Positions 1 to 64,000 of a DNA stretch of 64,000 nucleotides are shown in pieces (within the stretch, counting starts at the first letter, position 1; every line of letters begins with the position of its first letter). The stretch covers positions 1,248,001 through 1,312,000 of the forward strand of contig CBDCWI010000002.1 in NCBI GenBank assembly GCA_965223325.1, in the 5' to 3' direction. Made by a program: the position numbers and the translations under genes. The notes beneath the pieces were generated by a model, which saw nothing but the letters and a program-made list of their open reading frames with translations, was not told where the DNA came from and ran no database searches. This DNA comes from Candidatus Multivoradales bacterium. GTDB taxonomy: Bacteria; Acidobacteriota; Thermoanaerobaculia; Multivoradales; Multivoraceae.

Positions 1-194
1 ATCTCGCCGAGGTCTCCGAGGCGAGCGCGGGCCCGGGCGCGCGCCTCTCCTTCGCTCAAGCCTTCCGCGACGTACTGGCGCCAGCGCGCCTCAAAGTGAT
101 GCTCGATCTCCTCTCGCACCTCATCTCGCACCGGGACCTTCCACAGCGGCGACCGGGGCGAGTGACGATGGTCCTCCGGGCGTTTCGGGCTCAT
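1..194 (-). CDS. ABC-type (ADOP-like) permease, N-terminal part only; runs off the window edge
   Basis: Not in the ORF track. Manual translation MSPKRPEDHRHSPRSPLWKVPVRDEVREEIEHHFEARWRQYVAEGLSEGEARARARARLGDLGE resembles the prefix domain of acidobacterial permeases. ATG overlaps the padR stop (ATGA). Confidence 0.75.
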   Translation of the reverse strand, partial: MSPKRPEDHRHSPRSPLWKVPVRDEVREEIEHHFEARWRQYVAEGLSEGEARARARARLGDLGE

Positions 195-538
195 GCGAAC
201 AACACCTCTGAGACAGCGGTCGAGAATTCGCGCCAGCGTTGTGTCCGCTCCGCCAATGAGGCACGCCCGCTGGCGGTGAGTTGGTAGAACTTGGCGCGCC
301 GACCGAGCTCCGAGGTCCCCCACTCGGCTTCGACCAGACCCTTCTTCTCGAGCCTGTAGAGAGCCGGATAGAGCGAACCCTCTTCGAGGGCTAGAGCGTC
401 GTTGGTGGTGCTTTCGAGCCAACGCGCGATGCCATAGCCATGACGTGGGCCCCAGGTCAGGGTCTTGAGAATGAGTGTGTCGACGGTTCCGCGCAGCAGG
501 TCGTTGGCCGGATGCTGCTTTGAAGAATGCTGTGGCAC
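191..538 (-). CDS. PadR family transcriptional regulator (acidobacterial type)
   Basis: LLRGTVDTLILKTL..PRHGYGIA..EEGSLYPALYRLE..WGTSELGRRAKFYQLT motifs. Confidence 0.93.
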   Translation of the reverse strand: MPQHSSKQHPANDLLRGTVDTLILKTLTWGPRHGYGIARWLESTTNDALALEEGSLYPALYRLEKKGLVEAEWGTSELGRRAKFYQLTASGRASLAERTQRWREFSTAVSEVLFA

Positions 539-626
539 GCCGCGGCTCCTTCTCCACCCGCCCGGGTCCGGGCCTCGGCGGGCTCTCTGGTTCTCTGGTC
601 TGTTCTCTGTTCTGGTACCTGGCTTG

Positions 627-663
627 TCTAGGTAAGGCTAGATCGCATTACCCAGCTTGTCAA
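627..663 (-). promoter_or_regulatory. sigma-70 promoter of the padR operon with an overlapping palindromic operator candidate
   Basis: Minus strand reads TTGACA (663-658), a 17-nt spacer, then TAGCCT (640-635). Palindrome TCTAG-N6-CTAGA (627-642) overlaps the -10. Confidence 0.65.
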
Positions 664-691
664 GGTATCGGTCCCGTTGCCCTCCGGCCCC

Positions 692-1978
692 TCAAAGCCA
701 GCGGCGGACACCCTGGCAATAGCTCCGGTAGCGATCCTGGAACTTCCGCTCGAGGTAGCGCTCCTCGCGCCGCACCACTCCAGGCTCGAGAAGCAAGAGG
801 AAGATCACCGCCAGGACCAGGAACCAGGCACTGTTCGCCCACAGCCCGAGGCCGCCCAGGAGGGCGAGCATCGCCAGGTAGATCGGGTTGCGCGACCAAC
901 GATAGGGCCCCGTCACAACGATCGCCTCGGTGGGCTGCTTGCACGGCACCGTCGCTGCGCCGCGCCGCATCGTGGCGACGGCCCAGACGAACAACGCCAC
1001 TGCAAGCGCCACCAACAACGGGCCGATCACCAACGGCCACGGCTGCGAGAGGAAAGCGAGCTGCCTCCAGCCCCTCAAGAGCACGCCGAGACCGATCAAG
1101 AGCAAGAGCACCACCGGTGGATGAAAAGCGACCTCGGCCCAGTCGGGCGCTGGGTGAGAAACCTGTTCTGGTGCCGGCTGGCGACGGAAGGGGGCAAGCA
1201 GAAGAACGGGCAACCGATTCGCATCCGGCTCGCGCAGATCTCTCAGTCCGAGTTGCATGCCTTCGTGCCCGTCACGCGGCTCGGCACGAAAGGTGCCGAA
1301 GAAGAGGTCCCAGATCGGAAACACGGCGCCAAAGTTGCTGTCGGTCTCAGGCTGCCAACTCGAGTGGTGAACGCGATGCAGATCAGGCGTCACGATGAGG
1401 TAGCGCAGTCGGCGATCGATCCACTGCGGAATCCTGAGGTTCGAATGCGAGAACAGGGTCACCGCAACGTCGAGCAGCTCGTAGACAGCCAGAACCCATG
1501 GTGACAGCCCAAAGGCAAACACGATCGGTAGACCAATCGCTGAACTGAGGAAGAACTCGACCGGGTGAAAGCGCACGGTCGAGGAGACATCGAGCTCGGT
1601 GTCGAGATGGTGGACACGATGAAAGCGCCACAGGAACGGAATCTTGTGGTTGAGAAAGTGAGTGAAGAACGAGATGAAGCCCCGGACCAAGAGGGTCAAG
1701 AGCACCAGTAGCGGGAGCGGCATCGCAACCTGGTGGAAGAGCCCGACCATGCGTTGCTCAGCGATCACCGCGGCACCGATGAAGGAAAGCGGGATGAACC
1801 CTAGGGAGACGATATTGATCGCCGTAAGCGCCCAGTTGGTTGGCCAGCGTCGCAGACGGTCGAGCCGAAGGCGCCGCGGTAGGAGTCGCTCGGCGATCAC
1901 CAAGAGCACCAGGGTGCCGAAGAAGAGCGGCACCTGAAGCTGTCCGCCGTTGTCGAGAATCCAATCTTCAAAAGCCAC
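692..1978 (-). CDS. Sterol desaturase/fatty-acid hydroxylase family domain fused to an ICMT/PEMT-like membrane methyltransferase domain
   Basis: His boxes HFLNH, FHRVHH, HSN, LHRVHH; C-terminal GPYRWSRNPIYL..REERYL..Y..YC..VRRWL. GTG start at 1978 is preceded by AAGGAGG. Confidence 0.85.
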   Translation of the reverse strand: MAFEDWILDNGGQLQVPLFFGTLVLLVIAERLLPRRLRLDRLRRWPTNWALTAINIVSLGFIPLSFIGAAVIAEQRMVGLFHQVAMPLPLLVLLTLLVRGFISFFTHFLNHKIPFLWRFHRVHHLDTELDVSSTVRFHPVEFFLSSAIGLPIVFAFGLSPWVLAVYELLDVAVTLFSHSNLRIPQWIDRRLRYLIVTPDLHRVHHSSWQPETDSNFGAVFPIWDLFFGTFRAEPRDGHEGMQLGLRDLREPDANRLPVLLLAPFRRQPAPEQVSHPAPDWAEVAFHPPVVLLLLIGLGVLLRGWRQLAFLSQPWPLVIGPLLVALAVALFVWAVATMRRGAATVPCKQPTEAIVVTGPYRWSRNPIYLAMLALLGGLGLWANSAWFLVLAVIFLLLLEPGVVRREERYLERKFQDRYRSYCQGVRRWL

Positions 1979-2005
1979 AGTGGCCTCCTTTCTGCCATCG
2001 TTCAT

Positions 2006-2046
2006 ATGACAATACGAATTGTCATGATGACAAGTTACAGTGTCAT
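2006..2046. promoter_or_regulatory. Tandem palindromic operators, probable MarR sites
   Basis: ATGACAAT-ACGA-ATTGTCAT (2006-2025) and ATGACAAG-TTAC-AGTGTCAT (2027-2046) lie between divergent genes. Confidence 0.75.
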
Positions 2047-2522
2047 TGACAGAAAGTTCAGAAAGTTGCGAGACTGCCCCCGTGAGCCCCGCCCTGCAAG
2101 AGACGATCGACGAGGTCCGCCTGCTCTTCCATGCCCTGGTGCGGGCCGGCGAGAGCCTGCACGCGGGAGAGAGCGTCACCATGGGCATGCGCGCGGTGCT
2201 CGAGTACCTGCTCGAGAACGGAGCCACGACGGTCCCAGCGATGGCTCGCGCGCGGGGGGTGACTCGGCAGCACATCCAGAGCCTGGTCAACGCTCTGCGG
2301 ACGCTCGGCTATGTCGAACAAACCAGGAACCCCGAGCACCAGCGCTCCCACCTGATCAGCCTCACCGCCAGCGGCCTCGGAACCATCGAGCGGATGCGCC
2401 GGCGTGAGGGCGAAGCCCTGGCTGGCGTCCGAAAGAAACTCAAGCGAGAAGAACTTCGCCAGGCCGCACAGACTCTGCGCACCCTGCGCTCCACCATTCC
2501 GTCTTCTGCGGCCCGGGAATGA
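2040..2522 (+). CDS. MarR family transcriptional regulator (start uncertain)
   Basis: wHTH TVPAMARARGVTRQHIQSLVNAL..GYVE..NPEHQRSHLISLTASG. Confidence 0.88.
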   Translation: MSLTESSESCETAPVSPALQETIDEVRLLFHALVRAGESLHAGESVTMGMRAVLEYLLENGATTVPAMARARGVTRQHIQSLVNALRTLGYVEQTRNPEHQRSHLISLTASGLGTIERMRRREGEALAGVRKKLKREELRQAAQTLRTLRSTIPSSAARE

Positions 2523-2609
2523 GGTGAGCTGCTACCCTCGTCTGGTTGTTTCTCAGAAACCGTTAGACGATTCGCGCTGGTCGCCGTCCGGGCGCGCGGG
2601 AGGGTTCCC

Positions 2610-4529
2610 ATGAAGACTTCTGCTCCACCGCTCCAATGCTTGTTCCAACGTTGCGCCGCCATCGCCCTCGGCCTTCTGGCAGCGATCCTGGTGATCGGTT
2701 GCAGCGACTCGAGTGAACCAAGCGATGAAGCGGAGTCGAACGCCGGCACCGCCACCGGTGAGATCGCAGTGAATGCAGACCGCGAGGCCTACTTCGGCGA
2801 TCTTCACGTGCATACACGCTTCTCTTTCGACGCCTATCTCTTTGGCACGCGTCGCAACCCCGACGATGCCTACGTTTTTGCCAAAGGTGGCGCCATCGAG
2901 CATGCCTCGGGTTTCGAGATGAAGATGAAGAAGCCGCTCGACTTCCAGGCGGTGACCGATCACGCCTTCTATCTCGGCATGATGCCGGCGATCGGCGAGG
3001 TCGGTGGCGCGTTTTCTGACCATCGCCTCGCCGAGGTGGTCCGCGCAGCGACCACACCGGAGGGTTCGAACGCGGCGTTTGCCGCCGCGCTAGTCAACGT
3101 GCGCCGCGCCGCGCAAGGCGAAGACGTCGAGGACGATCTCGACAATCGTGAGATCGCACGTGAAGCCTGGGCAAAGATCATCGAGTCAGCCGAGCGCCAC
3201 AACGATCCCGGCACCTTCACCACCTTTATCGGCTACGAGTACACCAGCTCCGGTCCGGCCTTCGAGAACCTCCATCGCAATGTCATCTTCAAGGGCAGCG
3301 AAGCACCGGCACAGCCTTTCAGTCGTCTCGATTCGACCAACCCCGAGGATCTGTGGGCATGGATGGACGAGAATCGCGAGAAGGGCATGGATTCGGTCGC
3401 CTTCCCGCACAACATGAATGGCTCCGATGGCTGGATGTTCCAGACCACCAACTGGGCCGGCGAAGCGATCGACGGCGACTACGCCGACCTGCGCATGCGC
3501 AACGAGCCGGTGGTCGAGAACACCCAGGTCAAGGGGACCTCCGACACCCATCCCCTCTTGTCGCCCAACGACGAATGGGCAAACTACGAGATCATGCCGC
3601 TGCGCGTCGCTTCGACCCTCGAGAGCCGACCGCCTGGTAGTTACGTCCGCGACGCCTACCTGCGCGGCCTGGTGATGCAGGAAACCGGTGGCTTCAACCC
3701 CTACAAGTTCGGCGTCATCGGTTCCTCAGACACCCATAACGCCGCCGGTTCCTTTGAGGAAGACAACTATTGGAGCAAGACCGGCATTCGCGATATCGAG
3801 CCCCAGCAGCGTGGCTCGGTGCCACTCGATGAGCCTGGGCCGGACGGCGAGCCCTATGCCAACGGTGCGTCGAAGTACTGGGGAGCCTCGGGACTTGCGG
3901 GAGTGTGGGCGGAGTCCAACACCCGCGAGTCGATCTTCCAGGCTTTCCGTCGCAAGGAGACCTTCAGCACCAGCGGGCCGCACATCAAAGTGCGCTTCTT
4001 CGGCGGCTGGGGTATCGATCCAGCACTCATCAGCGACACAGACAACATTTCGAAGCTCTACCAGGACGCCGTGCCGATGGGCGGCGACCTGTTCGCCAAC
4101 GACAGCGCCGCACCGTCGTTCTTCGTCTGGGCCATGCGCGACCCCGACGCCGGCACCTTGCAACGCCTGCAAGTGATCAAGGGCTGGGTCGAGAACGGCA
4201 AGGTTTCCGAGAAGGTGTTCGACATCGCCTGCTCGGACGGCTCGACCATCGACGCGACCACCCACCGTTGCTCAGACAACGGCGCCACGGTCGATCTCGC
4301 GACCTGCGAGCCAACCCCTGGCAAGGGGGCCACCGAGCTCGTCACCGTGTGGACCGACCCCGAGTTCGACCCTTCGCTACACGCCTTCTACTACACCCGG
4401 GTGCTCGAGAACCCGGTCTGTCGCTGGTCGACCTGGGATGCCCTTCGCGCCGGCGTGGCACCGCGCCCCGACATGCAGGCCACCATTCAGGACCGCGCCT
4501 GGTCGTCACCCATCTGGTACACGCCGTAG
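2610..4529 (+). CDS. DUF3604 domain lipoprotein (PHP-like metallohydrolase fold)
   Basis: Lipobox LVIGC; YFGDLHVHT, AVTDH, NLHRNVIF, GSSDTH and terminal RAWSSPIWY motifs. Confidence 0.85.
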   Translation: MKTSAPPLQCLFQRCAAIALGLLAAILVIGCSDSSEPSDEAESNAGTATGEIAVNADREAYFGDLHVHTRFSFDAYLFGTRRNPDDAYVFAKGGAIEHASGFEMKMKKPLDFQAVTDHAFYLGMMPAIGEVGGAFSDHRLAEVVRAATTPEGSNAAFAAALVNVRRAAQGEDVEDDLDNREIAREAWAKIIESAERHNDPGTFTTFIGYEYTSSGPAFENLHRNVIFKGSEAPAQPFSRLDSTNPEDLWAWMDENREKGMDSVAFPHNMNGSDGWMFQTTNWAGEAIDGDYADLRMRNEPVVENTQVKGTSDTHPLLSPNDEWANYEIMPLRVASTLESRPPGSYVRDAYLRGLVMQETGGFNPYKFGVIGSSDTHNAAGSFEEDNYWSKTGIRDIEPQQRGSVPLDEPGPDGEPYANGASKYWGASGLAGVWAESNTRESIFQAFRRKETFSTSGPHIKVRFFGGWGIDPALISDTDNISKLYQDAVPMGGDLFANDSAAPSFFVWAMRDPDAGTLQRLQVIKGWVENGKVSEKVFDIACSDGSTIDATTHRCSDNGATVDLATCEPTPGKGATELVTVWTDPEFDPSLHAFYYTRVLENPVCRWSTWDALRAGVAPRPDMQATIQDRAWSSPIWYTP

Positions 4530-4547
4530 CCTCCTGGGCTCTCTCCT

Positions 4548-5411
4548 GTGAGCACCGATCTGCAGTTCCTCACCAAAGAGCAGCACGACGCCTTCTCTCG
4601 CGACGGGTTCCTGGTTCTCCCTGACTTTGTCGATGCATCGGCCGTCGCCGCCGTCATGGCGCGCGCCAACCAGCTCGTCAGGGCATTCGATCCAAGAGAA
4701 GTGGTTTCGATCTTCTCCACCAGGGCAGAGTCGCGCACCGCCGACGCCTACTTCCTCGACTCGGCCGACAAGATCAGCTTCTTCTTCGAAGAGGAGGCCT
4801 TCGACGCCGATGGCACCCTTCAGCAGGCCAAGGAACTGTCGATCAACAAGATCGGCCACGCCCTCCACGACCTCGACCCGGTCTTCCAGGAGTTCTCTCA
4901 CACCAGAGATCTAGCGGCCGTCGCCTCAGACATCGGCATGGAAGATCCTCTGCTCTTACAGTCGATGTACATCTTCAAGCAGCCAAAGATCGGCGGCGAA
5001 GTCAACGTCCACAGTGACGCCACCTTCCTCTACACCGACCCGATTTCGGTCGTCGGGTTCTGGTTCGCGATCGAAGACGCCACCACCGAGAACGGCTGCC
5101 TCTGGGCCTTGCCGGGTGGCCACTCGATCCCGATCAAGGAACGCTTTCGGCGACTGCCTTCCGGCGAGACCGACTTCGAGGTCTTCGACGAGACGCCCTT
5201 CCCCGAGGAAGGCATGGTTCCCCTCGAGGCACCGGCGGGGACGCTGGTTCTCCTGCATGGTCTGTTGCCCCACTACAGCGCTCCCAACCGTTCCGAGCGA
5301 TCGCGCCACGCCTACGCGATTCATGCCGTAGAGCGCGCCGCGCACTACCCGAGCGACAACTGGCTGCAGCGCCCGGCAGACTTTCCCTTCGGCGGGTTCG
5401 CCACCACATGA
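4548..5411 (+). CDS. Phytanoyl-CoA dioxygenase family (PhyH/PHYHD1-like) Fe/2OG dioxygenase
   Basis: INKIGHALHD, QSMYIFKQPKIGGEV.HSD, ENGCLW, LPHYS.PNRS.RSR motifs. Confidence 0.9.
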   Translation: MSTDLQFLTKEQHDAFSRDGFLVLPDFVDASAVAAVMARANQLVRAFDPREVVSIFSTRAESRTADAYFLDSADKISFFFEEEAFDADGTLQQAKELSINKIGHALHDLDPVFQEFSHTRDLAAVASDIGMEDPLLLQSMYIFKQPKIGGEVNVHSDATFLYTDPISVVGFWFAIEDATTENGCLWALPGGHSIPIKERFRRLPSGETDFEVFDETPFPEEGMVPLEAPAGTLVLLHGLLPHYSAPNRSERSRHAYAIHAVERAAHYPSDNWLQRPADFPFGGFATT

Positions 5412-5528
5412 CAAGGGCAGCCTCCAGTCTCACCACCTGAGTGGTTGCGTTCGTCCGGTGGCGAAACCATCGGCCGCCACTCTTCGTACTGCTAGTACGG
5501 CCGGCCACACGGCCCGCCACTCGCGACC

Positions 5529-7145
5529 ATGACGGGCGCCTCCACGACATCAGAGCCTCAGCCGCTCGCCCGGCGCCTGGCACTGGCGCTCGCCGGGACC
5601 AAGGTCGCGGTCCACTCCGCGCTGCTCGGGCGCTATGGCATTCACGGCGACGAGATGTACTTCCTCGACTGCGGGCGCCACCTGGCTGCTGGATATGTCG
5701 ATCACGGTCCGTTGGTACCCTGGATCGCGCGCCTCGTCGAGGTCACACTCGGCGACAGCGCCGCCTTCTTACGCATTCCCTCGACGCTCGCCGGCGCGCT
5801 CACCATCGTGCTCGCAATGCTTTTGGCGGCCCAGCTCGGCGGCAGGCGCTGGGCGCAGGGGATCGCGGGCTTGTGCGTTCTGGTCGCACCGGTCTACCTG
5901 CGCGCGCAAAGCCTCCTGAGCCTGCCTGCCTTCGAACCGCTCTACTGGACGGCGGCAAGTCTGCTCGCGCTGTGGGCGCTTTCCCGCGACGCTCGGCTGT
6001 GGCTGGCGGTCGGCGCGGTTGCGGGGTTTGGCCTGCTCAACAAGCACACCATGGCCGTGTGGGGAGTTGCCGTTCTCCTGGGCATGTTGCTCTCACCGGC
6101 CCGCACGGCACTCCGTCGGCCGTGGCCGTGGCTGGGCGGCGCGATGGCCTTTCTGGTGTTTCTTCCCAACCTTCTCTGGCAGATCTCTAACGGTGCCCCA
6201 ACCCTGGCGTTCCTTTCTTCGATGCAAAGCGGCGTGTTGGCTGAGATTCCCCGCTCATTGTTCGTTCTCGGGCAGGTGCTCTACCAGCATCCGCTGACGC
6301 TGCCGATCTGGCTGACGGGCGTGGTCTTCTTCTTTCGCGGCCCCGGCGAAAGTCGGTTTCTTGGCTGGCTATGTGGCCTGAGCTTTCTCATTTTCTTCGT
6401 GCTGCACTCCAAGCCGTACTACCTGGCCCCGGTTTATCCGCTCCTCTACGCCGGCGGCGCGATCGCCATCGAACGCTGGCTCGACCGGTCGCCTACCAGA
6501 CTCAGGTCTGTGCGTTGGCTTCGCTGGCTGGTTCCTGGAGCCCTCGCCGCCGGAGGAGTTCTCACCGGCCTCTTTGCACTACCGGTGCTGCCGCTTGCGC
6601 GGGCCGACGCGCTTCTTACGCCGCTTACCCGCCCGGTTCTCGAGGACCCGGCCGATCTGACCAGCGAGTTCCACGAGCAACATGGCTGGCGAGAGCTCGC
6701 CGAAGGCGTCGACGACTTCGTCGGCGCCCTCTCCTCCGATCTTCAGTCCGAAGTGGTCATCCTGGCCTGGGGCTATGTCGAAGCTGGCGCCGTGGCACGC
6801 TTCTCACGAACCGCGCAGACGAGGCCTGTCTTGAGCGGTCACCTCACCTGGTGGCTGTGGGGACCGGGTGACGCAAGCGATCGAGCCATTGTCGCGGTCG
6901 GCTTTGATCCCGAAGACCTCGGTGAATGGTGCCCCAAGCCGCAAAAACTCATGCGCCTCGGAGCCGAAGCCGCCGGAGAACCTGGAGGCGACCAGAGCTC
7001 GCGGCAAGGGTCGCGACACCTGGCGCCACGCTGGCAGCGCGATCTTCCGATCGCGCTGTGTGAAGGCCGGGGCGAGCCGATCGAGCGCATATGGCCCGAG
7101 CTTCAACGCTACGAGCATCGACCTCGCGCCCAGCTCATCCGCTGA
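5529..7145 (+). CDS. Polytopic glycosyltransferase, GT39/ArnT-like (GT-C fold)
   Basis: HGDEMYF..GYVDHGPL, GLLNKHT, LPNLLWQ, KPYYLAP motifs and many TM helices. Confidence 0.85.
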   Translation: MTGASTTSEPQPLARRLALALAGTKVAVHSALLGRYGIHGDEMYFLDCGRHLAAGYVDHGPLVPWIARLVEVTLGDSAAFLRIPSTLAGALTIVLAMLLAAQLGGRRWAQGIAGLCVLVAPVYLRAQSLLSLPAFEPLYWTAASLLALWALSRDARLWLAVGAVAGFGLLNKHTMAVWGVAVLLGMLLSPARTALRRPWPWLGGAMAFLVFLPNLLWQISNGAPTLAFLSSMQSGVLAEIPRSLFVLGQVLYQHPLTLPIWLTGVVFFFRGPGESRFLGWLCGLSFLIFFVLHSKPYYLAPVYPLLYAGGAIAIERWLDRSPTRLRSVRWLRWLVPGALAAGGVLTGLFALPVLPLARADALLTPLTRPVLEDPADLTSEFHEQHGWRELAEGVDDFVGALSSDLQSEVVILAWGYVEAGAVARFSRTAQTRPVLSGHLTWWLWGPGDASDRAIVAVGFDPEDLGEWCPKPQKLMRLGAEAAGEPGGDQSSRQGSRHLAPRWQRDLPIALCEGRGEPIERIWPELQRYEHRPRAQLIR

Positions 7146-7225
7146 TCACCCACCCGCCTGGTACTCCACCTGCGGTAGCGTGATCGCCTCTCGCAACGTT
7201 CATTCATTCCTCGGAGGCGCTCGCT

Positions 7226-8122
7226 TTGACTATGCCTGCTCTCTCACTCGCCGCGATTCCCAAGCGTCGGCGAGCAATTCTCGACCTGGCGCCGGAAGTC
7301 GAGCGCCGTGGCTGGAACGGCATCTGGTGCCCGAGCCTGGGCGACAACATGTCGTTGGCGCTGGCTCTCGCGATGGCGACCGAGCGGATCGAGATTGCGA
7401 CTTCGATCGCGCCGATCTACCTTCGCCATCCATCAGACTGGGCACAGGCGGCGGCGTTTTTACACGAGATCTCAGAAGGTCGCTTCCGGTTTGGAGTCGG
7501 GGTGAGCCACGGCCCGGTCCACGACCGGCTCCAGATCACACCTGGGAAACCGCTTTCGGACATGCGACGTTTCGTTGGTGCGCTGCGCGAGGTCCCGCGT
7601 ATCGGTGAGCTGCCACCCGTCATTCTCGCCACGCTGCGCGACAAGATGCTGGGGCTTTCAGCCGAGATCGCGGAAGGCGCCGTGTTTGCCAACGGTGCCC
7701 TTTCTCACATGCCGCACTCGCTTGCGGTGCTCGACGACAAGGGTCGCGGCAGCGACTTCGTCGTCGCAAACATGCTGCCAACCGTCATCTCGAATGACTC
7801 ACAAGCCGCAGCGGCACGCAACCGCAGAACCCTTGCCGGCTACGTCGCGCTCCCCAACTACCGCAACTACTGGCGTGCAGCCGGCTTCGAGGAAGAAATG
7901 GACCAGGCCGAGAAGGCCCTCGCGGCTGGCGACCAGGACGCCTTGCAGGCGGCGATGTCGGACCGCTGGCTGCGGAACGTCACGCTCTACGGTTCGGTCG
8001 AACAGGTGAGAGACGGGGTCGCCGCCTGGTACGAAGCCGGGGTGACACCGATCCTCGTGCCGTCGTCAGCGAGCGGCAACCAGCTACAGGCCATCCAGGA
8101 AGTCTTTGACGCCTTCGCCTGA
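7226..8122 (+). CDS. LLM class flavin-dependent oxidoreductase
   Basis: ATERIEIATSIAPIY, SEGRFRFGVGVSH; luciferase-like pattern. Confidence 0.85.
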   Translation: MTMPALSLAAIPKRRRAILDLAPEVERRGWNGIWCPSLGDNMSLALALAMATERIEIATSIAPIYLRHPSDWAQAAAFLHEISEGRFRFGVGVSHGPVHDRLQITPGKPLSDMRRFVGALREVPRIGELPPVILATLRDKMLGLSAEIAEGAVFANGALSHMPHSLAVLDDKGRGSDFVVANMLPTVISNDSQAAAARNRRTLAGYVALPNYRNYWRAAGFEEEMDQAEKALAAGDQDALQAAMSDRWLRNVTLYGSVEQVRDGVAAWYEAGVTPILVPSSASGNQLQAIQEVFDAFA

Positions 8123-8145
8123 CTTACTCCGGCCGGTCCCAGAGG

Positions 8146-9864
8146 TCACGAGCCGACGGGGCCGATCTCTTCTGTGGCCCATTCGCGCAGGCCGTTGTAG
8201 TCCGCCTTGCCGTTGGCGGCCCGGCCGACGGGTCGAAAAAGAATGCGGCGCGGCGCCTTGTAGGGTGCAAGCTCGCTTCTCACCCACGCGGCGATGCGCT
8301 CGGCAGCTTCGGGCGGAGGTGCCGCTTCGGGTTCAACGTCGGCCTCGACGACCGCGGTGACCATCTGGCCGAAGCGCGGATGCGGCACACCGACGCAGAC
8401 CGCATCGCGGACCAGTTCGTGACGCTTGAGCACCTCCTCGACCTCTTCGGGAAAGACCTTCTCGCCGCCAGTGTTGATGCACACCGAACCACGGCCAAGG
8501 AGCTGAATCGAGCCGTCCGCCTCGATCGTCGCCCAGTCTCCCGGTATGGAGTAGCGCACGCCGTCGTACGTCGGAAAGGTGGCGGCGGTCTTTTCAGGAT
8601 CCTTGTAGTAGCCGACCGGCAGGTAGCCGAAAATCGCCACCCGGCCGCGTTCACCGCTCCCCGGCCGCACGCGGCGACCGTCTTCGGTGAGCACACAGGC
8701 ACGGTCGCCGAGAGTGAACGAAGCGGTTCCGGCGGCGGCCTCGCCAGTCGACTCCGACTTGCCCATTCCAATCGCCTCCGACGATCCGAGGCCGTCGGCA
8801 AGTACGACCTCCGGGTGATGCCGCAACATGCCGCGCTTGACTTCCTCGCTCCACATGACGCCTGACGACACGACACTCAAGAGACTGGTGATGTCCCAGC
8901 GCCCGGGTTCGGCGTCGAGGGCCTCGACCATCGGGCGGCCAAAGGCGTCACCAACGATCGCCATCGCCTGCACCTTTTCCTGCTCAATCACATCGAGCAC
9001 GAACTCGGGGCGATAGCTGCGCTCACCCAGGGTCACCACAGAACCGCCGCCGAGTAGAGCACCCAGGGCGGTCAGAAAGCCCGTGCCGTGCATCAGCGGA
9101 CAGGCCGGTAGTTGAACGGGACGGGTGAGCTTCGCTTCGTACTGATTCTCGAGACCAACCAGTCCGCCGGTGAGATCGAAAGGCTCGAGGCGACCGGCGT
9201 TCATGATCCGCCAGAGATCGTCGTGGCGCCACATGACGCCCTTTGGCATGCCGGTGGTGCCGCCGGTGTAGAGAATCCACAGGTCATCGCCGTCGCGTTT
9301 CCAGGGCGGAGAAAACGCATCGACACCGCCTCCGACAACGTCTTCGTAGGGCACCGCCCACTCCGGACACGGCGAACCATCGTCGTCGACCTGAATCCAG
9401 ACAGACACGCCGGGAACCTTTCGGCGAACGAGAGCGGCGCGTTTTGCCAACGAGCTGTGGAAGATCACCGCCTCCGCGTCGGCGTTGTCCCACAGGTAGA
9501 CCAGCTCGGACTCGACATAGCGATAGTTGGTGTTGACCGGGACCAGCGATGCCTTGAAACAACCGAAGACCGACTCCATGTACTCGGGGCCGTTCCACAG
9601 GTACTGCGCCACCTTGCCTTGCCGAGTGCAGCCACGTTCGACCAGATAGCGCGCCAGGGCGTTGGCGCGCTTGTCCATGGCGCGATAGTCGAAGCGTCGC
9701 ACAGCATGTCCGCCAGAAGTCTGGTCGTCAGGCGGAACGCGGCGAACGTAGGCCTGCGCTGGCGCGGTGGGATCATCTCGCACCAGAGCCTCGAAGAGAT
9801 CGGCGAGATTCCACTCGGTACTGCCGACGACGATGTCCTCGGGGGACTCTGGGTTCTCTGACAT
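8146..9864 (-). CDS. Acyl-CoA synthetase (FadD19-like AMP-binding enzyme)
   Basis: YTGGTTGMPKGVMW, GYYKDPEKT, GRGSVCINTGGEKVFPEEVE, NGKADY motifs. Confidence 0.92.
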   Translation of the reverse strand: MSENPESPEDIVVGSTEWNLADLFEALVRDDPTAPAQAYVRRVPPDDQTSGGHAVRRFDYRAMDKRANALARYLVERGCTRQGKVAQYLWNGPEYMESVFGCFKASLVPVNTNYRYVESELVYLWDNADAEAVIFHSSLAKRAALVRRKVPGVSVWIQVDDDGSPCPEWAVPYEDVVGGGVDAFSPPWKRDGDDLWILYTGGTTGMPKGVMWRHDDLWRIMNAGRLEPFDLTGGLVGLENQYEAKLTRPVQLPACPLMHGTGFLTALGALLGGGSVVTLGERSYRPEFVLDVIEQEKVQAMAIVGDAFGRPMVEALDAEPGRWDITSLLSVVSSGVMWSEEVKRGMLRHHPEVVLADGLGSSEAIGMGKSESTGEAAAGTASFTLGDRACVLTEDGRRVRPGSGERGRVAIFGYLPVGYYKDPEKTAATFPTYDGVRYSIPGDWATIEADGSIQLLGRGSVCINTGGEKVFPEEVEEVLKRHELVRDAVCVGVPHPRFGQMVTAVVEADVEPEAAPPPEAAERIAAWVRSELAPYKAPRRILFRPVGRAANGKADYNGLREWATEEIGPVGS

Positions 9865-9932
9865 GGCTCAGCGGCGCTCTCAACAACGTTCTGTTTTGAT
9901 ACAGCCTACCGCGATGTTCTCACCCCGCCCGG

Positions 9933-11027
9933 CTACGGCTCGACGAGGATCTTGGCGTGCCGTTCGGCTGACTCGAGTTCCCTGAAGGCGTCTCGAACCC
10001 CATCGAGACCGACGGTGCCGGTAATCAGCTCGCGCGCTCCGATCCGGCCGGCGGCGAGGTCCTCGAGAGTCACTTTGAACTCGGCGGGGGTGCTGCCGAG
10101 TGTGAACTGCAGCGACAGCTCCTTGTTGATGCCATAGAGCGGCCTGAAGTGATCGGTCTGCATGCACACACCGACCACGACGATCCGTGCCGAGCGCGGC
10201 GCCTGGCGCATCAGCGAGTCGATCATGCCCGGTGTTCCCACGCATTCGAAGATCACCGCCGGTCGAAGCGCCGGCCCCGCGGGCATGAAGCTGAGCTCTG
10301 GCGGTGGGATGTGCGGCGGGACGCTCGCGGGATCGATCGACGCGGCCGCGGCCCAGGGTTCGATCGGGTCGCCCGCTGCCGGATCGACAACCACGTCTGC
10401 CCCCAGGAGAGCGGCGAGTTCCCGGCGACGTGGCGAAAAGTCCGCGGCGACGATTGGCTCGGCACCCGCCAGTCGCAGAGCGGCGATTACCGCCAGGCCT
10501 ACCGGACCGCAACCGACCACCAACGGTGTGTCACCGGGCTGAAGACGTGCCAGAGCAACGGCATGACGACCGACGGCCAGCGGTTCGGTCAACGCCGCGT
10601 ACTCGGTCGCCAGCCCGTTCGGCACCTCGACCAGAGTCTCTTCGCGCAGCACCATGTACTCACCGAAACCACCCGGCAGATCGTTGTGGTACCCGACGGT
10701 GGCCGCCTGGCCGTGACGCAGGCCGAGAGGAATGCCACACACCCGCGTTCCCGGCGAGAGCACTCTCTGACACCCCGGTCCGAAGTCGACGACCTCGGCG
10801 CAATACTCGTGCCCCATCACCACGTCGCGATCGAGGTCCATCCCGAACTCGGTCTCGCCGGCGGCCAACGACGCCTCCATCATTTCGCGACCATGAACGC
10901 GCGCATGCAGGTCTGAGCCGCAGATTCCACAGGCGAGGGTACGCACGACCACCTCGGCGTGCTCGGGCACCGGGTCTGGCACAAGGTCGACGACGATCTC
11001 GCCGGCGCGCAAGACGGCAGCCTTCAT
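9933..11027 (-). CDS. Zinc-binding alcohol dehydrogenase (MDR family)
   Basis: MKAAVL start; CGICGSDLH, GHEYC, GCGPVG motifs. The track's extension to 11234 overlaps the upstream gene. Confidence 0.9.
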   Translation of the reverse strand: MKAAVLRAGEIVVDLVPDPVPEHAEVVVRTLACGICGSDLHARVHGREMMEASLAAGETEFGMDLDRDVVMGHEYCAEVVDFGPGCQRVLSPGTRVCGIPLGLRHGQAATVGYHNDLPGGFGEYMVLREETLVEVPNGLATEYAALTEPLAVGRHAVALARLQPGDTPLVVGCGPVGLAVIAALRLAGAEPIVAADFSPRRRELAALLGADVVVDPAAGDPIEPWAAAASIDPASVPPHIPPPELSFMPAGPALRPAVIFECVGTPGMIDSLMRQAPRSARIVVVGVCMQTDHFRPLYGINKELSLQFTLGSTPAEFKVTLEDLAAGRIGARELITGTVGLDGVRDAFRELESAERHAKILVEP

Positions 11028-11049
11028 CTGTAGCGATCCTCTCCGCGCA

Positions 11050-12315
11050 TCAACGGCCGGCCTCGGCCGCGCCGAAGGTCGGCGACGGAACCTCGGCCTT
11101 CTCAACCGACGCCTCAACGACCGGCACCTGCTCGCGGGCGAGCGTCGGCATGACCTTCTTGCGCGCCAACGCAGCCTCGATGTAGGGCGCCAGTTCGGCC
11201 TCCTTCTTGGTAGCTCTCGCGGCCTCGCGCTCACGAAACTCGGGCATCACGTCGGAAGCGAACAGTTCCAACGACGAGCAGATGTGCTCGTGACGGTTGC
11301 GCCCCGCCTGTTGCAGACAGATCACCTGATCGACGCCCGCCTCTTCGAAGCCGCGCAGGTGGCGCCGCATGTCGGCTGGGGTTCCGATGGACGCTCGGTA
11401 GTCCTCTCCTAGAGCCTCTGCGGCCCGCACCAGTTCTTCGCTGCGGTCGCCGCGCTGGGCGATGAACTCGCCCCAGAGATCGGTGTGCCCTGGAATGGTG
11501 TCGCTGGCCACCAAAGCGTTGAGGGCAAAGCTGAAGAACTCGAAGCCCTCGGACCCACGCCGGATCGCCTCGGCGCGGTCTGGATGGAGCGAAAAACTCG
11601 ACACCATCGCCACGTTGGCATTGACGCGATGGCCGATCGGGCGGCACTGCTCGCTCTTGATGATGTCGTAGTAGATGCCCATCCAGGACATCGCCTCCTC
11701 GGGATCGAGAAACGAGAACGCCAGGGCACCGACGCCGAGACTCGCCGCGACCTTGATCGTGTCGCGGTTCGTACACGCCATCCACATCGGTGGGTGCGGT
11801 TTCTGCAATGGCTTCGGCAGGACGTTGCGACACGGCATCGAGAAGGCCTCGCCGTCGTAGCCTGGGTAAGGCTCCATCACCATCATGTTGGCGATCTGCT
11901 CGGCAGATTCGATCGCCAGGGCACGCTTCCGCTTGGTAGGAATGCCAAAACCACCGAGCTCGAGGCGGGTGGCTCCCTCCCCGATCCCGAAGTCCACCCG
12001 CCCGTTCGACACCAGATCGAGAGTTGCAATGCCCTCGGCGGTACGGGCTGGATGGTTGTAGTGCGGGATCACCTGGCGAATGCCATGACCGAGTCGAATG
12101 TTCTCAGTGCGTGCCGCAGCTGCCGCCAACAGCACCTCGGGGCTCGAACAGTGCGAGTACTCGTCGAGAAAGTGGTGCTCGACCGCCCAGGCGTAGTCGA
12201 AACCCAGGCGGTCGGCGAGCTCGACCTGCTCGAGGGCCTCCTGGAAGAGGCGGTGTTCGTCGCCCTCGTTCCATGGTCTGGGGAGTTGCTGCTCGTAGAA
12301 GATGCCGAACTTCAT
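11050..12315 (-). CDS. LLM class flavin-dependent oxidoreductase
   Basis: MKFGIFYEQQLPRPW..WAVEHHF..NHPARTAE..PKPLQKPHPPMW; ATG at 12315. Confidence 0.9.
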   Translation of the reverse strand: MKFGIFYEQQLPRPWNEGDEHRLFQEALEQVELADRLGFDYAWAVEHHFLDEYSHCSSPEVLLAAAAARTENIRLGHGIRQVIPHYNHPARTAEGIATLDLVSNGRVDFGIGEGATRLELGGFGIPTKRKRALAIESAEQIANMMVMEPYPGYDGEAFSMPCRNVLPKPLQKPHPPMWMACTNRDTIKVAASLGVGALAFSFLDPEEAMSWMGIYYDIIKSEQCRPIGHRVNANVAMVSSFSLHPDRAEAIRRGSEGFEFFSFALNALVASDTIPGHTDLWGEFIAQRGDRSEELVRAAEALGEDYRASIGTPADMRRHLRGFEEAGVDQVICLQQAGRNRHEHICSSLELFASDVMPEFREREAARATKKEAELAPYIEAALARKKVMPTLAREQVPVVEASVEKAEVPSPTFGAAEAGR

Positions 12316-12603
12316 CAGTTGATCCTCGAGAGAGATGGGGAGCGTAGTCGCTGGGAAACAAAGGAAAGCAGGCCGGACCCGCCGCCTCGACCACTGTACC
12401 GGCGCGACCCTACGCAATGCCTTCGGTGACTCGCGACGGGCCGCGGCCGGCGCCGTTGACCTGGGCCTGCCTGGTTGAGTCCTCGGACCAGCGTATCGCC
12501 CGCAGGGGCCCTGTGTTCTGCAGTGTTCCAGCGCTGGGGCTGTACTCTGCGGGCGCACACCCCTTGGACCTCGAACCGACCTCAACGACCCGAGAGACTT
12601 CTG

Positions 12604-13746
12604 ATGACCGAACTTCCTGCGCGCCAACTCCAACTGCAGTCGACGATCACCAAGGGCGGCGAGCTCCGCCTCGAGCTCGTCGAGGTTCCCACTCCCGAGC
12701 TCCGCGACCAGGACGTTCTGGTGCGGGTCGAGGCGAGCCCCATCAACCCCTCGGACCTCGGGCTCCTCTTCGGGGTTGCCGACATGTCGACCGCCCGCGC
12801 TACCGGCACCGATCAAAAACCTGAGATCACTGCCGACGTGCCGGAGAAGGTTCTCGGCGCGATGGCGGGCCGCCTTGACCAGGCGATGCCGGTGGGCAAC
12901 GAAGGCTGCGGCGTGGTCGTGGCTACCGGCTCGGATGAAGCGGCCCAGGCGCTCCTCGGCAAGACCGTGGCAATCCTCGGCGGCGCCATGTACTCCCAGT
13001 ACCGCGCCACCCCCGCCGCCGGTTGCCTGGTTCTTCCCGATGGAACCGACCCTGCGGCCGGTGCGTCGTGCTTCGTCAATCCGCTGACCGCCCTCGGCAT
13101 GGTCGAAACGATGCAACGTGAAGGGCACAGCGCGCTGGTGCACACTGCCGCAGCGTCGAACCTCGGCCAGATGCTCCAGAAAATCTGTCTCGCCGATGGA
13201 ATCGACCTGGTCAATATCGTCCGTCGCGAAGAACAAGCGCAGGTCTTGCGCGATCTCGGAGCGAAGCACGTCTGCGACTCGAGTGCCGAGACCTTTCGCT
13301 CCGACCTCGCCCGCGCGCTCGCTCAGTCGGGCGCCACCCTCGCCTTCGACGCCATCGGCGGCGGGCGCCTGGCCTCGGACATTCTGGCGGCGATGGAGGT
13401 CGCCGCGAGTCAGAACGCCGACACCTACAGCCGCTATGGATCGACCGTTCACAAGCAGGTCTACATCTACGGCGGCCTCGACCGCGGGCCAACGGAACTC
13501 CGCCGTGCCTACGGCATGGCCTGGGGCATCGGGGGCTGGCTGCTGCCGATCTTCCTCGACCGCGTCGGTCCCGAAGTCGGTGCGCGCATGCGGCAGCGGG
13601 TTGCCAACGAACTCCACACCACCTTCGCGAGCTCCTACGCACGCGAGATCTCACTCTTCGAGGCACTCGATCTCGACAACATCGCGATCTACGGCAAGCA
13701 GGCCACCGGCGAGAAGTTCCTGGTGCGTCCCAACAAGGGACTCTGA
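12604..13746 (+). CDS. MDR-family NAD(P)H oxidoreductase (enoyl-reductase-like)
   Basis: EASPINPSDLG, VGNEGCG, FVNPLTALGM, HTAAASNLGQML motifs. Confidence 0.88.
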   Translation: MTELPARQLQLQSTITKGGELRLELVEVPTPELRDQDVLVRVEASPINPSDLGLLFGVADMSTARATGTDQKPEITADVPEKVLGAMAGRLDQAMPVGNEGCGVVVATGSDEAAQALLGKTVAILGGAMYSQYRATPAAGCLVLPDGTDPAAGASCFVNPLTALGMVETMQREGHSALVHTAAASNLGQMLQKICLADGIDLVNIVRREEQAQVLRDLGAKHVCDSSAETFRSDLARALAQSGATLAFDAIGGGRLASDILAAMEVAASQNADTYSRYGSTVHKQVYIYGGLDRGPTELRRAYGMAWGIGGWLLPIFLDRVGPEVGARMRQRVANELHTTFASSYAREISLFEALDLDNIAIYGKQATGEKFLVRPNKGL

Positions 13747-13747
13747 A

Positions 13748-14545
13748 GTGGAACGGCTGAGCAACTACCAGACCCTCCAGTTCGAACGCTCTGACCGCGT
13801 CCTCACCATGACGCTTCAAGGTGCCCCACCGGTGAACGGCGTCACCGAACGCATGCACGAAGAGCTCGCGACGGTGTTCTTCGACCTGCAGCGTGACGAG
13901 GGAAGCGATCTGATCGTCATGACTGGCCAGGGGCGTGCCTTCTGTGCCGGCGCTGATATGGCGTTCTTCGAGCGCATGATCGACGACCCGAAGATCCTGC
14001 GCGACATGCTGCCCGACGCCAAGCGCATCATTCATGGCCTGATCGACCTCGAGAAACCCATCATCTGCCGCATGAACGGCGCCGCCGCAGGGTTGGGAGC
14101 CAGCCTTGCTCTCCTCTCTGACATCATCGTTGCCGACGAGACGTCGAAGATCGGTGATCCGCATGTCAAGGTCGGCCTGGTCGCCGGCGACGGCGGCGCA
14201 ATCATCTGGCCACAGCTCGTCGGCATGGCAAAGGCAAAGGAGCTCCTCCTGACCGGCGACATGATCACCGCCGGCGAGGCCGCCGACCTCGGGCTGATCA
14301 ACTACGCCGTCCCGGCACCGGAGCTCGACACCAAGGTCGAGGCTCTGGCGGCAAAGGTCCTCAGTAACCCCCGCTGGGCGGTGCGTTGGACCAAAACGGC
14401 GATGAACATCACCCTCCGCGACCTCGCCAACAAGATCAACGATGCGGCGATGGCCTACGAGCTGGTGAGCAACCTCACCGAAGACCGCAAAGAGGCGGTG
14501 CGCGCCTTCATCGAGAAGCGCGGGGCCCGGCTGACCGGCGAGTAG
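13748..14545 (+). CDS. Enoyl-CoA hydratase/isomerase family protein
   Basis: GRAFCAGAD, NGAAAGLG, DPHVKVGLVAGDGG motifs; GTG start 1 nt after the upstream stop. Confidence 0.9.
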   Translation: MERLSNYQTLQFERSDRVLTMTLQGAPPVNGVTERMHEELATVFFDLQRDEGSDLIVMTGQGRAFCAGADMAFFERMIDDPKILRDMLPDAKRIIHGLIDLEKPIICRMNGAAAGLGASLALLSDIIVADETSKIGDPHVKVGLVAGDGGAIIWPQLVGMAKAKELLLTGDMITAGEAADLGLINYAVPAPELDTKVEALAAKVLSNPRWAVRWTKTAMNITLRDLANKINDAAMAYELVSNLTEDRKEAVRAFIEKRGARLTGE

Positions 14546-14721
14546 CGGGCCCACACCCTGCGGGCGAGCCTTCCACGCATCGCAACAGGTGCATACTCCG
14601 CGGTGGCGACCCCGGAAACGTATGATTGAGGGGCCGGCTCGCGCAGTCGGTCCTGCCCGTTTCCGCATCCCCGCGGCCCCACCCCCTCCTCAGCCTGACT
14701 CCCAGAAGGGCCTTAGCCTCC

Positions 14722-15618
14722 TTGATTGTCTGCCAGGGACTCACCAAGACCTATCGCAACGGCCACCGCGCCCTGGCGCCCCTCGACCTGACCGTCGACC
14801 AGGGTGTCGTGGGTCTCTTGGGGCCCAACGGGGCCGGGAAGACGACTCTCCTTTCGATGCTGGTCCTGGCACTCGAACCGAGCGCCGGGACCCGGGAGTG
14901 GTTCGGCCTCGACGACCGGCCGGCGCACCACGCAACCATTCGACCCTGGATCGGCTTTCTGCCTCAGGAGATGGACCTGGTAGCCGGCCTGACCGGTCGC
15001 GAGGTCCTCTACTTCGCTGCCCGGCTGCGCCAGGTCGACTTGACGCGCCACCAACTCGACCGGCGCATCACCGGGCTGCTGGCGGCGGTCGGGCTCGAAC
15101 AAGACGGTAACCGTCGGGCCGATCACTACTCGGGCGGCATGCAACGACGACTCGGAACGGCCATGGCCCTCGTGCACCGGCCGCGCTTCCTGGTCGTCGA
15201 CGAACCCACCGCCGGCCTCGATCCTGAAGAACGGTTGCGCTTTCGCGCCCTGGTGACCGAGCTCGGAGACCGCATTCCAGTGCTCCTCTCGACACACATC
15301 GTCGAAGACATCGAGGCCACCTGTCCACGGCTGGTGATCCTCGAAGAAGGTCAGGCCATCTTCGACGATGGGCCGGGGGTGCTCTTCGAGGCAACGGCCG
15401 GCAAAGTCTGGCGCCTGCCACCCGACGCTGCCGACCGGCAAACCGACGCACCGGTCATCGGCCGTGCCAGTGACGGCGAACGGCCGTGCGACGTAGTGTG
15501 GAGCGCCGGACCGCCCGCCGGCTTCGCCGGCGACGAAGTGACATTGCTCGAGCCGAGCCTCGAACAGGCCTATGCGGCCTGGCTCGCCGCCAGCAACGCC
15601 CGGAAGGTGGCGGCATGA
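14722..15618 (+). CDS. ABC transporter ATP-binding protein (ABC-2/DrrA-like; start uncertain)
   Basis: Walker A GPNGAGKTT, signature YSGGM, Walker B VVDE, H-loop STH. Confidence 0.92.
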   Translation: MIVCQGLTKTYRNGHRALAPLDLTVDQGVVGLLGPNGAGKTTLLSMLVLALEPSAGTREWFGLDDRPAHHATIRPWIGFLPQEMDLVAGLTGREVLYFAARLRQVDLTRHQLDRRITGLLAAVGLEQDGNRRADHYSGGMQRRLGTAMALVHRPRFLVVDEPTAGLDPEERLRFRALVTELGDRIPVLLSTHIVEDIEATCPRLVILEEGQAIFDDGPGVLFEATAGKVWRLPPDAADRQTDAPVIGRASDGERPCDVVWSAGPPAGFAGDEVTLLEPSLEQAYAAWLAASNARKVAA

Positions 15619-18407
15619 ACAGCCATCGCTCCAGCCCTTCAATGCTGTGGCCCCTCTTGCGGCTCGAGTGGCTCCTGCAGCTCCGTTCGCTGCGCTTTCG
15701 CTTTGCGGTCGCGCTCTCTCTCGCCCTGGCGGCTTTCCCGCCGCTCCTCCTCCACCTGAACCTGGCAGAGCAGCGCTGGCAGTTCGGACCGACGAGCTTT
15801 CTCACCGAGACCCAGGCGCTTCTGCCACTGCTTTCGGTTCTGTTGACCGTCGCAATCGTCGGCAACACCGCCCGCCGCCCCGGCATGACGCAACTCTTGA
15901 TCTCTTCGCCGATTTCAGTCGCGGGCTACTCGCTGACCAGGCTGTTGGCGCAAATCGCCACCGTCCTGCCGCTCACGTTGCTGGCTCTTCTCCCGGCGCT
16001 CGGCCTGGGCATTTGGCATTTCGGTACCGGCGACCTACCGCTGCGCACGGCTCTCTTGCTGTGGCTCTTGGAGATCGCACCACGTGTTCTGATCGTTGCG
16101 TCTGCCTGGCTGGGCCTGGTTCTCCTGGTGCAGAGTGAGGTGGCGGCCTTCTTCCTCGCCTGGCTCGGTGGGCTGACGGGCGAGGCGCTCCTCGACCGGC
16201 TGACCTTCCCGCTCGGCGTTCGCCTCAGCGAGTCAACGAGCTGGATCGGCATTCAGGAGTTCGGCCAGTGGGTGACAGTCCACTTCTTCATGAACGACAA
16301 CGAGCGGGCATGGCTCACGTTGCCGGCCACCGAGGCCCCGATCGTGCTCGACGCGGCCACCGCCGAGAGCCTGCTGCCCCTCCTCTTGCCACTCGCGGGG
16401 GCGCTCTTGGCTCTCTTGATCGGCATGAGCCGCATGGGTCGAACGACGCCCGACACGGGAGTGCGCCCGATTCCGCCGGATCATCCATTGCGCACCTTTC
16501 TTCAGCGGGCGCGCGACGTCCGCGACGCGATGCGCGCCGACGCCGGGCAGACGACCCGCGATCGCGCCCTTCGTTGGTCCGCTGCGGCCCTGGCCATCGT
16601 GATCGTCTCGATCGCGGTCCTGCGCGCCCGCGCGGTGGTCGATGCCGCAAACCGTCGCTACAACGCCATGGTTGCACCCGCGATCACCGCGACCGACTCC
16701 GCGGCTCGCATCGAGAGGTGGTCCGTCGTCGGCAGCCTTGGACCCCGCGGCCAGCTTTCTACGACGACCACCGGCGTCGTCACCAACACCGGCAATCGAG
16801 CTCTCTTAGCCCTGGGGTTCGAGCTCACCGACGGCGTCCGGGTCGACGCGGTCACGGCGACGGTCGCCGGCCAGACGCGCACAATCACCAAAGAGCGCCA
16901 GTTCGACCGCTTGGGTCTGCTCCTCGAACCCGCCCTCGATCCCGGCGCTACGCTCGAGCTCGAGGTCAAGACTTCGGGCCGGCCGCGCCATCTTGTCCTT
17001 CCGATTCGTGGATCTCTGGCGATCCGTTGGAAGCGCCATCTCGAGGCACGCTTTCCCCGCCATCTCGTCGCCGCCGGGAGCGCTCGTTTTGGCTCGGGGA
17101 TGAGTCCCGAAAGAACCGAACTCGGTCTTTCCGACCTGTCTCCACAGCCTCGCTTCACGACCTGGGAACTCACCCCTCCACCCGAGTTTCCCGGCGGACC
17201 CGGCCGGACCGTTCCGCCAGAGGAGGGACCGAGAGAGGTCGATCTGCGCTTCGATCTCGAGGTGCCAGACACCTGGACGCTCGTCGACTCGTGCGGGCAG
17301 GTGGCAAACGCCGGCCGGCTCCGATCGAGCTGCCGACAGCAGCCTGCGACCTGGCAGCTGGTGGGTGGCCGCGACTATGAACTCCACTCCTCCGCGGACG
17401 GGCAAGTCAAAGCGGCGCTCCTCGCTCCGCATGCGGAAGGTGCAGGTACTGTCTTGTCTGCCATGTCGCGGGTGGCTGAACTGTCGCGCGAAGGAAGAGG
17501 TGGCTTCGCTCCGATCGAGCGCATCACCCTCTGGGAGTACACGCCTCCCTTCGGCGCGCATCCCCAAACGGCACTAGCCGGCTTCCTCAGAAACCGTGAC
17601 GACAAGCCGATCATCAAGGGTCGACTGGTGTGGTTGCCCGAAGCATCGATCCTTCGTCCAGAGCCAATTGCCGCCGAAGCGCTCGCCGCGGCGATCCTCA
17701 TACAGGACGTCGAACTGCCCGAAGCCGCCACCGAAGCGGACGGCCGGGCACTGCGGGCTCTGCTTCGCACCTGGGTCCTCGAGCGCCTGGGCGTCGAACG
17801 GGAGAGTGCGGTGGTGTTCGCCAGCGGCTGGCAGTCCTGGAGCCTCTATCAACCGATGCTCGGAGCTGACCCCTACGACGGCCACTACTGGGGGCAACGC
17901 GTCCCAGCGCTTCTGGTTGACCTCAAGCACCGGGTCGGCGGCGCTGCACTCGACCGGGCCTTTAGGACCACTCTCCTCGAGCCGGAAGCCGCCGCTGCAC
18001 TCCCGGGCCCGGTGAGCGTACGCGGTTTGATCGAAGCGATCGCGCGCGAGTCGGGCAAAGACCTGTCGCAGTACTACGCCGACTACATCGCCCGCGGGCA
18101 CCTGCCGAGACTCATTCTGGCGAACGTCACCTCACGCCCCGAACGCGGTGTCTGGCGGGTCGAAGGCCAGCTGCGCAACGAGGGCCGTGGGCAGTCCGAG
18201 TGCCCCATCGTCGTGCAGACAGTGGCTGGCCCTGCGAGCATCAGAGTCACCGTCGACGGGTCCAGCCAGACGTCCTTCGAACTCGAGACCGATGGGCGCC
18301 CGCACACCGTCGTCGTGGACCCTGAAGAAACCTGTCTGCGTTTTCGCGCCTGGCGGCAACGTCGTCAGGAACGAGCTGACCTGGTCGGCGGAGATGAGGG
18401 CACATGA
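15615..18407 (+). CDS. ABC-2-type permease fused to a large extracytoplasmic, M1-aminopeptidase-like domain lacking HExxH
   Basis: About 7 N-terminal TM helices, then a beta-rich region. C-terminal LLVDLKHRVGGAAL..ESGKDLSQYYADYI..LP..VVVDPE resembles M1 C-terminal motifs. Overlaps the ATPase stop. Confidence 0.65.
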   Translation: MNSHRSSPSMLWPLLRLEWLLQLRSLRFRFAVALSLALAAFPPLLLHLNLAEQRWQFGPTSFLTETQALLPLLSVLLTVAIVGNTARRPGMTQLLISSPISVAGYSLTRLLAQIATVLPLTLLALLPALGLGIWHFGTGDLPLRTALLLWLLEIAPRVLIVASAWLGLVLLVQSEVAAFFLAWLGGLTGEALLDRLTFPLGVRLSESTSWIGIQEFGQWVTVHFFMNDNERAWLTLPATEAPIVLDAATAESLLPLLLPLAGALLALLIGMSRMGRTTPDTGVRPIPPDHPLRTFLQRARDVRDAMRADAGQTTRDRALRWSAAALAIVIVSIAVLRARAVVDAANRRYNAMVAPAITATDSAARIERWSVVGSLGPRGQLSTTTTGVVTNTGNRALLALGFELTDGVRVDAVTATVAGQTRTITKERQFDRLGLLLEPALDPGATLELEVKTSGRPRHLVLPIRGSLAIRWKRHLEARFPRHLVAAGSARFGSGMSPERTELGLSDLSPQPRFTTWELTPPPEFPGGPGRTVPPEEGPREVDLRFDLEVPDTWTLVDSCGQVANAGRLRSSCRQQPATWQLVGGRDYELHSSADGQVKAALLAPHAEGAGTVLSAMSRVAELSREGRGGFAPIERITLWEYTPPFGAHPQTALAGFLRNRDDKPIIKGRLVWLPEASILRPEPIAAEALAAAILIQDVELPEAATEADGRALRALLRTWVLERLGVERESAVVFASGWQSWSLYQPMLGADPYDGHYWGQRVPALLVDLKHRVGGAALDRAFRTTLLEPEAAAALPGPVSVRGLIEAIARESGKDLSQYYADYIARGHLPRLILANVTSRPERGVWRVEGQLRNEGRGQSECPIVVQTVAGPASIRVTVDGSSQTSFELETDGRPHTVVVDPEETCLRFRAWRQRRQERADLVGGDEGT

Positions 18408-19147
18408 GTCGGCAAGCCCGGAGCTCTCTCGGCAGCGTGCCGACGAGAGTGCAGGCCGTTCTCTGGCGCGCCTGGTACGACGTCGACCTCCTCCTCGGCC
18501 GACGCATCTGGCTGCTGCTCCTGGTCGACGGCATGCTGATCCTCTCCGGAATCCAGACCGCCGTCGACGCCGACGGCGACCAGCAAGCCTGGGTTCTGTA
18601 CCGCCAGACCGTGCTCATTCCCGCTTTCGTTCTCATGCTGCCCGCCCTTTCGGCGGTGCTTGCCCTCGAACGGCGGGCGGGGTCTTTAGAACTGGCTCTC
18701 TCCTCGGTCTCGGTAACGCGCTACGTCGCCCGTCGCGTGTGGCCTCTACCTGTGTTCTTTATCGTGCAGTCGCTTTTGGTGATCCCTTTCCTCCCCCACC
18801 CGCGCCGCGCCTGGCTCCTGCTCGTCGCCCTGCACGCGATCGCCGTCATTCTCAGCCTGGTGGCGGTGGTGGTCTTTTGGATCGTACGCATCGAGACTGC
18901 GGGAGGCGTGCTGGTCGCGGCGCTGGCGAGCTCGATCGCGCTCTCGACATTCGTCTTCAGGAGCCCGTTTCCACCGCGCACCGTCTTGACATTCGACCGA
19001 CTGCGACTGCCCCTACTCGAGAACGTCTCGACGCACCTGGTTGAGACTTTGTGGGGAATCGTCGTGCTTCTCGCGACCAGCCTGGTCTTGTTGATCGCTG
19101 CACGGTGGCGACTCCGACGACCGCATCGCCTGGCAGGCCATCACTGA
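18404..19147 (+). CDS. ABC-2-type membrane permease
   Basis: About 6 TM helices with an ERRAGSLEL coupling-type motif; ATGA overlap with the upstream gene. Confidence 0.72.
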   Translation: MSRQARSSLGSVPTRVQAVLWRAWYDVDLLLGRRIWLLLLVDGMLILSGIQTAVDADGDQQAWVLYRQTVLIPAFVLMLPALSAVLALERRAGSLELALSSVSVTRYVARRVWPLPVFFIVQSLLVIPFLPHPRRAWLLLVALHAIAVILSLVAVVVFWIVRIETAGGVLVAALASSIALSTFVFRSPFPPRTVLTFDRLRLPLLENVSTHLVETLWGIVVLLATSLVLLIAARWRLRRPHRLAGHH

Positions 19148-19207
19148 TCGACGGGCCCTCCCCTGCCCCATGGACTCTTCCTACCCGCTAACACCGAGAA
19201 CCCGAAC

Positions 19208-20419
19208 ATGAACCACCTTCAACGACCGCAACAGCGGGCTGCCCCCATCGGGGCGACCGGACTGGTTTGCGTTCTCTGCCTCACCGCGTGCGTAACGCCC
19301 GAGTCCCCACCGGTCGAACCGACAGCGGTCGCCGTGACCTCGGAAGTGGTGGCCAGGAAGCCGTTTCGCGCCGCCATTGACCTACTCGGTGAAGTCGAGG
19401 CTCACTCGCTCACACCCATCACCGCACCCATCGCCGGCGAGCTCGAACTGGCCGCGCGCTTTCGCAACGGGTTCGAAACGGGAGCCAGCGTCCGGCGCGG
19501 TGAGGTGCTGGCAACCATCTCCAACCTCGACCTACGCCTGGAGGTCGACCGCGCCACACTCGAAGTGTCCACCAAGGACGCCGAACTCGAACGGACCCAA
19601 GCTGGCGTTGATGCAGGAGTCGTGCGCGACGTCGATTTGGAGCGGGCGCGAGACGAGGCGAAGATCGCCCACGCGCAGCTCGAGGCTGCGCGAGCACGTC
19701 TAGAACGTCGTATCGTGCGCTCGCCGAGAACCGGATGGCTGCGGGTCGCCGAAACGATCCACTCGGCAACTGAAGTCTCGGCCGGGCAGGTCTTGGCAAG
19801 CGTCGCGGAAGGTGGACCCCAGCGCATCGTCGCGTGGGCCAGTGCCTCGGACCTGCCGCGTCTTCGCTCGGCGCTCGACGACCCCTCGACCGTTGTCGAG
19901 GCTCGGCTTCCAGGCCGAATCGAGCCGATCGCCAGCGGGCGGTTGGTCGAAGTCGCCCGCGACCTCGACCAGCACGGCGCGGCGCGGATCGGCGCAGTAG
20001 CCCTCGAGTCCTACCTGCTTCCGCCAGCCGGTCAGGGGCTCGAAGTGCGGGTCCTCATCGGCGAGGCCGAAGACAGCCTCACGGTGCCCGAAGACGCCCT
20101 GGTCAAACGCTCGGGCATCTCCTCGGTCTGGGTCCTCGAAACCACGGGCGATCACTTCCGGGCGAACCATCGCATCGTCACCCTCGGCGGCCAGAACGAC
20201 GGCACCTGGCAGGTCGTCGACGGGCTGGCCGAAGGCGAGCGCATTGCTGTGCGTGGGGTGGAGTTGCTCAGCGACGGTGGACTCGCCATTCGCGACGACC
20301 GTCGGCGGACGGCCTCGGGTCGCTGGGTGAGCAGCGACGACTCACCGCCGGAATCCGCGCGCACAGGCCAGGACGAAAGTGAACCCGGCGACCAGGAGCA
20401 GGAGACGGCCGACCCTTGA
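19208..20419 (+). CDS. RND efflux periplasmic adaptor (MFP) lipoprotein
   Basis: Lipobox LTAC; lipoyl-like G.SVRRGEVLA, alpha-hairpin, IVRSP..G, LTVPEDAL, GLAEGERI. Confidence 0.88.
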   Translation: MNHLQRPQQRAAPIGATGLVCVLCLTACVTPESPPVEPTAVAVTSEVVARKPFRAAIDLLGEVEAHSLTPITAPIAGELELAARFRNGFETGASVRRGEVLATISNLDLRLEVDRATLEVSTKDAELERTQAGVDAGVVRDVDLERARDEAKIAHAQLEAARARLERRIVRSPRTGWLRVAETIHSATEVSAGQVLASVAEGGPQRIVAWASASDLPRLRSALDDPSTVVEARLPGRIEPIASGRLVEVARDLDQHGAARIGAVALESYLLPPAGQGLEVRVLIGEAEDSLTVPEDALVKRSGISSVWVLETTGDHFRANHRIVTLGGQNDGTWQVVDGLAEGERIAVRGVELLSDGGLAIRDDRRRTASGRWVSSDDSPPESARTGQDESEPGDQEQETADP

Positions 20420-23400
20420 CGACCCGCAAGTCAGAGGACAGGGAAAACGATCCGGCGCCCCCCGGACCACCGCTAGAGGGCCCGGTGCGGCGACTGGTGT
20501 CGGCCTGCCTCGAGCGCCCGACCGCCGTCACCATCGCCAGCCTTGCGTTGGTGGCACTCGGCGCTCTCTCACTCCTTCGACTGCCGGTCGCCCTCTTGCC
20601 GCAGCTCGAACGACCCGCCCTGGTGGTCTTGCTCGAGGACCCGGAAGCCGGCCGGGAGGATCTGCTCCTGCGCGCCGTCGAGCCGCTCGAGCGCCGTTTG
20701 ATGACGCTCCCGGGAGTCTTGCGCGTCGAAAGTTGGGTCGGCGACGGTACAGCGCGCCTGGTCACTGAAGCCGAGTGGCAAACCGATCCTGACACCTTGC
20801 GCATCGACGCAGAGCGCCGCCTCGCCGGAATCGATCTCGGCAACGCACGGCGCACCATCACGATGCGCTCGGGCGACTCCGAACCGGTTCTCTCGATTGT
20901 CATCACCGGCGGCCGTTCGGCGATCCACCGCGCACGATTCACCGACCGCACCCTGGTTCCCGAGTTGGCGACCAGCCGTGGCGCCGGCGACCTGCACCGC
21001 ACGGGCGGTGCCACCCTGCGGCCCGTGGTTCGGCCCCATGCGGCAGCTCTTGCCGCCAACGACCTGTCCGCCCACAGCATCGCACTGCGACTCGAGAGCA
21101 TCGGAGAAAGCCGGCCGATCGGCCGCATCCGCGAAGGAGGCGAACGCAGAGCGCTCGAGTTCGGAGAGACGGTGCGTACTATCGAAGAACTCGCGCGCGT
21201 CCGCGTGTACCGCGAAGGCGAGATGAGCGAGGGGCCCGGTGTCGCTCTCGGAGACCTTGCCCAGGTGGCGCTCGAGTCGGTGCGTGAGGACGGCCTCTAT
21301 CGCTACCGCGGACGCGACGCGGTCCTGCTCGAGCTCTGGCGAGGCCCCGGCCAGAACGCGGTGCGACTGGCGCGCGACGCCAAACAGAAGGTCGCCTCCC
21401 TCAAAAGTGCGGCGAACGCCGAAGGGATCGAGCTGCAGACGATCGACAACGCCGGCGACGAGGTGGAGCAAGCACTGCTGGCGCTCGGCGGAGCGGCGCT
21501 CCTCGGCCTGTTCTTCGCCACCGTCATTCTGCGTTTGCTCCTCGGCGCCTGGCTCCCGACCCTGGTTCTCGCGGTCATCATTCCGGCGTCTCTCGCGATT
21601 ACCTTTGGCCTCTTCCTGCTCACCGGCACGACGCTCGACATCGTGGCGCTCGCTGGCCTGGCGCTGGCGATCGGACTCCTGGTCGACAACTCGATCGTGG
21701 TGCTCGAAGCGATCGCGGTGACAAGTCGCCGAGGAAAGCAGGAAGTAGGCGATGAAGCGGACGCTGGTGTCAGTGAGCTGGGAACACAGGCCACGGTACG
21801 AACGGTTGTCGCGACCGGCGTCGGAGGAGTTGCGGCGGCATTGGTGGGCAGTTTTCTCACCACCGCTGCGATCTTCATTCCCCTCATCTATCTACGCGGC
21901 CTGGCTCGCGCGTTCTTTGGCGTTCAGGCCTTCGCCATCGTCGGAGCGCTCCTGGTCTCGCTCCTCTTGTCGTTGACTCTGCTTCCCGTCATCGTTTCGG
22001 TCTTCGGTCGAGGTCGTCGATCGGCTCCTCGCGCCCTCCTTCGATCGGCGGTTGAGAGCGGGCGTCAACCGCTGCGCCCCCTCTTTCTGCGCCTTCTCCG
22101 CGCCGCGCTCAGAACACCGCGAACTACCGTGGTCTTCGCCTCGCTCGTCGCCCTTGTGACCGGTGGTCTCGCGTACCTGACCCTACCGCGCGCCTTGATG
22201 CCTGGCGGACCGGCCCAGGGTCTCGAGGCCACCCTCACCTTCCCCGGTGACCTCGACGAGGACGCGGTGCTCGAGCGGATGCTCGAACTCGAGGCGAACC
22301 TGGTGGGCAACGCCAACCATCCCTGGTCGTTGCGCTGGCGGACCGCTGGCCTCGCCGATCCCGACCCCGACGAACGGGAGAATGGCCTCCTCCGTCTGGT
22401 GGGAGAACCGGACAACCGTGAGTTTGACGAGTTCATCGCCCGTACCCGCGAAGCGCTCCTCCGAACGCCTGGCCTCGACTCGAGCCTCAGGCGCCGGGGT
22501 AGCGCCCTCGAGCGCGCCTTCGATCGCAGCCTGGCCCGCTTCGAGATCGATGCCAGCGCGCCCACACCGGTCAGCGCTCGCCAGTTGGCCGACCGCGTTC
22601 TCGAGGCCGACGCGACCCAAGCGGGAGGAGCCCGGCTCGTCGAGCGTTACCCACCCACACCGCATCGCACGCTCCACCTCCGCCCAGGTGTTCTCGGCAA
22701 GGTCGACGCGGTGAGTATCGAGCGCCAGGTGGGAGCGAGCCTCGGCGGCATCGAAGCCGGTCGTCTCGACGGCGACGCCTATCCCGATGCCGACGCCGCC
22801 ATCCTCCTCGAGGCTACCGAACCAAGAGATCCAGCACGCCTCCCGGTGGTCACCGCAAGCGTGACCCAGGGAGGCGAGCGAGCGGTGCCGCTTGGAGTCC
22901 TGGCGGTCTTCGAAGACCGACGCTCACCTGCACCGTGGTTCAGAGTCAACGGCCGGCCGTCGGTGCGCATCGAGCAGGCCTCCGGCGCACCGCTCCATGA
23001 GGGAGCGCTCGAGCTCCGGCCGGACGAAACCCTCCGGCCAACCGGAACCGCCTTCGAAACGCGGCGTTCCTTCAGACAGCTCGGCCTCGCTCTGGGACTC
23101 GGCCTGGTCCTCATGTGGCTAACCCTCGCGGCGCTTCAGGAGTCGCTCGTTCTGCCCCTCGCGACCCTCTTGACCCTCCCGATCGCAATCGCCGGCGGCC
23201 TGACGGCGCTTCTGGTCTCTGGGCAGACCCTCAACGTCGCGTCGATTCTCGGACTGGTGCTGTTGTCTGGGATCGTGGTCAACAACTCCATCGTACTTCT
23301 CTTTCGAATGGAGTCGCATTGGCGAGGCGGTGCCAGCGCGCCCGAGGCCGCGCTCCTAGGAGCACGCGAGCGCTACCGCCCCATCCTCATGACCTCGGCC

Positions 23401-23556
23401 ACCACGGTCGCAGCCCTCCTGCCCTTGGCCATCGCCGGTGCCGGAATCGAGGCATCGCTCGCTGTCGGCGTCATCGGTGGGCTGCTCGCCGGCTTCATCG
23501 GCTCGCTGATCGTCTCGCCGGCGACCTGGGCACTGCTGCGCCGGGCGAGTCAGTAG
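20416..23556 (+). CDS. RND efflux permease (AcrB/MdtBC superfamily)
   Basis: 1046 aa; TM4 GLLVDNSIVVLE, TM10 GIVVNNSIVL, RYRPILMT, GVIGGL. Confidence 0.9.
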   Translation: MTTRKSEDRENDPAPPGPPLEGPVRRLVSACLERPTAVTIASLALVALGALSLLRLPVALLPQLERPALVVLLEDPEAGREDLLLRAVEPLERRLMTLPGVLRVESWVGDGTARLVTEAEWQTDPDTLRIDAERRLAGIDLGNARRTITMRSGDSEPVLSIVITGGRSAIHRARFTDRTLVPELATSRGAGDLHRTGGATLRPVVRPHAAALAANDLSAHSIALRLESIGESRPIGRIREGGERRALEFGETVRTIEELARVRVYREGEMSEGPGVALGDLAQVALESVREDGLYRYRGRDAVLLELWRGPGQNAVRLARDAKQKVASLKSAANAEGIELQTIDNAGDEVEQALLALGGAALLGLFFATVILRLLLGAWLPTLVLAVIIPASLAITFGLFLLTGTTLDIVALAGLALAIGLLVDNSIVVLEAIAVTSRRGKQEVGDEADAGVSELGTQATVRTVVATGVGGVAAALVGSFLTTAAIFIPLIYLRGLARAFFGVQAFAIVGALLVSLLLSLTLLPVIVSVFGRGRRSAPRALLRSAVESGRQPLRPLFLRLLRAALRTPRTTVVFASLVALVTGGLAYLTLPRALMPGGPAQGLEATLTFPGDLDEDAVLERMLELEANLVGNANHPWSLRWRTAGLADPDPDERENGLLRLVGEPDNREFDEFIARTREALLRTPGLDSSLRRRGSALERAFDRSLARFEIDASAPTPVSARQLADRVLEADATQAGGARLVERYPPTPHRTLHLRPGVLGKVDAVSIERQVGASLGGIEAGRLDGDAYPDADAAILLEATEPRDPARLPVVTASVTQGGERAVPLGVLAVFEDRRSPAPWFRVNGRPSVRIEQASGAPLHEGALELRPDETLRPTGTAFETRRSFRQLGLALGLGLVLMWLTLAALQESLVLPLATLLTLPIAIAGGLTALLVSGQTLNVASILGLVLLSGIVVNNSIVLLFRMESHWRGGASAPEAALLGARERYRPILMTSATTVAALLPLAIAGAGIEASLAVGVIGGLLAGFIGSLIVSPATWALLRRASQ

Positions 23557-23557
23557 C

Positions 23558-26500
23558 GTGAGGCAAACCAACCGAAAGCCTGCCGGGCAGAATCGGAGCC
23601 TTTCGGCGATTCTCATTCTCCTTTCCCTCTGGATCATCGGCGGAGTCGCCGCCACCGAGCTCCAACCGAGCTGGCTGCCAACGGCCGGTGGCGGCGACCT
23701 GCGCATCAACCTCACGCTCAGAAACGCCCTGCCCGTCGAAGTGGTCACCGAACGCTTCGTCGTGCCCATCGAGGCGGCGACGCGCGCCGCCGGAGGAATC
23801 CAGGAAGCGGTCGGTAGAGTTTCGACACACGGCGCTGATCTCCAGCTGCGCCTGGCGCCCGCACCCGCGACCGGGATCCCGAGGAGCACAACCACCGCTG
23901 GCGAGCGCAAACTCGCACGCCTCGAAACCGAGCTTTTGCCTCTGCGCGAAACACTGCCCGAAGGCGCGCGACTCGAGGTTTCAGCCGGCAGTCGCACGCG
24001 CAGCTTCGCGCTCGCACTGTGGATCGATGACGACGAGGCGGCCATCACCTCGCACCGCGATCGTTTGCGCGCCCTGCCGGAGGTGCGCCACGTCGATCTA
24101 GCGGGCGTTGGAAACACGCGTGTCGAAATCACGCCGCGACCAGAGTCGAATGACCCGGAGTCGAGGCGCGCCATAGAGACAGCCGCTAACCACGTCGCTC
24201 GCAGCGTCGACCTCGGGACCTATCGCACAGAGACCGGGCAGGAGATTCCGCTACGCACCGGTAGCCCCGCCTCCAGGAACCAGACCCTGGGTGAGACCGT
24301 CATCGCTGCTGGAGGCACGGCCCCGCCCATGCGACTCGACGCGATCGCCGATCTCGCCATCAACCGTCGCGCCGCCGACTTCCGCGTGCGCGCCGACGGA
24401 GAGGCCGGACGAGCCCTCCTCATCCATGGCCAAGACGGCGGCACACAGCGCGATGCGGCGGGCGGCCCGCTGGCCCTGCGGCGCGCGCTCGACCGTTACC
24501 GCGCCACGCACGACCTGCTGGAGAACAGCCGCATTCTCTTCGACGACGGTGGGCCGCTGCGCGACTTTCTAGGCCGCGGCTTGACGGCCCTTGTTGTCCT
24601 CGCACTCGTTCTCCTCGTCGCTGGTTGGTCGTCGCTCGGACCGCGAGCGGGACTCTGGTGGGCTTCCTCGCTCCCCACCGCCATGGCTCTGGTTGCGACC
24701 GCAGCCCGACTTTTGGACTTCGAACTGACGATCGTCACCATGCCGACCATCCTCGTGGGACTTCTCGCGGGGCCGCTGGCCCACTCGCTTCTCATGATGG
24801 CGAGGTCCGACGAAGGTGGGAGGGGCAGTCGCTGGCTCTGGTTCTTCGCCGCCTCGAGTCTCAGCCTGGTGGCCATCCGTTGGCTCGGAGGACCTCTGGC
24901 GCCAATCCTCGAAGGGCCGGCGCGCGTGTTCTGGACAACCACTACGCTGGCCGCGTTGGGCGGTACGGGAACAGGCCTCTTCGCGCGCCGCGCTGCAACG
25001 CGGGGTGGGCAGCGGCCCAAGCTGCGACCGACGGCACAGCGCTTCGCCCGCACCATCCTGCGCCTCAACTTGCGCCACGCACCAGCGGTCGTAGCGGTCA
25101 CCCTTCTACCGGTCTGGTTCGCTGTCGGCTGGCTCTTGCCCACCCTCACGCCGCGGCCAACCAGCCTGGCTCCTCCGAGCGACGACCTGGTGATCGAGGT
25201 CATGCCTCCGCATGGGTACACGGTCTCGGAAACGGAACAGTTGGTCGCCAATATCGAAGCCCATCTACAAGCGAAGTTCAAGCAGCGCCCACCTGGTGGG
25301 ACGCCCGAAAACGACGGTGCAACCTGGTGGTCGTGGCTCGGCGCCTCCCAGGCGCGCATTCTCATCGACCTCCACGAGGACTTGGGGCGGGGCGAGCTGG
25401 AACGCCGCGCGCTGCGCCTCGAAAGCGAGCTCGCGGTCCTCCCGGCGATCATAGAAGTCAAGAGTCTGACCGACGGTGCGGCGGCATCGGCCCCGGCCGT
25501 GCGTTTCTCGGGCAGCCTGGCGAGCGAGGCCGAGACCGACGACGACGCCTTCAGCTATCGCGTCCTCTTGAGCGCCACCCGCCTCGAGGCGCTGCGCCGC
25601 GCCGAGCGCCTCATCACTCGCGGCCTGTCGACACGCGGCATTCCGCCGCGCTCGATTCACACCGCCTGGAGCACTCCCGAAACCATCGTTCGCCTCGAAC
25701 CGATCACCGCCGGTGGTCTCGGGGCCAGCGAAGCGGCGGCCCTCGATCTGCTCGCCGAACGCAGCCGACCGCCGGTCAGCCGACCGCTGGCGGGTCAACG
25801 TGACATCGAGTGGACGCTTCGCCGGCCCGGCACTCCGACTCACGTCGACCCAGAACAGCTACCGCCGCCTGAACTCGAAACACTCCGCCGCCCCGAGGTC
25901 ACCACCCTCGGGCCAATCGCTCCGCTCGATGCCTTTCGCCTCAGACGGACCCTACGCGAGCCCATGGTTCTGCGCGAGAACGGCCGCTACGTGCTACCTG
26001 TCGATATCGCGCTTTCCGGTAGCGAATCAAAGCGCCGAGCGCTGCAAAGAGACACCCACCGCTGGCTGGGACAAAGGGCAGGCTCACTCGGCGTCCACAT
26101 CGAACGTCCGCGCATGGGGCGCTGGGAGAGGGCACTGGAGCACCAGCGCCTCTTGTCTCTCCTGCTCTTTCTCCCGGTTCTGGCGCTGGTCCTCGCCGGC
26201 ATCCGGCTCGACTCCTCTACTCTCGCCCTCTTCTCAGGCGCAGCGTTGGCGGTGGCGATCTCGGTTGCGATCCTGGCGTTGCGCGCCGGCAGTGGCCAGG
26301 CCTCCGCGATGAGTCTCTTCGCCCTCGCGACGGGGATCTCGCTGTCGTTGCCGATGCTCCTCGAGCACCTGGCGCGCGGCGCCGATGCCTCTCGGGTTCA
26401 CCAACCGTATGGCTGGCGCGGTGACCTCCGCGTCTCCGGTTTCTCGATTGCCGCGCTGCGACGACTGCTCCAAAACATCGTGCCGTTCGCCTGCGTGGCG

Positions 26501-27778
26501 ATGTTGCCGCTTCTGCTGGCTGTCCTGGCAGGTGCCGGCCTCGAGAGAACTCGCGAACCGTGGGTGGAACCGCTCTACACCGCTGGCTTCGCGGCAACCG
26601 CTCTGATGCTGACCGCGTTGGCGCTGACACCGGCGCTCCTGGCTCTTCGTCGCGCCGCGATCTCGAAAGCGAGGACCAGTAGAGGCGCCCGCTCAGAAGA
26701 ATGGCAGAAACTGACCTCGCCGCCGCCCTGGCGCGAGCCGGCCCTCGGCAAGGCGGGCGACGGCGGCGCTCCGGAGATCGAAGTCCGGCACCTGACCCGG
26801 GTGTACCGACCGCCGACAGTCAGACTGCATCGCAAGATCAGCGATGGCCGGCCGCCCGACCCGCGCCAGGCGCGCGAGGGTTTCAGGGCGCTCTATGACC
26901 TGAACTTCGAACTCGGTCCCGGCATCGTGGGCCTGCTTGGTCCCAACGGAGCCGGCAAGACGACTCTTCTCCACCTCCTGTGCGGCCTGGCACATCCAGA
27001 CCGTGGTCGCTTGATGTACCGCGGCGTGACCGTCACACCGCTCAACCTGACCGCCTATCGCCGACGCATCGGCTACCTTCCCCAAACGTTCAACGCACCT
27101 GCCCGGGTTTCGGTTGAGCGCTTTCTCGACTATCAGGCGCTCGAACTCGGCATTCACGATCGGAGCGAGCGCCGGCGGATCATCGACGGGTTACTCGAGC
27201 GGGTCGAGCTCGAACAGGCGCGCACCACCGAGGTCCGAGAGCTGTCCGGTGGTATGCGAAGGCGTGCTGGCGTAGCGCGAGCACTGATCGGTGACCCTGG
27301 TGTTCTGATCGTCGATGAACCGACCACCGGGCTCGACGTCGACTCGCGTCGCAAGTTGCGCCAGACCCTGCTCGAGGTCGCCGACCAGCGCATCGTCTTC
27401 TTCTCGACCCACATCGCCAGTGACATTCAAGCCGCCGCGGTTCGCATTCTGGTTCTTGGGGCTGGTCGACTGCTCTTCGACGGTTCGGCTGAAGAGCTCA
27501 AGCGACGCGCCGGGAGCCGGGTAGCCGTTGCCACGACTGACGACGTCGCGCTGCGTGCTCTCCTCACCGAATACCGCGTGACAACCCGGGTGCGCACGGC
27601 CGACGGAGTGAAAGTGCGCTTCGTGCTCGCACCAGGCCAACCGCTGCCTCCCGGCGCGGTTGCCGAGAAGCCGACTCTCGAGGAGGCCTGCGTCGCCCTC
27701 ATGGCGGAGCAACTAGACGGTGCGTTAGAGCTCGAGCCCGAGCGCGCCACCTCGGTCTTGTGGCCTTCGGCCAGCTAG
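23558..27778 (+). CDS. Degenerate RND permease-like protein fused to a C-terminal ABC ATPase domain
   Basis: About 1040 aa with a two-repeat TM/periplasmic RND-like layout, then GPNGAGKTT, YLPQ, LSGGM, LIVDE, STH. Single uninterrupted ORF. Confidence 0.8.
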   Translation: MRQTNRKPAGQNRSLSAILILLSLWIIGGVAATELQPSWLPTAGGGDLRINLTLRNALPVEVVTERFVVPIEAATRAAGGIQEAVGRVSTHGADLQLRLAPAPATGIPRSTTTAGERKLARLETELLPLRETLPEGARLEVSAGSRTRSFALALWIDDDEAAITSHRDRLRALPEVRHVDLAGVGNTRVEITPRPESNDPESRRAIETAANHVARSVDLGTYRTETGQEIPLRTGSPASRNQTLGETVIAAGGTAPPMRLDAIADLAINRRAADFRVRADGEAGRALLIHGQDGGTQRDAAGGPLALRRALDRYRATHDLLENSRILFDDGGPLRDFLGRGLTALVVLALVLLVAGWSSLGPRAGLWWASSLPTAMALVATAARLLDFELTIVTMPTILVGLLAGPLAHSLLMMARSDEGGRGSRWLWFFAASSLSLVAIRWLGGPLAPILEGPARVFWTTTTLAALGGTGTGLFARRAATRGGQRPKLRPTAQRFARTILRLNLRHAPAVVAVTLLPVWFAVGWLLPTLTPRPTSLAPPSDDLVIEVMPPHGYTVSETEQLVANIEAHLQAKFKQRPPGGTPENDGATWWSWLGASQARILIDLHEDLGRGELERRALRLESELAVLPAIIEVKSLTDGAAASAPAVRFSGSLASEAETDDDAFSYRVLLSATRLEALRRAERLITRGLSTRGIPPRSIHTAWSTPETIVRLEPITAGGLGASEAAALDLLAERSRPPVSRPLAGQRDIEWTLRRPGTPTHVDPEQLPPPELETLRRPEVTTLGPIAPLDAFRLRRTLREPMVLRENGRYVLPVDIALSGSESKRRALQRDTHRWLGQRAGSLGVHIERPRMGRWERALEHQRLLSLLLFLPVLALVLAGIRLDSSTLALFSGAALAVAISVAILALRAGSGQASAMSLFALATGISLSLPMLLEHLARGADASRVHQPYGWRGDLRVSGFSIAALRRLLQNIVPFACVAMLPLLLAVLAGAGLERTREPWVEPLYTAGFAATALMLTALALTPALLALRRAAISKARTSRGARSEEWQKLTSPPPWREPALGKAGDGGAPEIEVRHLTRVYRPPTVRLHRKISDGRPPDPRQAREGFRALYDLNFELGPGIVGLLGPNGAGKTTLLHLLCGLAHPDRGRLMYRGVTVTPLNLTAYRRRIGYLPQTFNAPARVSVERFLDYQALELGIHDRSERRRIIDGLLERVELEQARTTEVRELSGGMRRRAGVARALIGDPGVLIVDEPTTGLDVDSRRKLRQTLLEVADQRIVFFSTHIASDIQAAAVRILVLGAGRLLFDGSAEELKRRAGSRVAVATTDDVALRALLTEYRVTTRVRTADGVKVRFVLAPGQPLPPGAVAEKPTLEEACVALMAEQLDGALELEPERATSVLWPSAS

Positions 27779-27824
27779 CCGACCCCAGGAAAGGCTGAGG
27801 AGCATGAGCCGCCCTTGCCGCTTC

Positions 27825-28853
27825 TCAGCGCCCGAGGACGATGTCGGCAACTCGGCGGAGAGTCTCGGGATCGCGGGTGCCGACCAGCAGCGTGGTGACC
27901 AGGCTGTCGTCCCAGGCGGCAAGCCGATCGCGGATTCTCTCGGGCGAACCCACCAGTGAGATCTCGTCGGCGAACTCCGTCGGCACGAGGGCTGCCGCCT
28001 CTTGGCGGCGGCCCGACATGAAGGCGTCCATGATCTCTTCTGCGAGCTTGGGATAGCCCATGCGCGCGAAGAGTTCGCGATGGAAGTTGCGCTTCTTCGA
28101 GCCCATGCCACCAACGTAGAAACTCACCCGCTCCCGCACGCTCATGAGCGCCTTGTCGACGTCGTCCTCGAGGACGATGGGAACGCCGTAGAAGATCTCG
28201 AACCCCTTCTCCATTCCCACCAGCGAATCTCTATAGACCTCGGGTCGGTAAGGCGTGTAGTAGAGCGGGATCCAACCGTCGCAGAGCTCGACCGCCAACG
28301 CAACGTTCTTCGGCCCTTCGGCTCCGAGAATGATGGGCAGGTCGGCTCGCAATGGGTGCACGATGGGCTTGAGCGGTTTGCCCATTCCCCACGAGCCCTC
28401 GCCGGTGTAGGGCAGCGGGTAGTGCTCGCCGTGGTTCTTGACCGGCGCTTCGCGCCGCATGACCTGGCGAATGATCGAAACGTACTCGCGAGTGCGTGAG
28501 AGAGGCTTCGCGAACGGTTGCCCGTACCATCCCTCGACGACCTGCGGCCCCGAAACTCCCAGCCCGAGGATGACCCGGCCACCGCTCAGATGATCGAGCG
28601 TGAGGGCATGCATCGCGGTCGCCGTCGGTGTGCGCGCCGAGAGCTGCGCGATCCCAGTACCCAGGCGAATGCTGGAGGTCTGGGAACCGATCCACGAAAG
28701 TGGCGTGAAAACGTCGCTACCCCAGGCCTCGGCGGTGAAGACCGAAGTAAAGCCAAGCTCCTCCGCCACGACGGCAAGATCGACAAAACCGGGAGTCGGT
28801 CCAGCGTCCCAATAACCGAGGGCGAGTCCGAGTTCGAGTGCCATCGCCGCCAA
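27825..28853 (-). CDS. LLM class, probably F420-dependent oxidoreductase (Rv3520c-like)
   Basis: LGYW..FTAEAWGSD..SARTPTA..LGLGVSGPQVVEGWYG..GAEGPKNV closely matches my recollection of the Rv3520c family. Confidence 0.85.
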   Translation of the reverse strand: MAAMALELGLALGYWDAGPTPGFVDLAVVAEELGFTSVFTAEAWGSDVFTPLSWIGSQTSSIRLGTGIAQLSARTPTATAMHALTLDHLSGGRVILGLGVSGPQVVEGWYGQPFAKPLSRTREYVSIIRQVMRREAPVKNHGEHYPLPYTGEGSWGMGKPLKPIVHPLRADLPIILGAEGPKNVALAVELCDGWIPLYYTPYRPEVYRDSLVGMEKGFEIFYGVPIVLEDDVDKALMSVRERVSFYVGGMGSKKRNFHRELFARMGYPKLAEEIMDAFMSGRRQEAAALVPTEFADEISLVGSPERIRDRLAAWDDSLVTTLLVGTRDPETLRRVADIVLGR

Positions 28854-28928
28854 GGTAGCACAGCGAGCGAGCCGGCAGGAGCACCTGGCGATGTGCGCCC
28901 TGGCGGGTGATGTGGGCGCGGTGTGCTC

Positions 28929-29225
28929 TCAGGCCTGCAGGACGCGCGGCCGAACCCAACCGAACTCGCGCAGCGCGAGTTCCTCGGCGACGTTGAGCAT
29001 CTGGCATGCCGCGCGCGCCGAGTCGTCGGGCGAAACGCCCATGGCAACCTGCTCGGCGCGCACACTGTCGATCATCACGTCGAGCTGATGAAAGAAGGCG
29101 TCGATCTTGAGCTCGCGCTCGTGACCGTCGTAGTACTCCTCGGCGGCCTCCTTGAGTTGCTGCAGCGTGTCGAGCATCGCAAGTTTCATTTCCTGGTCTG
29201 TACGGATCATCAGCAACTCCTCCAA
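28929..29225 (-). CDS. Small helical hypothetical protein
   Basis: Protein-like composition; fills the gap between co-oriented genes. Confidence 0.6.
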   Translation of the reverse strand: MEELLMIRTDQEMKLAMLDTLQQLKEAAEEYYDGHERELKIDAFFHQLDVMIDSVRAEQVAMGVSPDDSARAACQMLNVAEELALREFGWVRPRVLQA

Positions 29226-29273
29226 TGGATTCGGAAACGCCCCGAGAGGGCAGACAGGCGGCCTGACGTTCGC

Positions 29274-30464
29274 TCAGTTCCCATAGTCGATCTTCTGGGT
29301 CAACGTCGCGCGGCCTCGGCCTTCGAAGAACACCCCGTCAATTGCGCCGCGCATGATGACTGGTCCCTCGAGCGAGAACTCACGGTCGCGACAGCCCGCG
29401 AGATAGGTCTCACCGCGCCCGCCCAACTTGATGCCGAAGCGCATGTCATCGAGAGCCATCTTGGCGACCAGCGAAGCTTCGTACTCGGCCACCTCACCAC
29501 CCTTGCGCTTGCTGTGGCCGCTGACTCTGGTCACCAACTCCTCGACCGAGATCGCCGGGTCGAGTGCCAGATCCCCAACCAGCTGCCTGGGCTCTTGCAG
29601 CGCGCTGTTGGCAGTGATCGCGGATCGCGAGAGCTCGGTACAGCCGTTCATGCCGTCGGCACTCAGGCCCGGCAGATCGGTGAGCACCAGGCGACGCTCA
29701 TTGTCGCTCGCCTCGCGGCCATTCTCATGTCGAACGTTGGCGTCCTCGCCGTCGAGCAAAAGCATGTAGGTACGCCCGCTGACCACGTGGCGCTCGATGC
29801 GCGGATCGCGGGTGCCGAAGTTCTCGGTACGACTCGAGTCCTGGTACTTGACCATCACCGCCTGTGGTAGACCGTTTTCGGTCGCCAGAATCTCGGCCCG
29901 CACCTCGTTGCTCTCGCGCACGACCAAGGGCACGTCCTTGACTTTGCCGGCCTTGTCGTTGGCGGTGATCGAAATCGTGAAGCTGGTGACCACCGTGAAC
30001 GTCTCACCCTCTTTCCAGGCGCGGCGCTTGAAGGCGACGTCACGCCGCGACGGCTTGGGATCGGCGGGAGGGTCGGCGCGCCGCTTGCGCTTGGGCTTGG
30101 CGTCAGGCTCACGGCGCTTCGGCGGTGGATCGGCGCGCGGCGCGATCTCCGGCTCGGAGGTCGGGATCAGTTCACGAAACTCCGCCGGTTCGGTAATCGC
30201 GCGCAGACGCGAACGCACCGGGCTGAGATCAGCCGTCGCCACCTGGTCGCCGGCCAGACGATCCGGCGCGGCGGCCGGCTCGGGAGCCACCAGCGCCGAC
30301 ACACCTGGGGGCAGCACCGGCTGCTCGTGGATCGGCATGCCGGCCGGCGGCAGATCGATACCATCGGGCGTCGCGGCCATCAGCAAGGAACCTCCGAGGA
30401 GCAAGCTCGAGAAGGCGGTGGCGAGAGAAGGAATCGGTCGTCGAATGAGCATCGTCGGGCGCAT
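29274..30464 (-). CDS. Secreted hypothetical protein with a Pro-rich linker and beta-rich C-terminal domain (start uncertain)
   Basis: Signal-like LLLGGSLLMAA, then a Pro/Lys/Arg-rich linker and a globular C-terminal region. Confidence 0.65.
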   Translation of the reverse strand: MRPTMLIRRPIPSLATAFSSLLLGGSLLMAATPDGIDLPPAGMPIHEQPVLPPGVSALVAPEPAAAPDRLAGDQVATADLSPVRSRLRAITEPAEFRELIPTSEPEIAPRADPPPKRREPDAKPKRKRRADPPADPKPSRRDVAFKRRAWKEGETFTVVTSFTISITANDKAGKVKDVPLVVRESNEVRAEILATENGLPQAVMVKYQDSSRTENFGTRDPRIERHVVSGRTYMLLLDGEDANVRHENGREASDNERRLVLTDLPGLSADGMNGCTELSRSAITANSALQEPRQLVGDLALDPAISVEELVTRVSGHSKRKGGEVAEYEASLVAKMALDDMRFGIKLGGRGETYLAGCRDREFSLEGPVIMRGAIDGVFFEGRGRATLTQKIDYGN

Positions 30465-30736
30465 GGTCAGCGGGGTCTCGAAGGGGTTTTTCCGAGGGTC
30501 CAGTGGCGGGGGCCTCGCCAAGGACCAAGACGATTGTAACCACAAAAACTAGAAGTTCTTGGTTTTCGAAGAACAAATCCACCAATTTCTCGGGAATATC
30601 GGGCCAGGCTCCCGGCACGTCGGGTTCGATCTGCTCTCCGGAACAGCAACCTCGTGCCGTCTAACTCGCTCAGAACGAGGCACTTACCCCAGCGAGAGAC
30701 TCCAGGCGGGCTGGGCTTTGGCCGAAGACCGCGACT

Positions 30737-32071
30737 TCAGAGGCTCCGCGACAGGACGCGATCGCGGTACCACGCCCAGGAGGCCTTCGGCACCCGCCGG
30801 CCGGTGCCCGGCTCCTGCCAGATCAGCCCCCAGCGCTTGCTCAAGCCGTCGGCCCACTCGAAGCCATCGACCAGGGTGCGGACGAAGAATCCTCGCAGGT
30901 CGATGCCGCGCTCGAGCGCCTCGAGGGCAGCCTCCAGGTGTTGCTCCAGGTAGCGGATGCGCCGGTGATCGTCGATGGGTCCGAGCCGTGCGGCTTCGTC
31001 TTCCGCTCGGCCGTCCGTTGCCAGCCCACACGCCGTGACCACCACCGGGACGCCGTAGCGCTCGCTCACCCGAGCGAGAACTTCAGTCAACCCCTGTGGA
31101 GCGATCAGACGACCCAGGCCGTCGCAGCGCTCCTGGTGACCGGGGGGAACAACCGCCGCATCGAAGAGCGGCGCCCCGCGGCGGGCCTCGACCCGTAGGC
31201 GCGTCGAATAGCTGAGTCCAAGGAAGTCGAGCTCGGTGTCTTCGAGACGAGCCAGGTCACCTTCACCGACCGCTGGGCTCATGTGAGAAGCGATCGCCTC
31301 GGGGTAGGCACCAGAGAAGAAGGGGTCGGCGCCGGAGCGATGAAGGAAGCCGTCGAGCAATTCGGTGGCCTCTCGATCGGCCATCCCGTCCGTCGCTGGC
31401 TCGAGTGCGTTCCACTCCAACACAGTGCCGATCGAGAGCCCCGGCCGCAGAGCACGCAGCGCCTCGCAACCGTGCGCCGTCGCCAGGTTCTGGTGGTGAA
31501 GAACGGCCACGTAGGTCGAGCTCTCTCTCGTTCCCGGTGCGTGGTCGCCGAAGAGATGGCCGCGGGTCGCAAACACCCCTGGCTCATTGAACATCAGCCA
31601 GTTCCGAACGCGGTCTGCCAGCCGCCGACCGACGACTGCGGCGTAGTCGGCGTAGCGGAAGATGACATCGCGGTTGCCAAACCCACCACGGTCTTCGAGC
31701 GCCGCTGGCAGGTCCCAGTGAAACAGGCAAGCCCAGGGTTCGACTCCCGCTTCGAGCAACTCGTCAACTAGACGATCGTAGAAGTCGAGCCCGACGATGC
31801 TCACTTCGCCCGAACCGGCTGGCAAGACGCGCGGCCAGGAAATCGAAAAGCGGTAGGCGTCGAGCTGAGCCTCGGCGAGCCGAAAGACATCTTCCGCCCA
31901 GCGTCTGCGGTGATCGGTTGCGAAGTTACCGTTCTGTCCGTCGACGATCGTGCCGTCGAGAAAACAGAAGCGATCCCAGATCGAACGACCGCGACCATCC
32001 CGCTCCGTGCCGCCCTCGATCGAGTACGCAGCGGTCGAGATACCAAACGTGAATCCCTCGGGAAAGCTCAT
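30737..32071 (-). CDS. Glycoside hydrolase family 1 (beta-glucosidase-like) with substituted nucleophile motif
   Basis: FPEGFTFGIST, YRFSISWPR, HWDLP, FNEP present; TENG replaced by TACG; DGFEW. Confidence 0.9.
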   Translation of the reverse strand: MSFPEGFTFGISTAAYSIEGGTERDGRGRSIWDRFCFLDGTIVDGQNGNFATDHRRRWAEDVFRLAEAQLDAYRFSISWPRVLPAGSGEVSIVGLDFYDRLVDELLEAGVEPWACLFHWDLPAALEDRGGFGNRDVIFRYADYAAVVGRRLADRVRNWLMFNEPGVFATRGHLFGDHAPGTRESSTYVAVLHHQNLATAHGCEALRALRPGLSIGTVLEWNALEPATDGMADREATELLDGFLHRSGADPFFSGAYPEAIASHMSPAVGEGDLARLEDTELDFLGLSYSTRLRVEARRGAPLFDAAVVPPGHQERCDGLGRLIAPQGLTEVLARVSERYGVPVVVTACGLATDGRAEDEAARLGPIDDHRRIRYLEQHLEAALEALERGIDLRGFFVRTLVDGFEWADGLSKRWGLIWQEPGTGRRVPKASWAWYRDRVLSRSL

Positions 32072-32106
32072 CCTGCCTTCTTCACTCCCTTGACTCGAAA
32101 CGCCTT

Positions 32107-33459
32107 TCAACTGCGGCCGGCGAGCCACTCCTGACCGACATGAGAGATGACCAGGCGACGTTTACCGCGTCCACTGAGAGGGATTTCGGCGGTCCAGTCG
32201 ATGGTGATCTCGACCTGGCCGCGAGTAGCGGCCAGGATCTCGCGGCAGAGCGTAGCCTCCACCAGGGCACGGTCGGCGCCCTCCCGGGCGACCAGACGCA
32301 CCCGCAGGTCCTCTAGTGTTTCCTGAACCACCTGATAGTGCTCCAGGTGCTCTTCGAGCGACTTCATCAGCACCACGAAGAAGTGCATGACCAGAAAGGT
32401 CTCGTCGGGCAGAACGATCAGGTCGGGTACCCGCCCCTCGACACGCTCGAGCATCGGGAGGGTCCGGCCGCAGAGGCAGGTGGCGTCAGGCGGTGCCGGC
32501 ACCGCCAGATCACCGACTTCGTAGCGCACCAGGGGCATGGCGAAGTTGTCCAGCTGCGTGAGCACGACGCGCCCGAGCTCCCCGGGCGCACACGGGCCGT
32601 CTGCTCCTAGCACCTCGAAGATCGCGTTCTCGGGGTGGAGGTGGTAACGGGTTTCGCTGTGCGCGCACTGGCTCGCCACGTGGAAGCCTTCGCCGCCGGC
32701 CCCGTAGTAGTCGAAAACCCGCTGTTTGAAGACCCGCTCGATCGCTTCACGATAGGGCGTGTAGAGGGCATCACCGGTAGCCGTGATGCCATCGACCTCC
32801 GGCACCTCGAGGCCGAGAGACTCGAAGCGCCGAGCCACGGCATAGAGCGACGACGAAAAACCGTTCAGATGCGCTGGCTCACTGCCCCTGGGCGACAGGG
32901 CCCTTTGAACCGCACGAGCGTCGAGATCATCGGCGTTCATCGTCAGGTAGGCGCAACGAAACAAGCGATCCTGGAGTTTCTTCTTCCAACCCAGGCGGGG
33001 ATTCAGGTTCACCGTCACGTAGCGATCGCCCGGCGAGTACCCAGCCCAGTTCCAGATGCGAAAACGCAGCGCCCAGAACCAACTCTCCTGGGTCGCCGTG
33101 CGATAAAAGACCATCGGTCGCCCGGTCGAGCCACTGGTGGCATAGCGATAGACCTTCTCGTTCGTTTCGAGCGGAAAGAGGCCTTCCGGCGCATCGCGAA
33201 GGTCGTCCTTGGAAACCACCGGCAGCCCCGACAAGAGCTCGTAGTCCGAAGGAGGCCCTTCGCGGTTCTCGAACCCGCGATAGAAGGCACTCTTCTGACT
33301 TGTGGCGAGAAGCCGCTCGAGCTTTTCTTCCTGGCGTGCCCTCTGCTTCTCTCGCGACAGATTCTCCGACTCGTGCAACTGGCCGATGAGCGGCACAATG
33401 TGCGTGCCATTCGCCCGATCGAGAAGCGGGAACACCAGCTTCTCGAAAACACCACTCAC
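32107..33459 (-). CDS. Phenylacetate-CoA ligase/CapK-like adenylate-forming enzyme
   Basis: TSGSTGRP, YYGAGG, AMPLVRYEVGD, VEGR, GKRR motifs. Confidence 0.85.
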   Translation of the reverse strand: MSGVFEKLVFPLLDRANGTHIVPLIGQLHESENLSREKQRARQEEKLERLLATSQKSAFYRGFENREGPPSDYELLSGLPVVSKDDLRDAPEGLFPLETNEKVYRYATSGSTGRPMVFYRTATQESWFWALRFRIWNWAGYSPGDRYVTVNLNPRLGWKKKLQDRLFRCAYLTMNADDLDARAVQRALSPRGSEPAHLNGFSSSLYAVARRFESLGLEVPEVDGITATGDALYTPYREAIERVFKQRVFDYYGAGGEGFHVASQCAHSETRYHLHPENAIFEVLGADGPCAPGELGRVVLTQLDNFAMPLVRYEVGDLAVPAPPDATCLCGRTLPMLERVEGRVPDLIVLPDETFLVMHFFVVLMKSLEEHLEHYQVVQETLEDLRVRLVAREGADRALVEATLCREILAATRGQVEITIDWTAEIPLSGRGKRRLVISHVGQEWLAGRS

Positions 33460-35036
33460 TCGTGCTCCTTTGCCCCGGCGAGCGCTTCGAGCAGGGCCGA
33501 ATCGATGCGTGCCTTGACCGTGCGCCGGTCGAGGCCGAGGCGGCGGGCTGCTTCGACGTAGCTGCCGGCCTTCGAGTACACCAACGTCGTGTACCCCGAG
33601 AGCAGCTCGTCGGCGTCGAGATCACCTACCTCGAGGCGCGCCAGAAAGCCGGCGAGACCCGGCGGGTCGACCGCCTCGCCGCCGGCCGGGTGGTACGAGC
33701 CGCGCACCAGGACGTTGCGTACGCACTGCTCGAGCTCTCGGAAGTTTCCGCGCCATGGATACTCCGACCCGAGGTTCTGCCGAACGAAAGCCGTCGTCTC
33801 GGCGGCCAGCGAATCGGCCTCGGAGGCGCCCACCATACGCCCGGCGATGGTCGCGATCAGCCGACCGAGCTCAGACGGTGCATCGTCGAGTTGCTCGCGC
33901 AAGGACGGCGTGCGCACGATGTCCGAGCAGATTCGGTAGTAGAAGTCTTCGCGCATGCGGCCTTCTGCCATCTCGACCTCGGGCTCACGGTTGGTCGCCG
34001 CAATCAGTTTGCCGCGGAAGCGCCGGGTCTCGGTATCGCCGAGGCGCTGGAAGGTCCTGGTCTGGAGAACCCGCAACAGCTTTACCTGGATGGTTTCATC
34101 GATCTCGCCGATCTCGTCGAGAAACACCGAGCCGAGTGGTGGACAGACCTCGAACCAGCCCTCCCGGTCGGCCACTGCGCCGGTGAAGGCGCCACGCTGG
34201 TGGCCAAAGAGTTCCGACTCGATCAAGGTCGGCGAGAGGGCCACCAGGTTGAGGGCGAAAAAGGCTCCCTCGAAGTCTTCGGCAAATGCCTGCCTGGCCT
34301 GGTCAAAGGGAATGAATCGAGAAAGACCGATGGCCCGCGCAACTAATTCCTTACCCGTACCTGAGGGGCCGGTAATCAGCGTCGTGACATCGCCCATGCG
34401 GTCATAGAGGCCACGGCGGTAGCGGCGCATGTCGTGAGTGAAGATCGACTGCCAAACCGCCGAGCGCAGCGCCGCCGCCGGTTTCGAGGCACCAGCGAAG
34501 GTGCCGAAGACGAAGTGAAAGGCCCGTCGCAGCTGGAAGAACCACCCGAGGCACAACGAGGCGTCGAGGCGCTCGACCATCCCGAGGTCTGGATCGTTGA
34601 TCCAATGGTGAATCTGCTTCTCGAGCGCCGGGAAGATCGCCACCGGGCGGGTCGATGCCACACCGCCGCGCGCAATCAGTGCGCCGAGATCACCCTGATG
34701 CAGGTTATAGAGGTGGTAGAGAACGAGATCACGCCACAGGCGGCGCGTCTCCTCGCTGGGCCTATCGCCCTTTCTGTTCTTTTCTACCAGTCGAGGGCGC
34801 GCACGCTCGAGCAGCGCCGCGAGCCGCTGGTCGATCAAGGGTAGGTTGGGATTCTTCTCGTAGTCACTGGCCCGGTGCCAGACCTCCTGACCGAGCTCCT
34901 GGTACTGGCCGCCAAGAGCTTCGCGCTCGAGGGACACGCGCTCGACGGAGAAAGGATCAGCGTGTGACAAGCGCGCCACCGCCTCGACGAAAGCCCGGTC
35001 GGAACCGGCAAACAGATGGGGCGCAGCACTAGCCAT
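33456..35036 (-). CDS. Sigma-54-dependent transcriptional activator (bEBP) with an unrecognised N-terminal domain
   Basis: GPSGTGKELVA, ESELFGH..GAFTGA, FLDEIGE, QVKLLRVLQ, WRGNFREL; C-terminal Fis-type HTH. Confidence 0.92.
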   Translation of the reverse strand: MASAAPHLFAGSDRAFVEAVARLSHADPFSVERVSLEREALGGQYQELGQEVWHRASDYEKNPNLPLIDQRLAALLERARPRLVEKNRKGDRPSEETRRLWRDLVLYHLYNLHQGDLGALIARGGVASTRPVAIFPALEKQIHHWINDPDLGMVERLDASLCLGWFFQLRRAFHFVFGTFAGASKPAAALRSAVWQSIFTHDMRRYRRGLYDRMGDVTTLITGPSGTGKELVARAIGLSRFIPFDQARQAFAEDFEGAFFALNLVALSPTLIESELFGHQRGAFTGAVADREGWFEVCPPLGSVFLDEIGEIDETIQVKLLRVLQTRTFQRLGDTETRRFRGKLIAATNREPEVEMAEGRMREDFYYRICSDIVRTPSLREQLDDAPSELGRLIATIAGRMVGASEADSLAAETTAFVRQNLGSEYPWRGNFRELEQCVRNVLVRGSYHPAGGEAVDPPGLAGFLARLEVGDLDADELLSGYTTLVYSKAGSYVEAARRLGLDRRTVKARIDSALLEALAGAKEHE

Positions 35037-35111
35037 TCCCGGATCCTATGCAAGTCCGGGCCCGAAGATACAACCCGGGCCCAAGGGGCCTTCAGGTGTC
35101 AAACAGGAGGC

Positions 35112-35645
35112 TCAAGCCTTGACGACCTTGGTACTCGCCATCATGTCGTGGATGCAGCGTCGATCGGCACGGAAAATGAAGAGAACGTCGATAAGGCCAA
35201 AGAAGGGAATGAAGCTCACCAGCAGCTGCGTCGCCGCAAAGCGAATGAACACCACCTTCCCGACCGGAACCGGCGAGCCATCGTCGTTGACGATCTTCAC
35301 TCCGAGCATGCGCTTGCCGATCGTCTGACCATTCTCTGCCAGGAGTTTGAGGGTCCAGCCACACCAGGCAACAAGGCCGAGAAGCACGCCCAGAGCGCCG
35401 CCGAGCAAAGCGAGGTCCTCGTCAACCGAGACCATCGAGACCATAACCAGGAAGCCCGGCAGCAACACGGCCATCAGACTCAGATTGTCGACGATCTTGG
35501 CCACCAGGCGCGAACCCGGATCCGCCAGGGTCGAGTGGTCAGTGGCGGTCGGAGCGACTCCGCCGACGTCCGCGTTTGGCGCCGCGTAGGGGTTGTCGTA
35601 GGGCGAAAGGCTGGGTTGCAGAGTCTGCGGGTCGGACATCGTCAA
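35112..35645 (-). CDS. RDD family membrane protein
   Basis: NPYAAP, RLVAKIVD, GQTIGKRMLGVKIV, HDMMASTKVV motifs. Confidence 0.9.
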   Translation of the reverse strand: MTMSDPQTLQPSLSPYDNPYAAPNADVGGVAPTATDHSTLADPGSRLVAKIVDNLSLMAVLLPGFLVMVSMVSVDEDLALLGGALGVLLGLVAWCGWTLKLLAENGQTIGKRMLGVKIVNDDGSPVPVGKVVFIRFAATQLLVSFIPFFGLIDVLFIFRADRRCIHDMMASTKVVKA

Positions 35646-35967
35646 TTTTCTCCAAAATACATCGAATACCAGACATACAAAGTATACATGGTTTCTAGCT
35701 CGATTCCCAGCCTCCTAAGTAAACCTCTCATTCAAAGGGACTTACGAGCCAGACGGAGGTCAGGTCGGCAGTCACCAGGATTCAGGCCCTCCCCAGAATC
35801 ATCCCAGTCATTTCCCAGTCGATCGCCCGGCGTTTGCCCGGCGACGGCCGGGCTGCCGATCCAACGAGGCAGGATCACTCCAGCGAGAATCCGCGGCCAA
35901 ACGCAGCTGCGGTGTGACGACCTTCGGAGGCTGAAGGCGAAGCGGGCCGCTTGCGCCGCAAACGGAG

Positions 35968-37251
35968 CTAGTACCGGAGAACCGAGAACAGCATCGCCTT
36001 TTGAACGTCAGTCGAGAATCCATCGGCGCTGTAGTCGGCGATCTTGAGACCGACGACCTGGCCGCCGGGCGCCTTCCAGGTCACGAGAGCATCGACTTCG
36101 GTGCCGTAGTCGCCCGAGGTGTTCTCGGCCGAAAAGTCGTGGTAGGCGGCCTGTACATTCCACACACCCTTGCCCCAGCCAAGCTTCAGGTAGAGGTCTT
36201 CGAGACCGTTGGCAGGAGTTGCGAGGAACTTGTCGGCGAAGCCGTTGAACTTGTGCAGTGTGGCAAGCGGGGTGATGAACGCCGTCGTCCCGTCGCCTTC
36301 GAGAACTTCGGTCCCGAGGCGAGCGCTCCAGGCACCCTGTTTGAGCCCGCCCTCGACCCGCAGGTAGTCGTGCGAGAGATCGGCGGCGTTGTCGCCATAG
36401 TCGTCCTGGCGGGCGAACTGTAGATCGTAGAGGCCCGCAAGACCAGAGGAACCGAGCGCGCTCGAGCCCGTGAAGCTCACCGCGACGGTCGCCCGTGAGC
36501 GCCCAGAAAGAGCCGCGGCGTCGTAGTCCAGCCACTGCCCCGAAATCCCCAACACTCCCCCACCGAACGCACGTCGCACGTCGGCTAGATGTCCCGTCAG
36601 GTCCTGCCGAGCGCCGGTGATCGTATGCACCCGGTCGAGGAAGACGTAGGAGAGCTTCCAGGCCTCCTTGCCTTCTCCGATGGCGGTATCGATCGACACG
36701 GCATCGAAACTCTGGTGGTTCTGACGCCAGGCAACCGCGCCAACGAAACGCTGGTCGCCGAGGTTCTTCTCGAACCGCCCGGCCTTGACCGCCACCTGGC
36801 CGCCGAAGTCGTAGGCCACCCAGGCCTGGTTGATCTCGGTGAGATCGGGGTCGGCGACCACGGGACGATTGGTCACACCGTTGTGAAGGGAGCGCGCACC
36901 AACATTGTTGTAGAGCTCCTCGCGCGGGCCACTGACGTCTTCGACCTCCAGCCCGAAGGTAAAGCCGCTCAACGGGGCACTCTGGAACACGAAACCGGAA
37001 CGCAGGGTGAGCGCCTCGCCATCGCGGCCTTCGAAACGCGCGGCGTCGTCATCGACAAACTCGAAGCGCGGTCTGAAGGAGACACCCCACTTGCCCTTCT
37101 TGAAAGTCTCCCCGAGGGTCGAAGCCACTTCATCCTCACTGTCCGATGCAGCCTGGGCAGCCGGAGGGGCGACCAGCGCGAGCGAGAAGAGGAGGGCAAG
37201 AGAGGCCAGGGCCGACGATCGGACAGTCCAACGAATGGTTCTATAAAGCAT
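35968..37251 (-). CDS. Outer-membrane beta-barrel, alginate-export (AlgE-like) family porin
   Basis: Signal peptide; TEINQAW, QRFVGAVAWRQN.QSFDA, TPLATLHKFNG.AD.F motifs; terminal aromatic residue; AGGAG before the ATG. Confidence 0.82.
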   Translation of the reverse strand: MLYRTIRWTVRSSALASLALLFSLALVAPPAAQAASDSEDEVASTLGETFKKGKWGVSFRPRFEFVDDDAARFEGRDGEALTLRSGFVFQSAPLSGFTFGLEVEDVSGPREELYNNVGARSLHNGVTNRPVVADPDLTEINQAWVAYDFGGQVAVKAGRFEKNLGDQRFVGAVAWRQNHQSFDAVSIDTAIGEGKEAWKLSYVFLDRVHTITGARQDLTGHLADVRRAFGGGVLGISGQWLDYDAAALSGRSRATVAVSFTGSSALGSSGLAGLYDLQFARQDDYGDNAADLSHDYLRVEGGLKQGAWSARLGTEVLEGDGTTAFITPLATLHKFNGFADKFLATPANGLEDLYLKLGWGKGVWNVQAAYHDFSAENTSGDYGTEVDALVTWKAPGGQVVGLKIADYSADGFSTDVQKAMLFSVLRY

Positions 37252-37326
37252 TGAAAAACTCCTGAGGGTGTGCACCCTACGTCCGAGAGGTAAGAAAAGG
37301 GAAAGGCGAAAAGGCGAGAAGAGGAA

Positions 37327-37914
37327 CTAGCCGCCGCTGGCCGTATGACCTAGCGGATCACTGACACTCGCCACCGCGACGTGGCACTGCCGGCAATTCA
37401 CGCGCTCGGGATGGCTGGTACGCAACTCGGGGCGCGCCGCATCGCCGTCATGACAGGCCAGGCAGTTCTCGCGCATGAAGACCCGATGCGGCAGTCGCGG
37501 CGGGGCGATCTCACTCGCTCGATCGCCGTGCACCCCGCCGGGCCCGGTGGCCGAGACTTCGAGGGCCTTGCCCACGAAGGTGGAGGCCACGAAGACGTCA
37601 TCGGTTGCCACCTCGACGTGACACTGGCGGCAGCGGGCAGCCGCCATTCCCAGCGTGCCGCCATGCGGCAGAGCTGGCGAGAGACCGACGTTTGGAACCT
37701 CGATCGCCCGGTCGCCATGACAGGAAACACATTCCGCCGAGAAACCGAGGTGCGGGATGACCGGAGGCGCACCGTGAAAGGCCCGGCGCTCGGCACGCTC
37801 GGCGTACGAAGCAGGATCTTCTCCAGGGCCCGGGCCCGGCGAGCAGCAGAGCGCGCCGAGGGACGCCACGAGAATGACTGCCAGTGTTCGAACCGTGAAT
37901 ACGGGGGGGCCCAT
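37327..37914 (-). CDS. napB: NapB-like c-type cytochrome with internal duplication (four CxxCH)
   Basis: Two repeats: PPVIPH..CVSCH..CRQCH and PPRLPH..CLACH..CRQCH; directly downstream of napA. Confidence 0.8.
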   Translation of the reverse strand: MGPPVFTVRTLAVILVASLGALCCSPGPGPGEDPASYAERAERRAFHGAPPVIPHLGFSAECVSCHGDRAIEVPNVGLSPALPHGGTLGMAAARCRQCHVEVATDDVFVASTFVGKALEVSATGPGGVHGDRASEIAPPRLPHRVFMRENCLACHDGDAARPELRTSHPERVNCRQCHVAVASVSDPLGHTASGG

Positions 37915-37925
37915 CTCGCGACCTC

Positions 37926-40340
37926 TCAGACCCGTTCGACGCGCACGGCGCACTTCTTGAAGTCAGGCTCTTTCGAGATGTTGTCCAGCGCGTCGAGTGT
38001 GAGCTCGTTGATCAACTTCGACTCGTCGAAGAAGGGCACGAAGACCGATCCTTCGGGCGGTGCCCCCCGCCCGTCGACGGCGGCTTGCAGTTCGATGGTG
38101 CCGCGGCGACTCGTTACCCGCACTCGCGACCCGTCCTGCACGCCGAGGCGCGCCGCATCGGCTGGATTGAGCTCGACGTAGGCCTCGGGTACCGCCTGGT
38201 GCAGCTGCCGTACGCGGCGGGTCATCGAACCGCTGTGCCAGTGTTCGAGGACCCGGCCGGTCGAGAGCCACAGAGGGTACTCGTCGTCTGGGATCTCGGC
38301 TGGCGGGTGGTAGGGGCGCAGCCAGAAGGCCGCCTTTTCGCCATACCCCTTGGCCTTGTAAAAGTGCACACCCTCGTTCTTCTTGACGTATGGGTCGATC
38401 CCGGCGGCGTAGCGATAGGGGGTTTCGCGCCCGTCGACAACCGGCCAGCGCAACCCACGGGTGGCCTTCAGATCCTCATAGGAGGCGAGATCTTTGCCGA
38501 CCCCGAGGGTGAAGCTCCGATACTCCTCGTACATCGCCTCGTGCCAGTCCCCCTCCCAGGGGAACAGGTACCCCATGCCCATGCGCCTGGCCACTTCGAC
38601 GATCTGCTCGGCGTCCTCGACCGCCTCGCCGGGAGGCTCGATCATCTTGTTCCAGTGCTGGGTGCGCCGCTCGGTGTTCCCGAAGACACCCTCGCGCTCG
38701 ATCCACGCGGCGGCAGGGAGCACGAGGTCGGCCATCTCGGTGGTCGGTGTCGGATAGATCTCGGAGACCACCACGAACCGACCGTCACCCGGCTGGCGCT
38801 CGAAACGATGCAGGTTGGGCAGCGACAACCACGGGTTGGTGGTCTGAATCCACATTGCTTTGACGTCACCGCGCCGAAGCGCACGAAACATGTCGACTGC
38901 GTGGTACCCGGGCTTGGGATTGATCGTCCCGGGTTCGAGGCCCCAGATCTCCTCAGTCTTCTTGCGGTGGTCGGGATTCATCACCACCATGTCGGCCGGC
39001 AGTCGATTCGACAGCGTGCCCACTTCGCGTGCCGTTCCGCACGCCGAAGGTTGCCCGGTGAGACTGAAGGGGTTGGCACCGGGGCGGCCGATCTTACCGG
39101 TGATCAGATGGAGGTCGTTGATCAGGTTGTTCATCCAGGTGCCGCGAGTGTGCTGGTTGACCCCCATGCACCACAGGCTGACCGTGCCGCGGCTGCGGGC
39201 CCCGTAGATCTCTGCCAGCGAGTGGATGGTCGCAGCAGGCACTCCGGTGATCTCACTCGTGCGCTCGGGGCTGTAGTCCGCCAGGAAGGTACGCAGCTCG
39301 GCGAGTGAACTGTCACGGCCCTTGTCTTTCCAGGTGTAGCGCTCGGCCTGGTCGCCGTAGCAGCCATAGCCGATCTCGTCCTGGTCTTCGATGCCGCGCT
39401 TCCAGACCACGTTCTCGTCGATGAACGCCTTGTCGATGGCGTCGTTCTCGAGCAGGAGATGCATGATGCCGTTGGCCAGCGCCAGATCGGTGCCGGGCTT
39501 GAACTGCACATAGAGATCGGCATACTGCGAGGTCGCCGTCCGCCGTGTCGCGAGGTCGATGATGCGAACGTCGGGGCGCTGGCGCCGGGCCTCGAGAATG
39601 CGGCTGAACAAGACCGGATGCGCCTCGGCCATGTTGTTGCCCCACAGCACGAAATCGTCGCCAACCTCGAAGTCTTCGTAGCAGCCCATCGGCTCGTCGC
39701 TCTGGAACTGGGTCACGAAACCCATCACCGCGCTCGCCATGCACAGACGCGCATTCGGGTCGATGTTGTTCGAACGCATTCCGCCTTTGACCCACTTGAG
39801 CGCCGCATACCCATCGTGCACGGTCCACTGTCCTGAGCCATAGACGGCCACCGACTCGGGACCACTCTCGGCCAAGGCCTCCTGGAACTTCTCGGCGATC
39901 AGATCGTAGGCCTCGTCCCAGGAAATGCGTTCGAGCTTCCCGTTGGCATTGCGGCGCTGCGGGTACAAGAGGCGGTCTTCGCCGTAGAGAAGACCCGGCA
40001 GGTGGTAGCCCTTGACACACAAGAGACCCCTGTTGACAGGGTTCTTGGTGTCGCCGCGCACGGCTACGGCGCGCCCATCCTGGACCCCGACCTCGACCCC
40101 ACAGCCGGCTCCACAGAAGCGACACGGGGCCTTCTGCCAGTTCACACCCTCACGATCGAGAGCCGCGACGTCGGTGTCGTCGGCGGCTGCCTCGATCTCT
40201 CGCGCTCGTTCCTGGTCGCTGCAAGAGAAGGCCGCTGCGGCCGCACCACCGGTACCAAGAACAGTCAGGAATCGACGTCGGTCGACACCACGTTTCGGAT
40301 CGTTCGGATTCTTCATCGGGTTCGTTTTCCGGAAGGCCAT
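37926..40340 (-). CDS. napA: Periplasmic nitrate reductase catalytic subunit
   Basis: Tat motif DRRRFL; 4Fe-4S CRFCGAGC..LCVKG; NARLCMASA; SLTGQPSACGTAREVG; terminal PDFKKCAVRV. Confidence 0.95.
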   Translation of the reverse strand: MAFRKTNPMKNPNDPKRGVDRRRFLTVLGTGGAAAAAFSCSDQERAREIEAAADDTDVAALDREGVNWQKAPCRFCGAGCGVEVGVQDGRAVAVRGDTKNPVNRGLLCVKGYHLPGLLYGEDRLLYPQRRNANGKLERISWDEAYDLIAEKFQEALAESGPESVAVYGSGQWTVHDGYAALKWVKGGMRSNNIDPNARLCMASAVMGFVTQFQSDEPMGCYEDFEVGDDFVLWGNNMAEAHPVLFSRILEARRQRPDVRIIDLATRRTATSQYADLYVQFKPGTDLALANGIMHLLLENDAIDKAFIDENVVWKRGIEDQDEIGYGCYGDQAERYTWKDKGRDSSLAELRTFLADYSPERTSEITGVPAATIHSLAEIYGARSRGTVSLWCMGVNQHTRGTWMNNLINDLHLITGKIGRPGANPFSLTGQPSACGTAREVGTLSNRLPADMVVMNPDHRKKTEEIWGLEPGTINPKPGYHAVDMFRALRRGDVKAMWIQTTNPWLSLPNLHRFERQPGDGRFVVVSEIYPTPTTEMADLVLPAAAWIEREGVFGNTERRTQHWNKMIEPPGEAVEDAEQIVEVARRMGMGYLFPWEGDWHEAMYEEYRSFTLGVGKDLASYEDLKATRGLRWPVVDGRETPYRYAAGIDPYVKKNEGVHFYKAKGYGEKAAFWLRPYHPPAEIPDDEYPLWLSTGRVLEHWHSGSMTRRVRQLHQAVPEAYVELNPADAARLGVQDGSRVRVTSRRGTIELQAAVDGRGAPPEGSVFVPFFDESKLINELTLDALDNISKEPDFKKCAVRVERV

Positions 40341-40391
40341 TGTTTAGGGCGCCGCTGCGGGCACTTTTAGGGGTGCGAGCTGAGCGAGAGC

Positions 40392-42044
40392 TCAGGGCCC
40401 GCTCGGAGCTGAGCCCTGTCCGTAGCGTTCCTGCATCTGACGACGGATCTGTTCCATCTGGTCTGTCGCACCCTGTTCGAACCAGGCGTGCTCGGGACGT
40501 GCAAGGAGGTCATTGATGACCTTCTCGGCCCGGGCCGCACCAGCGGCGTTGCCGTGCGAACGCCCATGGGCGACGAGCTCACGCGCCTGCGGGATGAGCT
40601 CCATGTAGAAGCGCTCGGCAACTTCATACATGCCGTGCCAATGGGTGTAGTCGGGAGCCATCATCGCAGCGCCATGGCGAGCGCGCCGGCCCTCGTGATG
40701 CCAGAGGTAGAACCAGGTCCACTCGATCTCTTCGTCGAATTGCGTGTCGGAGATCAGGCCGTTGCTGCGCAGCGCAGTCACAATGTCGCGACCGGGCTTG
40801 GCGAACTTCTCGTTGTAGAGAATCACCAGGTTGTCGTACTGCTTGTAGAAGCCCTCGATGTAGGAAGGCGTGTGGCAGTGCGAGCACACTTCCTTCATCC
40901 GATTGCGCTTCGAGGTCGCCGTATCGACGGTCAGCTTCTGGCGTTCGATCGGGTCTGTCTCCTTGACCAGGTGGCCGTTGATGTCGGTATCCATCACCAG
41001 CGACACCGGCGGGCGGTTGGTCCACGAAATGCGAGTCCCAGGATCGTGGGTCACCTCGCCGCCGTTGCGACTGTGGCCCGACATGTGGCAGGTGGCGCAG
41101 GTCGGCGCTTCAGAGTAGTCCTCGCCGAGGACCCAGTTCTCACCGTCGAGATCCATCTCATCCTTGAGATCGCGATAGGCGATCCCGTGTTTGGACTCTT
41201 CGAAGATCTCCTTCTGCGGATGATCTGGGCCGAGGTGACACTTGCCGCAGTTCTCAGGCTGCCGCGCACGCCGCGGCGAAAAGTCATGCCGGCTGTGACA
41301 TGCCGAGCAGGAACCGCGCGACCCGTCGAGGTTCAGGCGACCGATGCCCGTGTTGGGCCAGGTGCCTTGATGGAAAACTGGCCGGCCGTTGTCGGCCCGT
41401 TTGATACGCGCCACCGCGGCGGTGTTGGTTGGCTTTCCGTCCTCGTCCGGCTCGAGCTCATCGACCGTAATGCGACTTCCGTCGGCGGCCTCGAGCGCCA
41501 CCTTCGAACCGTGACACTGCTGGCAGCCGCTGAACGCCGAGGCACCGCCCTCGACCAACTCCATCGGGCGACCGGGGGTTGGCGAGTGAGGGTTGAAACT
41601 CCCGCGCGCACCCTCGACCGTTTCGGCGAGGAAGTTGTCGAGCGAGGCCAGGATGTTGCCGGCCGCCGCATGGTGACTGCTTTCGAACTGGTGCGCCTCT
41701 TCCTGGTGACACTGCCCGCAGTCGCGTGGTGTGACGACGGTCGCGATCAGGCTGCCGTAGTGCGAGTGCGCATCCGCCTCGCCCTCGTTGGCCTGATGGC
41801 AGTCATAGCACCCCACGCCACTGTGGGCGTGCTGGCTGCCTTCCCAGTGCTCGTTGATGCCGGGCGTGGTCTGACCATGGCAATCGACACACGACGCCGA
41901 TGAAGCCGGCACCGCGACTTTGACGGTCGTTACTCCGGCCTCTTCGGCCTTGCGGATGACTTCCATCCACTGCACGAAGACCAGCGACAGCAGGAAGACA
42001 GCCGCCAGGATGATGATGATCTTTCTTTTCTGATTCAGTGTCAT
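40392..42044 (-). CDS. Membrane-anchored octaheme HAO-family cytochrome c
   Basis: Eight motifs: CVDCH, CYDCH, CGQCH, CQQCH, CSACH, CGKCH, CATCH, CSHCH; GPDH after heme 6; C-terminal GAAMMAPDYTHWHG; N-terminal TM helix. Confidence 0.88.
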   Translation of the reverse strand: MTLNQKRKIIIILAAVFLLSLVFVQWMEVIRKAEEAGVTTVKVAVPASSASCVDCHGQTTPGINEHWEGSQHAHSGVGCYDCHQANEGEADAHSHYGSLIATVVTPRDCGQCHQEEAHQFESSHHAAAGNILASLDNFLAETVEGARGSFNPHSPTPGRPMELVEGGASAFSGCQQCHGSKVALEAADGSRITVDELEPDEDGKPTNTAAVARIKRADNGRPVFHQGTWPNTGIGRLNLDGSRGSCSACHSRHDFSPRRARQPENCGKCHLGPDHPQKEIFEESKHGIAYRDLKDEMDLDGENWVLGEDYSEAPTCATCHMSGHSRNGGEVTHDPGTRISWTNRPPVSLVMDTDINGHLVKETDPIERQKLTVDTATSKRNRMKEVCSHCHTPSYIEGFYKQYDNLVILYNEKFAKPGRDIVTALRSNGLISDTQFDEEIEWTWFYLWHHEGRRARHGAAMMAPDYTHWHGMYEVAERFYMELIPQARELVAHGRSHGNAAGAARAEKVINDLLARPEHAWFEQGATDQMEQIRRQMQERYGQGSAPSGP

Positions 42045-42060
42045 CAGGACTCCAAAAGGG

Positions 42061-43152
42061 TCAGTGGGCGACGGCTGCCTCCCAGATCGTCAGGATGGTG
42101 ATTGCGAACACGCCGACAATGCCAATCCAGACAGTCGCTTCTCGAAAACGTGTGTTCTTGCGGATCCAGGCGTCGATGAAGGGCCAGGTGAACATGACGA
42201 ACACGATGAAGCCCATCGACAGAATCGCAGCGGTTCCCGAGAACAGCTTCAACCAACGAAACGTCACATAGAAGAACCACTCGGGCTTGATCACGTCGGG
42301 GGTGACCAAGGGATCGGCCTTGGGGCCGAGGGTAGCCGGGAAAACAGTCGCCAGGAAAGACAAGAGGATCATCAGGGTGAGGCCGGCCATGACCTCGGAG
42401 AGCACGTGATCCGGGAAGAAGTTGAAGGTCTTCTTGGGCCTTTCTTTCTCGTCCTCGAACTCGAACTCGGTCACGCCCTGCAGCCGAATGATCGCAATGT
42501 GCACCACGATCAGCAGAATGAGGGTGATCGGAAGAACGGCGGCGTGGAGGACGTAGAAGCGCGGCAGAGTGTTGTCGTTGTAGACCTCTCCGCCGAGCAT
42601 GAAGTCGCGCATCAGGCCGCCAACGATCGGAACGTTGGCGGCGATATTGGCGCCGACCGTCGCACCCCAGAAGCTGAGCTGCTCGAACACCAGGCTGTAG
42701 CCGGTGAAGCCGAGCATCAACGACGTCAACAAGAGGCACATACCCACCATCCAGTTGAGCTCGCGCGGCTTTCTGAAGGCGCCAGTGAAATAGACCCGCA
42801 TCTGATGGAGCACGACCGCCGCAATCATCAGCGTCGCACCCCAGCGATGCAGGCTACGCAAGAACCACCCATACGACGCCTCGTTGGTGATGTAGAGCAC
42901 CGACTCGTAGGCGCTCTCTGGCGACGGCTTGTAGTAGAGCGCCAGCAGAATGCCGGTGACAATCTGCACCACGAACAGATAGGCCGGGGTGCCGCCGAGT
43001 GCGAACCACCACCGCTTGAGGTGGTTTGGGACCGGTTCATTGGTGAGCTCGCGCAGCTGCTCCATCGAGAAGGGCAGACGTTCCTGAATCCACTGGGCGG
43101 CGCGAGCTCCAGTCCTCCTGGTGAGCGAACGTTCGTGAGCCGGAGTCGTCAT
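42061..43152 (-). CDS. Cytochrome b of a Rieske/cytochrome b complex (b and subunit IV unsplit)
   Basis: RSLHRWGA..LHQMRV, KPRELNW, RFYVLH..VHI, IKPEWFF motifs. Confidence 0.92.
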   Translation of the reverse strand: MTTPAHERSLTRRTGARAAQWIQERLPFSMEQLRELTNEPVPNHLKRWWFALGGTPAYLFVVQIVTGILLALYYKPSPESAYESVLYITNEASYGWFLRSLHRWGATLMIAAVVLHQMRVYFTGAFRKPRELNWMVGMCLLLTSLMLGFTGYSLVFEQLSFWGATVGANIAANVPIVGGLMRDFMLGGEVYNDNTLPRFYVLHAAVLPITLILLIVVHIAIIRLQGVTEFEFEDEKERPKKTFNFFPDHVLSEVMAGLTLMILLSFLATVFPATLGPKADPLVTPDVIKPEWFFYVTFRWLKLFSGTAAILSMGFIVFVMFTWPFIDAWIRKNTRFREATVWIGIVGVFAITILTIWEAAVAH

Positions 43153-43162
43153 CTAACAGCCC

Positions 43163-43816
43163 CTAGGCGCTCTCGTCGTTGGCGGTCTGGTCGGCCACAG
43201 AGTGGGACGCCCGCTGCAGGTCCGGAAACAGGCACGGGTCATGACCAGGACCGATGGGGCAGGTCCCACGAAACACCTCGGGCGCTTCGATGGTGCCTTC
43301 GCCCGCCGCGACCTCGGCAGCTTCGAGCTCGATGAACAACAGGCCGTTCTCGACCTTGAGTGGGTAGGTCGGCAGGCTCTGTCCGGCTTCGGCCGGAGGA
43401 CCGCTAGTCGCCACCCCGGCAGGGTCGAACACGCCGTTGTGACACGGGCAAAAGAAGCGGTCGTTGGCAGCTTCCCAGTGCACCTGACAGCCGAGATGCG
43501 GGCAGGTAGACGACAGCGCAACCAACGAGTCGTCGCCCTCGCCCTGGCGGGCAATGTTGATCGTCGAGCCCAAAGGTGTACGGAAAACAATTGCCTCACC
43601 GGCAGCGATCCTCTCGGCGCCCGTGACGTACATCCAACGCGAGGTTTCGCCCGCCGCCGGATAGGCAAAGCGAGCCATGAAGACGGCCAGGGTGCCGTAG
43701 GCCGCCGCCAGTGCGCCGAACATCGAAACGCCAACTGCCCGGTGCAGAAAACCGCGGCGATCCTGCTCATCGGCCGGGTTGCTGGCCGGAAGGTGGTCAG
43801 AATGAGTGGTGTTCAC
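43163..43816 (-). CDS. Rieske 2Fe-2S subunit of a Rieske/cytochrome b complex
   Basis: Tat motif DRRGFL plus TM helix; CPHLGC and CPCHNGVF boxes; GPP. Confidence 0.92.
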   Translation of the reverse strand: MNTTHSDHLPASNPADEQDRRGFLHRAVGVSMFGALAAAYGTLAVFMARFAYPAAGETSRWMYVTGAERIAAGEAIVFRTPLGSTINIARQGEGDDSLVALSSTCPHLGCQVHWEAANDRFFCPCHNGVFDPAGVATSGPPAEAGQSLPTYPLKVENGLLFIELEAAEVAAGEGTIEAPEVFRGTCPIGPGHDPCLFPDLQRASHSVADQTANDESA

Positions 43817-43883
43817 GCCGGGTGATCTCCCTGGACAGAAACGAAGAGGCGAGAGCGCAAAGGGGTCACAACAACGGGAATCA

Positions 43884-45533
43884 TCAGAAGGGCCTGAAGC
43901 CCGGCGAACCGAAGCGCTCCAGCGAGAAGAGGTGGTACATCGGATAGGCGTAGGCGATGATGATCAAAAGCACGGCCACTGCGGTCCACAAACCGAGGCG
44001 GTCCCACAGAAGCTCGCCACCGGTGACCTGCTCGGAGGCATGGAGCGGCCTGGCGAATTCGATCGAGGGCGGGTCGATATGTTTGCCCCAGATCATCGTC
44101 GCAGCGACCACGGCGATAAAGCACAGTGAGCTCACAAACAGCACCATGCCGCCGAGAGCCGAGAACATCGTCAGGTTCTCCCAGGCCTTCGAGGCCTCCG
44201 AGCCGGCGAAGTTCGAACTGTAGACCCGCCTCGGTTCACCGAGCAGCCCGGTGACGTGACTCGTCCAGGCGAACATCACCATGCCGAAGAACCACAGGTA
44301 GGGCTGAATCGTCGCGACCTCCCGCAGCATCAATGCGCGACCACTCAAACGCGGCAGGAGCCAGTACGAGGCACCCATGAACGAAAGCGCCACAGCAGTA
44401 CCAACGGTCAGATGAAAGTGCCCATGGATCCAGGCGGTGTTGTGCACCATCGTGTTCATGGCAAACGCCGCGTTGATCGCGCCGCCCCAACCACCGACGG
44501 CAAAGGTGATCATCGCCAGGGCGATGCACGCGAAGAACGGCTCGCGCCAGGGCAGCTTCCAGATCCAGTTGAACAAACCTGTAGCGCCGCGCAGGCGACC
44601 AGCGATCTCGAGCGAAGCGATGACTGTAAAGGCGGTGATCAGGCTCGGAAACAGGATCGCGTAGGTGGTCGCGGTATGGACCAGCTTCCACGACGCCGGA
44701 ATCCCCGGGTCGGTGAACTGATGGTGGAAGCCGACCGGAGTCGAGAACAGGATGAACATCACGAACACCACTCGGGCCAAGCGGTCACTGAACAAACGCC
44801 CCCCGGCGACCTCGGGCAGCACCGTGTACCAGAGCATGTAGGTCGGCAACAACCAGAAGTAGGTCAGCGGGTGACCGAACCACCAGAACCAGGTGCGCGC
44901 GACAATCGGATCGATGCGCTCGATCCACCCCAGAGACCAAGGTACCAGTTGACCAAGCACCTCGGCCGCAAGACCCGAGGTCGCCAGCAGCCAGATGATC
45001 ACCGAGGTGAGCATCGCGTGCATGGCAAGTGGCAGAGGCTCGACCTTGCCGCCGTTGCGGTTCTCGCGACGCCAGGCAAGCCAGGTGCGGATCATCACCA
45101 CGCACCAGATCCACGACCCAACGATCAGAAGGGTGGCGCCGATGTAGAACAGCGGGTGGGCCTGGAGCGGCGGATAGAACGTGTAGAGAACCGTCGCCTC
45201 GCCACTCAGAATCGTAAGAGCAGTAAGCAGTGAGCCAATCGTTGCCACCCAGAACGCACTCCACCCCATCGCCTCGCTCTCGAGCCGGCCGAGCGTCCGC
45301 CGAGCGATGACATAGCCGAGGCCCATGATGAAGAACGTCGTAAAAACCAGGGCCATCAAGACACCGTGCGCGGTCACCGAGACGTAGTAGACCTCGGGCG
45401 AACGAAACGCCACATCGAGGTCGGCACGCGAAAGCGACTGCATAACCGCCATCAAGGCGCCAATGCCAAAGGCTCCAATCGAGACGCCAAAGTTGGCGAG
45501 CGGCAGCTGATTGCGCCGCGTGGCTTCGTTCAT
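43884..45533 (-). CDS. cbaA: B-family (ba3-type) heme-copper oxidase subunit I
   Basis: HGVLMALVFTT, WWFGHPLTYFWLLP, PVGFHHQF, PSLITAFT, GHFHLTVG, PRR motifs. Confidence 0.92.
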   Translation of the reverse strand: MNEATRRNQLPLANFGVSIGAFGIGALMAVMQSLSRADLDVAFRSPEVYYVSVTAHGVLMALVFTTFFIMGLGYVIARRTLGRLESEAMGWSAFWVATIGSLLTALTILSGEATVLYTFYPPLQAHPLFYIGATLLIVGSWIWCVVMIRTWLAWRRENRNGGKVEPLPLAMHAMLTSVIIWLLATSGLAAEVLGQLVPWSLGWIERIDPIVARTWFWWFGHPLTYFWLLPTYMLWYTVLPEVAGGRLFSDRLARVVFVMFILFSTPVGFHHQFTDPGIPASWKLVHTATTYAILFPSLITAFTVIASLEIAGRLRGATGLFNWIWKLPWREPFFACIALAMITFAVGGWGGAINAAFAMNTMVHNTAWIHGHFHLTVGTAVALSFMGASYWLLPRLSGRALMLREVATIQPYLWFFGMVMFAWTSHVTGLLGEPRRVYSSNFAGSEASKAWENLTMFSALGGMVLFVSSLCFIAVVAATMIWGKHIDPPSIEFARPLHASEQVTGGELLWDRLGLWTAVAVLLIIIAYAYPMYHLFSLERFGSPGFRPF

Positions 45534-46021
45534 GAACCAGCCCCCGCCGCTCCAGCCCCCAGCACAATCAGCTTGCCCTGCATCATGTGGTGAGAGAGGC
45601 CGCAGAACTCGTTACACACAATCAGGTACTCGCCGGGCTTCTCCAGTTCGACACTGAACTCGCTGACGTAGCCGGGCGTCACCGTGACATTGGCGTTGGT
45701 TCCAACAATCTGAAAACCGTGGATCACATCTGGGCTGGTGATGCGAAACCGCACCAGTCCGGGCGATACTCGAATCACCCCTGGCCTGAAGGCGAACATT
45801 TCGGCCACCGCGATGACCAGAGTCGAGCCGTCCGGCTGTTGCTCGACGCGAGGATCGGCGAACTCGGTCTCGGTTCGCACAAGAAGCGGATCAATGGTCT
45901 CGACGTGGCTCGGAGGCTCGACCGCGTGAAGAACAGCGGCAATACACACCGTCGCCAGGAACGACGCGATCATCAGGATCGAGAACCAGATCCACCAACG
46001 CTCATAGAGGTCGACCTTCAT
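45530..46021 (-). CDS. cbaB: B-family oxidase subunit II (CuA)
   Basis: Single TM helix; SPDVIHGF..CNEFCGLSHHMM. Confidence 0.92.
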   Translation of the reverse strand: MKVDLYERWWIWFSILMIASFLATVCIAAVLHAVEPPSHVETIDPLLVRTETEFADPRVEQQPDGSTLVIAVAEMFAFRPGVIRVSPGLVRFRITSPDVIHGFQIVGTNANVTVTPGYVSEFSVELEKPGEYLIVCNEFCGLSHHMMQGKLIVLGAGAAGAGS

Positions 46022-46109
46022 CGCCCGCTCCAGGTGCACCTGGCCGCCAGGCCCCTAGCCACCCTGCCATGCAGAGCAGAAGGTCTATCGGTCATCGCAC
46101 GCGTTTCTC

Positions 46110-46277
46110 TCATTGAAGAGGTGCTCCGCGTTCGAGAAACACAAGGACATAGAGCCCAACCCACCCGAGGATGAAGAGCACTGCATAAACCACCATCACA
46201 GCGAGAGTCCCCTTCGGATGCTCAGGAAGGTCTTCAACACGGACGGTGTGTTCGGGGTGTGACTGCCGATCGTTCAT
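46110..46277 (-). CDS. cbaD: ba3-type oxidase subunit IIa (55 aa)
   Basis: Below the ORF-track cutoff. Manual translation MNDRQSHPEHTVRVEDLPEHPKGTLAVMVVYAVLFILGWVGLYVLVFLERGAPLQ matches the PKG.LAV...W...Y..F..RG pattern. Confidence 0.85.
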   Translation of the reverse strand: MNDRQSHPEHTVRVEDLPEHPKGTLAVMVVYAVLFILGWVGLYVLVFLERGAPLQ

Positions 46278-46353
46278 CTACAGGCCTCTTTGCAACCGGT
46301 CGCCTGATCTGCTACCAGCGTCAGAAGTTAGCGAGGAGCCACGGGCGACGACA

Positions 46354-46369
46354 TACGTGAAAGCACGTA
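46354..46369. promoter_or_regulatory. Palindrome upstream of the respiratory cluster; candidate regulator site
   Basis: TACGTG-AAAG-CACGTA about 77 bp upstream of the cbaD start. Confidence 0.4.
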
Positions 46370-46679
46370 AAGAGATGGTGTGGAACAACAGGGGAAGGAG
46401 GGAAAGTCTGCGGGCGGCGCGAAGACTCTAACTGCTAGCTGACTCCGAACAAGAGATCGCGAGCCCGGGCAACAGCCAAGCCACCGTCCGAGCCCAGCGC
46501 CAAGACTGCATCACCAAAGAACCAATCCCGTCACAAAAGCGAGCTGCCGAAGGCACGAGCATGCCCCCACCCACCTAAGACTTTGCGGGACGTCGTCCGC
46601 CCGGCCTTCCTGCCCCATCCATTCCAACAACCGAGACCAAAACAACCGAAACAACCCGAGCAACCCGAGTCGTCAAGAA

Positions 46680-47378
46680 TCACAGAGAATCAAAAACCCC
46701 CCGCACATCGCCGAATCCAGCAGCCCGATCAGCCACCTCCTGCAAAGCGACCATCCGCTCCTCGAGCTCCAAGCGGCAGTGCTCGAACTCCGGCGAACGC
46801 ATGCGCGAAGGCACCTCCAGAGGCTCGCCGTACACCACTTCGACGCGCGCGAACGGCCAGGCCAAGAGAGTGCGGTCCCAGGTACGCGCGAGAATGCGCG
46901 CCGGGCGCGCCGAAACCGTGATCGGCACGATCAGACCACCAGTGCGCTGAGCCAGCGACACAATGCCGCCCTGGACCCGGCCGCGCGGCCCCCGCGAACC
47001 GTCGACCGCCAGGCAGGACCCCAGCTCCGGATCGGCACGAACGCGTCGAATCATGTCGACGATCGCCTGCAGACCGTCACGACCGGAGGAGCCCCGCACC
47101 ACCTCGAATCCCAGGCGCTCCTCGATCCTGGCCATCGCATCGCCGTCGAGACTCTTCGAACACATCGACAACCAGCGCCCGTTGCGGGCCCTGGCCATGA
47201 AGCACAGCAACATGAACGTTCGACCGTGCAGGAAGGCTCCCACGACCGGCCGGCCGGAAGCGCGCGCAGCGTCGAAATGTTCCCGACCAGTCTCGCGGTA
47301 ACGCCACGAACGATCGAGCAAGCGCAGGAGCGCCAGTGCCAGGATGGGCACCACCTGCCTCATCAACACCCGCTTCAT
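46680..47378 (-). CDS. Lysophospholipid acyltransferase family protein (DUF374-like)
   Basis: FLHGR, SKSLDGD, VRGSSGRDG, AVDGSRGP, WDRTLL.WPF motifs. Confidence 0.85.
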   Translation of the reverse strand: MKRVLMRQVVPILALALLRLLDRSWRYRETGREHFDAARASGRPVVGAFLHGRTFMLLCFMARARNGRWLSMCSKSLDGDAMARIEERLGFEVVRGSSGRDGLQAIVDMIRRVRADPELGSCLAVDGSRGPRGRVQGGIVSLAQRTGGLIVPITVSARPARILARTWDRTLLAWPFARVEVVYGEPLEVPSRMRSPEFEHCRLELEERMVALQEVADRAAGFGDVRGVFDSL

Positions 47379-47419
47379 CGGCAGGTCCTCTCAGGGAGAC
47401 TCAGCGGGCCGTAACAAGG

Positions 47420-47677
47420 CTAGGAGCCGTCGCTCTTGGTGCGCTGATCGAGAAACGTCACCAGGTCACCGATGGTCTTCATGCCCATCATTTCTTCGGC
47501 CTCGATCTCGACCCCGAACTCCTGCTCCAGATCGAAGATCAGATCGAGCACCGCCAGCGAGTCGAGACCGAAAGAATCGAAAGAGGTCACTTCGGTCACC
47601 GTGCTCCAGTCGACATCCTCGGTTGCCGATTCCTCCATGATCCGGCCGAGGCCGGCAATGATCCTCTCGCGCTCCAT
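47420..47677 (-). CDS. Acyl carrier protein
   Basis: Acidic 85-aa protein; GLDSL phosphopantetheine site; LEQEFGVEI..TIGDLV. Confidence 0.92.
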   Translation of the reverse strand: MERERIIAGLGRIMEESATEDVDWSTVTEVTSFDSFGLDSLAVLDLIFDLEQEFGVEIEAEEMMGMKTIGDLVTFLDQRTKSDGS

Positions 47678-47784
47678 GATCTCTCCTTGCTGTCGCCAAA
47701 CGGCGAAGGCTTACGTTTGCAGAGCGTAGCTGAAAGTCGACCGCGGCCTATCGGTCCGGAAACAGGCTCTTACTTACCAGGCCG

Positions 47785-49026
47785 TCAGTCGGCACGACCG
47801 AAGAGCAGAACTCCGTTTCCACCGCCAAAACCGAAACTGTTCTTCATCGCCACCCGGACTGGGAGCTCGGACGACTGGCCACCGACCAGCGGCACCTCGC
47901 AGGCGGGATCGGGGGACTCGAGGTTGAGATTCGGCGGCACCCGCCCTGCCTCGAGACCGAGGATCGTGGCGATGCCTTCGAGAACTCCCGAGGCACCCAG
48001 GGTGTGACCGAAGTACGACTTGTTGGCTCCCACGGGCGCATTGTCGGCGGCCGGCCCGAGTGCGGCGCGCACCGACTGAGCCTCGGTGACATCGTTAGCG
48101 GGCGTGCCGGTGCCATGCGCGTTGACGAATCCCACCTCGGCCGCATCGATCCGAGCGTCCTGGAGGGCGGCTCGAATCGCGCGCACCTGGCCAGCCTCAT
48201 CGGGCGCGGTCATGTGCGTGGCATCGGACGACTCACCGTAGCCGAGCACCCGCGCACGAACGGCGGCTCCGCGCGCTGCCGCAACCTCGGCCGCTTCGAG
48301 CAGCACCGCGCCGCCGCCCTCGCCGAGCAAAGTACCCTCGCGCGCGGAATCGAAAGGACGCACGGCGCGCTTTGGATCCGCGATCGGCGAGAGCACCCCG
48401 AGATTGTTCCAGACCCCGTAGTAGAACGGGTCGAGCCCAGCCTCGACGCCGCCGCAGAGCACCGCGTCGACATAGCCGTCGCGAATCATGCGCAACCCCT
48501 GACCGATGGCGTTGGTCGAAGAGGTGCACGCCGAGACGATCACCTGATTGGTGCCGCCCAGCCGGTGGTGAATCGACACCCCGGCCGAGATCGAGTTCGC
48601 CATGCACGCGGGAATCGTACTCGGGCGCATGCCCTTCGGCCCCTTCTCACCGAACCTCTTGTGCGACTCGTAAAGCGTCGTCGCAGCGCCGCTGCCACTG
48701 CCCCAGACGCTGGCAATCGGCAGAACCTCCGTACCCACGTTCTCTTCCGCCGGGTCGCGCCAACCGGCTTCGACCAGGGCCTGGCGTGCAACTTCGACGG
48801 CGTAGCGCAGGGTGCGGTCGGCGCGACGCAGTTTGCCCTTCTGCCGCTCATCGAGCGCGCTCAGGTCGACTTCGGCGGCGTTCTGCACCTTGTTGAGCGA
48901 CGCATCGAACACTGTGATCGGGCCAAGACCCGTCTCGCCACCAAGCAGATTGCTCCACACCGTATCGACATCGTTGCCGATCGCCGACACGATGCCCACC
49001 CCGGTCACCACCACCTCCCGCGCCAC
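47785..49026 (-). CDS. fabF: Beta-ketoacyl-ACP synthase II-like
   Basis: VVVTGVG, SACTSS, NAHGTGT, KSYFGHTLGA, NSFGFGG (Cys-His-His intact). Confidence 0.9.
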   Translation of the reverse strand: MAREVVVTGVGIVSAIGNDVDTVWSNLLGGETGLGPITVFDASLNKVQNAAEVDLSALDERQKGKLRRADRTLRYAVEVARQALVEAGWRDPAEENVGTEVLPIASVWGSGSGAATTLYESHKRFGEKGPKGMRPSTIPACMANSISAGVSIHHRLGGTNQVIVSACTSSTNAIGQGLRMIRDGYVDAVLCGGVEAGLDPFYYGVWNNLGVLSPIADPKRAVRPFDSAREGTLLGEGGGAVLLEAAEVAAARGAAVRARVLGYGESSDATHMTAPDEAGQVRAIRAALQDARIDAAEVGFVNAHGTGTPANDVTEAQSVRAALGPAADNAPVGANKSYFGHTLGASGVLEGIATILGLEAGRVPPNLNLESPDPACEVPLVGGQSSELPVRVAMKNSFGFGGGNGVLLFGRAD

Positions 49027-49814
49027 TAGGAACTCCTCATCCACAGCCCGCCGTCGACGTGCAGGACCTGACCGGTGACGTAGGAGGCGCGTTCCGAAAG
49101 CAGGAAACAGACGACCTCGGCAATCTCTTCTGGACTCGCCAGGCGCCCGAGGGGAATCTGCAGGTTGTCGCGATTCTCCAGTGGCAAGGGGGCCGTCATG
49201 TCGGTGTCGACAAAGCCAGGAGACACGGCGTTACAGCGCACGCCGAAGCGCGCCGCCTCGAGCGCCAGGCTGTAGGTGAGGTTGACCAGCGCCGCCTTCG
49301 ACGCCGCATAGTCGGCACCCATCCACTTGCCGGGCCCGTGCGCCGACGTCGAGGCGATGTTGACGATCGCTCCCCGCTTCGCCTTGCGCATCAACTTGTA
49401 GGCCGTCTGGCTCGCCAACATCGCCGCCTCGACGTTGACCGCAAATGTCTGGCGCCAGGAATCGAGATCGAGGCCACGAAAGGCGACCGCTCGACCGCCG
49501 CCGGCGTTGTTGACGAGGCCGGAGAGACCGCCAGCAGCCGCATTGAAGTCCTCCACCAGCCCGATGGCCGAGGCGGCGTCCGCAAGGTCTGCGGTGAGCG
49601 CGATCGTCTTTCCCGCTTCGACGTGCTCGCCCGCGGCGACTTCCTCGGCGATCTCGGCACACGCTCGAGCAACCGCACTGGCGTTGCGTCCGTGCACTCC
49701 GACCGTCGCACCGGCAAGCGCCAGCTTCCTCGCCACGGCGTTGCCAATTCCACGCGTCGAGCCGGTGACCAGGACTCGCTGACCCGCCAGGCTGTCAGTT
49801 GTAGGACCGGTCAC
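49026..49814 (-). CDS. fabG: 3-oxoacyl-ACP reductase (SDR)
   Basis: TGSTRGIG, NNAG, YAASK, PGFVDTDM motifs; clustered with fabF and ACP. Confidence 0.85.
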   Translation of the reverse strand: MTGPTTDSLAGQRVLVTGSTRGIGNAVARKLALAGATVGVHGRNASAVARACAEIAEEVAAGEHVEAGKTIALTADLADAASAIGLVEDFNAAAGGLSGLVNNAGGGRAVAFRGLDLDSWRQTFAVNVEAAMLASQTAYKLMRKAKRGAIVNIASTSAHGPGKWMGADYAASKAALVNLTYSLALEAARFGVRCNAVSPGFVDTDMTAPLPLENRDNLQIPLGRLASPEEIAEVVCFLLSERASYVTGQVLHVDGGLWMRSS

Positions 49815-49833
49815 GCTCTTGGCTCCGGCCGCA

Positions 49834-50487
49834 TCACGGTTCTGGCCGAATCGGGAACCTGACCGCAGTGCGATCCCACTGAATGAGCAAGTCGACGCCA
49901 GAGCCTTCTGGTTCGAAGCCGATGATCAGCCCATGCGTCACCTCGTCGGTAGCCTCGGGGACCGCATCGACCGTCAGCACGTCGAGCTCGGGGTCGTACT
50001 CATCGGCAAGGTGCATGCCGAGCGCGCGGTTCAAGTGCAGGGTCCAGTGGTCGGCCCGCGGGGTCGTGAACAAGCTATAGAGACCCGGCTCGAGGGCCTG
50101 GCCACCGACCTTGACCGGAACCGTGACCGCCAGCTCGGTAGAACGATGGGCTCCCGTAGCCCAGACGGTGCCATAGGCGACCAGGCCTCCGAAGACCGTC
50201 CGCCCGCGGGTGTAGGGCTTGCCGTAGACGACATGCAGGTAGCCACCACCCGGCAGCCGTGCGCCCGCACGACCGACGGCGCTTCCCGGCGGCGGGTCGG
50301 CGGGGTCGAGCCGCAGGCCTTCGACCAGAAAGGTATCCGCGACAGGACCCTCGCTGGCACCATGGGCGTGTGCCGACTGCGCACCTGCCGGCGAAACGCT
50401 GAGTACGAGAACCGCGAGCGCGATGCCTGCTGCACTCTCGACTACTCGCGCACTCGCCCGAACGCCTTTCCTGACCTGACTCACCAT
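49834..50487 (-). CDS. DUF2911-like secreted protein
   Basis: VYGKPYTRGR.VFGGLVAYG.VWATGA, GLYSLFT.P, IQWD motifs. Confidence 0.82.
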   Translation of the reverse strand: MVSQVRKGVRASARVVESAAGIALAVLVLSVSPAGAQSAHAHGASEGPVADTFLVEGLRLDPADPPPGSAVGRAGARLPGGGYLHVVYGKPYTRGRTVFGGLVAYGTVWATGAHRSTELAVTVPVKVGGQALEPGLYSLFTTPRADHWTLHLNRALGMHLADEYDPELDVLTVDAVPEATDEVTHGLIIGFEPEGSGVDLLIQWDRTAVRFPIRPEP

Positions 50488-50660
50488 GGTTCTTCGGCTC
50501 CCTGACTCTCGTATCCTGTTGTCGCGCTCCACGCCCCCAGGGGACGTGAGCCTCAGAATACAGCGCCAAGAGCGGTGAGTGCGCTCCAGGGCTCTGACGC
50601 AGGCAATCAGAACGCAGGTTCAGGACGCGGGTTCAGGACCAGGGCCTGGCCGAGAGGGGC

Positions 50661-51068
50661 TCAAAACTCCGGCAGGGTACGGTGCATCCACTGCACGCAC
50701 ACCGCCTGCAGCAGGCTGTCGAGCCCCTTGTCGGGCGACGGCAGATTCTGCACCCGCGTGCGTACCGACTTGCGGAAGAGGTGCGTGCCGTAGACAGCGA
50801 CCAGGAGGGTAACCACCAAACCGACCTGGACCGGTCCCCAACCTTCGAGCACCGTGCTCACCAGGGCCAGCAACGCCGCCGCCTGGAGAAGCAGGGTCAG
50901 TCCCAGACTCAAATACATCTGGCGCCTGGCGAGCGACTTGAAGGCGGCGAGGTGCTCCATCGTTTCGACCTTGTCGATCTGCGCCATGAAGTTCTGCATG
51001 TCGATCGTCGACGCGATCTGCAGCATCAAGGCAACGAAGAGAACGACGAGCAGGATGGTGGTGAACAT
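50661..51068 (-). CDS. Hypothetical membrane protein (3 TM)
   Basis: Hydrophobic helices; co-oriented with its neighbours. Confidence 0.6.
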   Translation of the reverse strand: MFTTILLVVLFVALMLQIASTIDMQNFMAQIDKVETMEHLAAFKSLARRQMYLSLGLTLLLQAAALLALVSTVLEGWGPVQVGLVVTLLVAVYGTHLFRKSVRTRVQNLPSPDKGLDSLLQAVCVQWMHRTLPEF

Positions 51069-51189
51069 TCCAGCCTCGAAGGGAAGTGGAGGGAACCTTT
51101 GGTCGAAAGGCGATAACGCGCCCGAATCGGCGAGATTATACCATCGAAATACTTGTTTTAAGAGCTGTTCGCTCTCGGCGGCACACCTT

Positions 51190-51699
51190 CTACGGCTTCC
51201 AGAACGCCACCAGCCGTCCGGCGCACAAGACAGCGGTCCACAGCAGTAGCGACAGGCCACCCATCCAACGCGCCGCTCCAGGCACCTGGCCCCCGGGCGG
51301 CAGCGCCGCCACCCGTCCGGCGACCGTTCGGTGGTAGATCAACACGTTCACGAGCGCCGCGGACAGAAAGACCACCTTCCAGTGGAAGGCCGGGTTGCCG
51401 AGGTAGCCGCGCGGAATCCCAACGACGAACAAGGCGCCGGTCGCGGCACAGAGCAGGAAACCGAAGGCCCCGCAGCGCTCCAGCGGCCGAAACCCCGCCG
51501 GGGCCAGCTCTTTCACCCACCCGAGAAGACTGAGATCGAACAGCACGACGGTTCCGATCAGAAGCGTCAGGCCGAGAAAATGCAGGGACTCACACAATGG
51601 CCACGCCCAGGCCGACCAGTTCATGAACGACGACAACCAGGTGCCCTCGAGCCATGTCGCCAGGCCGTCGAGATACGGTGCGGGAGGAGCGGCGTTCAC
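51190..51699 (-). CDS. DUF6644-like 4-TM membrane protein
   Basis: WPLCESLHFLGL..DL.LLG..YLGNPAF.WK..GRLVAF; GTG overlaps the upstream stop. Confidence 0.75.
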   Translation of the reverse strand: MNAAPPAPYLDGLATWLEGTWLSSFMNWSAWAWPLCESLHFLGLTLLIGTVVLFDLSLLGWVKELAPAGFRPLERCGAFGFLLCAATGALFVVGIPRGYLGNPAFHWKVVFLSAALVNVLIYHRTVAGRVAALPPGGQVPGAARWMGGLSLLLWTAVLCAGRLVAFWKP

Positions 51700-52220
51700 A
51701 TGCTGCTCATCAGATGGCGGTAGGTGTAGGCCAGCAGGCGACCGGAAACGATCGCGGCCGTCCACGAAGCGAGCGACACCCAGGCGATGGGAACCAGACC
51801 GCGACGACTCTTTGCCGACGCGGCGCCAGGATCCCGCAGGTGGCCTTCGAGTCGGCGCGCGATCAGCACCGCCACCGCCACGCACAGCATCTTGAAGAAG
51901 AACATCGGGTTGGTCAGTGCCTTCGCCGGGTAGGCCACAAAGAGGAGTACACCGCTCAGCGCACTGGCGAGGAAACTCACCCACAGGATCGGAAAGAACC
52001 TCCTCATCGGCGGCAAAGGCAGCCGCGGCGCAATCCCGAGGATGCGGAGGTCGATGGCGATGCTCACTCCGGCGACGACTGCCAGAGCCAGAGTGTGCAG
52101 AGTGAGAACGCCGGGGAAGGCGAAGACCGACAAGGACTCACGCATCCAGACGCTGATCGCCGTCGCTTCGATCCAGCCGCTGACCTCGACCCAAGGAAAC
52201 GCCTGCACAGCGAGCCTCAC
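51696..52220 (-). CDS. DUF6644-like 4-TM membrane protein (paralog)
   Basis: TLHTLAL..DLRILG..NPMFFFK..GRLLAY. Confidence 0.75.
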   Translation of the reverse strand: MRLAVQAFPWVEVSGWIEATAISVWMRESLSVFAFPGVLTLHTLALAVVAGVSIAIDLRILGIAPRLPLPPMRRFFPILWVSFLASALSGVLLFVAYPAKALTNPMFFFKMLCVAVAVLIARRLEGHLRDPGAASAKSRRGLVPIAWVSLASWTAAIVSGRLLAYTYRHLMSSM

Positions 52221-53932
52221 CGCTCTTCATCGCCTGGCAAAGCCGCACCGCGCAGCTGAGCCAGAGCAACTTCAGGGGAGATCTCCGGGGCGATCTCGAG
52301 AAGCGGTTCGAGCACGAACGCCCGTTGGCCCATGCGCGGATGCGGCACCACCAGGCCGGGTTCGTCGATCTCCTGGTCGCCGAACAGCAACAGGTCGAGA
52401 TCAACCACCCGTGGACCGTTGCGAAACGTCTTCTCGCGACCGAGCTCACGCTCGATGCGTTGCAACTGCTCGAGAAGAGACCGCGCGTCGAGTGCCACCT
52501 CGAGTCTCACGACGGCATTGAGGAAGTCCGGCTGATCGGCGAACCCCACCGGCTCGGTCTCGTAGAAGCTGGAACGGCCAGTGAGCCGGCCGAGTCGTGA
52601 GAGTAGGGCGATGGCGCGCTCGAGCGTTTCCCGCCGGGCACCGAGGTTGGCACCCAGGCCGACATAGGCCGGCACCACCGTGCCAGACGCCCCCACCAGG
52701 CGGGTGCACTCGACCGCCACCCGCGCTCCCAGCTGTCGGCTGATCTCTGGTTTCTCGACGCGTACACGAACCGACAGAACCGGCGCGCCGGCCTCACGGG
52801 CCAAGTCAAGCACCCGGTCGCCCAGTGACCGCGCCAGAGTCTCGAGCAGTCGCCACGGGCGCGCGGCGACATGCTCGGAAACGGCGGCGACGATGCGGGC
52901 ATAGTCGAGCCTGCCGGTGAGCACATCATCTTCGGGCCCTGGGCTGAACACGGCCTCGACGTCGACCAGGAGCGGCTGCGGCTTCTCACGCTCTCGGTCA
53001 GGAACACCGACCGTCGCCCGCAGTTCGAGACCCTCGACCAGGCTGCGCTCGTCTCCGGCGCGACCGATCTCCATACCCACCCAACTCCCGGGTCGAGCTC
53101 CTTGCGGCCGCAAGGCCTGGGCGACGTCGAGAGCACGACGGTTGGCCAGAACATCGTGCACCCGAACCACCGCCACTCCCGCGAGAACCGCATGCACCGT
53201 GGTTGCAATCGTGGCTTCGAGGCGCTCCCCTTGCGGCAAACCGAGAAGTTTCCCGAACATCGACTTGCGCGAGGTTCCCAAAACCACCGGCGCCCCCAGC
53301 TCGACCAACTGCGGCAGAGCACGCAGAAGCGCTGTGTTGTCCTCTAAGGTCTTGCCGAAGCCGATCCCGGGATCGAGGAGTAGCCGGACCCCGAACCGTT
53401 CGGCTGCAGCCAGACGCCGGCGCAGAAATAGCAGCACCTCACGGACGACGTCGTCGTACTGCGGTGCCGACTGCATGGTGGAGGGTGTCCCCTTCATGTG
53501 CATGGCAATGACCGGAGCGCCGGTGGAGGCCGCCACCTCGAGCATCGACTGCCGTGCGCCGCGAACGTCATTGATGATCGAAGCCCCTGCCGCCAATGCC
53601 GCTTCAGCCACCCCCGGCTTGCTGGTGTCGATGCTGATCGGAACGCCGTGGGCAGCCAGGCCCTCGACCACTGGCAGAATGCGCGCCAGCTCGGTTTCGG
53701 TTGAAACCGCTTCGGCACCCGGCCGGGTGCTCTCGCCCCCCACATCGAGCAGGTCTGCACCCTCTTCGATCAGTCGACGCCCGTAGTCGACCGCGTCGAG
53801 AGGGCGCAGAAACCTGCCGCCATCCGAGAAGCTGTCCGGCGTGACATTGACGATGCCCATCACGAGCGGGCGATCGAACGTCAGAACGGTCCCGTTCGCG
53901 AGCCCGAGCGGCATGAGGCTGCGACTAGCCAT
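52217..53932 (-). CDS. folP-folB-folK: Trifunctional folate enzyme: dihydropteroate synthase - dihydroneopterin aldolase - HPPK
   Basis: MGIVNVTPDSFSDGG, GESTRPGA, DPGIGFGK, SRKS, RVHDV (FolP); GV..ERE..Q..LDY..LLETLA (FolB); GLGANLG, YETEP, GPRVVDLDLL, PHPRM..RAFVL (FolK). Confidence 0.92.
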   Translation of the reverse strand: MASRSLMPLGLANGTVLTFDRPLVMGIVNVTPDSFSDGGRFLRPLDAVDYGRRLIEEGADLLDVGGESTRPGAEAVSTETELARILPVVEGLAAHGVPISIDTSKPGVAEAALAAGASIINDVRGARQSMLEVAASTGAPVIAMHMKGTPSTMQSAPQYDDVVREVLLFLRRRLAAAERFGVRLLLDPGIGFGKTLEDNTALLRALPQLVELGAPVVLGTSRKSMFGKLLGLPQGERLEATIATTVHAVLAGVAVVRVHDVLANRRALDVAQALRPQGARPGSWVGMEIGRAGDERSLVEGLELRATVGVPDREREKPQPLLVDVEAVFSPGPEDDVLTGRLDYARIVAAVSEHVAARPWRLLETLARSLGDRVLDLAREAGAPVLSVRVRVEKPEISRQLGARVAVECTRLVGASGTVVPAYVGLGANLGARRETLERAIALLSRLGRLTGRSSFYETEPVGFADQPDFLNAVVRLEVALDARSLLEQLQRIERELGREKTFRNGPRVVDLDLLLFGDQEIDEPGLVVPHPRMGQRAFVLEPLLEIAPEISPEVALAQLRGAALPGDEER

Positions 53933-54239
53933 GGGTGGTGAGGGAACAGGGAGGGGAAGCCTGCGCCGGGCACCCGGGTCCGAGGGGGGCTGGGAACCGA
54001 GAGCCGGTGCACGACCGAACGAGGAGACTGACCAAGGAGGCCAAACAAGATGAAGGACGGCGCGTCATACGCGGAAGTCCAGCCACCGGCTTCTCCCTCC
54101 AGAGTTTGAGACCGGCCTCGTCGTCGCAAGTCACACCGATCCCTTCGGGGAAAGCAACCAACGCGCACCGGCCATTGGTAAGGCGAGTCGCCGCGACAAT
54201 AGCCGAGTGGGCAGTACACTGCCGTCGAGGTCCCTGGAG

Positions 54240-55823
54240 ATGCGAGAAGTGGATGACTCAAAAGCCCTGGCAGGAGGTGGCGCGGCGCTGGTGGCGGCGA
54301 CGGTGCGATGGCTCCTGGCGGCCCTGATCGTCTTCCTGGCTGGGCAGATGGTTGCGCCGCCACTCAGCGCGCAGACCACCGATCCACGCGGGCGCGTTTC
54401 GGTACTCGGCGTCGGCGACGAAGAACTGCGTCGGCTGCGCGCCGCCGTGCCCGAGGGCGAAGCGAGCGGCGAAGTCATCGAGCTCACCATTCCTGACGCA
54501 GTGCGCCGTGCCCTGCGCCAGAGCCTCGCCGAGCGCACCGCGGGTGGAGCGGTGGCTGCAGCCGAGGCGCGCGTGCAGTCGGCGCGCGCGCGACGGCTAC
54601 CGGATCTGACCGCCAACCTCGGTTTCGTGCGCAGCGAGTTCAACCTCGCGGCATCCTTCTTTCGCGATCTTCCTCCGCCGGGCGGCGACAGCACCGAGGC
54701 GGCGACCGACCGCGGGGTCGTCGGGCCGTTCGAAGTCTGGGACGCCCGTTTCGGCCTGCGGGTACCACTCTACGACCGCGGGCTGGCGCTCGCCCACGAC
54801 GCTGCGGCGGCGCACCTCGAAGGCCAGCGTCACCACTACCAGGGGCAGCGCGATCTCATCGTCCTGGCGGTTTCGAATCTCTACCTGACCGCCGTCGCCC
54901 ACCGCACACGGGTCGAAGCCGCCGTGGCGCAACTCGAAACCTCGCGCTCGCTACGCGAACTCGCCGCGAGTCGCCATGCGGCCGGAATGGCGCCAGCGAT
55001 TGAAACCCTGCGCGCCGAGGTTGCGATGAGTGCCGACGAAGTCCGGTTGATTCGGGCGCAGAACGAACTCTCCAAGTCTCGGCTCGACCTCGCCTACGCC
55101 ATCGGTCTACCGGCCGGGCAGCGCTTCCGACTGGTCGAGGACATCCACTTCGAGCCCCTACCGCCCACCGACCTCGACGAGGCGATCGCACGTGCCTTCG
55201 AGCAGCGCGGCGACTGGGCCGCTTCGGCCGCCCGACGGCACGCGGCCAGCAGCCAGGTGCGCGCGCTGCGCGCCGAACGCCTCCCGCGCCTCGCAGCGGA
55301 GGCCAACTGGGGTCGGATCGGCCCTACCGAGGACGACCTCGAACCCACCTGGGGAATCGCTGCCAACCTGTCGGTTCCGATTTGGCGCTCCGGTCGAATC
55401 GCCGGTGCGCTGGCTGAAGCCCTGGCCGATTTCAGGCGTCGCGACGCCGAGCACAAAGCGCTCGAAGCGGCGATTCGTTTCCAGGTCGAAGCGGCGCTGC
55501 TCGACGCCGCAGCCGCCGAGCGAACGGTCACCGTCGCCCGCCAGGCCGTAGCGCTCGGTGATGCACAGCTGGTCCAGGCCCGCCACCGCTTCGAAGAGGG
55601 GGTCGCCAACAACATCGAAGTCCTCCGCGCGCAGGAAGATCTGGCGCGCCTGCGGGAGATCCTCATCAGCAGTCTCTTTGCCCACCGCACGGCCAAAGGC
55701 GCCGTGGCGCGGGCTCTCGGAATCGCCGAGGCACGCCTGGTCGAGTACCTTGTCGGCACGTCTCTGGCGACCGAGCCACAAGTCAACCAACTCCACGCAA
55801 ACGAAGAAGAGGCCAGGCGTTGA
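54240..55823 (+). CDS. TolC family outer-membrane efflux protein (start uncertain)
   Basis: Two OEP repeats (RLPDL..VPLYD; RLPRL..VPIW), RFEEGV; first gene of an emrAB-type operon. Confidence 0.88.
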   Translation: MREVDDSKALAGGGAALVAATVRWLLAALIVFLAGQMVAPPLSAQTTDPRGRVSVLGVGDEELRRLRAAVPEGEASGEVIELTIPDAVRRALRQSLAERTAGGAVAAAEARVQSARARRLPDLTANLGFVRSEFNLAASFFRDLPPPGGDSTEAATDRGVVGPFEVWDARFGLRVPLYDRGLALAHDAAAAHLEGQRHHYQGQRDLIVLAVSNLYLTAVAHRTRVEAAVAQLETSRSLRELAASRHAAGMAPAIETLRAEVAMSADEVRLIRAQNELSKSRLDLAYAIGLPAGQRFRLVEDIHFEPLPPTDLDEAIARAFEQRGDWAASAARRHAASSQVRALRAERLPRLAAEANWGRIGPTEDDLEPTWGIAANLSVPIWRSGRIAGALAEALADFRRRDAEHKALEAAIRFQVEAALLDAAAAERTVTVARQAVALGDAQLVQARHRFEEGVANNIEVLRAQEDLARLREILISSLFAHRTAKGAVARALGIAEARLVEYLVGTSLATEPQVNQLHANEEEARR

Positions 55824-57082
55824 GCACCTCCGAAGGCAAGAACCCAGAACCGACTCATGGTTCGAAGGGCCGGCGCCGCCGAGGCGCCCTGGTTGGCGGC
55901 CTGATGGTCGCGTTGCTGGCTACGCTTCTCGTGGCCTGGTGGCTCGGGCGCCGCGAATCGACCGACAACGCTCACCTCGAGGGACATGTGCACCCGGTCG
56001 CCGCACGTGTCGAAGGACCGGTGATCGAAGTGGCGGTTGGAGAGAACCAGGAGGTCGAGAAAGGCGACGTCTTGTTTCGCATCGACCCGGCGCTCTACCG
56101 GGTCAACCTCGCCACCGCCGTCGCCCACCTGGCCGACGCGCGCGCCGAAGCGGCCGCGGCTCAGACTGGAGTGCCCATCGCCTCGACGACCACGCGCTCG
56201 GCTCTGCGTTCGGCACTGGCGAGCCGCGAGGGCGCGCGGACCGGCATCTTGCAAGCCAGACAACAAGCCGAAGTCGCCGAAGCAGAGCTCGACGCTGCTC
56301 TGGCGCGACGAGTACAGGCCGAGCGCGACCTTGAGCGTATGCAGCGACTCGTCGAGCGCGACGAAGTGTCACAGCAGGACTACGACCGTGCGGTCGCTGA
56401 GGAAACCAGAGCGCGCTCGGCGCACGCCGCCGCGCGGCTCGAGGTCGAGATCGCCGCCGGTCGCATGGACCAGGCAGCCGGCGCACTCGAGCGTGCCGAG
56501 GCGCTGGTCGCAGAGGCCCAGACGGCACCCCAACAGGTGGCAGTGCACGAGGCTGGAGCCAGTGCCGCCGCGGCGCGCCTCGAGTCCGCCGAGGCGGCAG
56601 TCGAGCAGGCGCAGCTGCAGCTGAAGTGGACCGAGGTGCGGGCTCCAGCCGCTGGGGTCATAGGCCGCAAGCGTGTCGAGGTCGGTCAGTTCCTGCGCCC
56701 CGGCGAGCCCGTCCTCGCCGTCGTGGCAAGCGGCGAGATCTGGGTCGTGGCGAACTTCAAGGAGACCCAACTCGAGCACCTCCGCCCCGGCCAGGAGGCG
56801 CGCGTCAAGGTCGATGCCTACCCTGCACTCGAGCTTTCTGGCAAGGTTGAAAGCCTGTCGGCGGCGACCGGTTCGCGCTTCAGCCTGCTGCCGGCCGAAA
56901 ACGCCACCGGCAACTTCGTCAAGGTCGTCCAGCGCGTTCCGGTACGCATCGGCCTCGATCCCGCAGCTCTTTCGGAGGCGACACGCGGCGGGCAACCGCT
57001 GCGGCCCGGCATGTCGGTGGTGGTGCGCGTGTACACCGGCGAGAGCAGAACGCCTCGAAGTGTCTCTCGCGACGCTCCCTGA
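55820..57082 (+). CDS. emrA: EmrA-like HlyD family membrane fusion protein
   Basis: ESTDNA, WVVANFKETQL, FSLLPAENATGNFVKVVQRVPVRI, LRPGMS motifs. Confidence 0.9.
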   Translation: MSTSEGKNPEPTHGSKGRRRRGALVGGLMVALLATLLVAWWLGRRESTDNAHLEGHVHPVAARVEGPVIEVAVGENQEVEKGDVLFRIDPALYRVNLATAVAHLADARAEAAAAQTGVPIASTTTRSALRSALASREGARTGILQARQQAEVAEAELDAALARRVQAERDLERMQRLVERDEVSQQDYDRAVAEETRARSAHAAARLEVEIAAGRMDQAAGALERAEALVAEAQTAPQQVAVHEAGASAAAARLESAEAAVEQAQLQLKWTEVRAPAAGVIGRKRVEVGQFLRPGEPVLAVVASGEIWVVANFKETQLEHLRPGQEARVKVDAYPALELSGKVESLSAATGSRFSLLPAENATGNFVKVVQRVPVRIGLDPAALSEATRGGQPLRPGMSVVVRVYTGESRTPRSVSRDAP

Positions 57083-58677
57083 TGGAGTCAGACGACAGGC
57101 CGACCCCCTCGTCATCTGCCGCGTTCACAGCAGGCGAGCCGACAGGTTCCGCGCTGCCCGAGAACCCCTGGCCGAGTGCCATCGCGATCATGCTGGCGAC
57201 CATGATGGTGTATCTCGACACCACGGTGGTCAACCTGTCGCTACCACACATGGCGGGCAGCCTCTCGGCCTCGATCCACGAGGCCACCTGGAGCCTGACC
57301 TCTTACCTGGCCGCCAACGCAGTCATCTTGCCGCTCACCGGTTGGCTGGCCAACTGGATCGGGCGCAAGCGTCTGATCATGGGCGCGCTGACCGGCTTCG
57401 TCGCTGCCTCGCTGGGCTGTGGCGTCTCGAGCTCGATCGGCATGCTGATCGTCTTCCGAGTCATCCAAGGTCTCACCGGCGGGGTAATGCAACCGATTTC
57501 GCAAGCGGTGCTGCTCGAGAGCTTTCCGGCTGACCAACGGGGAAAGGCGATGGGCGTCTGGTCGATGGGAATCGTCCTGGCACCGATCCTCGGGCCGGTG
57601 ATCGGCGGCTGGCTGACCGAGAACTGGAATTGGCGTTGGGTCTTTCTGATCAACGTGCCGGTGGGGCTCTTGAGCCTCCTTCTGGTGCGTCAGACGATCG
57701 TCGATCCGTCCTACATCAAGCGACAGACGGAGCGCATCGACTGGGCGGGCATCGGGCTGGTCACCCTGGGGATCGCCTGCATTCAGATCATGCTCGACCA
57801 GGGGCAGGACGAAGACTGGTTCAACTCGCGCTTCGTCGTTGGGCTTCTGGCGGTGGGAGTCGTTAGCCTGGTGATCTTCGTCGTCCGCAGCCTGCGCAGC
57901 GAGTACCCGGTGCTCGACCTCAGGGACCTGTGGATCCGCACCTTTGCCATCGGGACCGCCTTCTCCGGCCTGGTTGGCTATCTGCTCCACGGCTCGATCG
58001 TCGTTTTGCCGCTTCTCCTACAGACCCAGCTCGGGTTCCCGCCGCTCGAAGCCGGCCTGGCCATCGTGCCGCGCGGTATCGGCGCCTTTCTGGCTTTCCC
58101 CCTCGTCGGGGTGATCGCCGACCGCTTCGATCCCCGCAAGCTCCTGTTCGCCGGCCTGGTGCTGGGCAGCTTCACCATGTTCTGGTTCGCGACTCTGGAC
58201 CACTCGCTGGGCTACTGGGATCTGGTGGCGCCACAATTCATTCAGGGACTCGCCCTCGGACTCCTCTTCGTGCCCCTGTCGACGATCACCATGGACCCGA
58301 TCTCGCGACCACGCATGGGCAACGCCACCAGTGTCTACAACGTGGTGCGCAATCTCGGTTCGTCGATTGGCATCGCGATCGTCGCCACCCAGCTGACGCG
58401 CGGCCAGCTGCGCCACCAGGCGCACCTCATCGAAGGGATCACCGCGTACGACCCGGCGACCCGGCTGCGCCTCGAGTCGCTCGAGCAGCTGTGGAAAGAG
58501 GCCGGCGTCGACCCGGCCACCGCCGCCCTCGGGGCACGGGCGGCTCTCGGGCGCCTGGTCGATCAACAGGCTGGCATTCTCGCCTACCTGGATTCGTTCC
58601 GCCTCTTCGGCCTGGTGTTTCTGCTGATGTGCCCGTTCGTTTTCCTGATGGAGCGACCGCGTCATCTGCGGCGCTAG
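57082..58677 (+). CDS. emrB: EmrB-like DHA2 MFS efflux permease
   Basis: LDTTVVN, TSYLAAN, FRVIQG, APILGPVIGG, WRWVFLINVPVG; 14-TM pattern. Confidence 0.92.
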   Translation: MESDDRPTPSSSAAFTAGEPTGSALPENPWPSAIAIMLATMMVYLDTTVVNLSLPHMAGSLSASIHEATWSLTSYLAANAVILPLTGWLANWIGRKRLIMGALTGFVAASLGCGVSSSIGMLIVFRVIQGLTGGVMQPISQAVLLESFPADQRGKAMGVWSMGIVLAPILGPVIGGWLTENWNWRWVFLINVPVGLLSLLLVRQTIVDPSYIKRQTERIDWAGIGLVTLGIACIQIMLDQGQDEDWFNSRFVVGLLAVGVVSLVIFVVRSLRSEYPVLDLRDLWIRTFAIGTAFSGLVGYLLHGSIVVLPLLLQTQLGFPPLEAGLAIVPRGIGAFLAFPLVGVIADRFDPRKLLFAGLVLGSFTMFWFATLDHSLGYWDLVAPQFIQGLALGLLFVPLSTITMDPISRPRMGNATSVYNVVRNLGSSIGIAIVATQLTRGQLRHQAHLIEGITAYDPATRLRLESLEQLWKEAGVDPATAALGARAALGRLVDQQAGILAYLDSFRLFGLVFLLMCPFVFLMERPRHLRR

Positions 58678-58722
58678 GGGGGGTTCTGTTGATGCCCTGA
58701 TCCCATATCTACCCGGTTTCAC

Positions 58723-58747
58723 GTCCCGTGGGGCTCCACACGGGACT
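58723..58747 (+). terminator. GC-rich hairpin downstream of emrB; possible terminator or stabiliser
   Basis: GTCCCGTG...CACGGGAC stem; no clear U-tract. Confidence 0.35.
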
Positions 58748-58954
58748 GCTACGGCGCTCACCGCCGCCTTTTGTTGGCCGATCGGTCTGGTAGCTCGTTT
58801 GCACAACATCTGGCCAGGGATCACAAGATCTCTTGAGATTTGTAAAAAATCAGCATTTTCCTTGTAATCCCATGTGCCGCTGGAACAGGATCCCAGTTCA
58901 CACGGATCGATTCGAAACACCGACCGCCCCGGTGTGCGCCCCAGAGGATTCCGA

Positions 58955-59407
58955 ATGACTGACAGCATCGAGAGCCCAGGCCTGGTTTTGATCGTCGACG
59001 ACGAGCCGACCGTCCTCAACGTCACCAAACAGGTCGTCCAGCGGGCGGGCTTCAATTCCGTCACGGCGACCAGCGGCTTCGAGGCCATTGCCACCCTCGA
59101 AGAGGCCCCGATGGCCATCCAGTGCGTGCTTCTGGACATGAGCATGCCCGAGATGGACGGCGCACAGACCTTTCGCGAGCTCCGCAGGCTGAGAGCCGAC
59201 CTGCCCATCGTCCTGGTGAGCGGCTACCCCGATCTCGAGTCCGAACCTTGCTTTGCGACCGACAAGCCTTTCGCTTTCCTGCAGAAACCCTTCTCGATTG
59301 CTCAGATCGACGACGTGCTGCGGCGCGCCATCGAGGCCGGGAACCGCAGCGGACACCCGCGCAGCCCTTCGTCAGACGCCAGTAGCGAACGCCACGCGCG
59401 CGCCTGA
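58955..59407 (+). CDS. Single-domain response regulator (receiver only)
   Basis: LIVDDE, LLDMSMPEMDG, VSGY, FLQKPF motifs. Confidence 0.9.
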   Translation: MTDSIESPGLVLIVDDEPTVLNVTKQVVQRAGFNSVTATSGFEAIATLEEAPMAIQCVLLDMSMPEMDGAQTFRELRRLRADLPIVLVSGYPDLESEPCFATDKPFAFLQKPFSIAQIDDVLRRAIEAGNRSGHPRSPSSDASSERHARA

Positions 59408-59465
59408 ATAGGGCTTCTGATAGGGCTTCTGATAGAGCTTCTGATAGGGCTTCTGATAGGGCTTC
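59408..59465. repeat. 12-bp tandem repeat (ATAGGGCTTCTG), about 4.8 copies
   Basis: Copies start at 59408, 59420, 59432 (one G>A change), 59444 and 59456 (partial). Confidence 0.95.
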
Positions 59466-59682
59466 GAGCCTCGGTCTCGTTCGAGACCCACGACCCGGAA
59501 CATCGAAAGATGCCCTGGGCGTTACACGGCACTCTGATTGTGGCCAACCGCAGGCAAACTCGAGGTCATCTTCTGGCGACCGCTAAAAGTCGCGGCCCCT
59601 ATGGTTAGGATTCTTCTCCCGGCTGTCTACCGGCAGGAGGCGGCCTTCGTATCAACGGAGGCTGCGAGGAGGACCAAGATCG

Positions 59683-60432
59683 ATGACCACCCCAAAAAGC
59701 GAGCAGTCCACCACCACCCAGGGCCGCGCTGCGAGCGCCGGCACGGTAGCCCTGGTCGACGACGAAGCGACATTGCGCGAAACCGTCTCCTTCGCACTCG
59801 AGCGCCACGGTTTCCAGGTCGACACCTATGTCGACGGCCAGGAGGCCTGGGAACGCTTTCAAGAAGAGCTTCCCGATGTCGCCATCCTCGACGTGACCAT
59901 GCCGAGAATGGACGGGCTGGAGCTGTGCAGGCGCCTACGCTCGATCTCGGAGCGCCTGCCGATTCTCTTTCTGACCTCTCGCGACGAGGAGTTCGATCGC
60001 GTGCTCGGTCTCGAACTGGGTGCCGACGACTACCTCTGTAAGCCTTTCTCGATGCGCGAGCTCGAAGCCCGCGTCAAAGTCGTCTTCCGCCGTCTCGCAT
60101 TGTCCCGCGAGCCAATTCCCGATGACGAGACGTTGACACTCGGCGACGTCACCCTCGACCTTCAGCGGTACCAGACGCGCCTCGGCGGTGAACTCGTTCC
60201 ACTCACCATCACCGAGTTCCTGCTGGTCAAGGCCCTCGTTCAGAACCCCGGGCACGTCAAGACGCGCGCCCAGCTGATGAACGCGGCCTACGAACACGAC
60301 ACCTACGTCAGCGAGCGCACCATCGACAGTCATGTGAAACGGCTGCGCAAGAAGTTCACCGATCTAGACGCTGAATTCGACCTCATTGAAACGGTCTACG
60401 GCCTCGGCTACCGGGTGCGCACCGAAACGTGA
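59683..60432 (+). CDS. OmpR-family response regulator, ChvI-like
   Basis: LVDDE, LDVTMPRMDG, FLTSRDEEFD, GADDY, RTIDSHVKRLRKKF..IETVYGLGY. Confidence 0.92.
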   Translation: MTTPKSEQSTTTQGRAASAGTVALVDDEATLRETVSFALERHGFQVDTYVDGQEAWERFQEELPDVAILDVTMPRMDGLELCRRLRSISERLPILFLTSRDEEFDRVLGLELGADDYLCKPFSMRELEARVKVVFRRLALSREPIPDDETLTLGDVTLDLQRYQTRLGGELVPLTITEFLLVKALVQNPGHVKTRAQLMNAAYEHDTYVSERTIDSHVKRLRKKFTDLDAEFDLIETVYGLGYRVRTET

Positions 60433-60457
60433 GGCCACGCTCTTCTCCAGTCGTCGT

Positions 60458-62053
60458 ATGACCCGCCTGGGCGAGGCACTCGAGCGCCTGCGGGTCGCTC
60501 TCTCGAGGATCTGGCTGCGCCTCCTGGCGTTCAATGTGCTGCTGGTCTTTCTGCCGCTGGCCGCAGTCTTCACGCTGCAGGTCTACGAAGATCAGCTGCT
60601 CGACCGTCAGGAGCAGGCGATGGCGCAGCAGGGGCGCCTGATCGCAGCGGCGCTCGGCGAATCAGGGCCCGTCGATGAGCGCCAGGCGCGGGAGTTGCTG
60701 CGCAAGCTCGAAGGTCGCACCCGTGCCCGTCTGCGAATCCTCGATGCCACGGGTCGCCTGCTCGCCGACACCAGTCAGCTCGGGCCGAGTTCGCCGACGG
60801 ACTCCCCGCCAGCTGCCGAGACGGAGAAACAGGACGCTCCCGAAGAGAGCCTGCTCTACCGCATCGGTGCCTCTCCGTTCCGTTTTCGCCAACGCTTCAA
60901 ACCCAGCCCTCCGGTGGCGGCCAGCGATGGCTACTCTCCCAATCAACCCTTCGACGGCCCAGAGGTCGAGCGCGCCCTCTCTGGAGCGTACGGTGCGGAC
61001 ACCCGCCTGACCCCTGGACAGCGTTCGGTGACCCTCTACAGCGCCATTCCGATTCGCGACGACCACCGCGTCGTTGGCGTGGCCCTGGTGTCGCAATCGA
61101 CGTTTTCGATCTTGCAAGACCTCTACGAAGTCCGCCTACAGGTCTTCAAGATCTTCCTGTTCTCGATCGCCGCGGCCTCGATCCTGAGCCTGGTTGTCGC
61201 GACGACCATCGCACGGCCCCTGCGGCGCCTGCGGCAGGAGACCGGCTCACTCATGGATGCCCGCGGTCGTCTGACCGGGGCGTTTGCTGAAAGCCGCCGC
61301 CGCGACGAGATCGGTGATCTGACGCGGGCGTTGCGTGAATTGTCGCGTCGGCTGGGCGAACATCAGGAACGGACTCGCAGCTTCGCAGCTGATCTGTCGC
61401 ACGAGTTCAAGAACCCGCTGGCTTCGATCCGGAGTGCCGCCGAGGTCCTTGACGTCGCCGAGAACGACCGCGAGCGCGAGCGTTTCCTCGAGATGATCAG
61501 GAGCGATACTGCGCGACTGGAGCGCCTCTTGACGTCGCTCCGCGACCTCTCGGTCATCGACGCCGGCGCCGACGCTCGTGACTCCAGCCGGATCTCGTTC
61601 GCCCGGCTCAGTGAGCCGATCGTCGAAGGATGGCGCGCGCGTCAGGGGCGCGGCCGCGAGGTTCGGCTGAGGTCCGACGGCCCGGAGCCCTGGGCGCAGT
61701 TCTCGGCCGACTATTTCGCCCAGGTCCTCGACAACCTCCTCGACAATGCGGCGTCGTTCTCGCCACCGGACGCTCCGATCGAAGTCGAGACCGCCGTCGC
61801 CGGCAACTGGTCTGAGCTCTCGGTTCGCGATCACGGTCCCGGCATCCCCGACCAGCACCTCGACCGGGTCTTCGACCGCTTCTTCACCTATCGTCCGGGC
61901 GAGGAACCTCGCGCCGACGAGCCCGACGAGCACTCGGGGCTCGGCCTGGCGATCGTCAAATCGATCATCGAAAGCCACGGCGGACAGGTCACCGTCGAAA
62001 ACGCGCAGGGCGGCGGGGCGCGCTTTACGATCCGCCTGCCCCGTGCGACCTGA
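60458..62053 (+). CDS. Sensor histidine kinase, ChvG-like
   Basis: Two TM helices, HAMP (RRDEIGDL), H-box HEFKNPLASI, NLLDNA.SFSP, DHGPGI, GLGL. Confidence 0.92.
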   Translation: MTRLGEALERLRVALSRIWLRLLAFNVLLVFLPLAAVFTLQVYEDQLLDRQEQAMAQQGRLIAAALGESGPVDERQARELLRKLEGRTRARLRILDATGRLLADTSQLGPSSPTDSPPAAETEKQDAPEESLLYRIGASPFRFRQRFKPSPPVAASDGYSPNQPFDGPEVERALSGAYGADTRLTPGQRSVTLYSAIPIRDDHRVVGVALVSQSTFSILQDLYEVRLQVFKIFLFSIAAASILSLVVATTIARPLRRLRQETGSLMDARGRLTGAFAESRRRDEIGDLTRALRELSRRLGEHQERTRSFAADLSHEFKNPLASIRSAAEVLDVAENDRERERFLEMIRSDTARLERLLTSLRDLSVIDAGADARDSSRISFARLSEPIVEGWRARQGRGREVRLRSDGPEPWAQFSADYFAQVLDNLLDNAASFSPPDAPIEVETAVAGNWSELSVRDHGPGIPDQHLDRVFDRFFTYRPGEEPRADEPDEHSGLGLAIVKSIIESHGGQVTVENAQGGGARFTIRLPRAT

Positions 62054-62247
62054 ACCCCTCCCGAGTCCACGACGCGCCCCCCGGCCACGACACCCACCCG
62101 GGGACTCCGCCCTTGCCTCGAGAACTCCGTTCTCTTGGGTTTCAAAGCAATATTTGTTAATATCTATATTTCTCCGGGAGCGGGCCCGTAGCCCGTTCGA
62201 TCCCTCCCCCGCCCAGGAAACGGCCCGAGTCCTCACAGACGGAATCC

Positions 62248-62982
62248 ATGATCATGCTCGAACCACGCCTCGCTCTGACCTTCCTGTTGTTGGCCGGAGC
62301 CGCTTCGCTCGCCGCCGCTGACCACCTGGTGCTCATCGACGGCTCGGTCATGGAGACCAAAGGACCCTGGAAGCTCGAGGGGAACCGCGTCACCTTCACC
62401 AACTCCACCGGGGTCAAGAGCGTCGTGCGCGCATCGAACGTCGACCTCGAGGCATCACGAACCTACGAGCAGCGCATGGCCGAGGAGTACGCGCGTCGGG
62501 CAGCCGCAGCCGAGGCCGCTTCCAGCGCCATCGAGAGGCGCCCGGTCAACGTCGTAGAAGTCGCCGCGCGGCAGCCAGAGGCGCCGCACCGCCAGCAGGG
62601 AGTGATCGCCAACGAAGTCGTCATGAACGAACGGGGCAGCACCGTGGCGCTCGGCCAGCTCAGCAAGGACCTCGGGATCCGGGTCTTCCCATCTGACGAG
62701 CCCGGCGAAGCAGCGCGCCTAGAGGGCCTGACCCGTCAATACCTCAATCGCACTCTCGCCATCGTCTCGCGCTTTGACTACGAGAAGGGGTTGGGCGCAG
62801 TGCGAGATGCCGAACCGGAACTGCGTGAGGTCGCAGGGGCCGCTCGGCAAAGGGCAGCTCGCGAACCCGAGTACATTCGCGACGGTCTCGAGCAACTCGC
62901 CGATGCACTCGACCGACTCGCGACGATGGCGGTACGCAACAAACGTGGTTTCGCGAAGTTGATCGGCCCGCACGTCGGGTAG
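62248..62982 (+). CDS. Secreted hypothetical protein
   Basis: Signal peptide LLLAGAASLAAA; small beta domain followed by a helical domain. Confidence 0.7.
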   Translation: MIMLEPRLALTFLLLAGAASLAAADHLVLIDGSVMETKGPWKLEGNRVTFTNSTGVKSVVRASNVDLEASRTYEQRMAEEYARRAAAAEAASSAIERRPVNVVEVAARQPEAPHRQQGVIANEVVMNERGSTVALGQLSKDLGIRVFPSDEPGEAARLEGLTRQYLNRTLAIVSRFDYEKGLGAVRDAEPELREVAGAARQRAAREPEYIRDGLEQLADALDRLATMAVRNKRGFAKLIGPHVG

Positions 62983-63020
62983 CTGGGGCAACACGCCACC
63001 TTGGTGTAGCCTCGCGCCCT

Positions 63021-63434
63021 ATGCCAACGCTACTCCGCGGTGTGCGCGGCGCAACCCGTCTGAGCGAGGACTCGCGTGAAGCACTGCTGGTCGCTACCGG
63101 CGAGCTGCTCCTCTTGATGGTGCGAGAGAACGACATCAAGCCCGAAGACGTCGCCAGCGCCTGGTTCACCACCACGCCCGATCTGGTCGCCGAGTATCCC
63201 GCACTGGCGGCGCGCAAGCTCGGTTGGAAGGACGTACCGCTGCTCTGCGCTCACGAGATGAATGTGCCCCACGGCCTCGCGCAGTGCGTGCGTATCCTCT
63301 TGCACTGGAACACAGCGGTTGCGCAGGCAGACATTCGACACGTCTACATTCGAGGCGCCGAGGTGCTGCGGCCGGACAATCTCGATCTCTATGACGTGCC
63401 GGAGGTGGCCGAGGTACCCTTCGATCTCGATTGA
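63021..63434 (+). CDS. aroH: Chorismate mutase, AroH class
   Basis: LRGVRGAT, FTTTPDL..YPA..AR, VPLLCAHEM.VP, RHVYI.GA..LRPD motifs. Confidence 0.92.
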   Translation: MPTLLRGVRGATRLSEDSREALLVATGELLLLMVRENDIKPEDVASAWFTTTPDLVAEYPALAARKLGWKDVPLLCAHEMNVPHGLAQCVRILLHWNTAVAQADIRHVYIRGAEVLRPDNLDLYDVPEVAEVPFDLD

Positions 63435-63451
63435 TCGGCGCAAGTTCAGAG

Positions 63452-64000
63452 CTAGTCGCGCAGCTCGGGGTACGTGTACCAGTAGGCGATCTCGGGTTCT
63501 TCCTTGGTCATCACTTCGAGTACTGCGGGACGACCTTCGCGAGTTGCGGCATGGGCACGCTCGAAGGCAGCCACCAGGTCTGTTGGATCGTCGACCCGCT
63601 CCGACCAGGCACCGAGGCCCGAGGCGACGCGCTGATAGTCACCACTCAGGTACTTGGTGCCGAAGCGCTCCGAGGCGACCGGAATGTTCTTCTCGTAGTT
63701 CCCCATCGCCTGATTGTTCAAGAGCACCGTCATGATCGGAATCTTCTCGCGCACGGCGGTCTCGAGATCCATCCCGACCATGCCAAAGGCAGCGTCACCC
63801 ATGAAGTTGACCACCAACTTGTCGGGGCAGGCGAGCTTTGCACCCATCGCACAGCCGAGCGAGAAACCGAGTTGGGTCGAGTGCCCCCAGCCGATGTAGC
63901 CGCGCGGGCTGGTGGCTTGATAGATCGGCACCAGTTGGTCGCGAGAGCCACCGGACTCATGGGTCACGATGATGTCGTCGGGATCGAAGGTCTCCATGAA
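63452..64000 (-). CDS. Thiamine-pyrophosphate-dependent enzyme, C-terminal part (N-terminus outside the window)
   Basis: TPP motif GDAAFGM...LLNN; GAKLA.PDKLVV. Confidence 0.88.
   Translation of the reverse strand, partial: FMETFDPDDIIVTHESGGSRDQLVPIYQATSPRGYIGWGHSTQLGFSLGCAMGAKLACPDKLVVNFMGDAAFGMVGMDLETAVREKIPIMTVLLNNQAMGNYEKNIPVASERFGTKYLSGDYQRVASGLGAWSERVDDPTDLVAAFERAHAATREGRPAVLEVMTKEEPEIAYWYTYPELRD

Follow-up and report, generated by a model that had tools for sequence, protein, structure and literature searches.

The analysed stretch of 64,000 nucleotides (hereafter the window) carries, on its + strand from 14722 to 27778, a run of six co-directional genes, all of whose reading frames proved real, as the preliminary description of the locus had it: a free ABC ATPase (NBD1), a large permease (bigTM), a small permease (smallTM), a periplasmic adaptor (MFP), a canonical RND permease (RND), and a protein in which an RND-like part is fused to a second ABC ATPase (NBD2) (Table 1). 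The genes are tightly coupled, with ATGA overlaps at the NBD1/bigTM and bigTM/smallTM junctions, a 60-nt spacer between smallTM and MFP, a TTGA overlap at the MFP/RND junction, and a 1-nt spacer between RND and the fusion gene. The start of NBD1 is consistent with the MIExxGLTKTY of its orthologues; for the RND gene, a start downstream of the TTG is possible.

Table 1. Genes and domains of the six-gene operon, in window coordinates
Feature	Position	Strand	Description
NBD1, free ABC ATPase	14722 (TTG)-15618	+	298 aa, DrrA/GldA-like (ABC-2) type
bigTM, ABC-2 permease with predicted M1-fold domain	15615 (ATG)-18407	+	930 aa
smallTM, putative ABC-2-fold permease, 6 TM	18404-19147	+	247 aa
MFP, RND-type periplasmic adaptor, probable lipoprotein	19208-20419	+	403 aa
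RND, canonical permease	20416 (TTG)-23556	+	1046 aa
RND-like-NBD fusion protein	23558 (GTG)-27778	+	1406 aa
RND-like domain of fusion, residues 1-1040	23558-26677	+	full-length, degenerate
Fusion linker, residues ~1041-1073	26678-26776	+	from alignment of six orthologues
NBD2, C-terminal ABC ATPase of fusion, residues 1074-1406	26777-27778	+	

Because Pfam and NCBIfam gave no match for either permease or for the fusion protein's N-terminal part, the labels of these three needed testing. bigTM, for which no match was found in Pfam, NCBIfam or PDB sequences, comprises about six transmembrane (TM) helices, a seventh TM helix, and a periplasmic domain. By hhalign, it aligned with a sister-operon protein carrying ABC2_membrane_2 and Peptidase_M1 (E 5.5e-17, 787 columns; ABC2_membrane_2 scored 29.5 bits, with a cut-off of 27.2, on one protein of the sister-operon pair), and, in the genome's own stand-alone ABC-2/M1 protein, with the TMD2+M1 half (probability 96.0, E 4.2e-9), homology to ABC2_membrane-carrying proteins that upholds its earlier label of large permease. 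As the matching part is one half of a double-TMD protein, bigTM needs a second TMD. The bigTM model, of middling confidence (pLDDT 69.7), matched IRAP, ERAP1, PepN and tricorn F3 in Foldseek (E 1e-15 to 4e-13, probability 1.0, ~620-650 aligned columns), and on this model the periplasmic domain is predicted to have the M1-aminopeptidase fold. HExxH was absent from 6/6 bigTM orthologues, 4/4 metagenome homologues and 2/2 sister-type proteins, unlike the stand-alone paralogue, which retains HEAAH-x18-E, and GxMEN was absent from 6/6 bigTM orthologues; judged by these motifs, the M1-fold domain is probably catalytically dead, with no zinc site. bigTM has two invariant Cys residues, C561 and C574 in the numbering of the A2 alignment, the first row of which counts bigTM from 15612 and so runs one residue ahead of the true start at 15615.

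For smallTM, no Pfam match was found in 6/6 members, and no significant relation in sequence was seen with bigTM (E 0.009) or with the TMDs of the stand-alone protein (E 0.21). With a model of pLDDT 83.5, the 15 best VIA-align rows were all ABC-transporter membrane domains (Z 12.0 to 8.8), including ABCG5/8 (Z 12.0), ABCG2 (Z 11.8, rmsd 3.7 over 203 residues) and NosY (Z 11.6), all values in the range below about 13 where, by the tool's own warning, Z may reflect a common helical arrangement. The Foldseek list was dominated by NosY, ABCG and PmtCD, with NosY at rank 1 (E 0.046) and no match at E <=1e-3, and the Atlas lead was 'ABC-2 type transport system permease' (score 0.96). An invariant ER..G.L.LAL loop follows TM2, a position which, from known ABC-2 structures, we take to be where such permeases touch their ATPase.

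Both ATPases were recognised directly, with ABC_tran scoring 82.6 bits on NBD1 and 100.9 bits on residues 1114-1257 of the fusion protein; the top NCBIfam models for NBD1 were drrA and the GldA subfamily, with scores under their cut-offs. The Walker A, Q-loop, signature SGGM, Walker B DE and H-loop of NBD1 are invariant in 8/8 orthologues, and the Walker A, Q1176, SGG, D1253-E1254 and H1285 of NBD2 are invariant or above 95% among 37-41 family members, so that the catalytic motifs of both are intact. NBD1 and NBD2 share 35-37% identity, and the best paralogue of NBD1 in its own genome is the ATPase of the stand-alone ABC-2/M1 system (E 1.9e-46; NBD2, E 7.6e-38). The RND and NBD trees were quick searches with long branches; in them, the free and fused NBDs of both operon types formed one clade (SH-aLRT 97), within which the fused NBDs of the window and sister types were again one clade (SH-aLRT 93), and a branch with support 100 had all fused RND parts of both types to one side. 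The earlier assignment of the free and fused ATPases to the same subfamily thus stands, both by the single clade and by the motifs quoted for it, which are common to the two, and since the fused ATPases of both types are one clade, the RND-ATPase fusion is old.

MFP matched TIGR01730 RND_mfp (111.6 bits, cut-off 94.9) and HlyD_3 (24 bits), and by eye has a lipobox-like LTAC at residues 25-28. RND scored 373 bits with ACR_tran, and its closest solved structure is 7b8p_A (E 8.6e-44), relative to which the first TM4 Asp and the TM11 Arg are retained, and the second TM4 Asp and TM10 Lys of the solved pump are both Asn. The same DN/NN pattern occurs in 3/12 other RND frames of the genome, and a close DS/NN variant in two more. 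The operon was confirmed to be without a TolC: no OEP domain lies inside or adjoining the block, and the nearest in the window is at ~54.5-55.7 kb. No outer-membrane channel gene was found in cis in the window or in any of the five relatives tested, with no OEP on the operon's contig in four of these and the nearest ~188 kb off in the fifth. A channel in trans is possible, since elsewhere the genome has 20 OEP-domain matches, spread over some ten frames of gene size.

The fusion protein's N-terminal part (~1040-1060 residues) had no match to Pfam (ACR_tran at E<=0.01 included), NCBIfam or PDB sequences, and no significant BLASTP match to the neighbouring RND. Comparison of six-orthologue profiles by hhalign gave a probability of 99.8 (E 4.7e-29, 918 columns), spanning residues 11-1031 of the fused part and 32-1041 of RND; 6/7 sampled members of the fusion family reach Pfam ACR_tran over their first 200-395 residues (39-100 bits), and the hydrophobic segments are arranged as in RND proteins, one followed by a cluster and again one followed by a cluster. 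These comparisons point to a full-length but strongly diverged RND homologue. With the A1 profile, ordinary RND pumps also come up at 1e-20 to 1e-35 in the protein library and in most of the phylum's genomes. The charged relay residues of TM4, TM10 and TM11 are essential in proton-driven RND pumps, as is known from work on AcrB. In the hhalign alignment, a gap lies opposite the VDNSI of the neighbouring RND, where the counterpart of the TM4 Asp would be; among 37 displayed fusion-family members, by eye, none has a mid-TM4 acidic residue (one has an Asp adjoining the cytoplasmic end of the helix), and the TM10 K/N-N motif is absent. A YR that perhaps matches the TM11 Arg is, also by eye, common but not universal. 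The second RND had been proposed as MdtC-like, and of this the RND homology held up, but not the ordinary paralogue, the TM4 Asp and TM10 motifs being lost. By hand count, about 42/57 of the positions conserved at >=85% in the fusion lie in the two periplasmic loops. The fused form is itself maintained, with ABC_tran present on 7/7 sampled family members, 42/57 library proteins at E<=1e-100 falling at 1217-1441 aa, and a PP.W motif in the linker of 5/6 displayed orthologues; no hydrophobic segment was found beyond residue 1024.

Co-conservation of the ABC and RND genes had been set beforehand as one point on which the proposal could fail, and it was clearly found: all six genes were colinear in 7/7 relatives examined, at protein identities of 24-56%. 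None of the window's flanking genes were found at the operon loci of these relatives, and because gene order was kept while the flanks differed, the six-gene block goes beyond chance. The overlapping stop/start junctions persist in the two distant relatives checked. A sister type of operon was present at four loci, each with a free NBD, a dead-M1 permease, two RND genes and a canonical RND-NBD fusion, so that the fusion gene and the ABC-2 genes occur together in all loci examined (8/8 of the window type, the window included, and 4/4 of the sister type). As first proposed, the ABC module belongs with the RND module, a view well supported by the colinearity, the unconserved flanks, and the same logic at 4/4 sister loci.

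The sister type agrees with the window in its free NBD, dead-M1 ABC-2 permease, adaptor, RND and RND-NBD fusion; its adaptor was identified by Pfam at locus L014, by a weak tblastn match at L015, and as a 496-aa ORF in the slot at L016, and was not located at L017, where the ABC genes are divergent from the RND genes. It differs in that its fusions (1445-1604 aa) have an RND part that is canonical (ACR_tran 491-650 bits) and keeps the TM4 Asp, unlike that of the window. Five of the eight sister-type fusions viewed have ~260-290 extra residues with membrane helices before and inside the ATPase, and the other three have 110-172. It also has a single ABC-2 permease gene with a Golvesin_C end domain, unlike the two permease genes of the window, and the argument from 'two TMDs, two NBDs' is therefore not general. 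New in the window operon are the lack of a TolC and an RND part that is degenerate and relay-less. Sister-type fusions carry database names such as 'multidrug efflux pump subunit AcrB/ABC-type multidrug transport system ATPase subunit', and neither canonical RND-ATPase fusions nor the six-gene ABC + RND arrangement of the window was described in the literature searched, which yielded only the stand-alone ABC-2/M1 family (TC 3.A.1.145).

That family is described, in PMC3924187, as a Peptidase M1 domain joined to an ABC-2 domain of 1200 aa and 13 TMS. Its founder is Q1D520 of Myxococcus xanthus, an ABC-2 permease with a C-terminal M1 zinc aminopeptidase. The genome's own such protein, with two ABC-2 domains and Peptidase_M1, adjoins an ATPase of the NBD1/NBD2 clade, and it is with its TMD2+M1 part that bigTM aligns; the window differs from 3.A.1.145 in that the permease is divided into a large and a small gene and the ABC-2 module is embedded in an RND operon. 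Likeness to MdtABC/MuxABC-type systems lies in the gene arrangement, a single adaptor gene followed by two adjacent RND paralogue genes. According to PMC8277102, mdtABC has two transporter genes, RND heterotrimers such as MdtBC are rare, and MacAB also uses an adaptor and TolC. Unlike MdtABC-TolC, the window operon has a degenerate second paralogue without the TM4/TM10 motifs, covalently joined to an ABC ATPase, includes a complete ABC-2 module, and has no OMF gene in cis. A likeness to NosDFY is suggested by the smallTM model, with NosY among its best structural matches. In NosDFY, MacB and LolCDE, cytoplasmic ATP hydrolysis moves a periplasmic domain (mechanotransmission), and none of these systems is known to have an RND component. 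The periplasmic domains are not homologous, being a predicted M1 fold in the window, a beta-helix in NosD, and the Sabre and Porter domains in MacB.

Our preferred reading, to which we give a probability of about 0.5, is that the six genes form a single, conserved functional unit in which inner-membrane motors of two kinds are joined: an ABC-2 ('type V') module of NBD1, bigTM with its zinc-less M1 fold, and smallTM, and an RND module of lipoprotein adaptor, canonical RND, and an RND-derived protein carrying an intact ABC ATPase on a ~35-residue tether. A simple 1:1:1:1 count, from a pair of distinct TMD genes and a pair of distinct NBD genes, speaks for it. The tethered NBD2 would, with even odds, pair with the free NBD1 beneath the bigTM/smallTM pair, and NBD pairing would, somewhat more probably, link ABC transporter and RND assembly physically. 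ATP hydrolysis would move the periplasmic dead-peptidase domain, by analogy with NosDFY, MacB and LolCDE, and this domain may capture or pass on cargo; the canonical RND would provide proton-driven transport; the degenerate RND part could, more tentatively, be a non-proton-conducting protomer in a mixed trimer of the MdtB2C kind; and the adaptor with an outer-membrane channel encoded elsewhere would form the exit. We infer the cargo to be a peptide-like or amphipathic envelope molecule, which is a guess. Of all the findings, the dead M1-peptidase fold of bigTM is the one with any bearing on the earlier cargo suggestions of protein, peptide or lipid. Counted against the single unit are the missing channel gene in cis, the divergent genes at L017, and the want of a significant sequence relation between smallTM and bigTM or the stand-alone TMDs. 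The choice between an NBD1-NBD2 heterodimer and two homodimers is one that sequence data cannot make, and with complete catalytic sites in both NBDs there is no asymmetry pointing to an obligate heterodimer.

The latter point equally suits a reading that we consider rather unlikely, in which the operon encodes two separate machines under common regulation, an ordinary ABC-2 exporter (NBD1 homodimer with bigTM/smallTM) and an RND pump whose fused ATPase self-dimerises or senses ATP as a pump regulator. The stand-alone ABC-2/M1 transporter of the same genome is served by a single ATPase gene, so NBD1 could homodimerise, and its ATPase is slightly nearer to NBD1 than NBD2 is, both of which count against the single unit; the modules are also divergently transcribed at L017. 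Two machines, however, fit poorly with the joint occurrence of ABC-2 and fusion genes at every examined locus of both types, and with strict translational coupling across the module boundary in most loci; ABC ATPase domains moreover work as dimers, and an RND trimer would hold three tethered NBDs, an odd count. The loss of the TM4/TM10 motifs exactly in the ATPase-bearing protein, the strong constraint on NBD2, and an RND-like frame of >1000 codons in dozens of lineages would suit an ATP-driven RND, with the degenerate part as membrane domain, each of its two pseudo-symmetric six-helix halves docking one NBD, ATP standing in for the proton relay that was lost, and ABC-2 proteins as accessories. 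This is improbable: the sister-type fused RND keeps the TM4 and TM11 motifs of unfused RNDs, so that fusion preceded the loss and does not require it, no coupling-helix-like cytoplasmic element was pinpointed in the RND-like part, and the invariant loop of smallTM presumably sits at the ABC-2 ATPase contact. Least probable by far is that the 1406-aa gene is a roleless, decaying remnant of an old RND-ATPase fusion, as might be read from an RND part that Pfam misses, that has an orthologue identity of 27-30% (vs 36-42% for the neighbouring RND), and that sits on a long stem with long terminal branches; intact 1217-1441-aa frames in 42 library clusters and 8 genomes, invariant or near-invariant periplasmic E72 and R76, and invariant ATPase motifs all argue against it.

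The 312 smallTM homologues at E<=1e-5, several of them named from Acidobacteriota or Thermoanaerobaculia metagenome bins, suggest that the operon family is common in uncultured soil bacteria. At present, all components are labelled either hypothetical or ordinary RND permeases, and automatic annotation therefore hides the system. RND pumps are proton-driven and ABC transporters ATP-driven, and a covalent or obligate link between the two was not described in the literature searched. The operon thus poses the question of whether an RND assembly can be powered, gated or loaded by ATP hydrolysis, and offers a natural experiment, in that the fused RND part is without the residues that its proton-driven relatives need, yet its ATPase is invariant. 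A new form of energy coupling, in which an ABC ATPase dimer, shared with an ABC-2 transporter, drives or gates an RND-fold protomer without proton translocation, is a somewhat doubtful prospect; if true, ATP hydrolysis and proton-motive force would act on the same cargo in one envelope-spanning machine, with a dead M1 peptidase as its periplasmic cargo handler.

Six long ORFs occupy window 14722-27778 (+), in a stretch of 66-68% G+C, and encode a free ABC ATPase (NBD1, P0001), a large and a small membrane protein (bigTM and smallTM), an adaptor (MFP, P0004), a canonical RND pump (P0005) and an RND-like-ATPase fusion (P0006) ending in a second ATPase (NBD2), in agreement with the six-gene export operon of the preliminary description. 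Five relatives, drawn from four families of the order, carry all six genes with unchanged gene order and 28-56% identity, and the arrangement recurred in two genomes of another family of the same class, with overlapping stop and start codons at most junctions; one further carrier (G015), with the operon at a contig edge, was left out of the count. On this comparison of gene neighbourhoods, the ABC and RND genes were kept together in all relatives judged. Full-length orthologues of the fusion were found at E<1e-150 in 5 of 301 genomes of the phylum (G000, G025, G031, G109, G249), a tally that includes two unpublished genomes (G063, G189) bearing only on the count of ordinary RND matches.

The surroundings of the operon were not conserved. 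Genes for a zinc alcohol dehydrogenase and an AMP-binding enzyme also lie upstream, and none of the monooxygenase, hydratase, dehydrogenase or AMP-binding neighbours was kept beside the operon in relatives; six flanking proteins of the window, the nearest outer-membrane channel included, were present in none of 11 fetched loci. About 27 kb separate the operon from the closest gene for an outer-membrane channel, an ORF of 538 aa that matches the OEP (TolC-type) domain twice; two further ORFs (420 and 531 aa) come after it, and the three probably form a separate efflux or secretion cluster. A search with the OEP family detected no gene for such a channel close to the operon in any of five relatives, each with 19-28 OEP-domain matches elsewhere, in keeping with the absence of TolC from the operon remarked on earlier. 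A promoter and terminator scan of 14300-28300 was uninformative (0 promoter-like sites; 10 terminator-like sites vs 7.2 +/- 2.7 expected).

Coordinates of the operon, its neighbours and related loci (window positions unless a locus is named)
Feature	Position	Strand	Remark
NBD1	14722-15618	+	TTG start; first gene of operon
bigTM	15615-18407	+	ATG start; ATGA overlap with NBD1
smallTM	18404-19147	+	ATGA overlap with bigTM
MFP	19208-20419	+	60-nt spacer (19148-19207) after smallTM
RND	20416-23556	+	TTG start; TTGA overlap with MFP
RND-like-NBD	23558-27778	+	GTG start; 1-nt spacer after RND
Enoyl-CoA hydratase	13118-14545	+	upstream neighbour of operon
Luciferase-like monooxygenase	27825-28853	-	downstream neighbour of operon
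Luciferase-like monooxygenase	11050-13617	-	upstream side of operon
OEP ORF and following two ORFs	54207-58677	+	OEP matches at ~54495-55721
Sister five-gene operon, related genus	L014 2181-15851		ATPase, permease, adaptor, RND, RND-ATPase
Sister five-gene operon, related genus	L016 4196-17492	-	ATPase, permease, adaptor, RND, RND-ATPase
Sister locus with divergent genes	L017 985-14524		
Distant ABC ATPase	L012 967-1587		upstream of operon in a relative
Distant ABC ATPase	L018 2373-2957		upstream of operon in a relative
Stand-alone ABC-2/M1 system	L047 7471-12092		own genome, other contig

Residues 1-1060 of the 1406-aa fusion had no match in Pfam, NCBIfam or PDB sequences, were not significantly similar to the canonical RND by BLASTP, and returned only themselves in a word-index homologue search, which was insufficient; an exhaustive HMM search was required to recover relatives. 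Comparison by hhalign of a profile of six orthologues with one of the six neighbouring RNDs aligned RND-like residues 11-1031 with RND residues 32-1041 over 918 columns at 18% identity (probability 99.8, E 4.7e-29), and the same profile also matched, at 1e-20 to 1e-35, ordinary RND pumps throughout the phylum. The RND-like part was present in 7 of 41 related genomes, own genome included, in open frames of 1319-1602 codons. In a library of 1.84 billion proteins the profile retrieved 7119 at E<=1e-3, with 57 rows at E<=1e-100, 42 of them between 1217 and 1441 aa in length. ABC_tran was present at the C-terminus of each of seven members sampled, and the N-terminal part exceeded the ACR_tran cut-off in six. 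Judged from these comparisons, the RND-like part of the window's protein is too diverged for recognition by Pfam. The hhalign alignment places a gap in the fused protein opposite the TM4 motif of the canonical RND, and, as read by eye, an acidic residue in the middle of TM4 and the TM10 motif are both missing from all 37 aligned members. Positions kept at >=85% in the family lie mostly in two periplasmic loops by our own count, and a tether of ~35 residues, with a PP.W motif in five of six orthologues, leads to NBD2.

The last 330 residues of the fusion are an ABC ATPase (ABC_tran, 100.9 bits) whose Walker A, Q-loop, SGG, Walker B Asp-Glu and H-loop His are invariant or >95% conserved among family members. 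NBD1 scored 82.6 bits against ABC_tran, its top NCBIfam rows being DrrA and GldA subfamily models under their cut-offs. In a quick maximum-likelihood tree, the free and fused ATPases of this operon and of a sister type with a canonical RND-ATPase fusion, together with the ATPase of a stand-alone ABC-2/M1 system, formed one clade (SH-aLRT 97); within it the fused members from the two operon types grouped together (SH-aLRT 93), and every orthologue group was monophyletic. Two earlier claims hold, namely that the free and fused ATPases are of one subfamily (35-37% identity and the shared clade) and that the fusion deserves the label RND-ATPase (the hhalign match and ABC_tran in all sampled members). 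In two relatives a further ABC ATPase gene, less closely related and outside the operon ATPase clade, is found 2-3 kb upstream of the operon.

The canonical RND scored 373 bits against ACR_tran. In its alignment with 7b8p_A, a pump of solved structure (E 8.6e-44), the TM11 Arg and the first of the two TM4 Asp residues are retained, and the second TM4 Asp and the TM10 Lys are replaced by Asn (DN/NN). This pattern was considered as a mark of ATPase-linked pumps and was ruled out by its presence in 3 of 12 other, unrelated RND frames of the same genome, with DS/NN in two more. The adaptor is of RND type (TIGR01730, 111.6 bits, cut-off 94.9) and bears a lipobox-like LTAC, read by eye.

For bigTM, no family match was found in Pfam or NCBIfam, a PDB sequence search gave nothing useful, and a word-index homologue search with its alignment found itself and four others. 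By hhalign it matched the large protein of the sister operon over 787 columns (E 5.5e-17), itself matching ABC2_membrane_2, Golvesin_C and, weakly, Peptidase_M1, and also the part of the 1236-aa stand-alone protein of the same genome that comprises its second membrane domain and its M1 domain (E 4.2e-9). Its AlphaFold model (pLDDT 69.7) matched IRAP, ERAP1 and PepN in Foldseek at E 1e-15. The zinc motif is absent from all six bigTM orthologues, all four metagenome homologues and both sister proteins. A periplasmic position for the M1-fold domain is suggested by two invariant cysteines and by a seventh helix. For smallTM, a confident six-helix model was obtained (pLDDT 83.5). The protein has no Pfam match; of its 312 homologues (E<=1e-5), several come, going by database names only, from metagenome bins of Acidobacteriota or Thermoanaerobaculia. 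Nothing in Foldseek reached E 1e-3, with NosY, ABCG and PmtCD chains at the top of the list; in an independent structure search membrane domains of ABC transporters filled the best 15 rows, with Z of 12.0-8.8, values that generic helical bundles can also give. An ABC-2 fold of smallTM is likely on this modelling; hhalign matches to the bigTM membrane domain (E 0.009, probability 4.5%) and to the stand-alone protein (E 0.21) were not significant.

In the sister type, found as a fusion gene in four genomes (1588-1604 aa in the two measured), all four loci have a canonical RND followed by the fusion, with a free ATPase and a dead-M1 ABC-2 permease (~1150 aa) nearby. The L014 and L016 permeases (1146-1180 aa) comprise ABC-2, dead M1 and Golvesin_C; at L017 the ATPase and permease genes are divergent from the two RND genes, and an adaptor gene was not located. 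In the library search, all six sister fusions tested (1445-1590 aa) had a complete ACR_tran (505-650 bits) and ABC_tran. Five fusions (P0105, P0147, P0092 and those of L014 and L016) have two hydrophobic helices after the RND part and about four more inside the ATPase, between the first beta-strand and the Walker A strand, an odd and unexplained membrane insertion that P0119 and P0109 do not have. These extra helices were considered as a substitute for smallTM and dropped, being variable and short or absent in three of eight fusions inspected. In the RND tree a branch with a support of 100 had all fused RND parts on one side, and the stem of the window type measured 1.19 changes per site. This tree and the ATPase tree, each a quick search with long branches and odd composition, are suggestive, and fit a single old fusion after which the RND part degenerated in the lineage of the window.

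The six genes form a conserved unit of two intact same-subfamily ATPases, two ABC-2-type membrane proteins, an adaptor, a canonical RND and a relay-less RND-ATPase, and there is little doubt that the unit is functional; a decaying fusion gene, to be set against the conserved motifs of NBD2, is highly improbable. That the ABC and RND modules are physically associated is the reading we prefer, at a probability of roughly 0.6, and the hybrid interpretation of the preliminary description is partly supported: the six genes are colinear in relatives, without their flanks. Against a single machine, the stand-alone relative manages with one ATPase gene, NBD1 is marginally closer to the stand-alone ATPase than to NBD2, and only one permease gene is present in the sister type. 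Two co-regulated machines are an unlikely but serious alternative. An RND driven by ATP is less probable still. A four-chain complex prediction (bigTM 8-282, smallTM 12-242, NBD1 1-235 and NBD2 1072-1325 as partner, separate alignments) scored 0.13 vs a mark of 0.32, run without controls, and says nothing for or against contact.

TC 3.A.1.145, in which an M1 peptidase is joined to an ABC-2 domain, is the family from which the ABC half derives. It was catalogued in 2013, with a function not known then, in PMC3924187, the one paper on ABC-2/M1 permeases found in the literature searched. The stand-alone system, in which an ATPase (the closest NBD1 paralogue) precedes the 1236-aa protein with two ABC-2 domains and an M1 domain bearing HEAAH-x18-E, is by its sequence of this type with a live zinc site, whereas bigTM has lost the motif; a beta-lactamase-fold gene follows. 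The RND half, with two RND genes and one adaptor, resembles MdtABC, and MdtBC is listed as a rare heterotrimer among RND pumps in PMC8277102. Neither an RND-ABC fusion nor the six-gene operon was found described in the literature searched, which covered few subscription journals, and a description may exist elsewhere.

Under the associated reading, tethered NBD2 and free NBD1 would dimerise beneath bigTM and smallTM, a pairing with about even odds, proposed because it is the simplest count and because bigTM matches only half of a double-domain permease. Such a dimer would tie the ABC transporter to a mixed RND trimer, for which a 2:1 composition is put forward tentatively. ATP hydrolysis would move the periplasmic dead-peptidase domain, the canonical RND would run on the proton gradient, and exit would be through an unlinked outer-membrane channel. 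What the window carries is a variant, lacking TolC, of an ABC-RND hybrid operon not described in the literature searched; its fused RND part is degenerate and has no relay motifs.

What the first reader, a model, noticed from the sequence alone, without database searches (positions are those of the whole stretch)
23558..27778. RND-like transporter subunit covalently fused to an intact ABC ATPase
Seen: a 1406-aa ORF whose first ~1040 aa have an RND-like layout (TM1, large periplasmic domain, TM bundle, repeated twice). A linker follows, then a complete ABC NBD (Walker A GPNGAGKTT, Q-loop, LSGGM, LIVDE, STH). The RND part lacks recognisable proton-relay motifs (no VDD/VDN, no RxRPIxMT). Known: characterised RND pumps are proton-motive-force driven and have no ATPase. 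Inference: this subunit has lost proton coupling and either draws on ATP or tethers the RND oligomer to an ABC transporter.
Basis: partly seen in the sequence, partly recalled or inferred. Interest (0 to 1): 0.88.

Follow-up and report, generated by a model that had tools for sequence, protein, structure and literature searches.

The report
RND pump subunit fused to ABC ATPase
A real, conserved gene joins a proton-relay-less RND efflux-pump subunit to a working-looking ABC ATPase, and it closes a six-gene operon that mixes ABC and RND transporter parts, which suggests an undescribed hybrid export machine.

Summary
ORF 23558-27778 (+) is uninterrupted and 1406 aa long. Residues 1-~1040 are a very diverged RND permease. 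Pfam misses it in this member but finds ACR_tran in 33 of 38 relatives. A family profile hits AdeB and AcrB in the PDB at about 1e-24. An AF2 model superposes on AcrB, AcrD and CusA (E~1e-33, TM 0.61-0.67). Residues ~1072-1320 are a complete ABC nucleotide-binding domain (NBD).

The fusion is conserved. All 40 cluster representatives of at least 1150 aa carry the NBD, and no split form was found. Contigs from three sequencing runs cross the junction without indels.

The canonical mid-TM4 acidic pair and the TM10 partner are missing. Only the TM11 arginine remains.

In 8 of 8 operons with enough flank the gene order is: free sister-paralog ABC ATPase, ABC-2 permease fused to an inactive M1-peptidase-like domain, small ABC-2-like permease, adaptor protein, canonical RND, then this fusion.

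Best reading (about 0.5): the fused NBD is the second ATPase of that ABC-2 transporter, so it bolts the RND assembly to it. The main rival is an ATP-driven or ATP-gated RND heterotrimer. My searches of open papers found no description of such a fusion.

The parts
14722..15618 (+). Free ABC ATPase and first gene of the operon. The start is placed at TTG 14722 by alignment with the homologues' starts. The longest ORF starts at 14626.
   Evidence: Pfam ABC_tran E=5.2e-23. Walker A, Q-loop, YSGGM, VVDEP and STH are all present in 6 of 6 orthologues. It is sister clade of the fused NBD (82/78), inside a 99/99 clade. Start inspected.
15615..18407 (+). 930-aa membrane protein. About 7 N-terminal TM helices (ABC-2-permease-like) are followed by a ~580-aa extracytoplasmic M1-aminopeptidase-like domain without HEXXH.
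   Evidence: No Pfam hit. Hydropathy. AF2 pLDDT 82.2. Foldseek finds IRAP, ERAP1 and aminopeptidase N at E~1e-15. Profile hit to aminopeptidase N 5zi5 at E=7.7e-4. Atlas look-alikes are 'ABC transporter permease/M1 family aminopeptidase' at score 0.96. HEXXH in 0 of 10 members. A homologue is named by JGI as an ABC-type permease subunit.
18404..19147 (+). 247-aa protein with 6 TMs, a putative second ABC-2-type permease.
   Evidence: Six hydrophobic segments. No Pfam or PDB sequence hit. Atlas look-alike clusters carry ABC2_membrane families in minority shares, scores 0.93-0.96. This is a lead, not proof.
19208..20419 (+). Periplasmic adaptor (membrane fusion protein), a lipoprotein with an LTAC lipobox.
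   Evidence: NCBIfam TIGR01730 RND_mfp scores 111.6 bits, above the cut-off of 94.9. Pfam HlyD_3. Sequence.
20416..23556 (+). Canonical RND permease, 1046 aa. It keeps LVDN in TM4 and RYRPILMT in TM11.
   Evidence: Pfam ACR_tran E=3.6e-111. Invariant D424, N956/N957 and R988 in 6 orthologues.
23558..26677 (+). RND-like module of the fusion protein (aa 1-1040): 12 TMs and two large periplasmic loops. The mid-TM4 acidic residues are absent.
26678..26770 (+). Linker (aa 1041-1071). It comprises a cytoplasmic extension of TM12 and a conserved PPxW motif just before the NBD.
   Evidence: AF2 helix 1003-1044. PPxW-type motif in 6 of 6 aligned orthologues. Contigs of three runs bridge it.
26771..27517 (+). 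ABC NBD core (aa 1072-1320). It holds A-loop Y1083, Walker A 1128-1136 (nt 26939-26965), Q1176, SGGM 1230-1233, D1253/E1254 and H1285. This member has a 22-aa insertion at 1084-1105.
   Evidence: Pfam ABC_tran. Nearest NCBIfam models are DrrA, NodI and GldA, all below their cut-offs. Invariant columns. Motifs intact in 37-38 of 38 members.
27518..27778 (+). C-terminal ~85-aa domain with the conserved LEEA(Y/C) motif, then the tail and stop codon. The free ATPase has the same domain.
   Evidence: Alignment. E1375, E1376 and A1377 are invariant.

Best explanation
The ORF is a genuine, conserved two-module protein. Module 1 is a strongly diverged RND permease with a full 12-TM, porter and docking fold, but without the mid-membrane acidic residues that carry protons in AcrB-type pumps. 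Module 2 sits about 30-40 residues after TM12, and therefore in the cytoplasm. It is a catalytically complete ABC ATPase domain. Both points are shown.

The rest is inferred. The gene is the last of a six-gene operon that also encodes a free ATPase (the sister paralog of the fused one), two ABC-2-type permeases, a periplasmic adaptor and a canonical RND permease that keeps its relay residues. One of the permeases carries a catalytically dead M1-peptidase-like periplasmic domain.

The most likely arrangement is that the fused NBD and the free NBD form the heterodimeric ATPase of the ABC-2 transporter built from the two permeases. The RND-like module would join the canonical RND, in the manner of MdtB2C, under the adaptor. 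The fusion protein would then be the covalent bridge in a hybrid assembly. The ATP-driven ABC-2 half would move or release a substrate, perhaps a peptide or lipid-linked molecule recognised by the pseudo-peptidase domain, at the inner membrane. The proton-driven RND-adaptor half would pass it on through an outer-membrane channel encoded elsewhere in the genome.
For: The fusion is real and conserved.
- Searches show the uninterrupted ORF.
- 6 of 40 relatives' genomes have a homologue, each in an open frame with a Walker A at aa 1027-1115.
- An exhaustive HMMER search of 1.84 billion representatives gives 71 hits at E<=1e-3.
- 40 of 40 hits of at least 1150 aa carry a Walker A.
- Of 8 hits of 900-1149 aa, 6 carry it. 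The other two, P0014 and P0017, stop inside the NBD's first strand.
- Contigs of three runs bridge the junction with no indel.

Module 1 is RND.
- A profile of 7 N-terminal parts hits AdeB, MtrD, MdtF, AcrB and MexB in the PDB at E from 3e-24 to 1e-13.
- hhalign against the neighbouring canonical RND family gives probability 99.9, E=5.8e-32 and 927 aligned columns.
- The AF2 model has pLDDT 82.5 and pTM 0.84. Foldseek hits are full length at E~1e-33 and TM 0.61-0.67.
- Pfam ACR_tran matches 33 of 38 members.

The relay is lost. See (D/E in the TM4 core in 1 of 38 members).

The NBD is under strong constraint. Motifs are intact in 37-38 of 38 members. Median pairwise identity is 61% in the NBD against 29% in the RND part.

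Operon context.
- The same six-gene order occurs in 8 of 8 operons with enough flank, that is the window plus 7 relatives from at least four families.
- Free and fused NBDs are sister clades (82/78) inside a 99/99 clade.
- The third member of that clade is the ATPase of a classical ABC2_membrane x2 + Peptidase_M1 system in the same genome.
- The 930-aa protein folds as an M1 peptidase.
- Outer-membrane factor genes are present in the genome.

Background: MdtB2C1 is a known RND heterotrimer (passage in PMC7015380; passage in PMC8277102).
Against: No direct evidence of any protein-protein contact.

The ABC-2 nature of the 247-aa protein rests only on language-model look-alikes and its six TMs. 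It has no Pfam or PDB sequence hit.

Both NBDs keep all catalytic motifs. There is no degenerate site of the kind that marks many obligate NBD heterodimers, so a free-NBD homodimer could serve the ABC-2 permeases on its own.

The sister grouping of free and fused NBDs has only moderate support (82/78).

No outer-membrane factor gene lies in the operon. The nearest is about 26 kb away.

The window's own member is the most diverged. It has no Pfam ACR_tran hit. It also lacks the family-conserved Asp at the start of TM4 and the Asp-Glu at the start of TM10, so its RND module could be decaying.
Confidence: 0.5

Rival explanations
1. ATP-driven or ATP-gated RND heterotrimer. The fusion protein assembles with the canonical RND, for example two fusion subunits to one canonical subunit. 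The two tethered NBDs dimerise with each other beneath the trimer. ATP binding and hydrolysis drives or gates the conformational cycle of the relay-less protomers. The ABC-2 genes upstream would be a separate transporter served by the free ATPase.
For: The proton-relay residues are absent while the ATPase motifs are fully conserved. The two RND genes are tandem and translationally coupled behind an adaptor gene, as in mdtABC. TM12 continues as a helix into the cytoplasm and the tether is short. MdtB2C1 gives a precedent for 2:1 RND heterotrimers (passage in PMC7015380).
Against: The RND fold has no known coupling helix or groove for an NBD. A partly unstructured linker of 30-40 residues transmits force poorly. 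This reading leaves unexplained why the free sister NBD and two ABC-2-type permeases travel with the fusion in 8 of 8 operons. Threefold RND symmetry fits a twofold NBD dimer only with a special stoichiometry.
Confidence: 0.22
2. Regulatory or assembly role only. The fused NBD binds ATP as a sensor or as a dimerisation handle. It would control assembly or activity of a pump that is driven by proton-motive force through the canonical RND subunit, without doing transport work itself.
For: The canonical RND partner keeps D424 and R988 and could energise the pump alone. The conserved C-terminal domain and the tail motif, present in 29 of 40 members, look like interaction modules.
Against: The catalytic Walker B glutamate, H-loop and Q-loop are conserved, and these are needed for hydrolysis rather than binding. 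This holds in 37-38 of 38 members over sequences whose RND part has drifted to 29% identity. That argues for turnover and not mere binding.
Confidence: 0.15
3. Artefact or decay. The long ORF would be a mis-assembly or sequencing frameshift joining two genes. Alternatively, the RND-like part would be a dying pseudogene remnant in front of an ordinary ABC ATPase.
For: Pfam sees no RND domain in this member. This member lacks some family-conserved residues.
Against: The fused frame is kept in every sufficiently long homologue, 40 of 40. Contigs of three runs cross the junction without indels. The 1060-aa module has no stop and folds confidently as a full RND.
Confidence: 0.02

Closest known systems
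MdtABC / MuxABC (heterotrimeric RND pump MdtB2C1 with adaptor MdtA)
   Same: An adaptor gene is followed by two tandem paralogous RND permease genes. A heterotrimer is a known option for RND pumps (passages in PMC7015380 and PMC8277102).
   Different: Here the second paralog has lost the TM4 and TM10 relay residues and carries a C-terminal ABC ATPase. The two paralogs are far more diverged, with BLASTP finding nothing between them. Heterotrimer formation was not tested.
AcrB / AdeB / CusA type RND permeases (Pfam ACR_tran)
   Same: Same full-length fold. Profile homology. 12 TMs with two large periplasmic loops.
   Different: No D407/D408/K940 equivalents, no RxRPIxMT motif, and an added NBD. 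The AcrB residue numbering is recalled, not taken from a call.
ABC-2 permease/M1-aminopeptidase transporters, such as the paralogous system in the same genome at G000:C1:2015476-2020095
   Same: The ATPase belongs to the same 99/99 clade as the free and fused NBDs. The architecture is ABC-2 membrane domains plus an M1 peptidase fold.
   Different: The classical system has one ATPase and one polypeptide with two ABC2_membrane domains and an intact HEAAH site. In this operon the membrane domains are on two genes, HEXXH is lost in 0 of 10 members kept, the ATPase is duplicated, and one copy is fused to an RND.
MacAB-TolC and YbhGFSR (ABC transporters that use a periplasmic adaptor)
   Same: An ABC ATPase works together with a membrane fusion protein in one envelope pump. 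YbhFSR is an ABC-2-type system with two permeases (abstract of PMC7190983 in a search listing). That ybhG encodes an adaptor is recalled.
   Different: Those pumps contain no RND component. In MacB the NBD is N-terminal to a 4-TM FtsX-type permease (passage in PMC8277102). That layout does not fit here.
SecDF with SecYEG-SecA
   Same: An RND-superfamily membrane protein cooperates with an ATP-driven machine (passage in PMC8277102).
   Different: That association is non-covalent and the ATPase class differs (SecA). SecDF keeps proton coupling.

Membership tests
RND superfamily (Pfam ACR_tran, HAE/HME-like permeases) | 12 TMs as 1+5/1+5, with large periplasmic loops between TM1-2 and TM7-8 | tested here: met
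   Hydropathy. AF2 secondary structure with loops at 39-330 and 533-854.
RND superfamily (Pfam ACR_tran, HAE/HME-like permeases) | Sequence homology to the family model | tested here: met
   The window member alone has no Pfam hit at E<=10. At family level, ACR_tran matches 33 of 38 members with best E 7.6e-29. The profile hits PDB RND pumps at 3e-24. hhalign to the neighbouring RND gives E=5.8e-32.
RND superfamily (Pfam ACR_tran, HAE/HME-like permeases) | RND three-dimensional fold | tested here: met
RND superfamily (Pfam ACR_tran, HAE/HME-like permeases) | Proton-relay residues: TM4 acidic pair, TM10 Lys/Asn, TM11 Arg | tested here: not met
   The TM4 LVDN of the canonical neighbour falls in a gap. 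TM10 VVNN aligns to P-M. Only the TM11 Arg (R969) is kept. D/E occurs in the TM4 core in 1 of 38 members. So it has the RND fold and ancestry but is not a canonical proton-coupled member.
RND superfamily (Pfam ACR_tran, HAE/HME-like permeases) | Trimer formation and docking to an adaptor and outer-membrane factor | not testable with these tools
   Only context is available: an adaptor gene and a canonical RND gene lie directly upstream, and OEP genes lie elsewhere in the genome.
ABC ATPase (Pfam ABC_tran) | Walker A, Q-loop, signature, Walker B with catalytic Glu, and H-loop | tested here: met
   Invariant or near-invariant columns. Motifs present in 37-38 of 38 members.
DrrA/NodI/GldA-type (ABC-2 system) ATPase subfamilies of NCBIfam | Score above the curated cut-off of a subfamily model | tested here: not met
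   The best model is TIGR01188 drrA at 153.7 bits, against a cut-off of 312.45. GldA and NodI models are likewise below cut-off. These are the nearest kin, but the protein is a member of none.
ABC-2-type transporter complex (two NBDs plus two ABC-2 permeases) | ABC-2 permease partners encoded with the ATPase | tested here: inconclusive
   The 930-aa and 247-aa neighbours have 6-7 TMs and ABC-2 look-alikes in the Atlas. There is also a JGI name on one homologue, and a Pfam-positive paralogous system in the genome. However, neither neighbour gets a Pfam ABC2_membrane hit itself.
ABC-2-type transporter complex (two NBDs plus two ABC-2 permeases) | Physical association of the fused NBD with the free NBD and the permeases | not testable with these tools
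   No tool result here bears on physical association. The only bearing evidence is gene order and the NBD phylogeny.
MacB/FtsX-type (type VII) ABC exporter | N-terminal NBD, 4 TMs and a periplasmic domain between TM1 and TM2 | tested here: not met
   The NBD is C-terminal and the membrane part has 12 TMs with an RND fold.

The most novel reading that the evidence does not exclude
A single envelope-spanning export machine that is energised twice. A proton-driven RND-adaptor pump and an ATP-driven ABC-2 transporter would be welded together by a subunit that is half RND permease and half ABC ATPase. This would be the first RND-superfamily protein with its own ATPase and the first physical ABC-RND hybrid pump. 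In the bolder version, ATP hydrolysis directly drives the conformational cycle of an RND protomer that has given up proton coupling.
Probability: 0.45. Interest if true: 0.9.

Novelty: new variant of a known kind. Interest (0 to 1): 0.8.

Why it matters
RND and ABC pumps are taught as separate solutions with separate energy sources. The known links between them are functional cooperation across compartments, not shared subunits. A conserved protein that is covalently both would give a natural test case for three questions: how two transport cycles can be coupled, whether an RND scaffold can work without its proton relay, and what the widespread but uncharacterised ABC-2/M1-peptidase transporters export. 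The operon sits in a genome held as two contigs.

Public annotation labels members only as 'ATP-binding cassette domain-containing protein' or 'ABC-2 type transport system ATP-binding protein', so the RND half has gone unnoticed.

The family is small and phylogenetically narrow. It has 71 representatives among 1.84 billion proteins. It was found in 5 of 401 sampled genomes of the phylum, all within one class. The two named members come from Thermoanaerobaculia MAGs. The practical impact is therefore on mechanism rather than medicine.

Tried and rejected
- Single-sequence searches with the N-terminal 1060 aa failed. Pfam gave no hit at E<=10, whole or in halves. BLASTP against the neighbouring RND gave a best E of 0.17. 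The word-indexed search of 5.8 billion proteins found only the protein itself among 8000 scored candidates. Only profiles and the exhaustive HMMER search worked.

- MacB/FtsX-like or duplicated-FtsX permease reading of the 'TM, big loop, TM bundle' layout: rejected by the fold search.

- Split-gene homologues: P0014 (1101 aa) and P0017 (997 aa) looked unfused. Both end inside the first strand of the NBD, so they are cut proteins and not split forms.

- Family-conserved Asp at the start of TM4 and Asp-Glu at the start of TM10 as an alternative proton relay: rejected. They align with the LD/LN motifs at the periplasmic ends of TM4 and TM10 in the canonical RND, not with mid-membrane relay positions.

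- Complex prediction with four chains: permease 1 TM part, permease 2, free NBD core and fused NBD core as the partner. Verdict 'no answer', with scores 0.30 and 0.22 against a mark of 0.32. Controls were not run. This is neither support nor evidence against binding.

- The search for related loci in genome contigs. The single-protein query returned 9 loci that match only the NBD of unrelated ABC proteins. It was of no use for the family.

- Promoter and terminator scan of 14000-29000: 0 promoter-like sites, and 12 terminator-like sites against 7.3 expected. Uninformative.

- Expression: no RNA holder listed among the runs.

- Profile of the 247-aa protein against PDB sequences: nothing below E 0.8.

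- Literature. The searches were 'RND-ABC / ABC-RND / ATP-driven RND / ATP-dependent RND' (0 papers) and RND + ABC + fusion protein + nucleotide-binding domain + efflux (42 papers, 15 listed, none on such a fusion by title or abstract). Further searches were RND + fused + ATP-binding cassette + AcrB + domain architecture + novel (3 papers), 'RND superfamily' + 'ABC ATPase' + fusion (1 paper, unrelated), and ACR_tran + ABC_tran (3 papers, 2 listed, unrelated). The last was M1 family aminopeptidase + ABC transporter permease + ABC-2 (0 papers). In the review PMC8277102 I read only the passages found for 'fused', 'heterotrimer' and 'MdtB', and only the first 300,000 of 747,818 characters are held. 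There 'fused' refers only to MacB and SecDF. In PMC7015380 I read two passages. All other papers were seen as search listings only. Supplementary files were not consulted. They are closed and I know of none that bears on this. The claim that the proton relay of one MdtBC subunit is dispensable is recalled (Kim and Nikaido) and was not checked.

No earlier findings were used.

Full report
OBSERVATION. The window holds an uninterrupted ORF at 23558-27778 (+), GTG start, 1406 aa. The GTG lies two bases after the TAG of the upstream gene. No other start precedes the first transmembrane helix. Hydropathy and the later AF2 secondary structure give the following layout:
- TM1 at 11-34
- a 290-aa loop
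- five helices at 331-481
- TM7 at 508-530
- a 320-aa loop
- five helices at 855-1040

The basic N-terminus (RQTNRKPAGQNR) and 12 TMs put both ends in the cytoplasm. After about 30 further residues comes a complete ABC nucleotide-binding domain (NBD). Pfam ABC_tran matches 1114-1257 at E=1.2e-28. Walker A GPNGAGKTT, Q-loop, LSGGM, LIVDEP and STH can be read directly.

IS THE N-TERMINAL PART AN RND? Not by simple searches.
- Pfam finds nothing in residues 1-1060 even at E<=10.
- BLASTP against the canonical RND encoded directly upstream finds nothing.
- A word-indexed search of 5.8 billion proteins finds only the protein itself.

Relatives exist, however.
- 6 of 40 related genomes hold a homologue of about 30% identity.
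- An exhaustive HMMER scan of 1.84 billion cluster representatives gives 71 hits at E<=1e-3.

Profile and fold methods then give a clear answer.
- A profile of seven N-terminal parts hits solved RND pumps (AdeB, MtrD, MdtF, AcrB, MexB) at E from 3e-24 to 1e-13.
- A profile-profile comparison with the family of the upstream canonical RND gives probability 99.9, E=5.8e-32 and 927 aligned columns end to end.
- AF2 on a 42-row alignment gives pLDDT 82.5 and pTM 0.84.
- Foldseek aligns the model over its full length to BpeF, AcrB, AcrD, OqxB and CusA at E~1e-33 and TM 0.61-0.67.
- Pfam ACR_tran directly matches 33 of 38 full-length family members, with best E 7.6e-29.

The window's protein is simply the most diverged member. 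Its median identity to the others is 25% in the RND part.

PROTON RELAY. The canonical neighbour keeps LVDN in TM4, VVNN in TM10 and RYRPILMT in TM11, with D424, N956/957 and R988 invariant in six orthologues. In the fusion family the picture differs:
- The LVDN stretch falls in an alignment gap.
- The VVNN positions align to P-M/P-L.
- Of the TM11 motif only the arginine survives, as R969. This column is Arg in 31 of 38 members (which places it at R968; the two alignments differ by one residue).

Only 1 of 38 members has any Asp or Glu in the core of TM4. The family does conserve an Asp at the start of TM4 and an Asp-Glu at the start of TM10. These correspond to the LD/LN motifs at the periplasmic helix ends of ordinary RNDs, not to the relay. 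The window's member has lost even these, having T391 and S916/A917. What it means for energy coupling is inference.

THE FUSION IS REAL AND OLD.
- Every one of the six relatives' genes is a single open frame of 1300-1397 aa with a Walker A at 1027-1115.
- Among the 71 representatives, all 40 of at least 1150 aa carry a Walker A at 898-1173.
- Of the eight of 900-1149 aa, six carry it. The other two stop inside the first strand of the NBD, so they are truncated and not split.
- No unfused form was seen.
- Contigs of three sequencing runs (samples S1-S3 of one study) cover the junction. One contig spans the whole stretch, and it may be the source of this assembly.
- Contigs of 896 and 1889 nt in the other two runs bridge 26650-26780. 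No inserted or deleted letters were reported.

The NBD is much better conserved than the RND part. Median pairwise identity is 61% against 29%, and all five catalytic motifs are present in 37-38 of 38 members. The A-loop Tyr1083, K1134, Q1176, S1230-G1232 and H1285 are invariant. That pattern argues for a working ATPase.

CONTEXT, WHICH CHANGES THE READING. The gene is the last of six tightly packed genes on the + strand:
- 14722-15618: a free ABC ATPase (ABC_tran 5e-23).
- 15615-18407: a 930-aa protein with about seven N-terminal TMs and a large C-terminal domain.
- 18404-19147: a 247-aa protein with six TMs.
- 19208-20419: a lipoprotein adaptor (TIGR01730 RND_mfp above its cut-off).
- 20416-23556: a canonical RND (ACR_tran 3.6e-111).
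- 23558-27778: the fusion.

Downstream is a convergent luciferase-like monooxygenase gene. The same six genes in the same order occur in all seven relatives for which enough flank could be fetched. They belong to at least four other families of the same class. In an eighth relative the contig is too short and shows only the canonical RND in front of the fusion.

The 930-aa protein has no Pfam hit, but several lines identify it:
- Its AF2 model (pLDDT 82.2) matches M1 aminopeptidases (IRAP, ERAP1, aminopeptidase N) at E~1e-15.
- Its profile hits an aminopeptidase N at 7.7e-4.
- Its Atlas look-alikes are 'ABC transporter permease/M1 family aminopeptidase' proteins.
- One homologue is named by JGI as an ABC-type permease subunit.
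- HEXXH is absent in 10 of 10 members, so the peptidase domain is catalytically dead.

The 247-aa protein resembles ABC-2 permeases only by language-model features.

Within the window's own genome the free and fused NBDs are each other's best matches, apart from one third ATPase. A maximum-likelihood tree of 24 NBDs puts free and fused as sister clades (82/78), inside a 99/99 clade with that third ATPase. The third ATPase sits next to a 1234-aa protein with two ABC2_membrane domains and a Peptidase_M1 domain with an intact HEAAH.

The ABC half of the operon is therefore a derivative of the classical 'ABC-2 permease/M1 peptidase' transporter. Its ATPase was duplicated, and one copy was fused to the end of an RND gene.

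MECHANISM. Shown:
- the two-module protein and its conservation
- the loss of the canonical relay residues
- the intact ATPase motifs
- the fixed six-gene operon with a second paralogous NBD
- the M1-like fold of the 930-aa protein, beside ABC-2 look-alike leads for both small-operon permeases
- an adaptor and a relay-competent RND in the same operon

Inferred: two different permeases and two different but sister NBDs suggest a heterotetrameric ABC-2 transporter in which the fused NBD is one of the two ATPase subunits. The RND-like module then places a canonical-RND and adaptor assembly right beside it, as a heterotrimer in the manner of MdtB2C1 (passage in PMC7015380). This would give a hybrid pump. 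The ABC-2 part would hand a substrate to the RND part for passage through an outer-membrane channel. About ten OEP genes exist in the genome, none in the operon. I put this at about 0.5.

The main rival, at about 0.2, is that two fused NBDs dimerise under an RND heterotrimer and drive or gate it directly. It explains the lost relay well. It does not explain why the ABC-2 genes always travel with the fusion, and the RND fold offers no known docking site for an NBD. A purely regulatory NBD (about 0.15) fits poorly with conserved hydrolysis residues. An artefact is essentially excluded.

A four-chain complex prediction gave no answer. It counts neither way.

COMPARISON WITH KNOWN SYSTEMS. By fold and ancestry the N-terminal module belongs to the RND superfamily. 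It fails the proton-relay criterion, so it should not be filed as a canonical proton-coupled RND permease. The NBD is a bona fide ABC ATPase. Its nearest NCBIfam models are DrrA, NodI and GldA, all ATPases of ABC-2 systems, and all are far below their cut-offs. The closest system-level analogues are these:
- MdtABC, which has two RND paralogs
- MacAB and YbhGFSR, which are ABC transporters with an adaptor
- the ABC-2/M1-peptidase transporters
- conceptually, SecDF working beside the SecA-driven translocon (passage in PMC8277102)

None of these has a covalent RND-NBD subunit.

NOVELTY. Six literature searches and the passages read in a large 2021 review of tripartite pumps turned up no RND-ABC fusion. 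Only open-access full texts and preprints are covered, and only part of the review is held. Public annotation calls members 'ATP-binding cassette domain-containing protein' (two Thermoanaerobaculia MAG records) or 'ABC-2 type transport system ATP-binding protein'. Pfam finds both domains in most members, so the architecture is probably visible in domain databases. It is unrecognised rather than undetectable.

I rate it a new variant of known kinds of transporter. There is a fair chance (about 0.45) that it is a truly new hybrid machine.

The family is small and narrow. It was found in 7 of 41 close relatives including the window's genome. It was found in 5 of 401 genomes sampled across the phylum, all in one class.

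LIMITS.
- No experiment and no raw reads. The runs were laid as contigs.
- No RNA data.
- The ABC-2 assignment of the 247-aa protein is weak.
- The heterodimer claim rests on gene content and phylogeny alone.

Noticed in passing
window 27700-27775 and C-termini of P0004-P0054: After the conserved LEEAY motif, 29 of 40 full-length family members end in a short hydrophobic tail motif within the last 25 residues (LLDL, SFSFL or FAFL type). The window's member has only ...SVLWPSAS. It may be a docking peptide. The free ATPase lacks it.
   Followed up: partly
window 15615-18407: The 930-aa permease carries an M1-aminopeptidase fold, but HEXXH is missing in 10 of 10 family members. It is a periplasmic pseudo-peptidase, possibly a peptide-binding domain.
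   Followed up: partly
G000:C1:2015476-2020095 (L023:7483-12095): A paralogous classical system lies in the same genome. It has an ABC ATPase followed by a 1234-aa protein with two ABC2_membrane domains and a Peptidase_M1 domain with an intact HEAAH. A beta-lactamase-family gene follows.
   Followed up: partly
window 26807-26872 (aa 1084-1105): A 22-residue insertion (PPTVRLHRKISDGRPPDPRQAR) lies between the first two strands of the fused NBD. Insertions of other lengths occur in 3 of the 5 aligned orthologues, and none occurs in the free ATPases.
   Followed up: no
window 24728 and 26303-26308 (T391; S916/A917): The window's fusion protein lacks the family-conserved Asp at the start of TM4 (D in 31 of 38 members). 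It also lacks the Asp-Glu at the start of TM10 (D in 32 and E in 31 of 38). It is also the member Pfam cannot recognise as RND. Its RND module may be evolving faster or degenerating.
   Followed up: partly
window 54495-55721 (+): An outer-membrane factor (OEP, TolC-like) gene with two OEP repeats lies about 26 kb downstream of the operon. It is one of about ten OEP genes in the genome. Whether it serves this pump is unknown.
   Followed up: no
window 11050-13617 (-) and 27825-28853 (-): Two luciferase-like monooxygenase genes flank the operon. The first is an 855-aa ORF whose Pfam match covers only residues 435-764. An enoyl-CoA hydratase gene (within 13118-14545, +) lies just upstream of the operon.
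   Followed up: no
window 26924-26964: Many short contigs of the metagenomic runs match only this 40-base stretch (Walker A coding region) at 90-95% and then run on unlike the window. These are other organisms' ABC genes, not variants of this locus.
   Followed up: yes

What the first reader, a model, noticed from the sequence alone, without database searches (positions are those of the whole stretch)
35968..46277. Respiratory super-cluster: ba3 oxidase + Rieske/cyt b + octaheme HAO-like + NapAB + porin
Seen: nine co-oriented genes with gaps under 100 bp, in the order cbaD-cbaB-cbaA-Rieske-cytb-octaheme-napA-napB-porin. No napC, napGH, napD, nrfA or nirS/nirK is in the window. Known: Nap normally receives electrons from NapC or NapGH without itself conserving energy, while Rieske/cyt b complexes conserve energy by a Q-cycle. 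Inference: one quinol-oxidising complex feeds both a high-affinity O2 reductase and an energy-conserving nitrate -> nitrite -> (NO/ammonium) branch. This would be a microoxic/nitrate switching or co-respiration module and a possible NrfA-independent ammonification route.
Basis: partly seen in the sequence, partly recalled or inferred. Interest (0 to 1): 0.87.

Follow-up and report, generated by a model that had tools for sequence, protein, structure and literature searches.

The report
Branched respiratory operon with octaheme hub
Nine neighbouring genes appear to wire this bacterium's only quinol-oxidising Rieske/cytochrome b complex, through an eight-heme enzyme-like subunit, to an oxygen reductase and a nitrate reductase; the core module is already noted in genome papers but has never been tested at the bench.

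Summary
Nine co-oriented minus-strand genes (35968-46277) encode ba3 oxidase (cbaDBA), Rieske, cytochrome b, an HAO-family octaheme, NapA, a c-type cytochrome and an outer-membrane barrel, with gaps of 70 nt or less.

Two corrections. The Rieske gene is 43163-43816. "NapB" is a tetraheme made of two NapB-like halves.

Rieske and cytochrome b sit upstream of the octaheme in 67 of 69 loci from many phyla. napA follows in 39 of 62. The ba3 genes recur beside the unit in at least five gene orders.

This genome (98.2% complete) has no other cytochrome b. Searches found no NapH, NapD, NrfA, NirS, NirK, NirB or siroheme reductase. The octaheme keeps the HAO Asp-His pair, and its conserved N-terminal helix is modelled onto cytochrome b (0.80; best control 0.00).

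Close precedents are the Caldithrix nap-Rieske/cyt b-εHao locus, the Nitrospira OCC with Rieske/cyt b, anammox R/b-3, and Qcr-dependent Nap in Campylobacter. This scan also found the module before on other DNA.

Verdict: a new variant of a known kind. The nitrite product (ammonium or NO) and the electron routes are untested.

The parts
46110..46277 (-). cbaD: ba3 oxidase subunit IIa (55 aa, one TM helix)
   Evidence: Pfam CoxIIa PF08113, 24.8 bits against a cut-off of 20.7. Orthologues lie next to cbaB/cbaA in the related loci.
45530..46039 (-). cbaB: oxidase subunit II with a CuA cupredoxin domain and no fused cytochrome c
   Evidence: Pfam COX2, 35 bits against a cut-off of 22. The motif CNEFCGLSHHM is read from the translation, which contains no CxxCH.
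43884..45533 (-). cbaA: B-family (ba3-type) heme-copper oxidase subunit I
   Evidence: COX1, 313.5 bits. The best PDB matches are Thermus thermophilus ba3 oxidase (1ehk/1xme, about 424 bits); after these and one other entry (7deg, 338.5 bits), the remaining oxidase subunit I entries score about 58 bits or less.
43163..43816 (-). Rieske 2Fe-2S protein with a twin-arginine N-terminus (DRRGFL) and the CPHLGC...CPCH cluster boxes
   Evidence: Pfam Rieske, 43.7 bits against a cut-off of 20.3. NCBIfam Rieske and arsenite-oxidase small-subunit models hit below their cut-offs. The motifs are read from the translation.
42061..43152 (-). Cytochrome b (363 aa, fused b6-like N-terminal part plus a subunit-IV-like C-terminal part); the only cytochrome b of the genome
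   Evidence: PF00033 179 bits and PF00032 37.6 bits. It is the single PF00033 match in G000. His102/116 and His203/218 and P290-E291-W292 are invariant in 13 sequences.
40392..42044 (-). Membrane-anchored octaheme cytochrome c of the HAO family, the presumed c-type subunit and catalytic module of the complex
   Evidence: Eight CxxCH motifs. PF13447, 81.6 bits. PDB matches are 4qo5 (1e-51), 6h5l and HAO 1fgj. D274-H275 aligns with HAO D267-H268, and R344 with HAO Y334. Mean column identity is 70% across 18 sequences chosen from loci labelled with different phyla. The N-terminal helix is modelled onto cytochrome b: 0.80 against a best control of 0.00.
37926..40340 (-). NapA: periplasmic nitrate reductase catalytic subunit with a TAT signal (RRRFLTVLG)
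   Evidence: NF010055, 944.2 bits against a cut-off of 904. TIGR01706, 914.7 bits, just under its cut-off of 930.55. The best PDB matches are E. coli, C. necator and R. sphaeroides NapA (806-757 bits), ahead of Desulfovibrio NapA at 626 bits.
37327..37953 (-). Tetraheme cytochrome c made of two NapB-like dihaem halves, the presumed electron donor of NapA
   Evidence: Four CxxCH motifs. The halves are 39% identical, E 2e-7. Pfam NapB scores 19.6 and 18.7 bits for the halves and 25.0 bits against a cut-off of 25.1 for the whole protein. All 39 orthologous frames in other loci have exactly four CxxCH.
35968..37275 (-). Outer-membrane beta-barrel of the AlgE/Alginate_exp family, a presumed anion (nitrate/nitrite) channel
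   Evidence: Pfam Alginate_exp, 38.3 bits against a cut-off of 25.2. Homologues at 35% identity or more flank the module, upstream or downstream, in 11 of 47 loci with 8 kb on both sides. The channel function is inferred.
46278..46679 (-). Upstream non-coding region holding the likely promoter, with a perfect inverted repeat TACGTG-N4-CACGTA at 46354-46369
   Evidence: Sequence read. A terminator-like hairpin follows the preceding gene at 46650-46674. No convincing sigma-54 site was found: 24 matches against 23.5 expected in the whole window, none in this stretch. The role is inferred.

Best explanation
The locus encodes a branched, quinol-driven respiratory module.

The genome's only Rieske/cytochrome b complex oxidises (mena)quinol. 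By analogy with all such complexes, it conserves energy by a Q-cycle. In place of cytochrome c1 it carries an HAO-family octaheme, held on cytochrome b by a conserved N-terminal transmembrane helix.

Electrons arriving from the Rieske cluster run along the heme chain and leave by three routes:
1. To the CuA centre of the co-encoded ba3 oxidase, reducing O2.
2. Through a tandem-NapB tetraheme to NapA, reducing nitrate to nitrite.
3. To the octaheme's own open heme, which reduces the nitrite. Ammonium is the more likely product and NO is possible.

The outer-membrane barrel lets the anions in.

Shown here: gene identities, synteny, the genome-wide inventory and conserved residues. Supported by a model only: docking of the helix on cytochrome b. 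Inferred: every electron-transfer step, the Q-cycle, the substrate and product of the octaheme, and the porin's cargo.
For: Unit and wiring
- Rieske and cytb lie directly upstream of the octaheme in 67 of 69 loci that have at least 1.8 kb of upstream DNA. The loci carry many different phylum labels.
- The octaheme's N-terminal helix is conserved: L21, V24 and E28 are invariant in 18 sequences.
- The helix is modelled against cytochrome b helices with ipSAE 0.80 in three runs, best of 3 controls 0.00. That mark was reached by 116 of 157 solved complexes and 2 of 215 mismatched pairs. The runs agree in at least 88% of contacts and the partner's pLDDT is at least 66. I supplied my own alignments, so these counts hold only roughly.
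- napA follows the octaheme in 39 of 62 loci with at least 3.2 kb downstream, and 38 of those also carry the tetraheme.
- In the 41 genomes of the window's order, 8 of the 10 NapA matches over cut-off lie beside the octaheme. The two genomes with NapA elsewhere lack the octaheme.
- The ba3 orthologue (63% identity or more) occurs in 10 of 41 genomes. All 10 have the octaheme, and 9 carry a copy beside the unit.
- The ba3 genes sit beside the unit in at least five arrangements: upstream; divergent; directly after the octaheme; after the tetraheme; and after the porin.

Inventory of G000
- One cytochrome b.
- No NapH, NapD, NrfA or NirS match; no NirK over cut-off; no NirB; no siroheme NIR_SIR.
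- Two nitrate reductases are present, NapA and NarGH. The octaheme is the only candidate nitrite reductase found.
- Among the 41 relatives, true NrfA (above 400 bits) occurs only in G032, G033 and G035, and NirS only in G033. None of these has the octaheme. NirK occurs only in G011, which holds only octaheme fragments, and G016, which has none.

Catalytic signs
- The HAO distal Asp-His pair is kept (D274-H275).
- An invariant Arg replaces HAO Tyr334.

Literature
- The Caldithrix paper proposes the same wiring (PMC5317091, passages).
- C. jejuni Nap needs Qcr (PMC6195509, abstract).
Against: - There is no experimental or expression evidence for this locus.
- The three-gene unit stands alone in 23 of 62 loci, and ba3 is nearby in only 5 of 47. 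The links to Nap and ba3 are therefore optional add-ons.
- The 80 loci are the best matches to my query, not a random sample, and related genomes are not independent.
- A NapC/NrfH-family tetraheme exists elsewhere, and two ACIII-like modules could also feed periplasmic acceptors.
- As the only bc-type complex in the genome, the octaheme might be just a wire.
- I could not place the cross-linking tyrosine of the oxidative HAOs. Neither the full profile nor a C-terminal profile aligned with HAO in that region.
- The AlphaFold model was too poor to use: mean pLDDT 54, and below 50 over the catalytic region 229-349.
- The tetraheme misses the Pfam NapB cut-off (25.0 against 25.1), and NapA misses one of its two equivalog cut-offs.
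- In the same-genus genome G001 the cytb-octaheme-napA stretch shows several frame changes, so the module can be lost.
Confidence: 0.55

Rival explanations
1. The octaheme is only an electron wire, a multi-heme stand-in for cytochrome c1. The cluster is then an ordinary complex III next to two of its terminal enzymes, and nitrite from Nap is excreted or handled by something unrecognised.
For: The cluster holds the genome's only cytochrome b, so it must serve general respiration. The octaheme's anchor helix is modelled onto cytochrome b as a structural subunit. The three-gene unit often stands alone with no acceptor gene beside it. The ba3 subunit II has no fused cytochrome c and needs a c-type donor.
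Against: The HAO distal Asp-His pair and the whole surrounding segment are invariant in 18 sequences from loci with many phylum labels, which is more than a wire would need. No other nitrite reductase type was found in a genome with two nitrate reductases. Among the relatives, genomes with an intact octaheme and genomes with NrfA, NirS or NirK do not overlap; G011, which has NirK, holds only octaheme fragments. The related Nitrospira gene is reported to be expressed on nitrite but not with ammonia (PMC6606698, passage).
Confidence: 0.2
2. Cryptic denitrification. The octaheme reduces nitrite to NO, as anammox HAOr does. The adjacent ba3 oxidase doubles as the NO reductase, and the NosZ encoded elsewhere finishes the pathway to N2.
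For: HAOr (kustc0458, PDB 6h5l) is the second-best PDB match and forms NO from nitrite in vitro (PMC8042395, abstract and passages). G000 has a full-length NosZ (530 bits, under the model's cut-off of 625; Pfam nos_propeller). It has only three COX1-family genes: two were checked and are A-type subunit I and the third is the cluster's ba3, so no NorB was found. ba3 recurs beside the unit. NO reduction by Thermus ba3 is recalled from the literature and was not checked here.
Against: The best PDB match is IhOCC (4qo5), not HAOr. The Nitrospira and Caldithrix papers favour ammonium as the product. ba3 is near the unit in only 5 of 47 loci, so it cannot be the general NO sink. Nothing here distinguishes the two products.
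Confidence: 0.12
3. Nap is fed by another quinol dehydrogenase, either the NapC/NrfH-like tetraheme at C2:4267459 or an ACIII module. Its adjacency to the Rieske/cyt b genes would then reflect co-regulation or shared inheritance, not direct electron transfer.
For: One PF03264 match over its cut-off exists (41 bits). Two ACIII-like modules are present.
Against: The NrfH-like gene scores 50 bits against a cut-off of 134 for NrfH. It sits with an outer-membrane barrel and a monoheme cytochrome, about 3 Mb from nap. One ACIII lies next to an A-type oxidase and the other next to narGHJ. napA plus the tetraheme follows the octaheme in 38 of 62 loci carrying many phylum labels, and this NapA type was never found apart from the unit in the 41 relatives.
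Confidence: 0.1

Closest known systems
Caldithrix abyssi nap-Rieske/cytochrome b-εHao locus (Cabys_2564-2556; Kublanov et al. 2017, PMC5317091; passages read)
   Same: NapA, a tetraheme cytochrome, Rieske, cytochrome b and an HAO-family octaheme share one cluster. There is no NapB, NapC or NrfA. The authors proposed that the Rieske/cyt b complex donates to the tetraheme and/or the octaheme and could make the pathway proton-motive.
   Different: The Caldithrix cluster also has napG and napH, and its tetraheme is called NapM. It has no ba3 oxidase and no porin. Here no NapH was found in the genome, and the tetraheme is a tandem of NapB-like halves. I could not fetch the Caldithrix proteins, so orthology was not tested.
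Nitrospira moscoviensis/japonica octaheme cytochrome c (OCC, also called 'ONR') with two upstream Rieske/cytochrome b genes (PMC6311188 and PMC6606698; passages read)
   Same: The same three-gene idea: a periplasmic octaheme of the multiheme family linked to the quinone pool by Rieske/cyt b. The genes are co-expressed, and the octaheme is proposed to reduce nitrite to ammonia.
   Different: In Nitrospira the unit sits in a nitrogen-assimilation region and is read as assimilatory, with no Nap and no ba3. Orthology to this protein was not tested here.
Kuenenia stuttgartiensis Rieske/cytochrome b complex R/b-3 (kuste4569-4574) with the HAO-like subunit Kuste4574 (PMC12485887; passages read)
   Same: An HAO-like octaheme is a membrane-bound component of a Rieske/cyt b complex and is proposed to reduce nitrite. 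Its soluble homologue HAOr (6h5l) is the second-best PDB match of this protein.
   Different: The anammox complex lies in the anammoxosome membrane and has further subunits (recalled, not checked). The proposed product there is NO, for hydrazine synthesis. No Nap or oxidase is attached.
Campylobacter jejuni QcrABC-dependent Nap and Tor respiration (Garg, Taylor & Kelly 2018, PMC6195509; abstract read)
   Same: This is experimental proof that a periplasmic Nap lacking NapC can draw electrons through a Rieske/cyt b complex, making nitrate reduction electrogenic. The same complex also serves oxygen respiration.
   Different: There the c subunit is an ordinary cytochrome c, the genes are not in one operon with nap, and nitrite goes to NrfA (recalled).
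IhOCC (Igni_0955) of Ignicoccus hospitalis, PDB 4qo5
   Same: It is the best solved-structure match (E 1e-51 with the family profile), with the same heme-motif order.
   Different: IhOCC has Asp-Val where this family has Asp-His (alignment). It is found in both soluble and membrane fractions (PMC4429474, passage). It is archaeal, and no Rieske/cyt b neighbour is mentioned in the passages I read.
Geobacter extHIJKLMNOPQS cluster (PMC5877670; passages read)
   Same: The same architecture in outline: a porin-like outer-membrane protein, Rieske (ExtO), cytochrome b (ExtP) and multiheme cytochromes in one conserved cluster. ExtP is the top NCBIfam hit of this cytochrome b, at 221.8 bits against a cut-off of 290.
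   Different: The cytochromes differ (5-, 10-, 12- and 4-heme, one a selenoprotein). That cluster is implicated in selenite and tellurite reduction and has no Nap, oxidase or HAO-family member.

Membership tests
B-family (ba3-type) heme-copper oxidase | Subunit I closest to characterised ba3 enzymes rather than to A- or C-family oxidases | tested here: met
   Thermus ba3 (1ehk/1xme) scores about 424 bits. After these and one other entry (7deg, 338.5 bits), the remaining oxidase subunit I entries score about 58 bits or less. The A-type equivalog TIGR02891 scores only 127 bits against a cut-off of 671.
B-family (ba3-type) heme-copper oxidase | CuA subunit II plus the small subunit IIa | tested here: met
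   COX2 scores 35 bits and CoxIIa 24.8 bits, both over their cut-offs. The CuA-type Cys/His/Met motif is read from the translation.
B-family (ba3-type) heme-copper oxidase | Heme b and heme a3 content, and high O2 affinity | not testable with these tools
   These need biochemistry.
Rieske/cytochrome b (bc/b6f-type) complex | Rieske protein with CxHxGC and CxCH boxes | tested here: met
   Pfam Rieske scores 43.7 bits. CPHLGC and CPCH are read from the translation.
Rieske/cytochrome b (bc/b6f-type) complex | Cytochrome b with two His pairs for hemes bL and bH, and a Qo-site PEWY-type motif | tested here: met
   PF00033 and PF00032 are over their cut-offs. H102/H116, H203/H218 and P290-E291-W292 are invariant and F293 nearly invariant in 13 sequences, so the motif reads PEWF.
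Rieske/cytochrome b (bc/b6f-type) complex | Mono- or dihaem cytochrome c1, f or c subunit | tested here: not met
   No such gene is in the cluster. The third gene is an octaheme of the HAO family.
HAO family of octaheme cytochromes c | Eight CxxCH motifs and a match to the family profile | tested here: met
   Eight motifs, all invariant in 18 sequences. PF13447 scores 81.6 bits against a cut-off of 21.9. HAO, HOX, HDH and HAOr chains are all matched in the PDB.
HAO family of octaheme cytochromes c | Distal Asp-His pair of the catalytic heme pocket (HAO D267/H268) | tested here: met
   It aligns with D274-H275, which is invariant. HAO Y334 aligns with the invariant R344.
HAO family of octaheme cytochromes c | Tyrosine cross-link to the catalytic heme, the mark of the oxidative members | tested here: inconclusive
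   Neither the full profile nor a C-terminal profile aligned with HAO in that region. The structure model was too poor to use. Earlier notes of this scan say the tyrosine is lacking; I did not verify that.
HAO family of octaheme cytochromes c | Soluble periplasmic protein | tested here: not met
   It has a conserved N-terminal hydrophobic helix (residues about 8-27), modelled as one long helix 3-35 with pLDDT 82-91. The helix is modelled docked on cytochrome b.
Periplasmic nitrate reductase Nap | NapA equivalog score and a TAT signal | tested here: met
   NF010055 scores 944.2 bits against a cut-off of 904, though TIGR01706 at 914.7 falls below its cut-off of 930.55. RRRFLTVLG is read from the translation. 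The match comes in two pieces that skip model positions 574-628, as in the relatives.
Periplasmic nitrate reductase Nap | Dihaem NapB partner | tested here: not met
   The partner is a tetraheme built from two NapB-like halves. Pfam NapB scores 25.0 bits against a cut-off of 25.1. All 39 orthologous frames have four hemes.
Periplasmic nitrate reductase Nap | A dedicated quinol dehydrogenase (NapC or NapGH) and the chaperone NapD | tested here: not met
   NapH and NapD have no match in the genome. There is one remote NapC/NrfH-family gene in an unrelated context. NapG was not searched separately.
Caldithrix-type nap-Rieske/cyt b-octaheme locus | NapA, a tetraheme, Rieske, cytochrome b and an HAO-family octaheme adjacent on one strand | tested here: met
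   for the locus; PMC5317091 passages for the comparison. Sequence orthology to the Caldithrix proteins was not tested.

The most novel reading that the evidence does not exclude
The nine genes build one physical respiratory supercomplex. A Rieske/cyt b core carries a catalytic octaheme that both reduces nitrite and hands electrons directly to ba3 oxidase and, via a tandem-NapB wire, to NapA. This would give a fully proton-motive nitrate-to-ammonium (or nitrate-to-NO) pathway without NapC or NrfA, running alongside O2 reduction. Because the core cassette occurs in hundreds of species and public records name the protein 'hydroxylamine oxidoreductase' or 'hydroxylamine dehydrogenase', it would be a major nitrite sink that gene surveys could mistake for nitrification potential.
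Probability: 0.2. Interest if true: 0.8.

Novelty: new variant of a known kind. Interest (0 to 1): 0.5.

Why it matters
Periplasmic nitrate reduction is usually taught as non-energy-conserving, and nitrite ammonification is usually scored by nrfA. This cassette would make both steps proton-motive, and nrfA, nirS and nirK marker surveys would miss it.

The octaheme family is very large. Public records label the protein 'hydroxylamine oxidoreductase' or 'hydroxylamine dehydrogenase', so gene-based nitrogen budgets could mistake it for a nitrification marker.

This window adds a case in which the same complex is also hard-linked to a ba3 oxidase in a genome with no other bc complex. That is a natural system for asking how one complex III partitions electrons between O2, nitrate and nitrite at oxic-anoxic interfaces.

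No member has been purified, so a single biochemical study would settle the product and the wiring for many lineages.

Tried and rejected
- Structure. AlphaFold2 on an 18-row alignment gave mean pLDDT 54 and below 50 over residues 229-349. I ran no fold search, because matches to such a model would be meaningless.
- Cross-link tyrosine. The full-length profile and a C-terminal profile (A3) were run against PDB sequences. Neither aligned with HAO beyond the eighth heme motif, so the question stays open.
- Expression. No RNA holder was listed for the locus. I laid no reads.
- Sigma-54 promoter. A scan with TGGCAC-N5-TTGCW gave 24 matches against 23.5 expected, with none upstream of cbaD. The sigma-70 and terminator scan was at shuffle level and placed nothing between the genes that would argue for or against one transcript.
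- Overlapping ORF. The ORF 43153-43770, which overlaps the Rieske gene, had no family hit and was dropped.
- 'TGA inside' flags. The stop codons flagged in relatives' octaheme matches turned out to be the terminal stop codons, not selenocysteine.
- Loci without napA. I looked for another terminal reductase beside the unit and found only unrelated genes in the 18 ORFs scanned from 9 loci.
- Porin. A PDB sequence search gave nothing usable, and NCBIfam had no model for it.
- NapM. Identity with the tetraheme could not be tested, because no NapM model or sequence was at hand.
- Literature. Four full-text searches were run. I found no paper describing the ba3 + Rieske/cyt b + octaheme + Nap + porin operon as such. 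Subscription journals and bioRxiv supplements were not searchable, and supplementary tables of the MAG papers were not opened.

Full report
**1. What is there**

ORF listing and profile searches confirm nine co-oriented minus-strand genes between 35968 and 46277.
- cbaD: CoxIIa, 24.8 bits against a cut-off of 20.7.
- cbaB: a CuA subunit II with no fused cytochrome c.
- cbaA: its best PDB match is Thermus ba3 oxidase at about 424 bits; after that and one other entry (7deg, 338.5 bits) the remaining oxidase subunit I entries score about 58 bits or less.
- A Rieske protein: Pfam 43.7 bits.
- A 363-residue cytochrome b with b6-like and subunit-IV-like parts.
- A 550-residue protein with eight CxxCH motifs: PF13447, 81.6 bits.
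- NapA: NF010055, 944.2 bits against a cut-off of 904. Its best PDB relatives are the NapAB-type enzymes of E. coli, C. necator and R. sphaeroides.
- A 208-residue cytochrome with four CxxCH motifs.
- A 435-residue Alginate_exp-type outer-membrane barrel.

Gaps between the genes are 70 nt or less, and two pairs overlap. The flanking genes are unrelated.

The Rieske gene is the 43163-43816 frame; the overlapping ORF 43153-43770 has no family hit. "NapB" is a tetraheme whose two halves are 39% identical (E 2e-7), and each half resembles NapB only weakly (19.6 and 18.7 bits). All 39 orthologous frames in other genomes also carry four heme motifs.

**2. Is the arrangement conserved?**

Among 41 genomes of the same order, 19 match the octaheme at E 0.001 or better; most of these share 69-78% identity with it. 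Mapping the nine proteins onto 18 fetched neighbourhoods shows that Rieske-cytb-octaheme always travel together, while the other genes attach in different ways:
- cbaDBA-unit-napA-tetraheme-porin, as here (G012);
- unit-napA-tetraheme-cbaDBA (G030);
- unit-cbaDBA (G026, G037);
- cbaDBA divergent from unit-porin (G003);
- unit-napA-tetraheme-porin (G025, G040);
- the unit alone (G019, G022 twice, G024).

The best 80 were kept. Their titles name Thermoanaerobaculia and other Acidobacteriota, Gemmatimonadota, Planctomycetota, Eiseniibacteriota, Binatia, Vicinamibacterales and others, at 65-79% identity.

In those 80 loci:
- Rieske plus cytb lie upstream in 67 of 69 with enough upstream DNA.
- napA follows in 39 of 62 with enough downstream DNA, and 38 of those also have the tetraheme.
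- cbaA lies within 8-10 kb in 5 of 47, four of them with napA.
- A porin homologue lies nearby in 11 of 47.

Where napA is missing, the unit is flanked by unrelated genes. These 80 are the best matches to my query, not a random sample, and kin are not independent.

Within the order, the ba3 orthologue occurs in 10 of 41 genomes. All 10 have the octaheme, and 9 carry a copy beside the unit. Of the 10 NapA matches over cut-off, 8 lie beside the octaheme, and the two exceptions lack the octaheme.

**3. Genome inventory (G000, 98.2% complete)**

The cluster holds the only cytochrome b and the only HAO-family gene.

No match was found for:
- NrfA, NapD, NapH or NirS;
- NirB or siroheme NIR_SIR;
- NirK over its cut-off.

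One NapC/NrfH-family gene lies about 3 Mb away. It scores 50 bits against a cut-off of 134 for NrfH, and it sits beside an outer-membrane barrel and a monoheme cytochrome.

There are three heme-copper oxidases: the ba3, an A-type next to an ACIII, and a second A-type next to heme o synthase. None is a NorB. The genome also has narGHJ followed by a second ACIII-like module and a NosZ.

A genome with two nitrate reductases therefore has no recognisable nitrite reductase other than the octaheme. Among the relatives:
- True NrfA occurs only in G032, G033 and G035.
- NirS occurs only in G033.
- NirK occurs only in G011 and G016.

None of these has an intact octaheme.

**4. The octaheme**

Its best solved relatives are IhOCC (4qo5, E 1e-51 with the family profile), anammox HAOr (6h5l), and then HAO, HOX and HDH.

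The alignment with HAO places D274-H275 on the distal Asp267-His268 pair. It places an invariant Arg344 on HAO Tyr334. The segment around these residues is identical in all 18 sequences, which were chosen from loci with different phylum labels.

The N-terminal hydrophobic helix is also conserved. A two-chain model of cytochrome b with octaheme residues 1-60 scored 0.80 against a best control of 0.00. That mark was reached by 116 of 157 solved complexes and 2 of 215 mismatched pairs. The three runs agree in at least 88% of contacts, and the partner's pLDDT is at least 66. I supplied my own alignments, so the counts hold only roughly. This supports binding but does not show it.

I could not place the cross-linking tyrosine, and the monomer model was too poor to use.

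**5. Most likely mechanism**

The Rieske/cyt b core oxidises quinol with a Q-cycle; this is established for the family and inferred here. The Rieske cluster reduces the anchored octaheme. The heme chain then serves three sinks: the ba3 CuA centre, NapA via the tandem-NapB tetraheme, and the octaheme's own active heme, which reduces nitrite. The barrel admits the anions. All electron-transfer steps are inferred.

The product is open. The Nitrospira and Caldithrix papers favour ammonium. HAOr makes NO. The presence of NosZ and ba3 without Nor keeps a cryptic-denitrification reading alive.

**6. Comparison with the literature**

- The same wiring was proposed for Caldithrix abyssi, whose cluster also has NapGH and lacks an oxidase (PMC5317091, passages).
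- Rieske/cyt b plus OCC is described and co-expressed in Nitrospira (PMC6311188 and PMC6606698, passages).
- An HAO-like subunit belongs to anammox R/b-3 (PMC12485887, passages).
- Nap dependence on a Rieske/cyt b complex is shown experimentally in C. jejuni (PMC6195509, abstract).
- Two MAG surveys of Planctomycetota record 'hao'-type or 'Onr'-type hits. In the passages I read they do not mention the Rieske/cyt b neighbours (PMC10732223; PMC11266412).
- Earlier agents of this scan reported the three-gene module, the Nap-linked form and a ba3-linked form on other genomes. I treat these as leads only.

In four full-text searches I found no paper describing the full ba3 + unit + Nap + porin operon, the tandem-NapB nature of the tetraheme, or any biochemical study of the family.

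**7. Verdict**

Its core idea is already in print, and this scan has seen it repeatedly.

What this window adds:
- the nine-gene form with ba3;
- the finding that this is the genome's sole bc-type complex and its sole candidate nitrite reductase;
- the tandem-NapB tetraheme;
- a modelled anchor-helix interface with cytochrome b.

Novelty: a new variant of a known kind. Interest is moderate, and it would be high if biochemistry confirmed a supercomplex or an unrecognised major nitrite sink.

Noticed in passing
L112 (G000:C2:3726000-3745000), outside the window: narG (1467 bits), narH and narJ are preceded by an MFS transporter and a dihaem cytochrome c. They are followed by a pentaheme, an ActB-like and an NrfD-like gene, which together look like a second ACIII-type module. 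No NarI was recognised: the 267-aa ORF after narJ has no Pfam hit. This may be a Nar wired to an ACIII-type membrane module.
   Followed up: partly
L026 (G001:C2:1350000-1369900), the same-genus genome: The orthologous cluster keeps cbaDBA, Rieske, the tetraheme and the porin each in a single frame. The octaheme and napA break into several frames, and cytb drops to 52% identity (translation). This is either decay of the core genes in the sister species or local assembly error.
   Followed up: partly
window 46354-46369 (minus strand): A perfect inverted repeat, TACGTG-CTTT-CACGTA, lies about 77 nt upstream of the cbaD start codon. It is a candidate regulator binding site. Its conservation was not examined.
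   Followed up: no
L111 (G000:C2:4260000-4275000): The genome's only NapC/NrfH-family tetraheme sits between a 780-aa outer-membrane beta-barrel (Porin_4/OMP_b-brl) and a monoheme cytochrome c. This may be a separate periplasm-to-outer-membrane electron route.
   Followed up: partly
L080, L093, L094, L095 (loci labelled Planctomycetota, Phycisphaerales, Phycisphaerae or planctomycete): In these four loci my cytochrome b matches as two separate pieces upstream of the octaheme, suggesting a split b6/subunit-IV form. The Acidobacteriota and Gemmatimonadota loci show a single fused match. L099 (labelled Alphaproteobacteria) shows only the N-terminal piece.
   Followed up: no
L115 (G000:C1:515000-534900): A full-length NosZ (530 bits, under the 625-bit cut-off of the Sec-type model; nos_propeller domains) lies next to a 453-aa protein with two CxxCH motifs and a NosZ-like cupredoxin C-terminus. 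The genome has no NirS, NirK or NorB.
   Followed up: partly
public protein records: Close relatives of the octaheme are named 'hydroxylamine oxidoreductase' or 'hydroxylamine dehydrogenase' in NCBI and JGI records of Acidobacteria, Thermoanaerobaculia and 'Deltaproteobacteria' MAGs. Gene-based nitrification surveys could be misled by this label.
   Followed up: no
G000:C2:860040-862109: A molybdopterin oxidoreductase frame of 995 aa contains one in-frame TGA. Relatives show the same pattern. It looks like a selenocysteine formate dehydrogenase.
   Followed up: no
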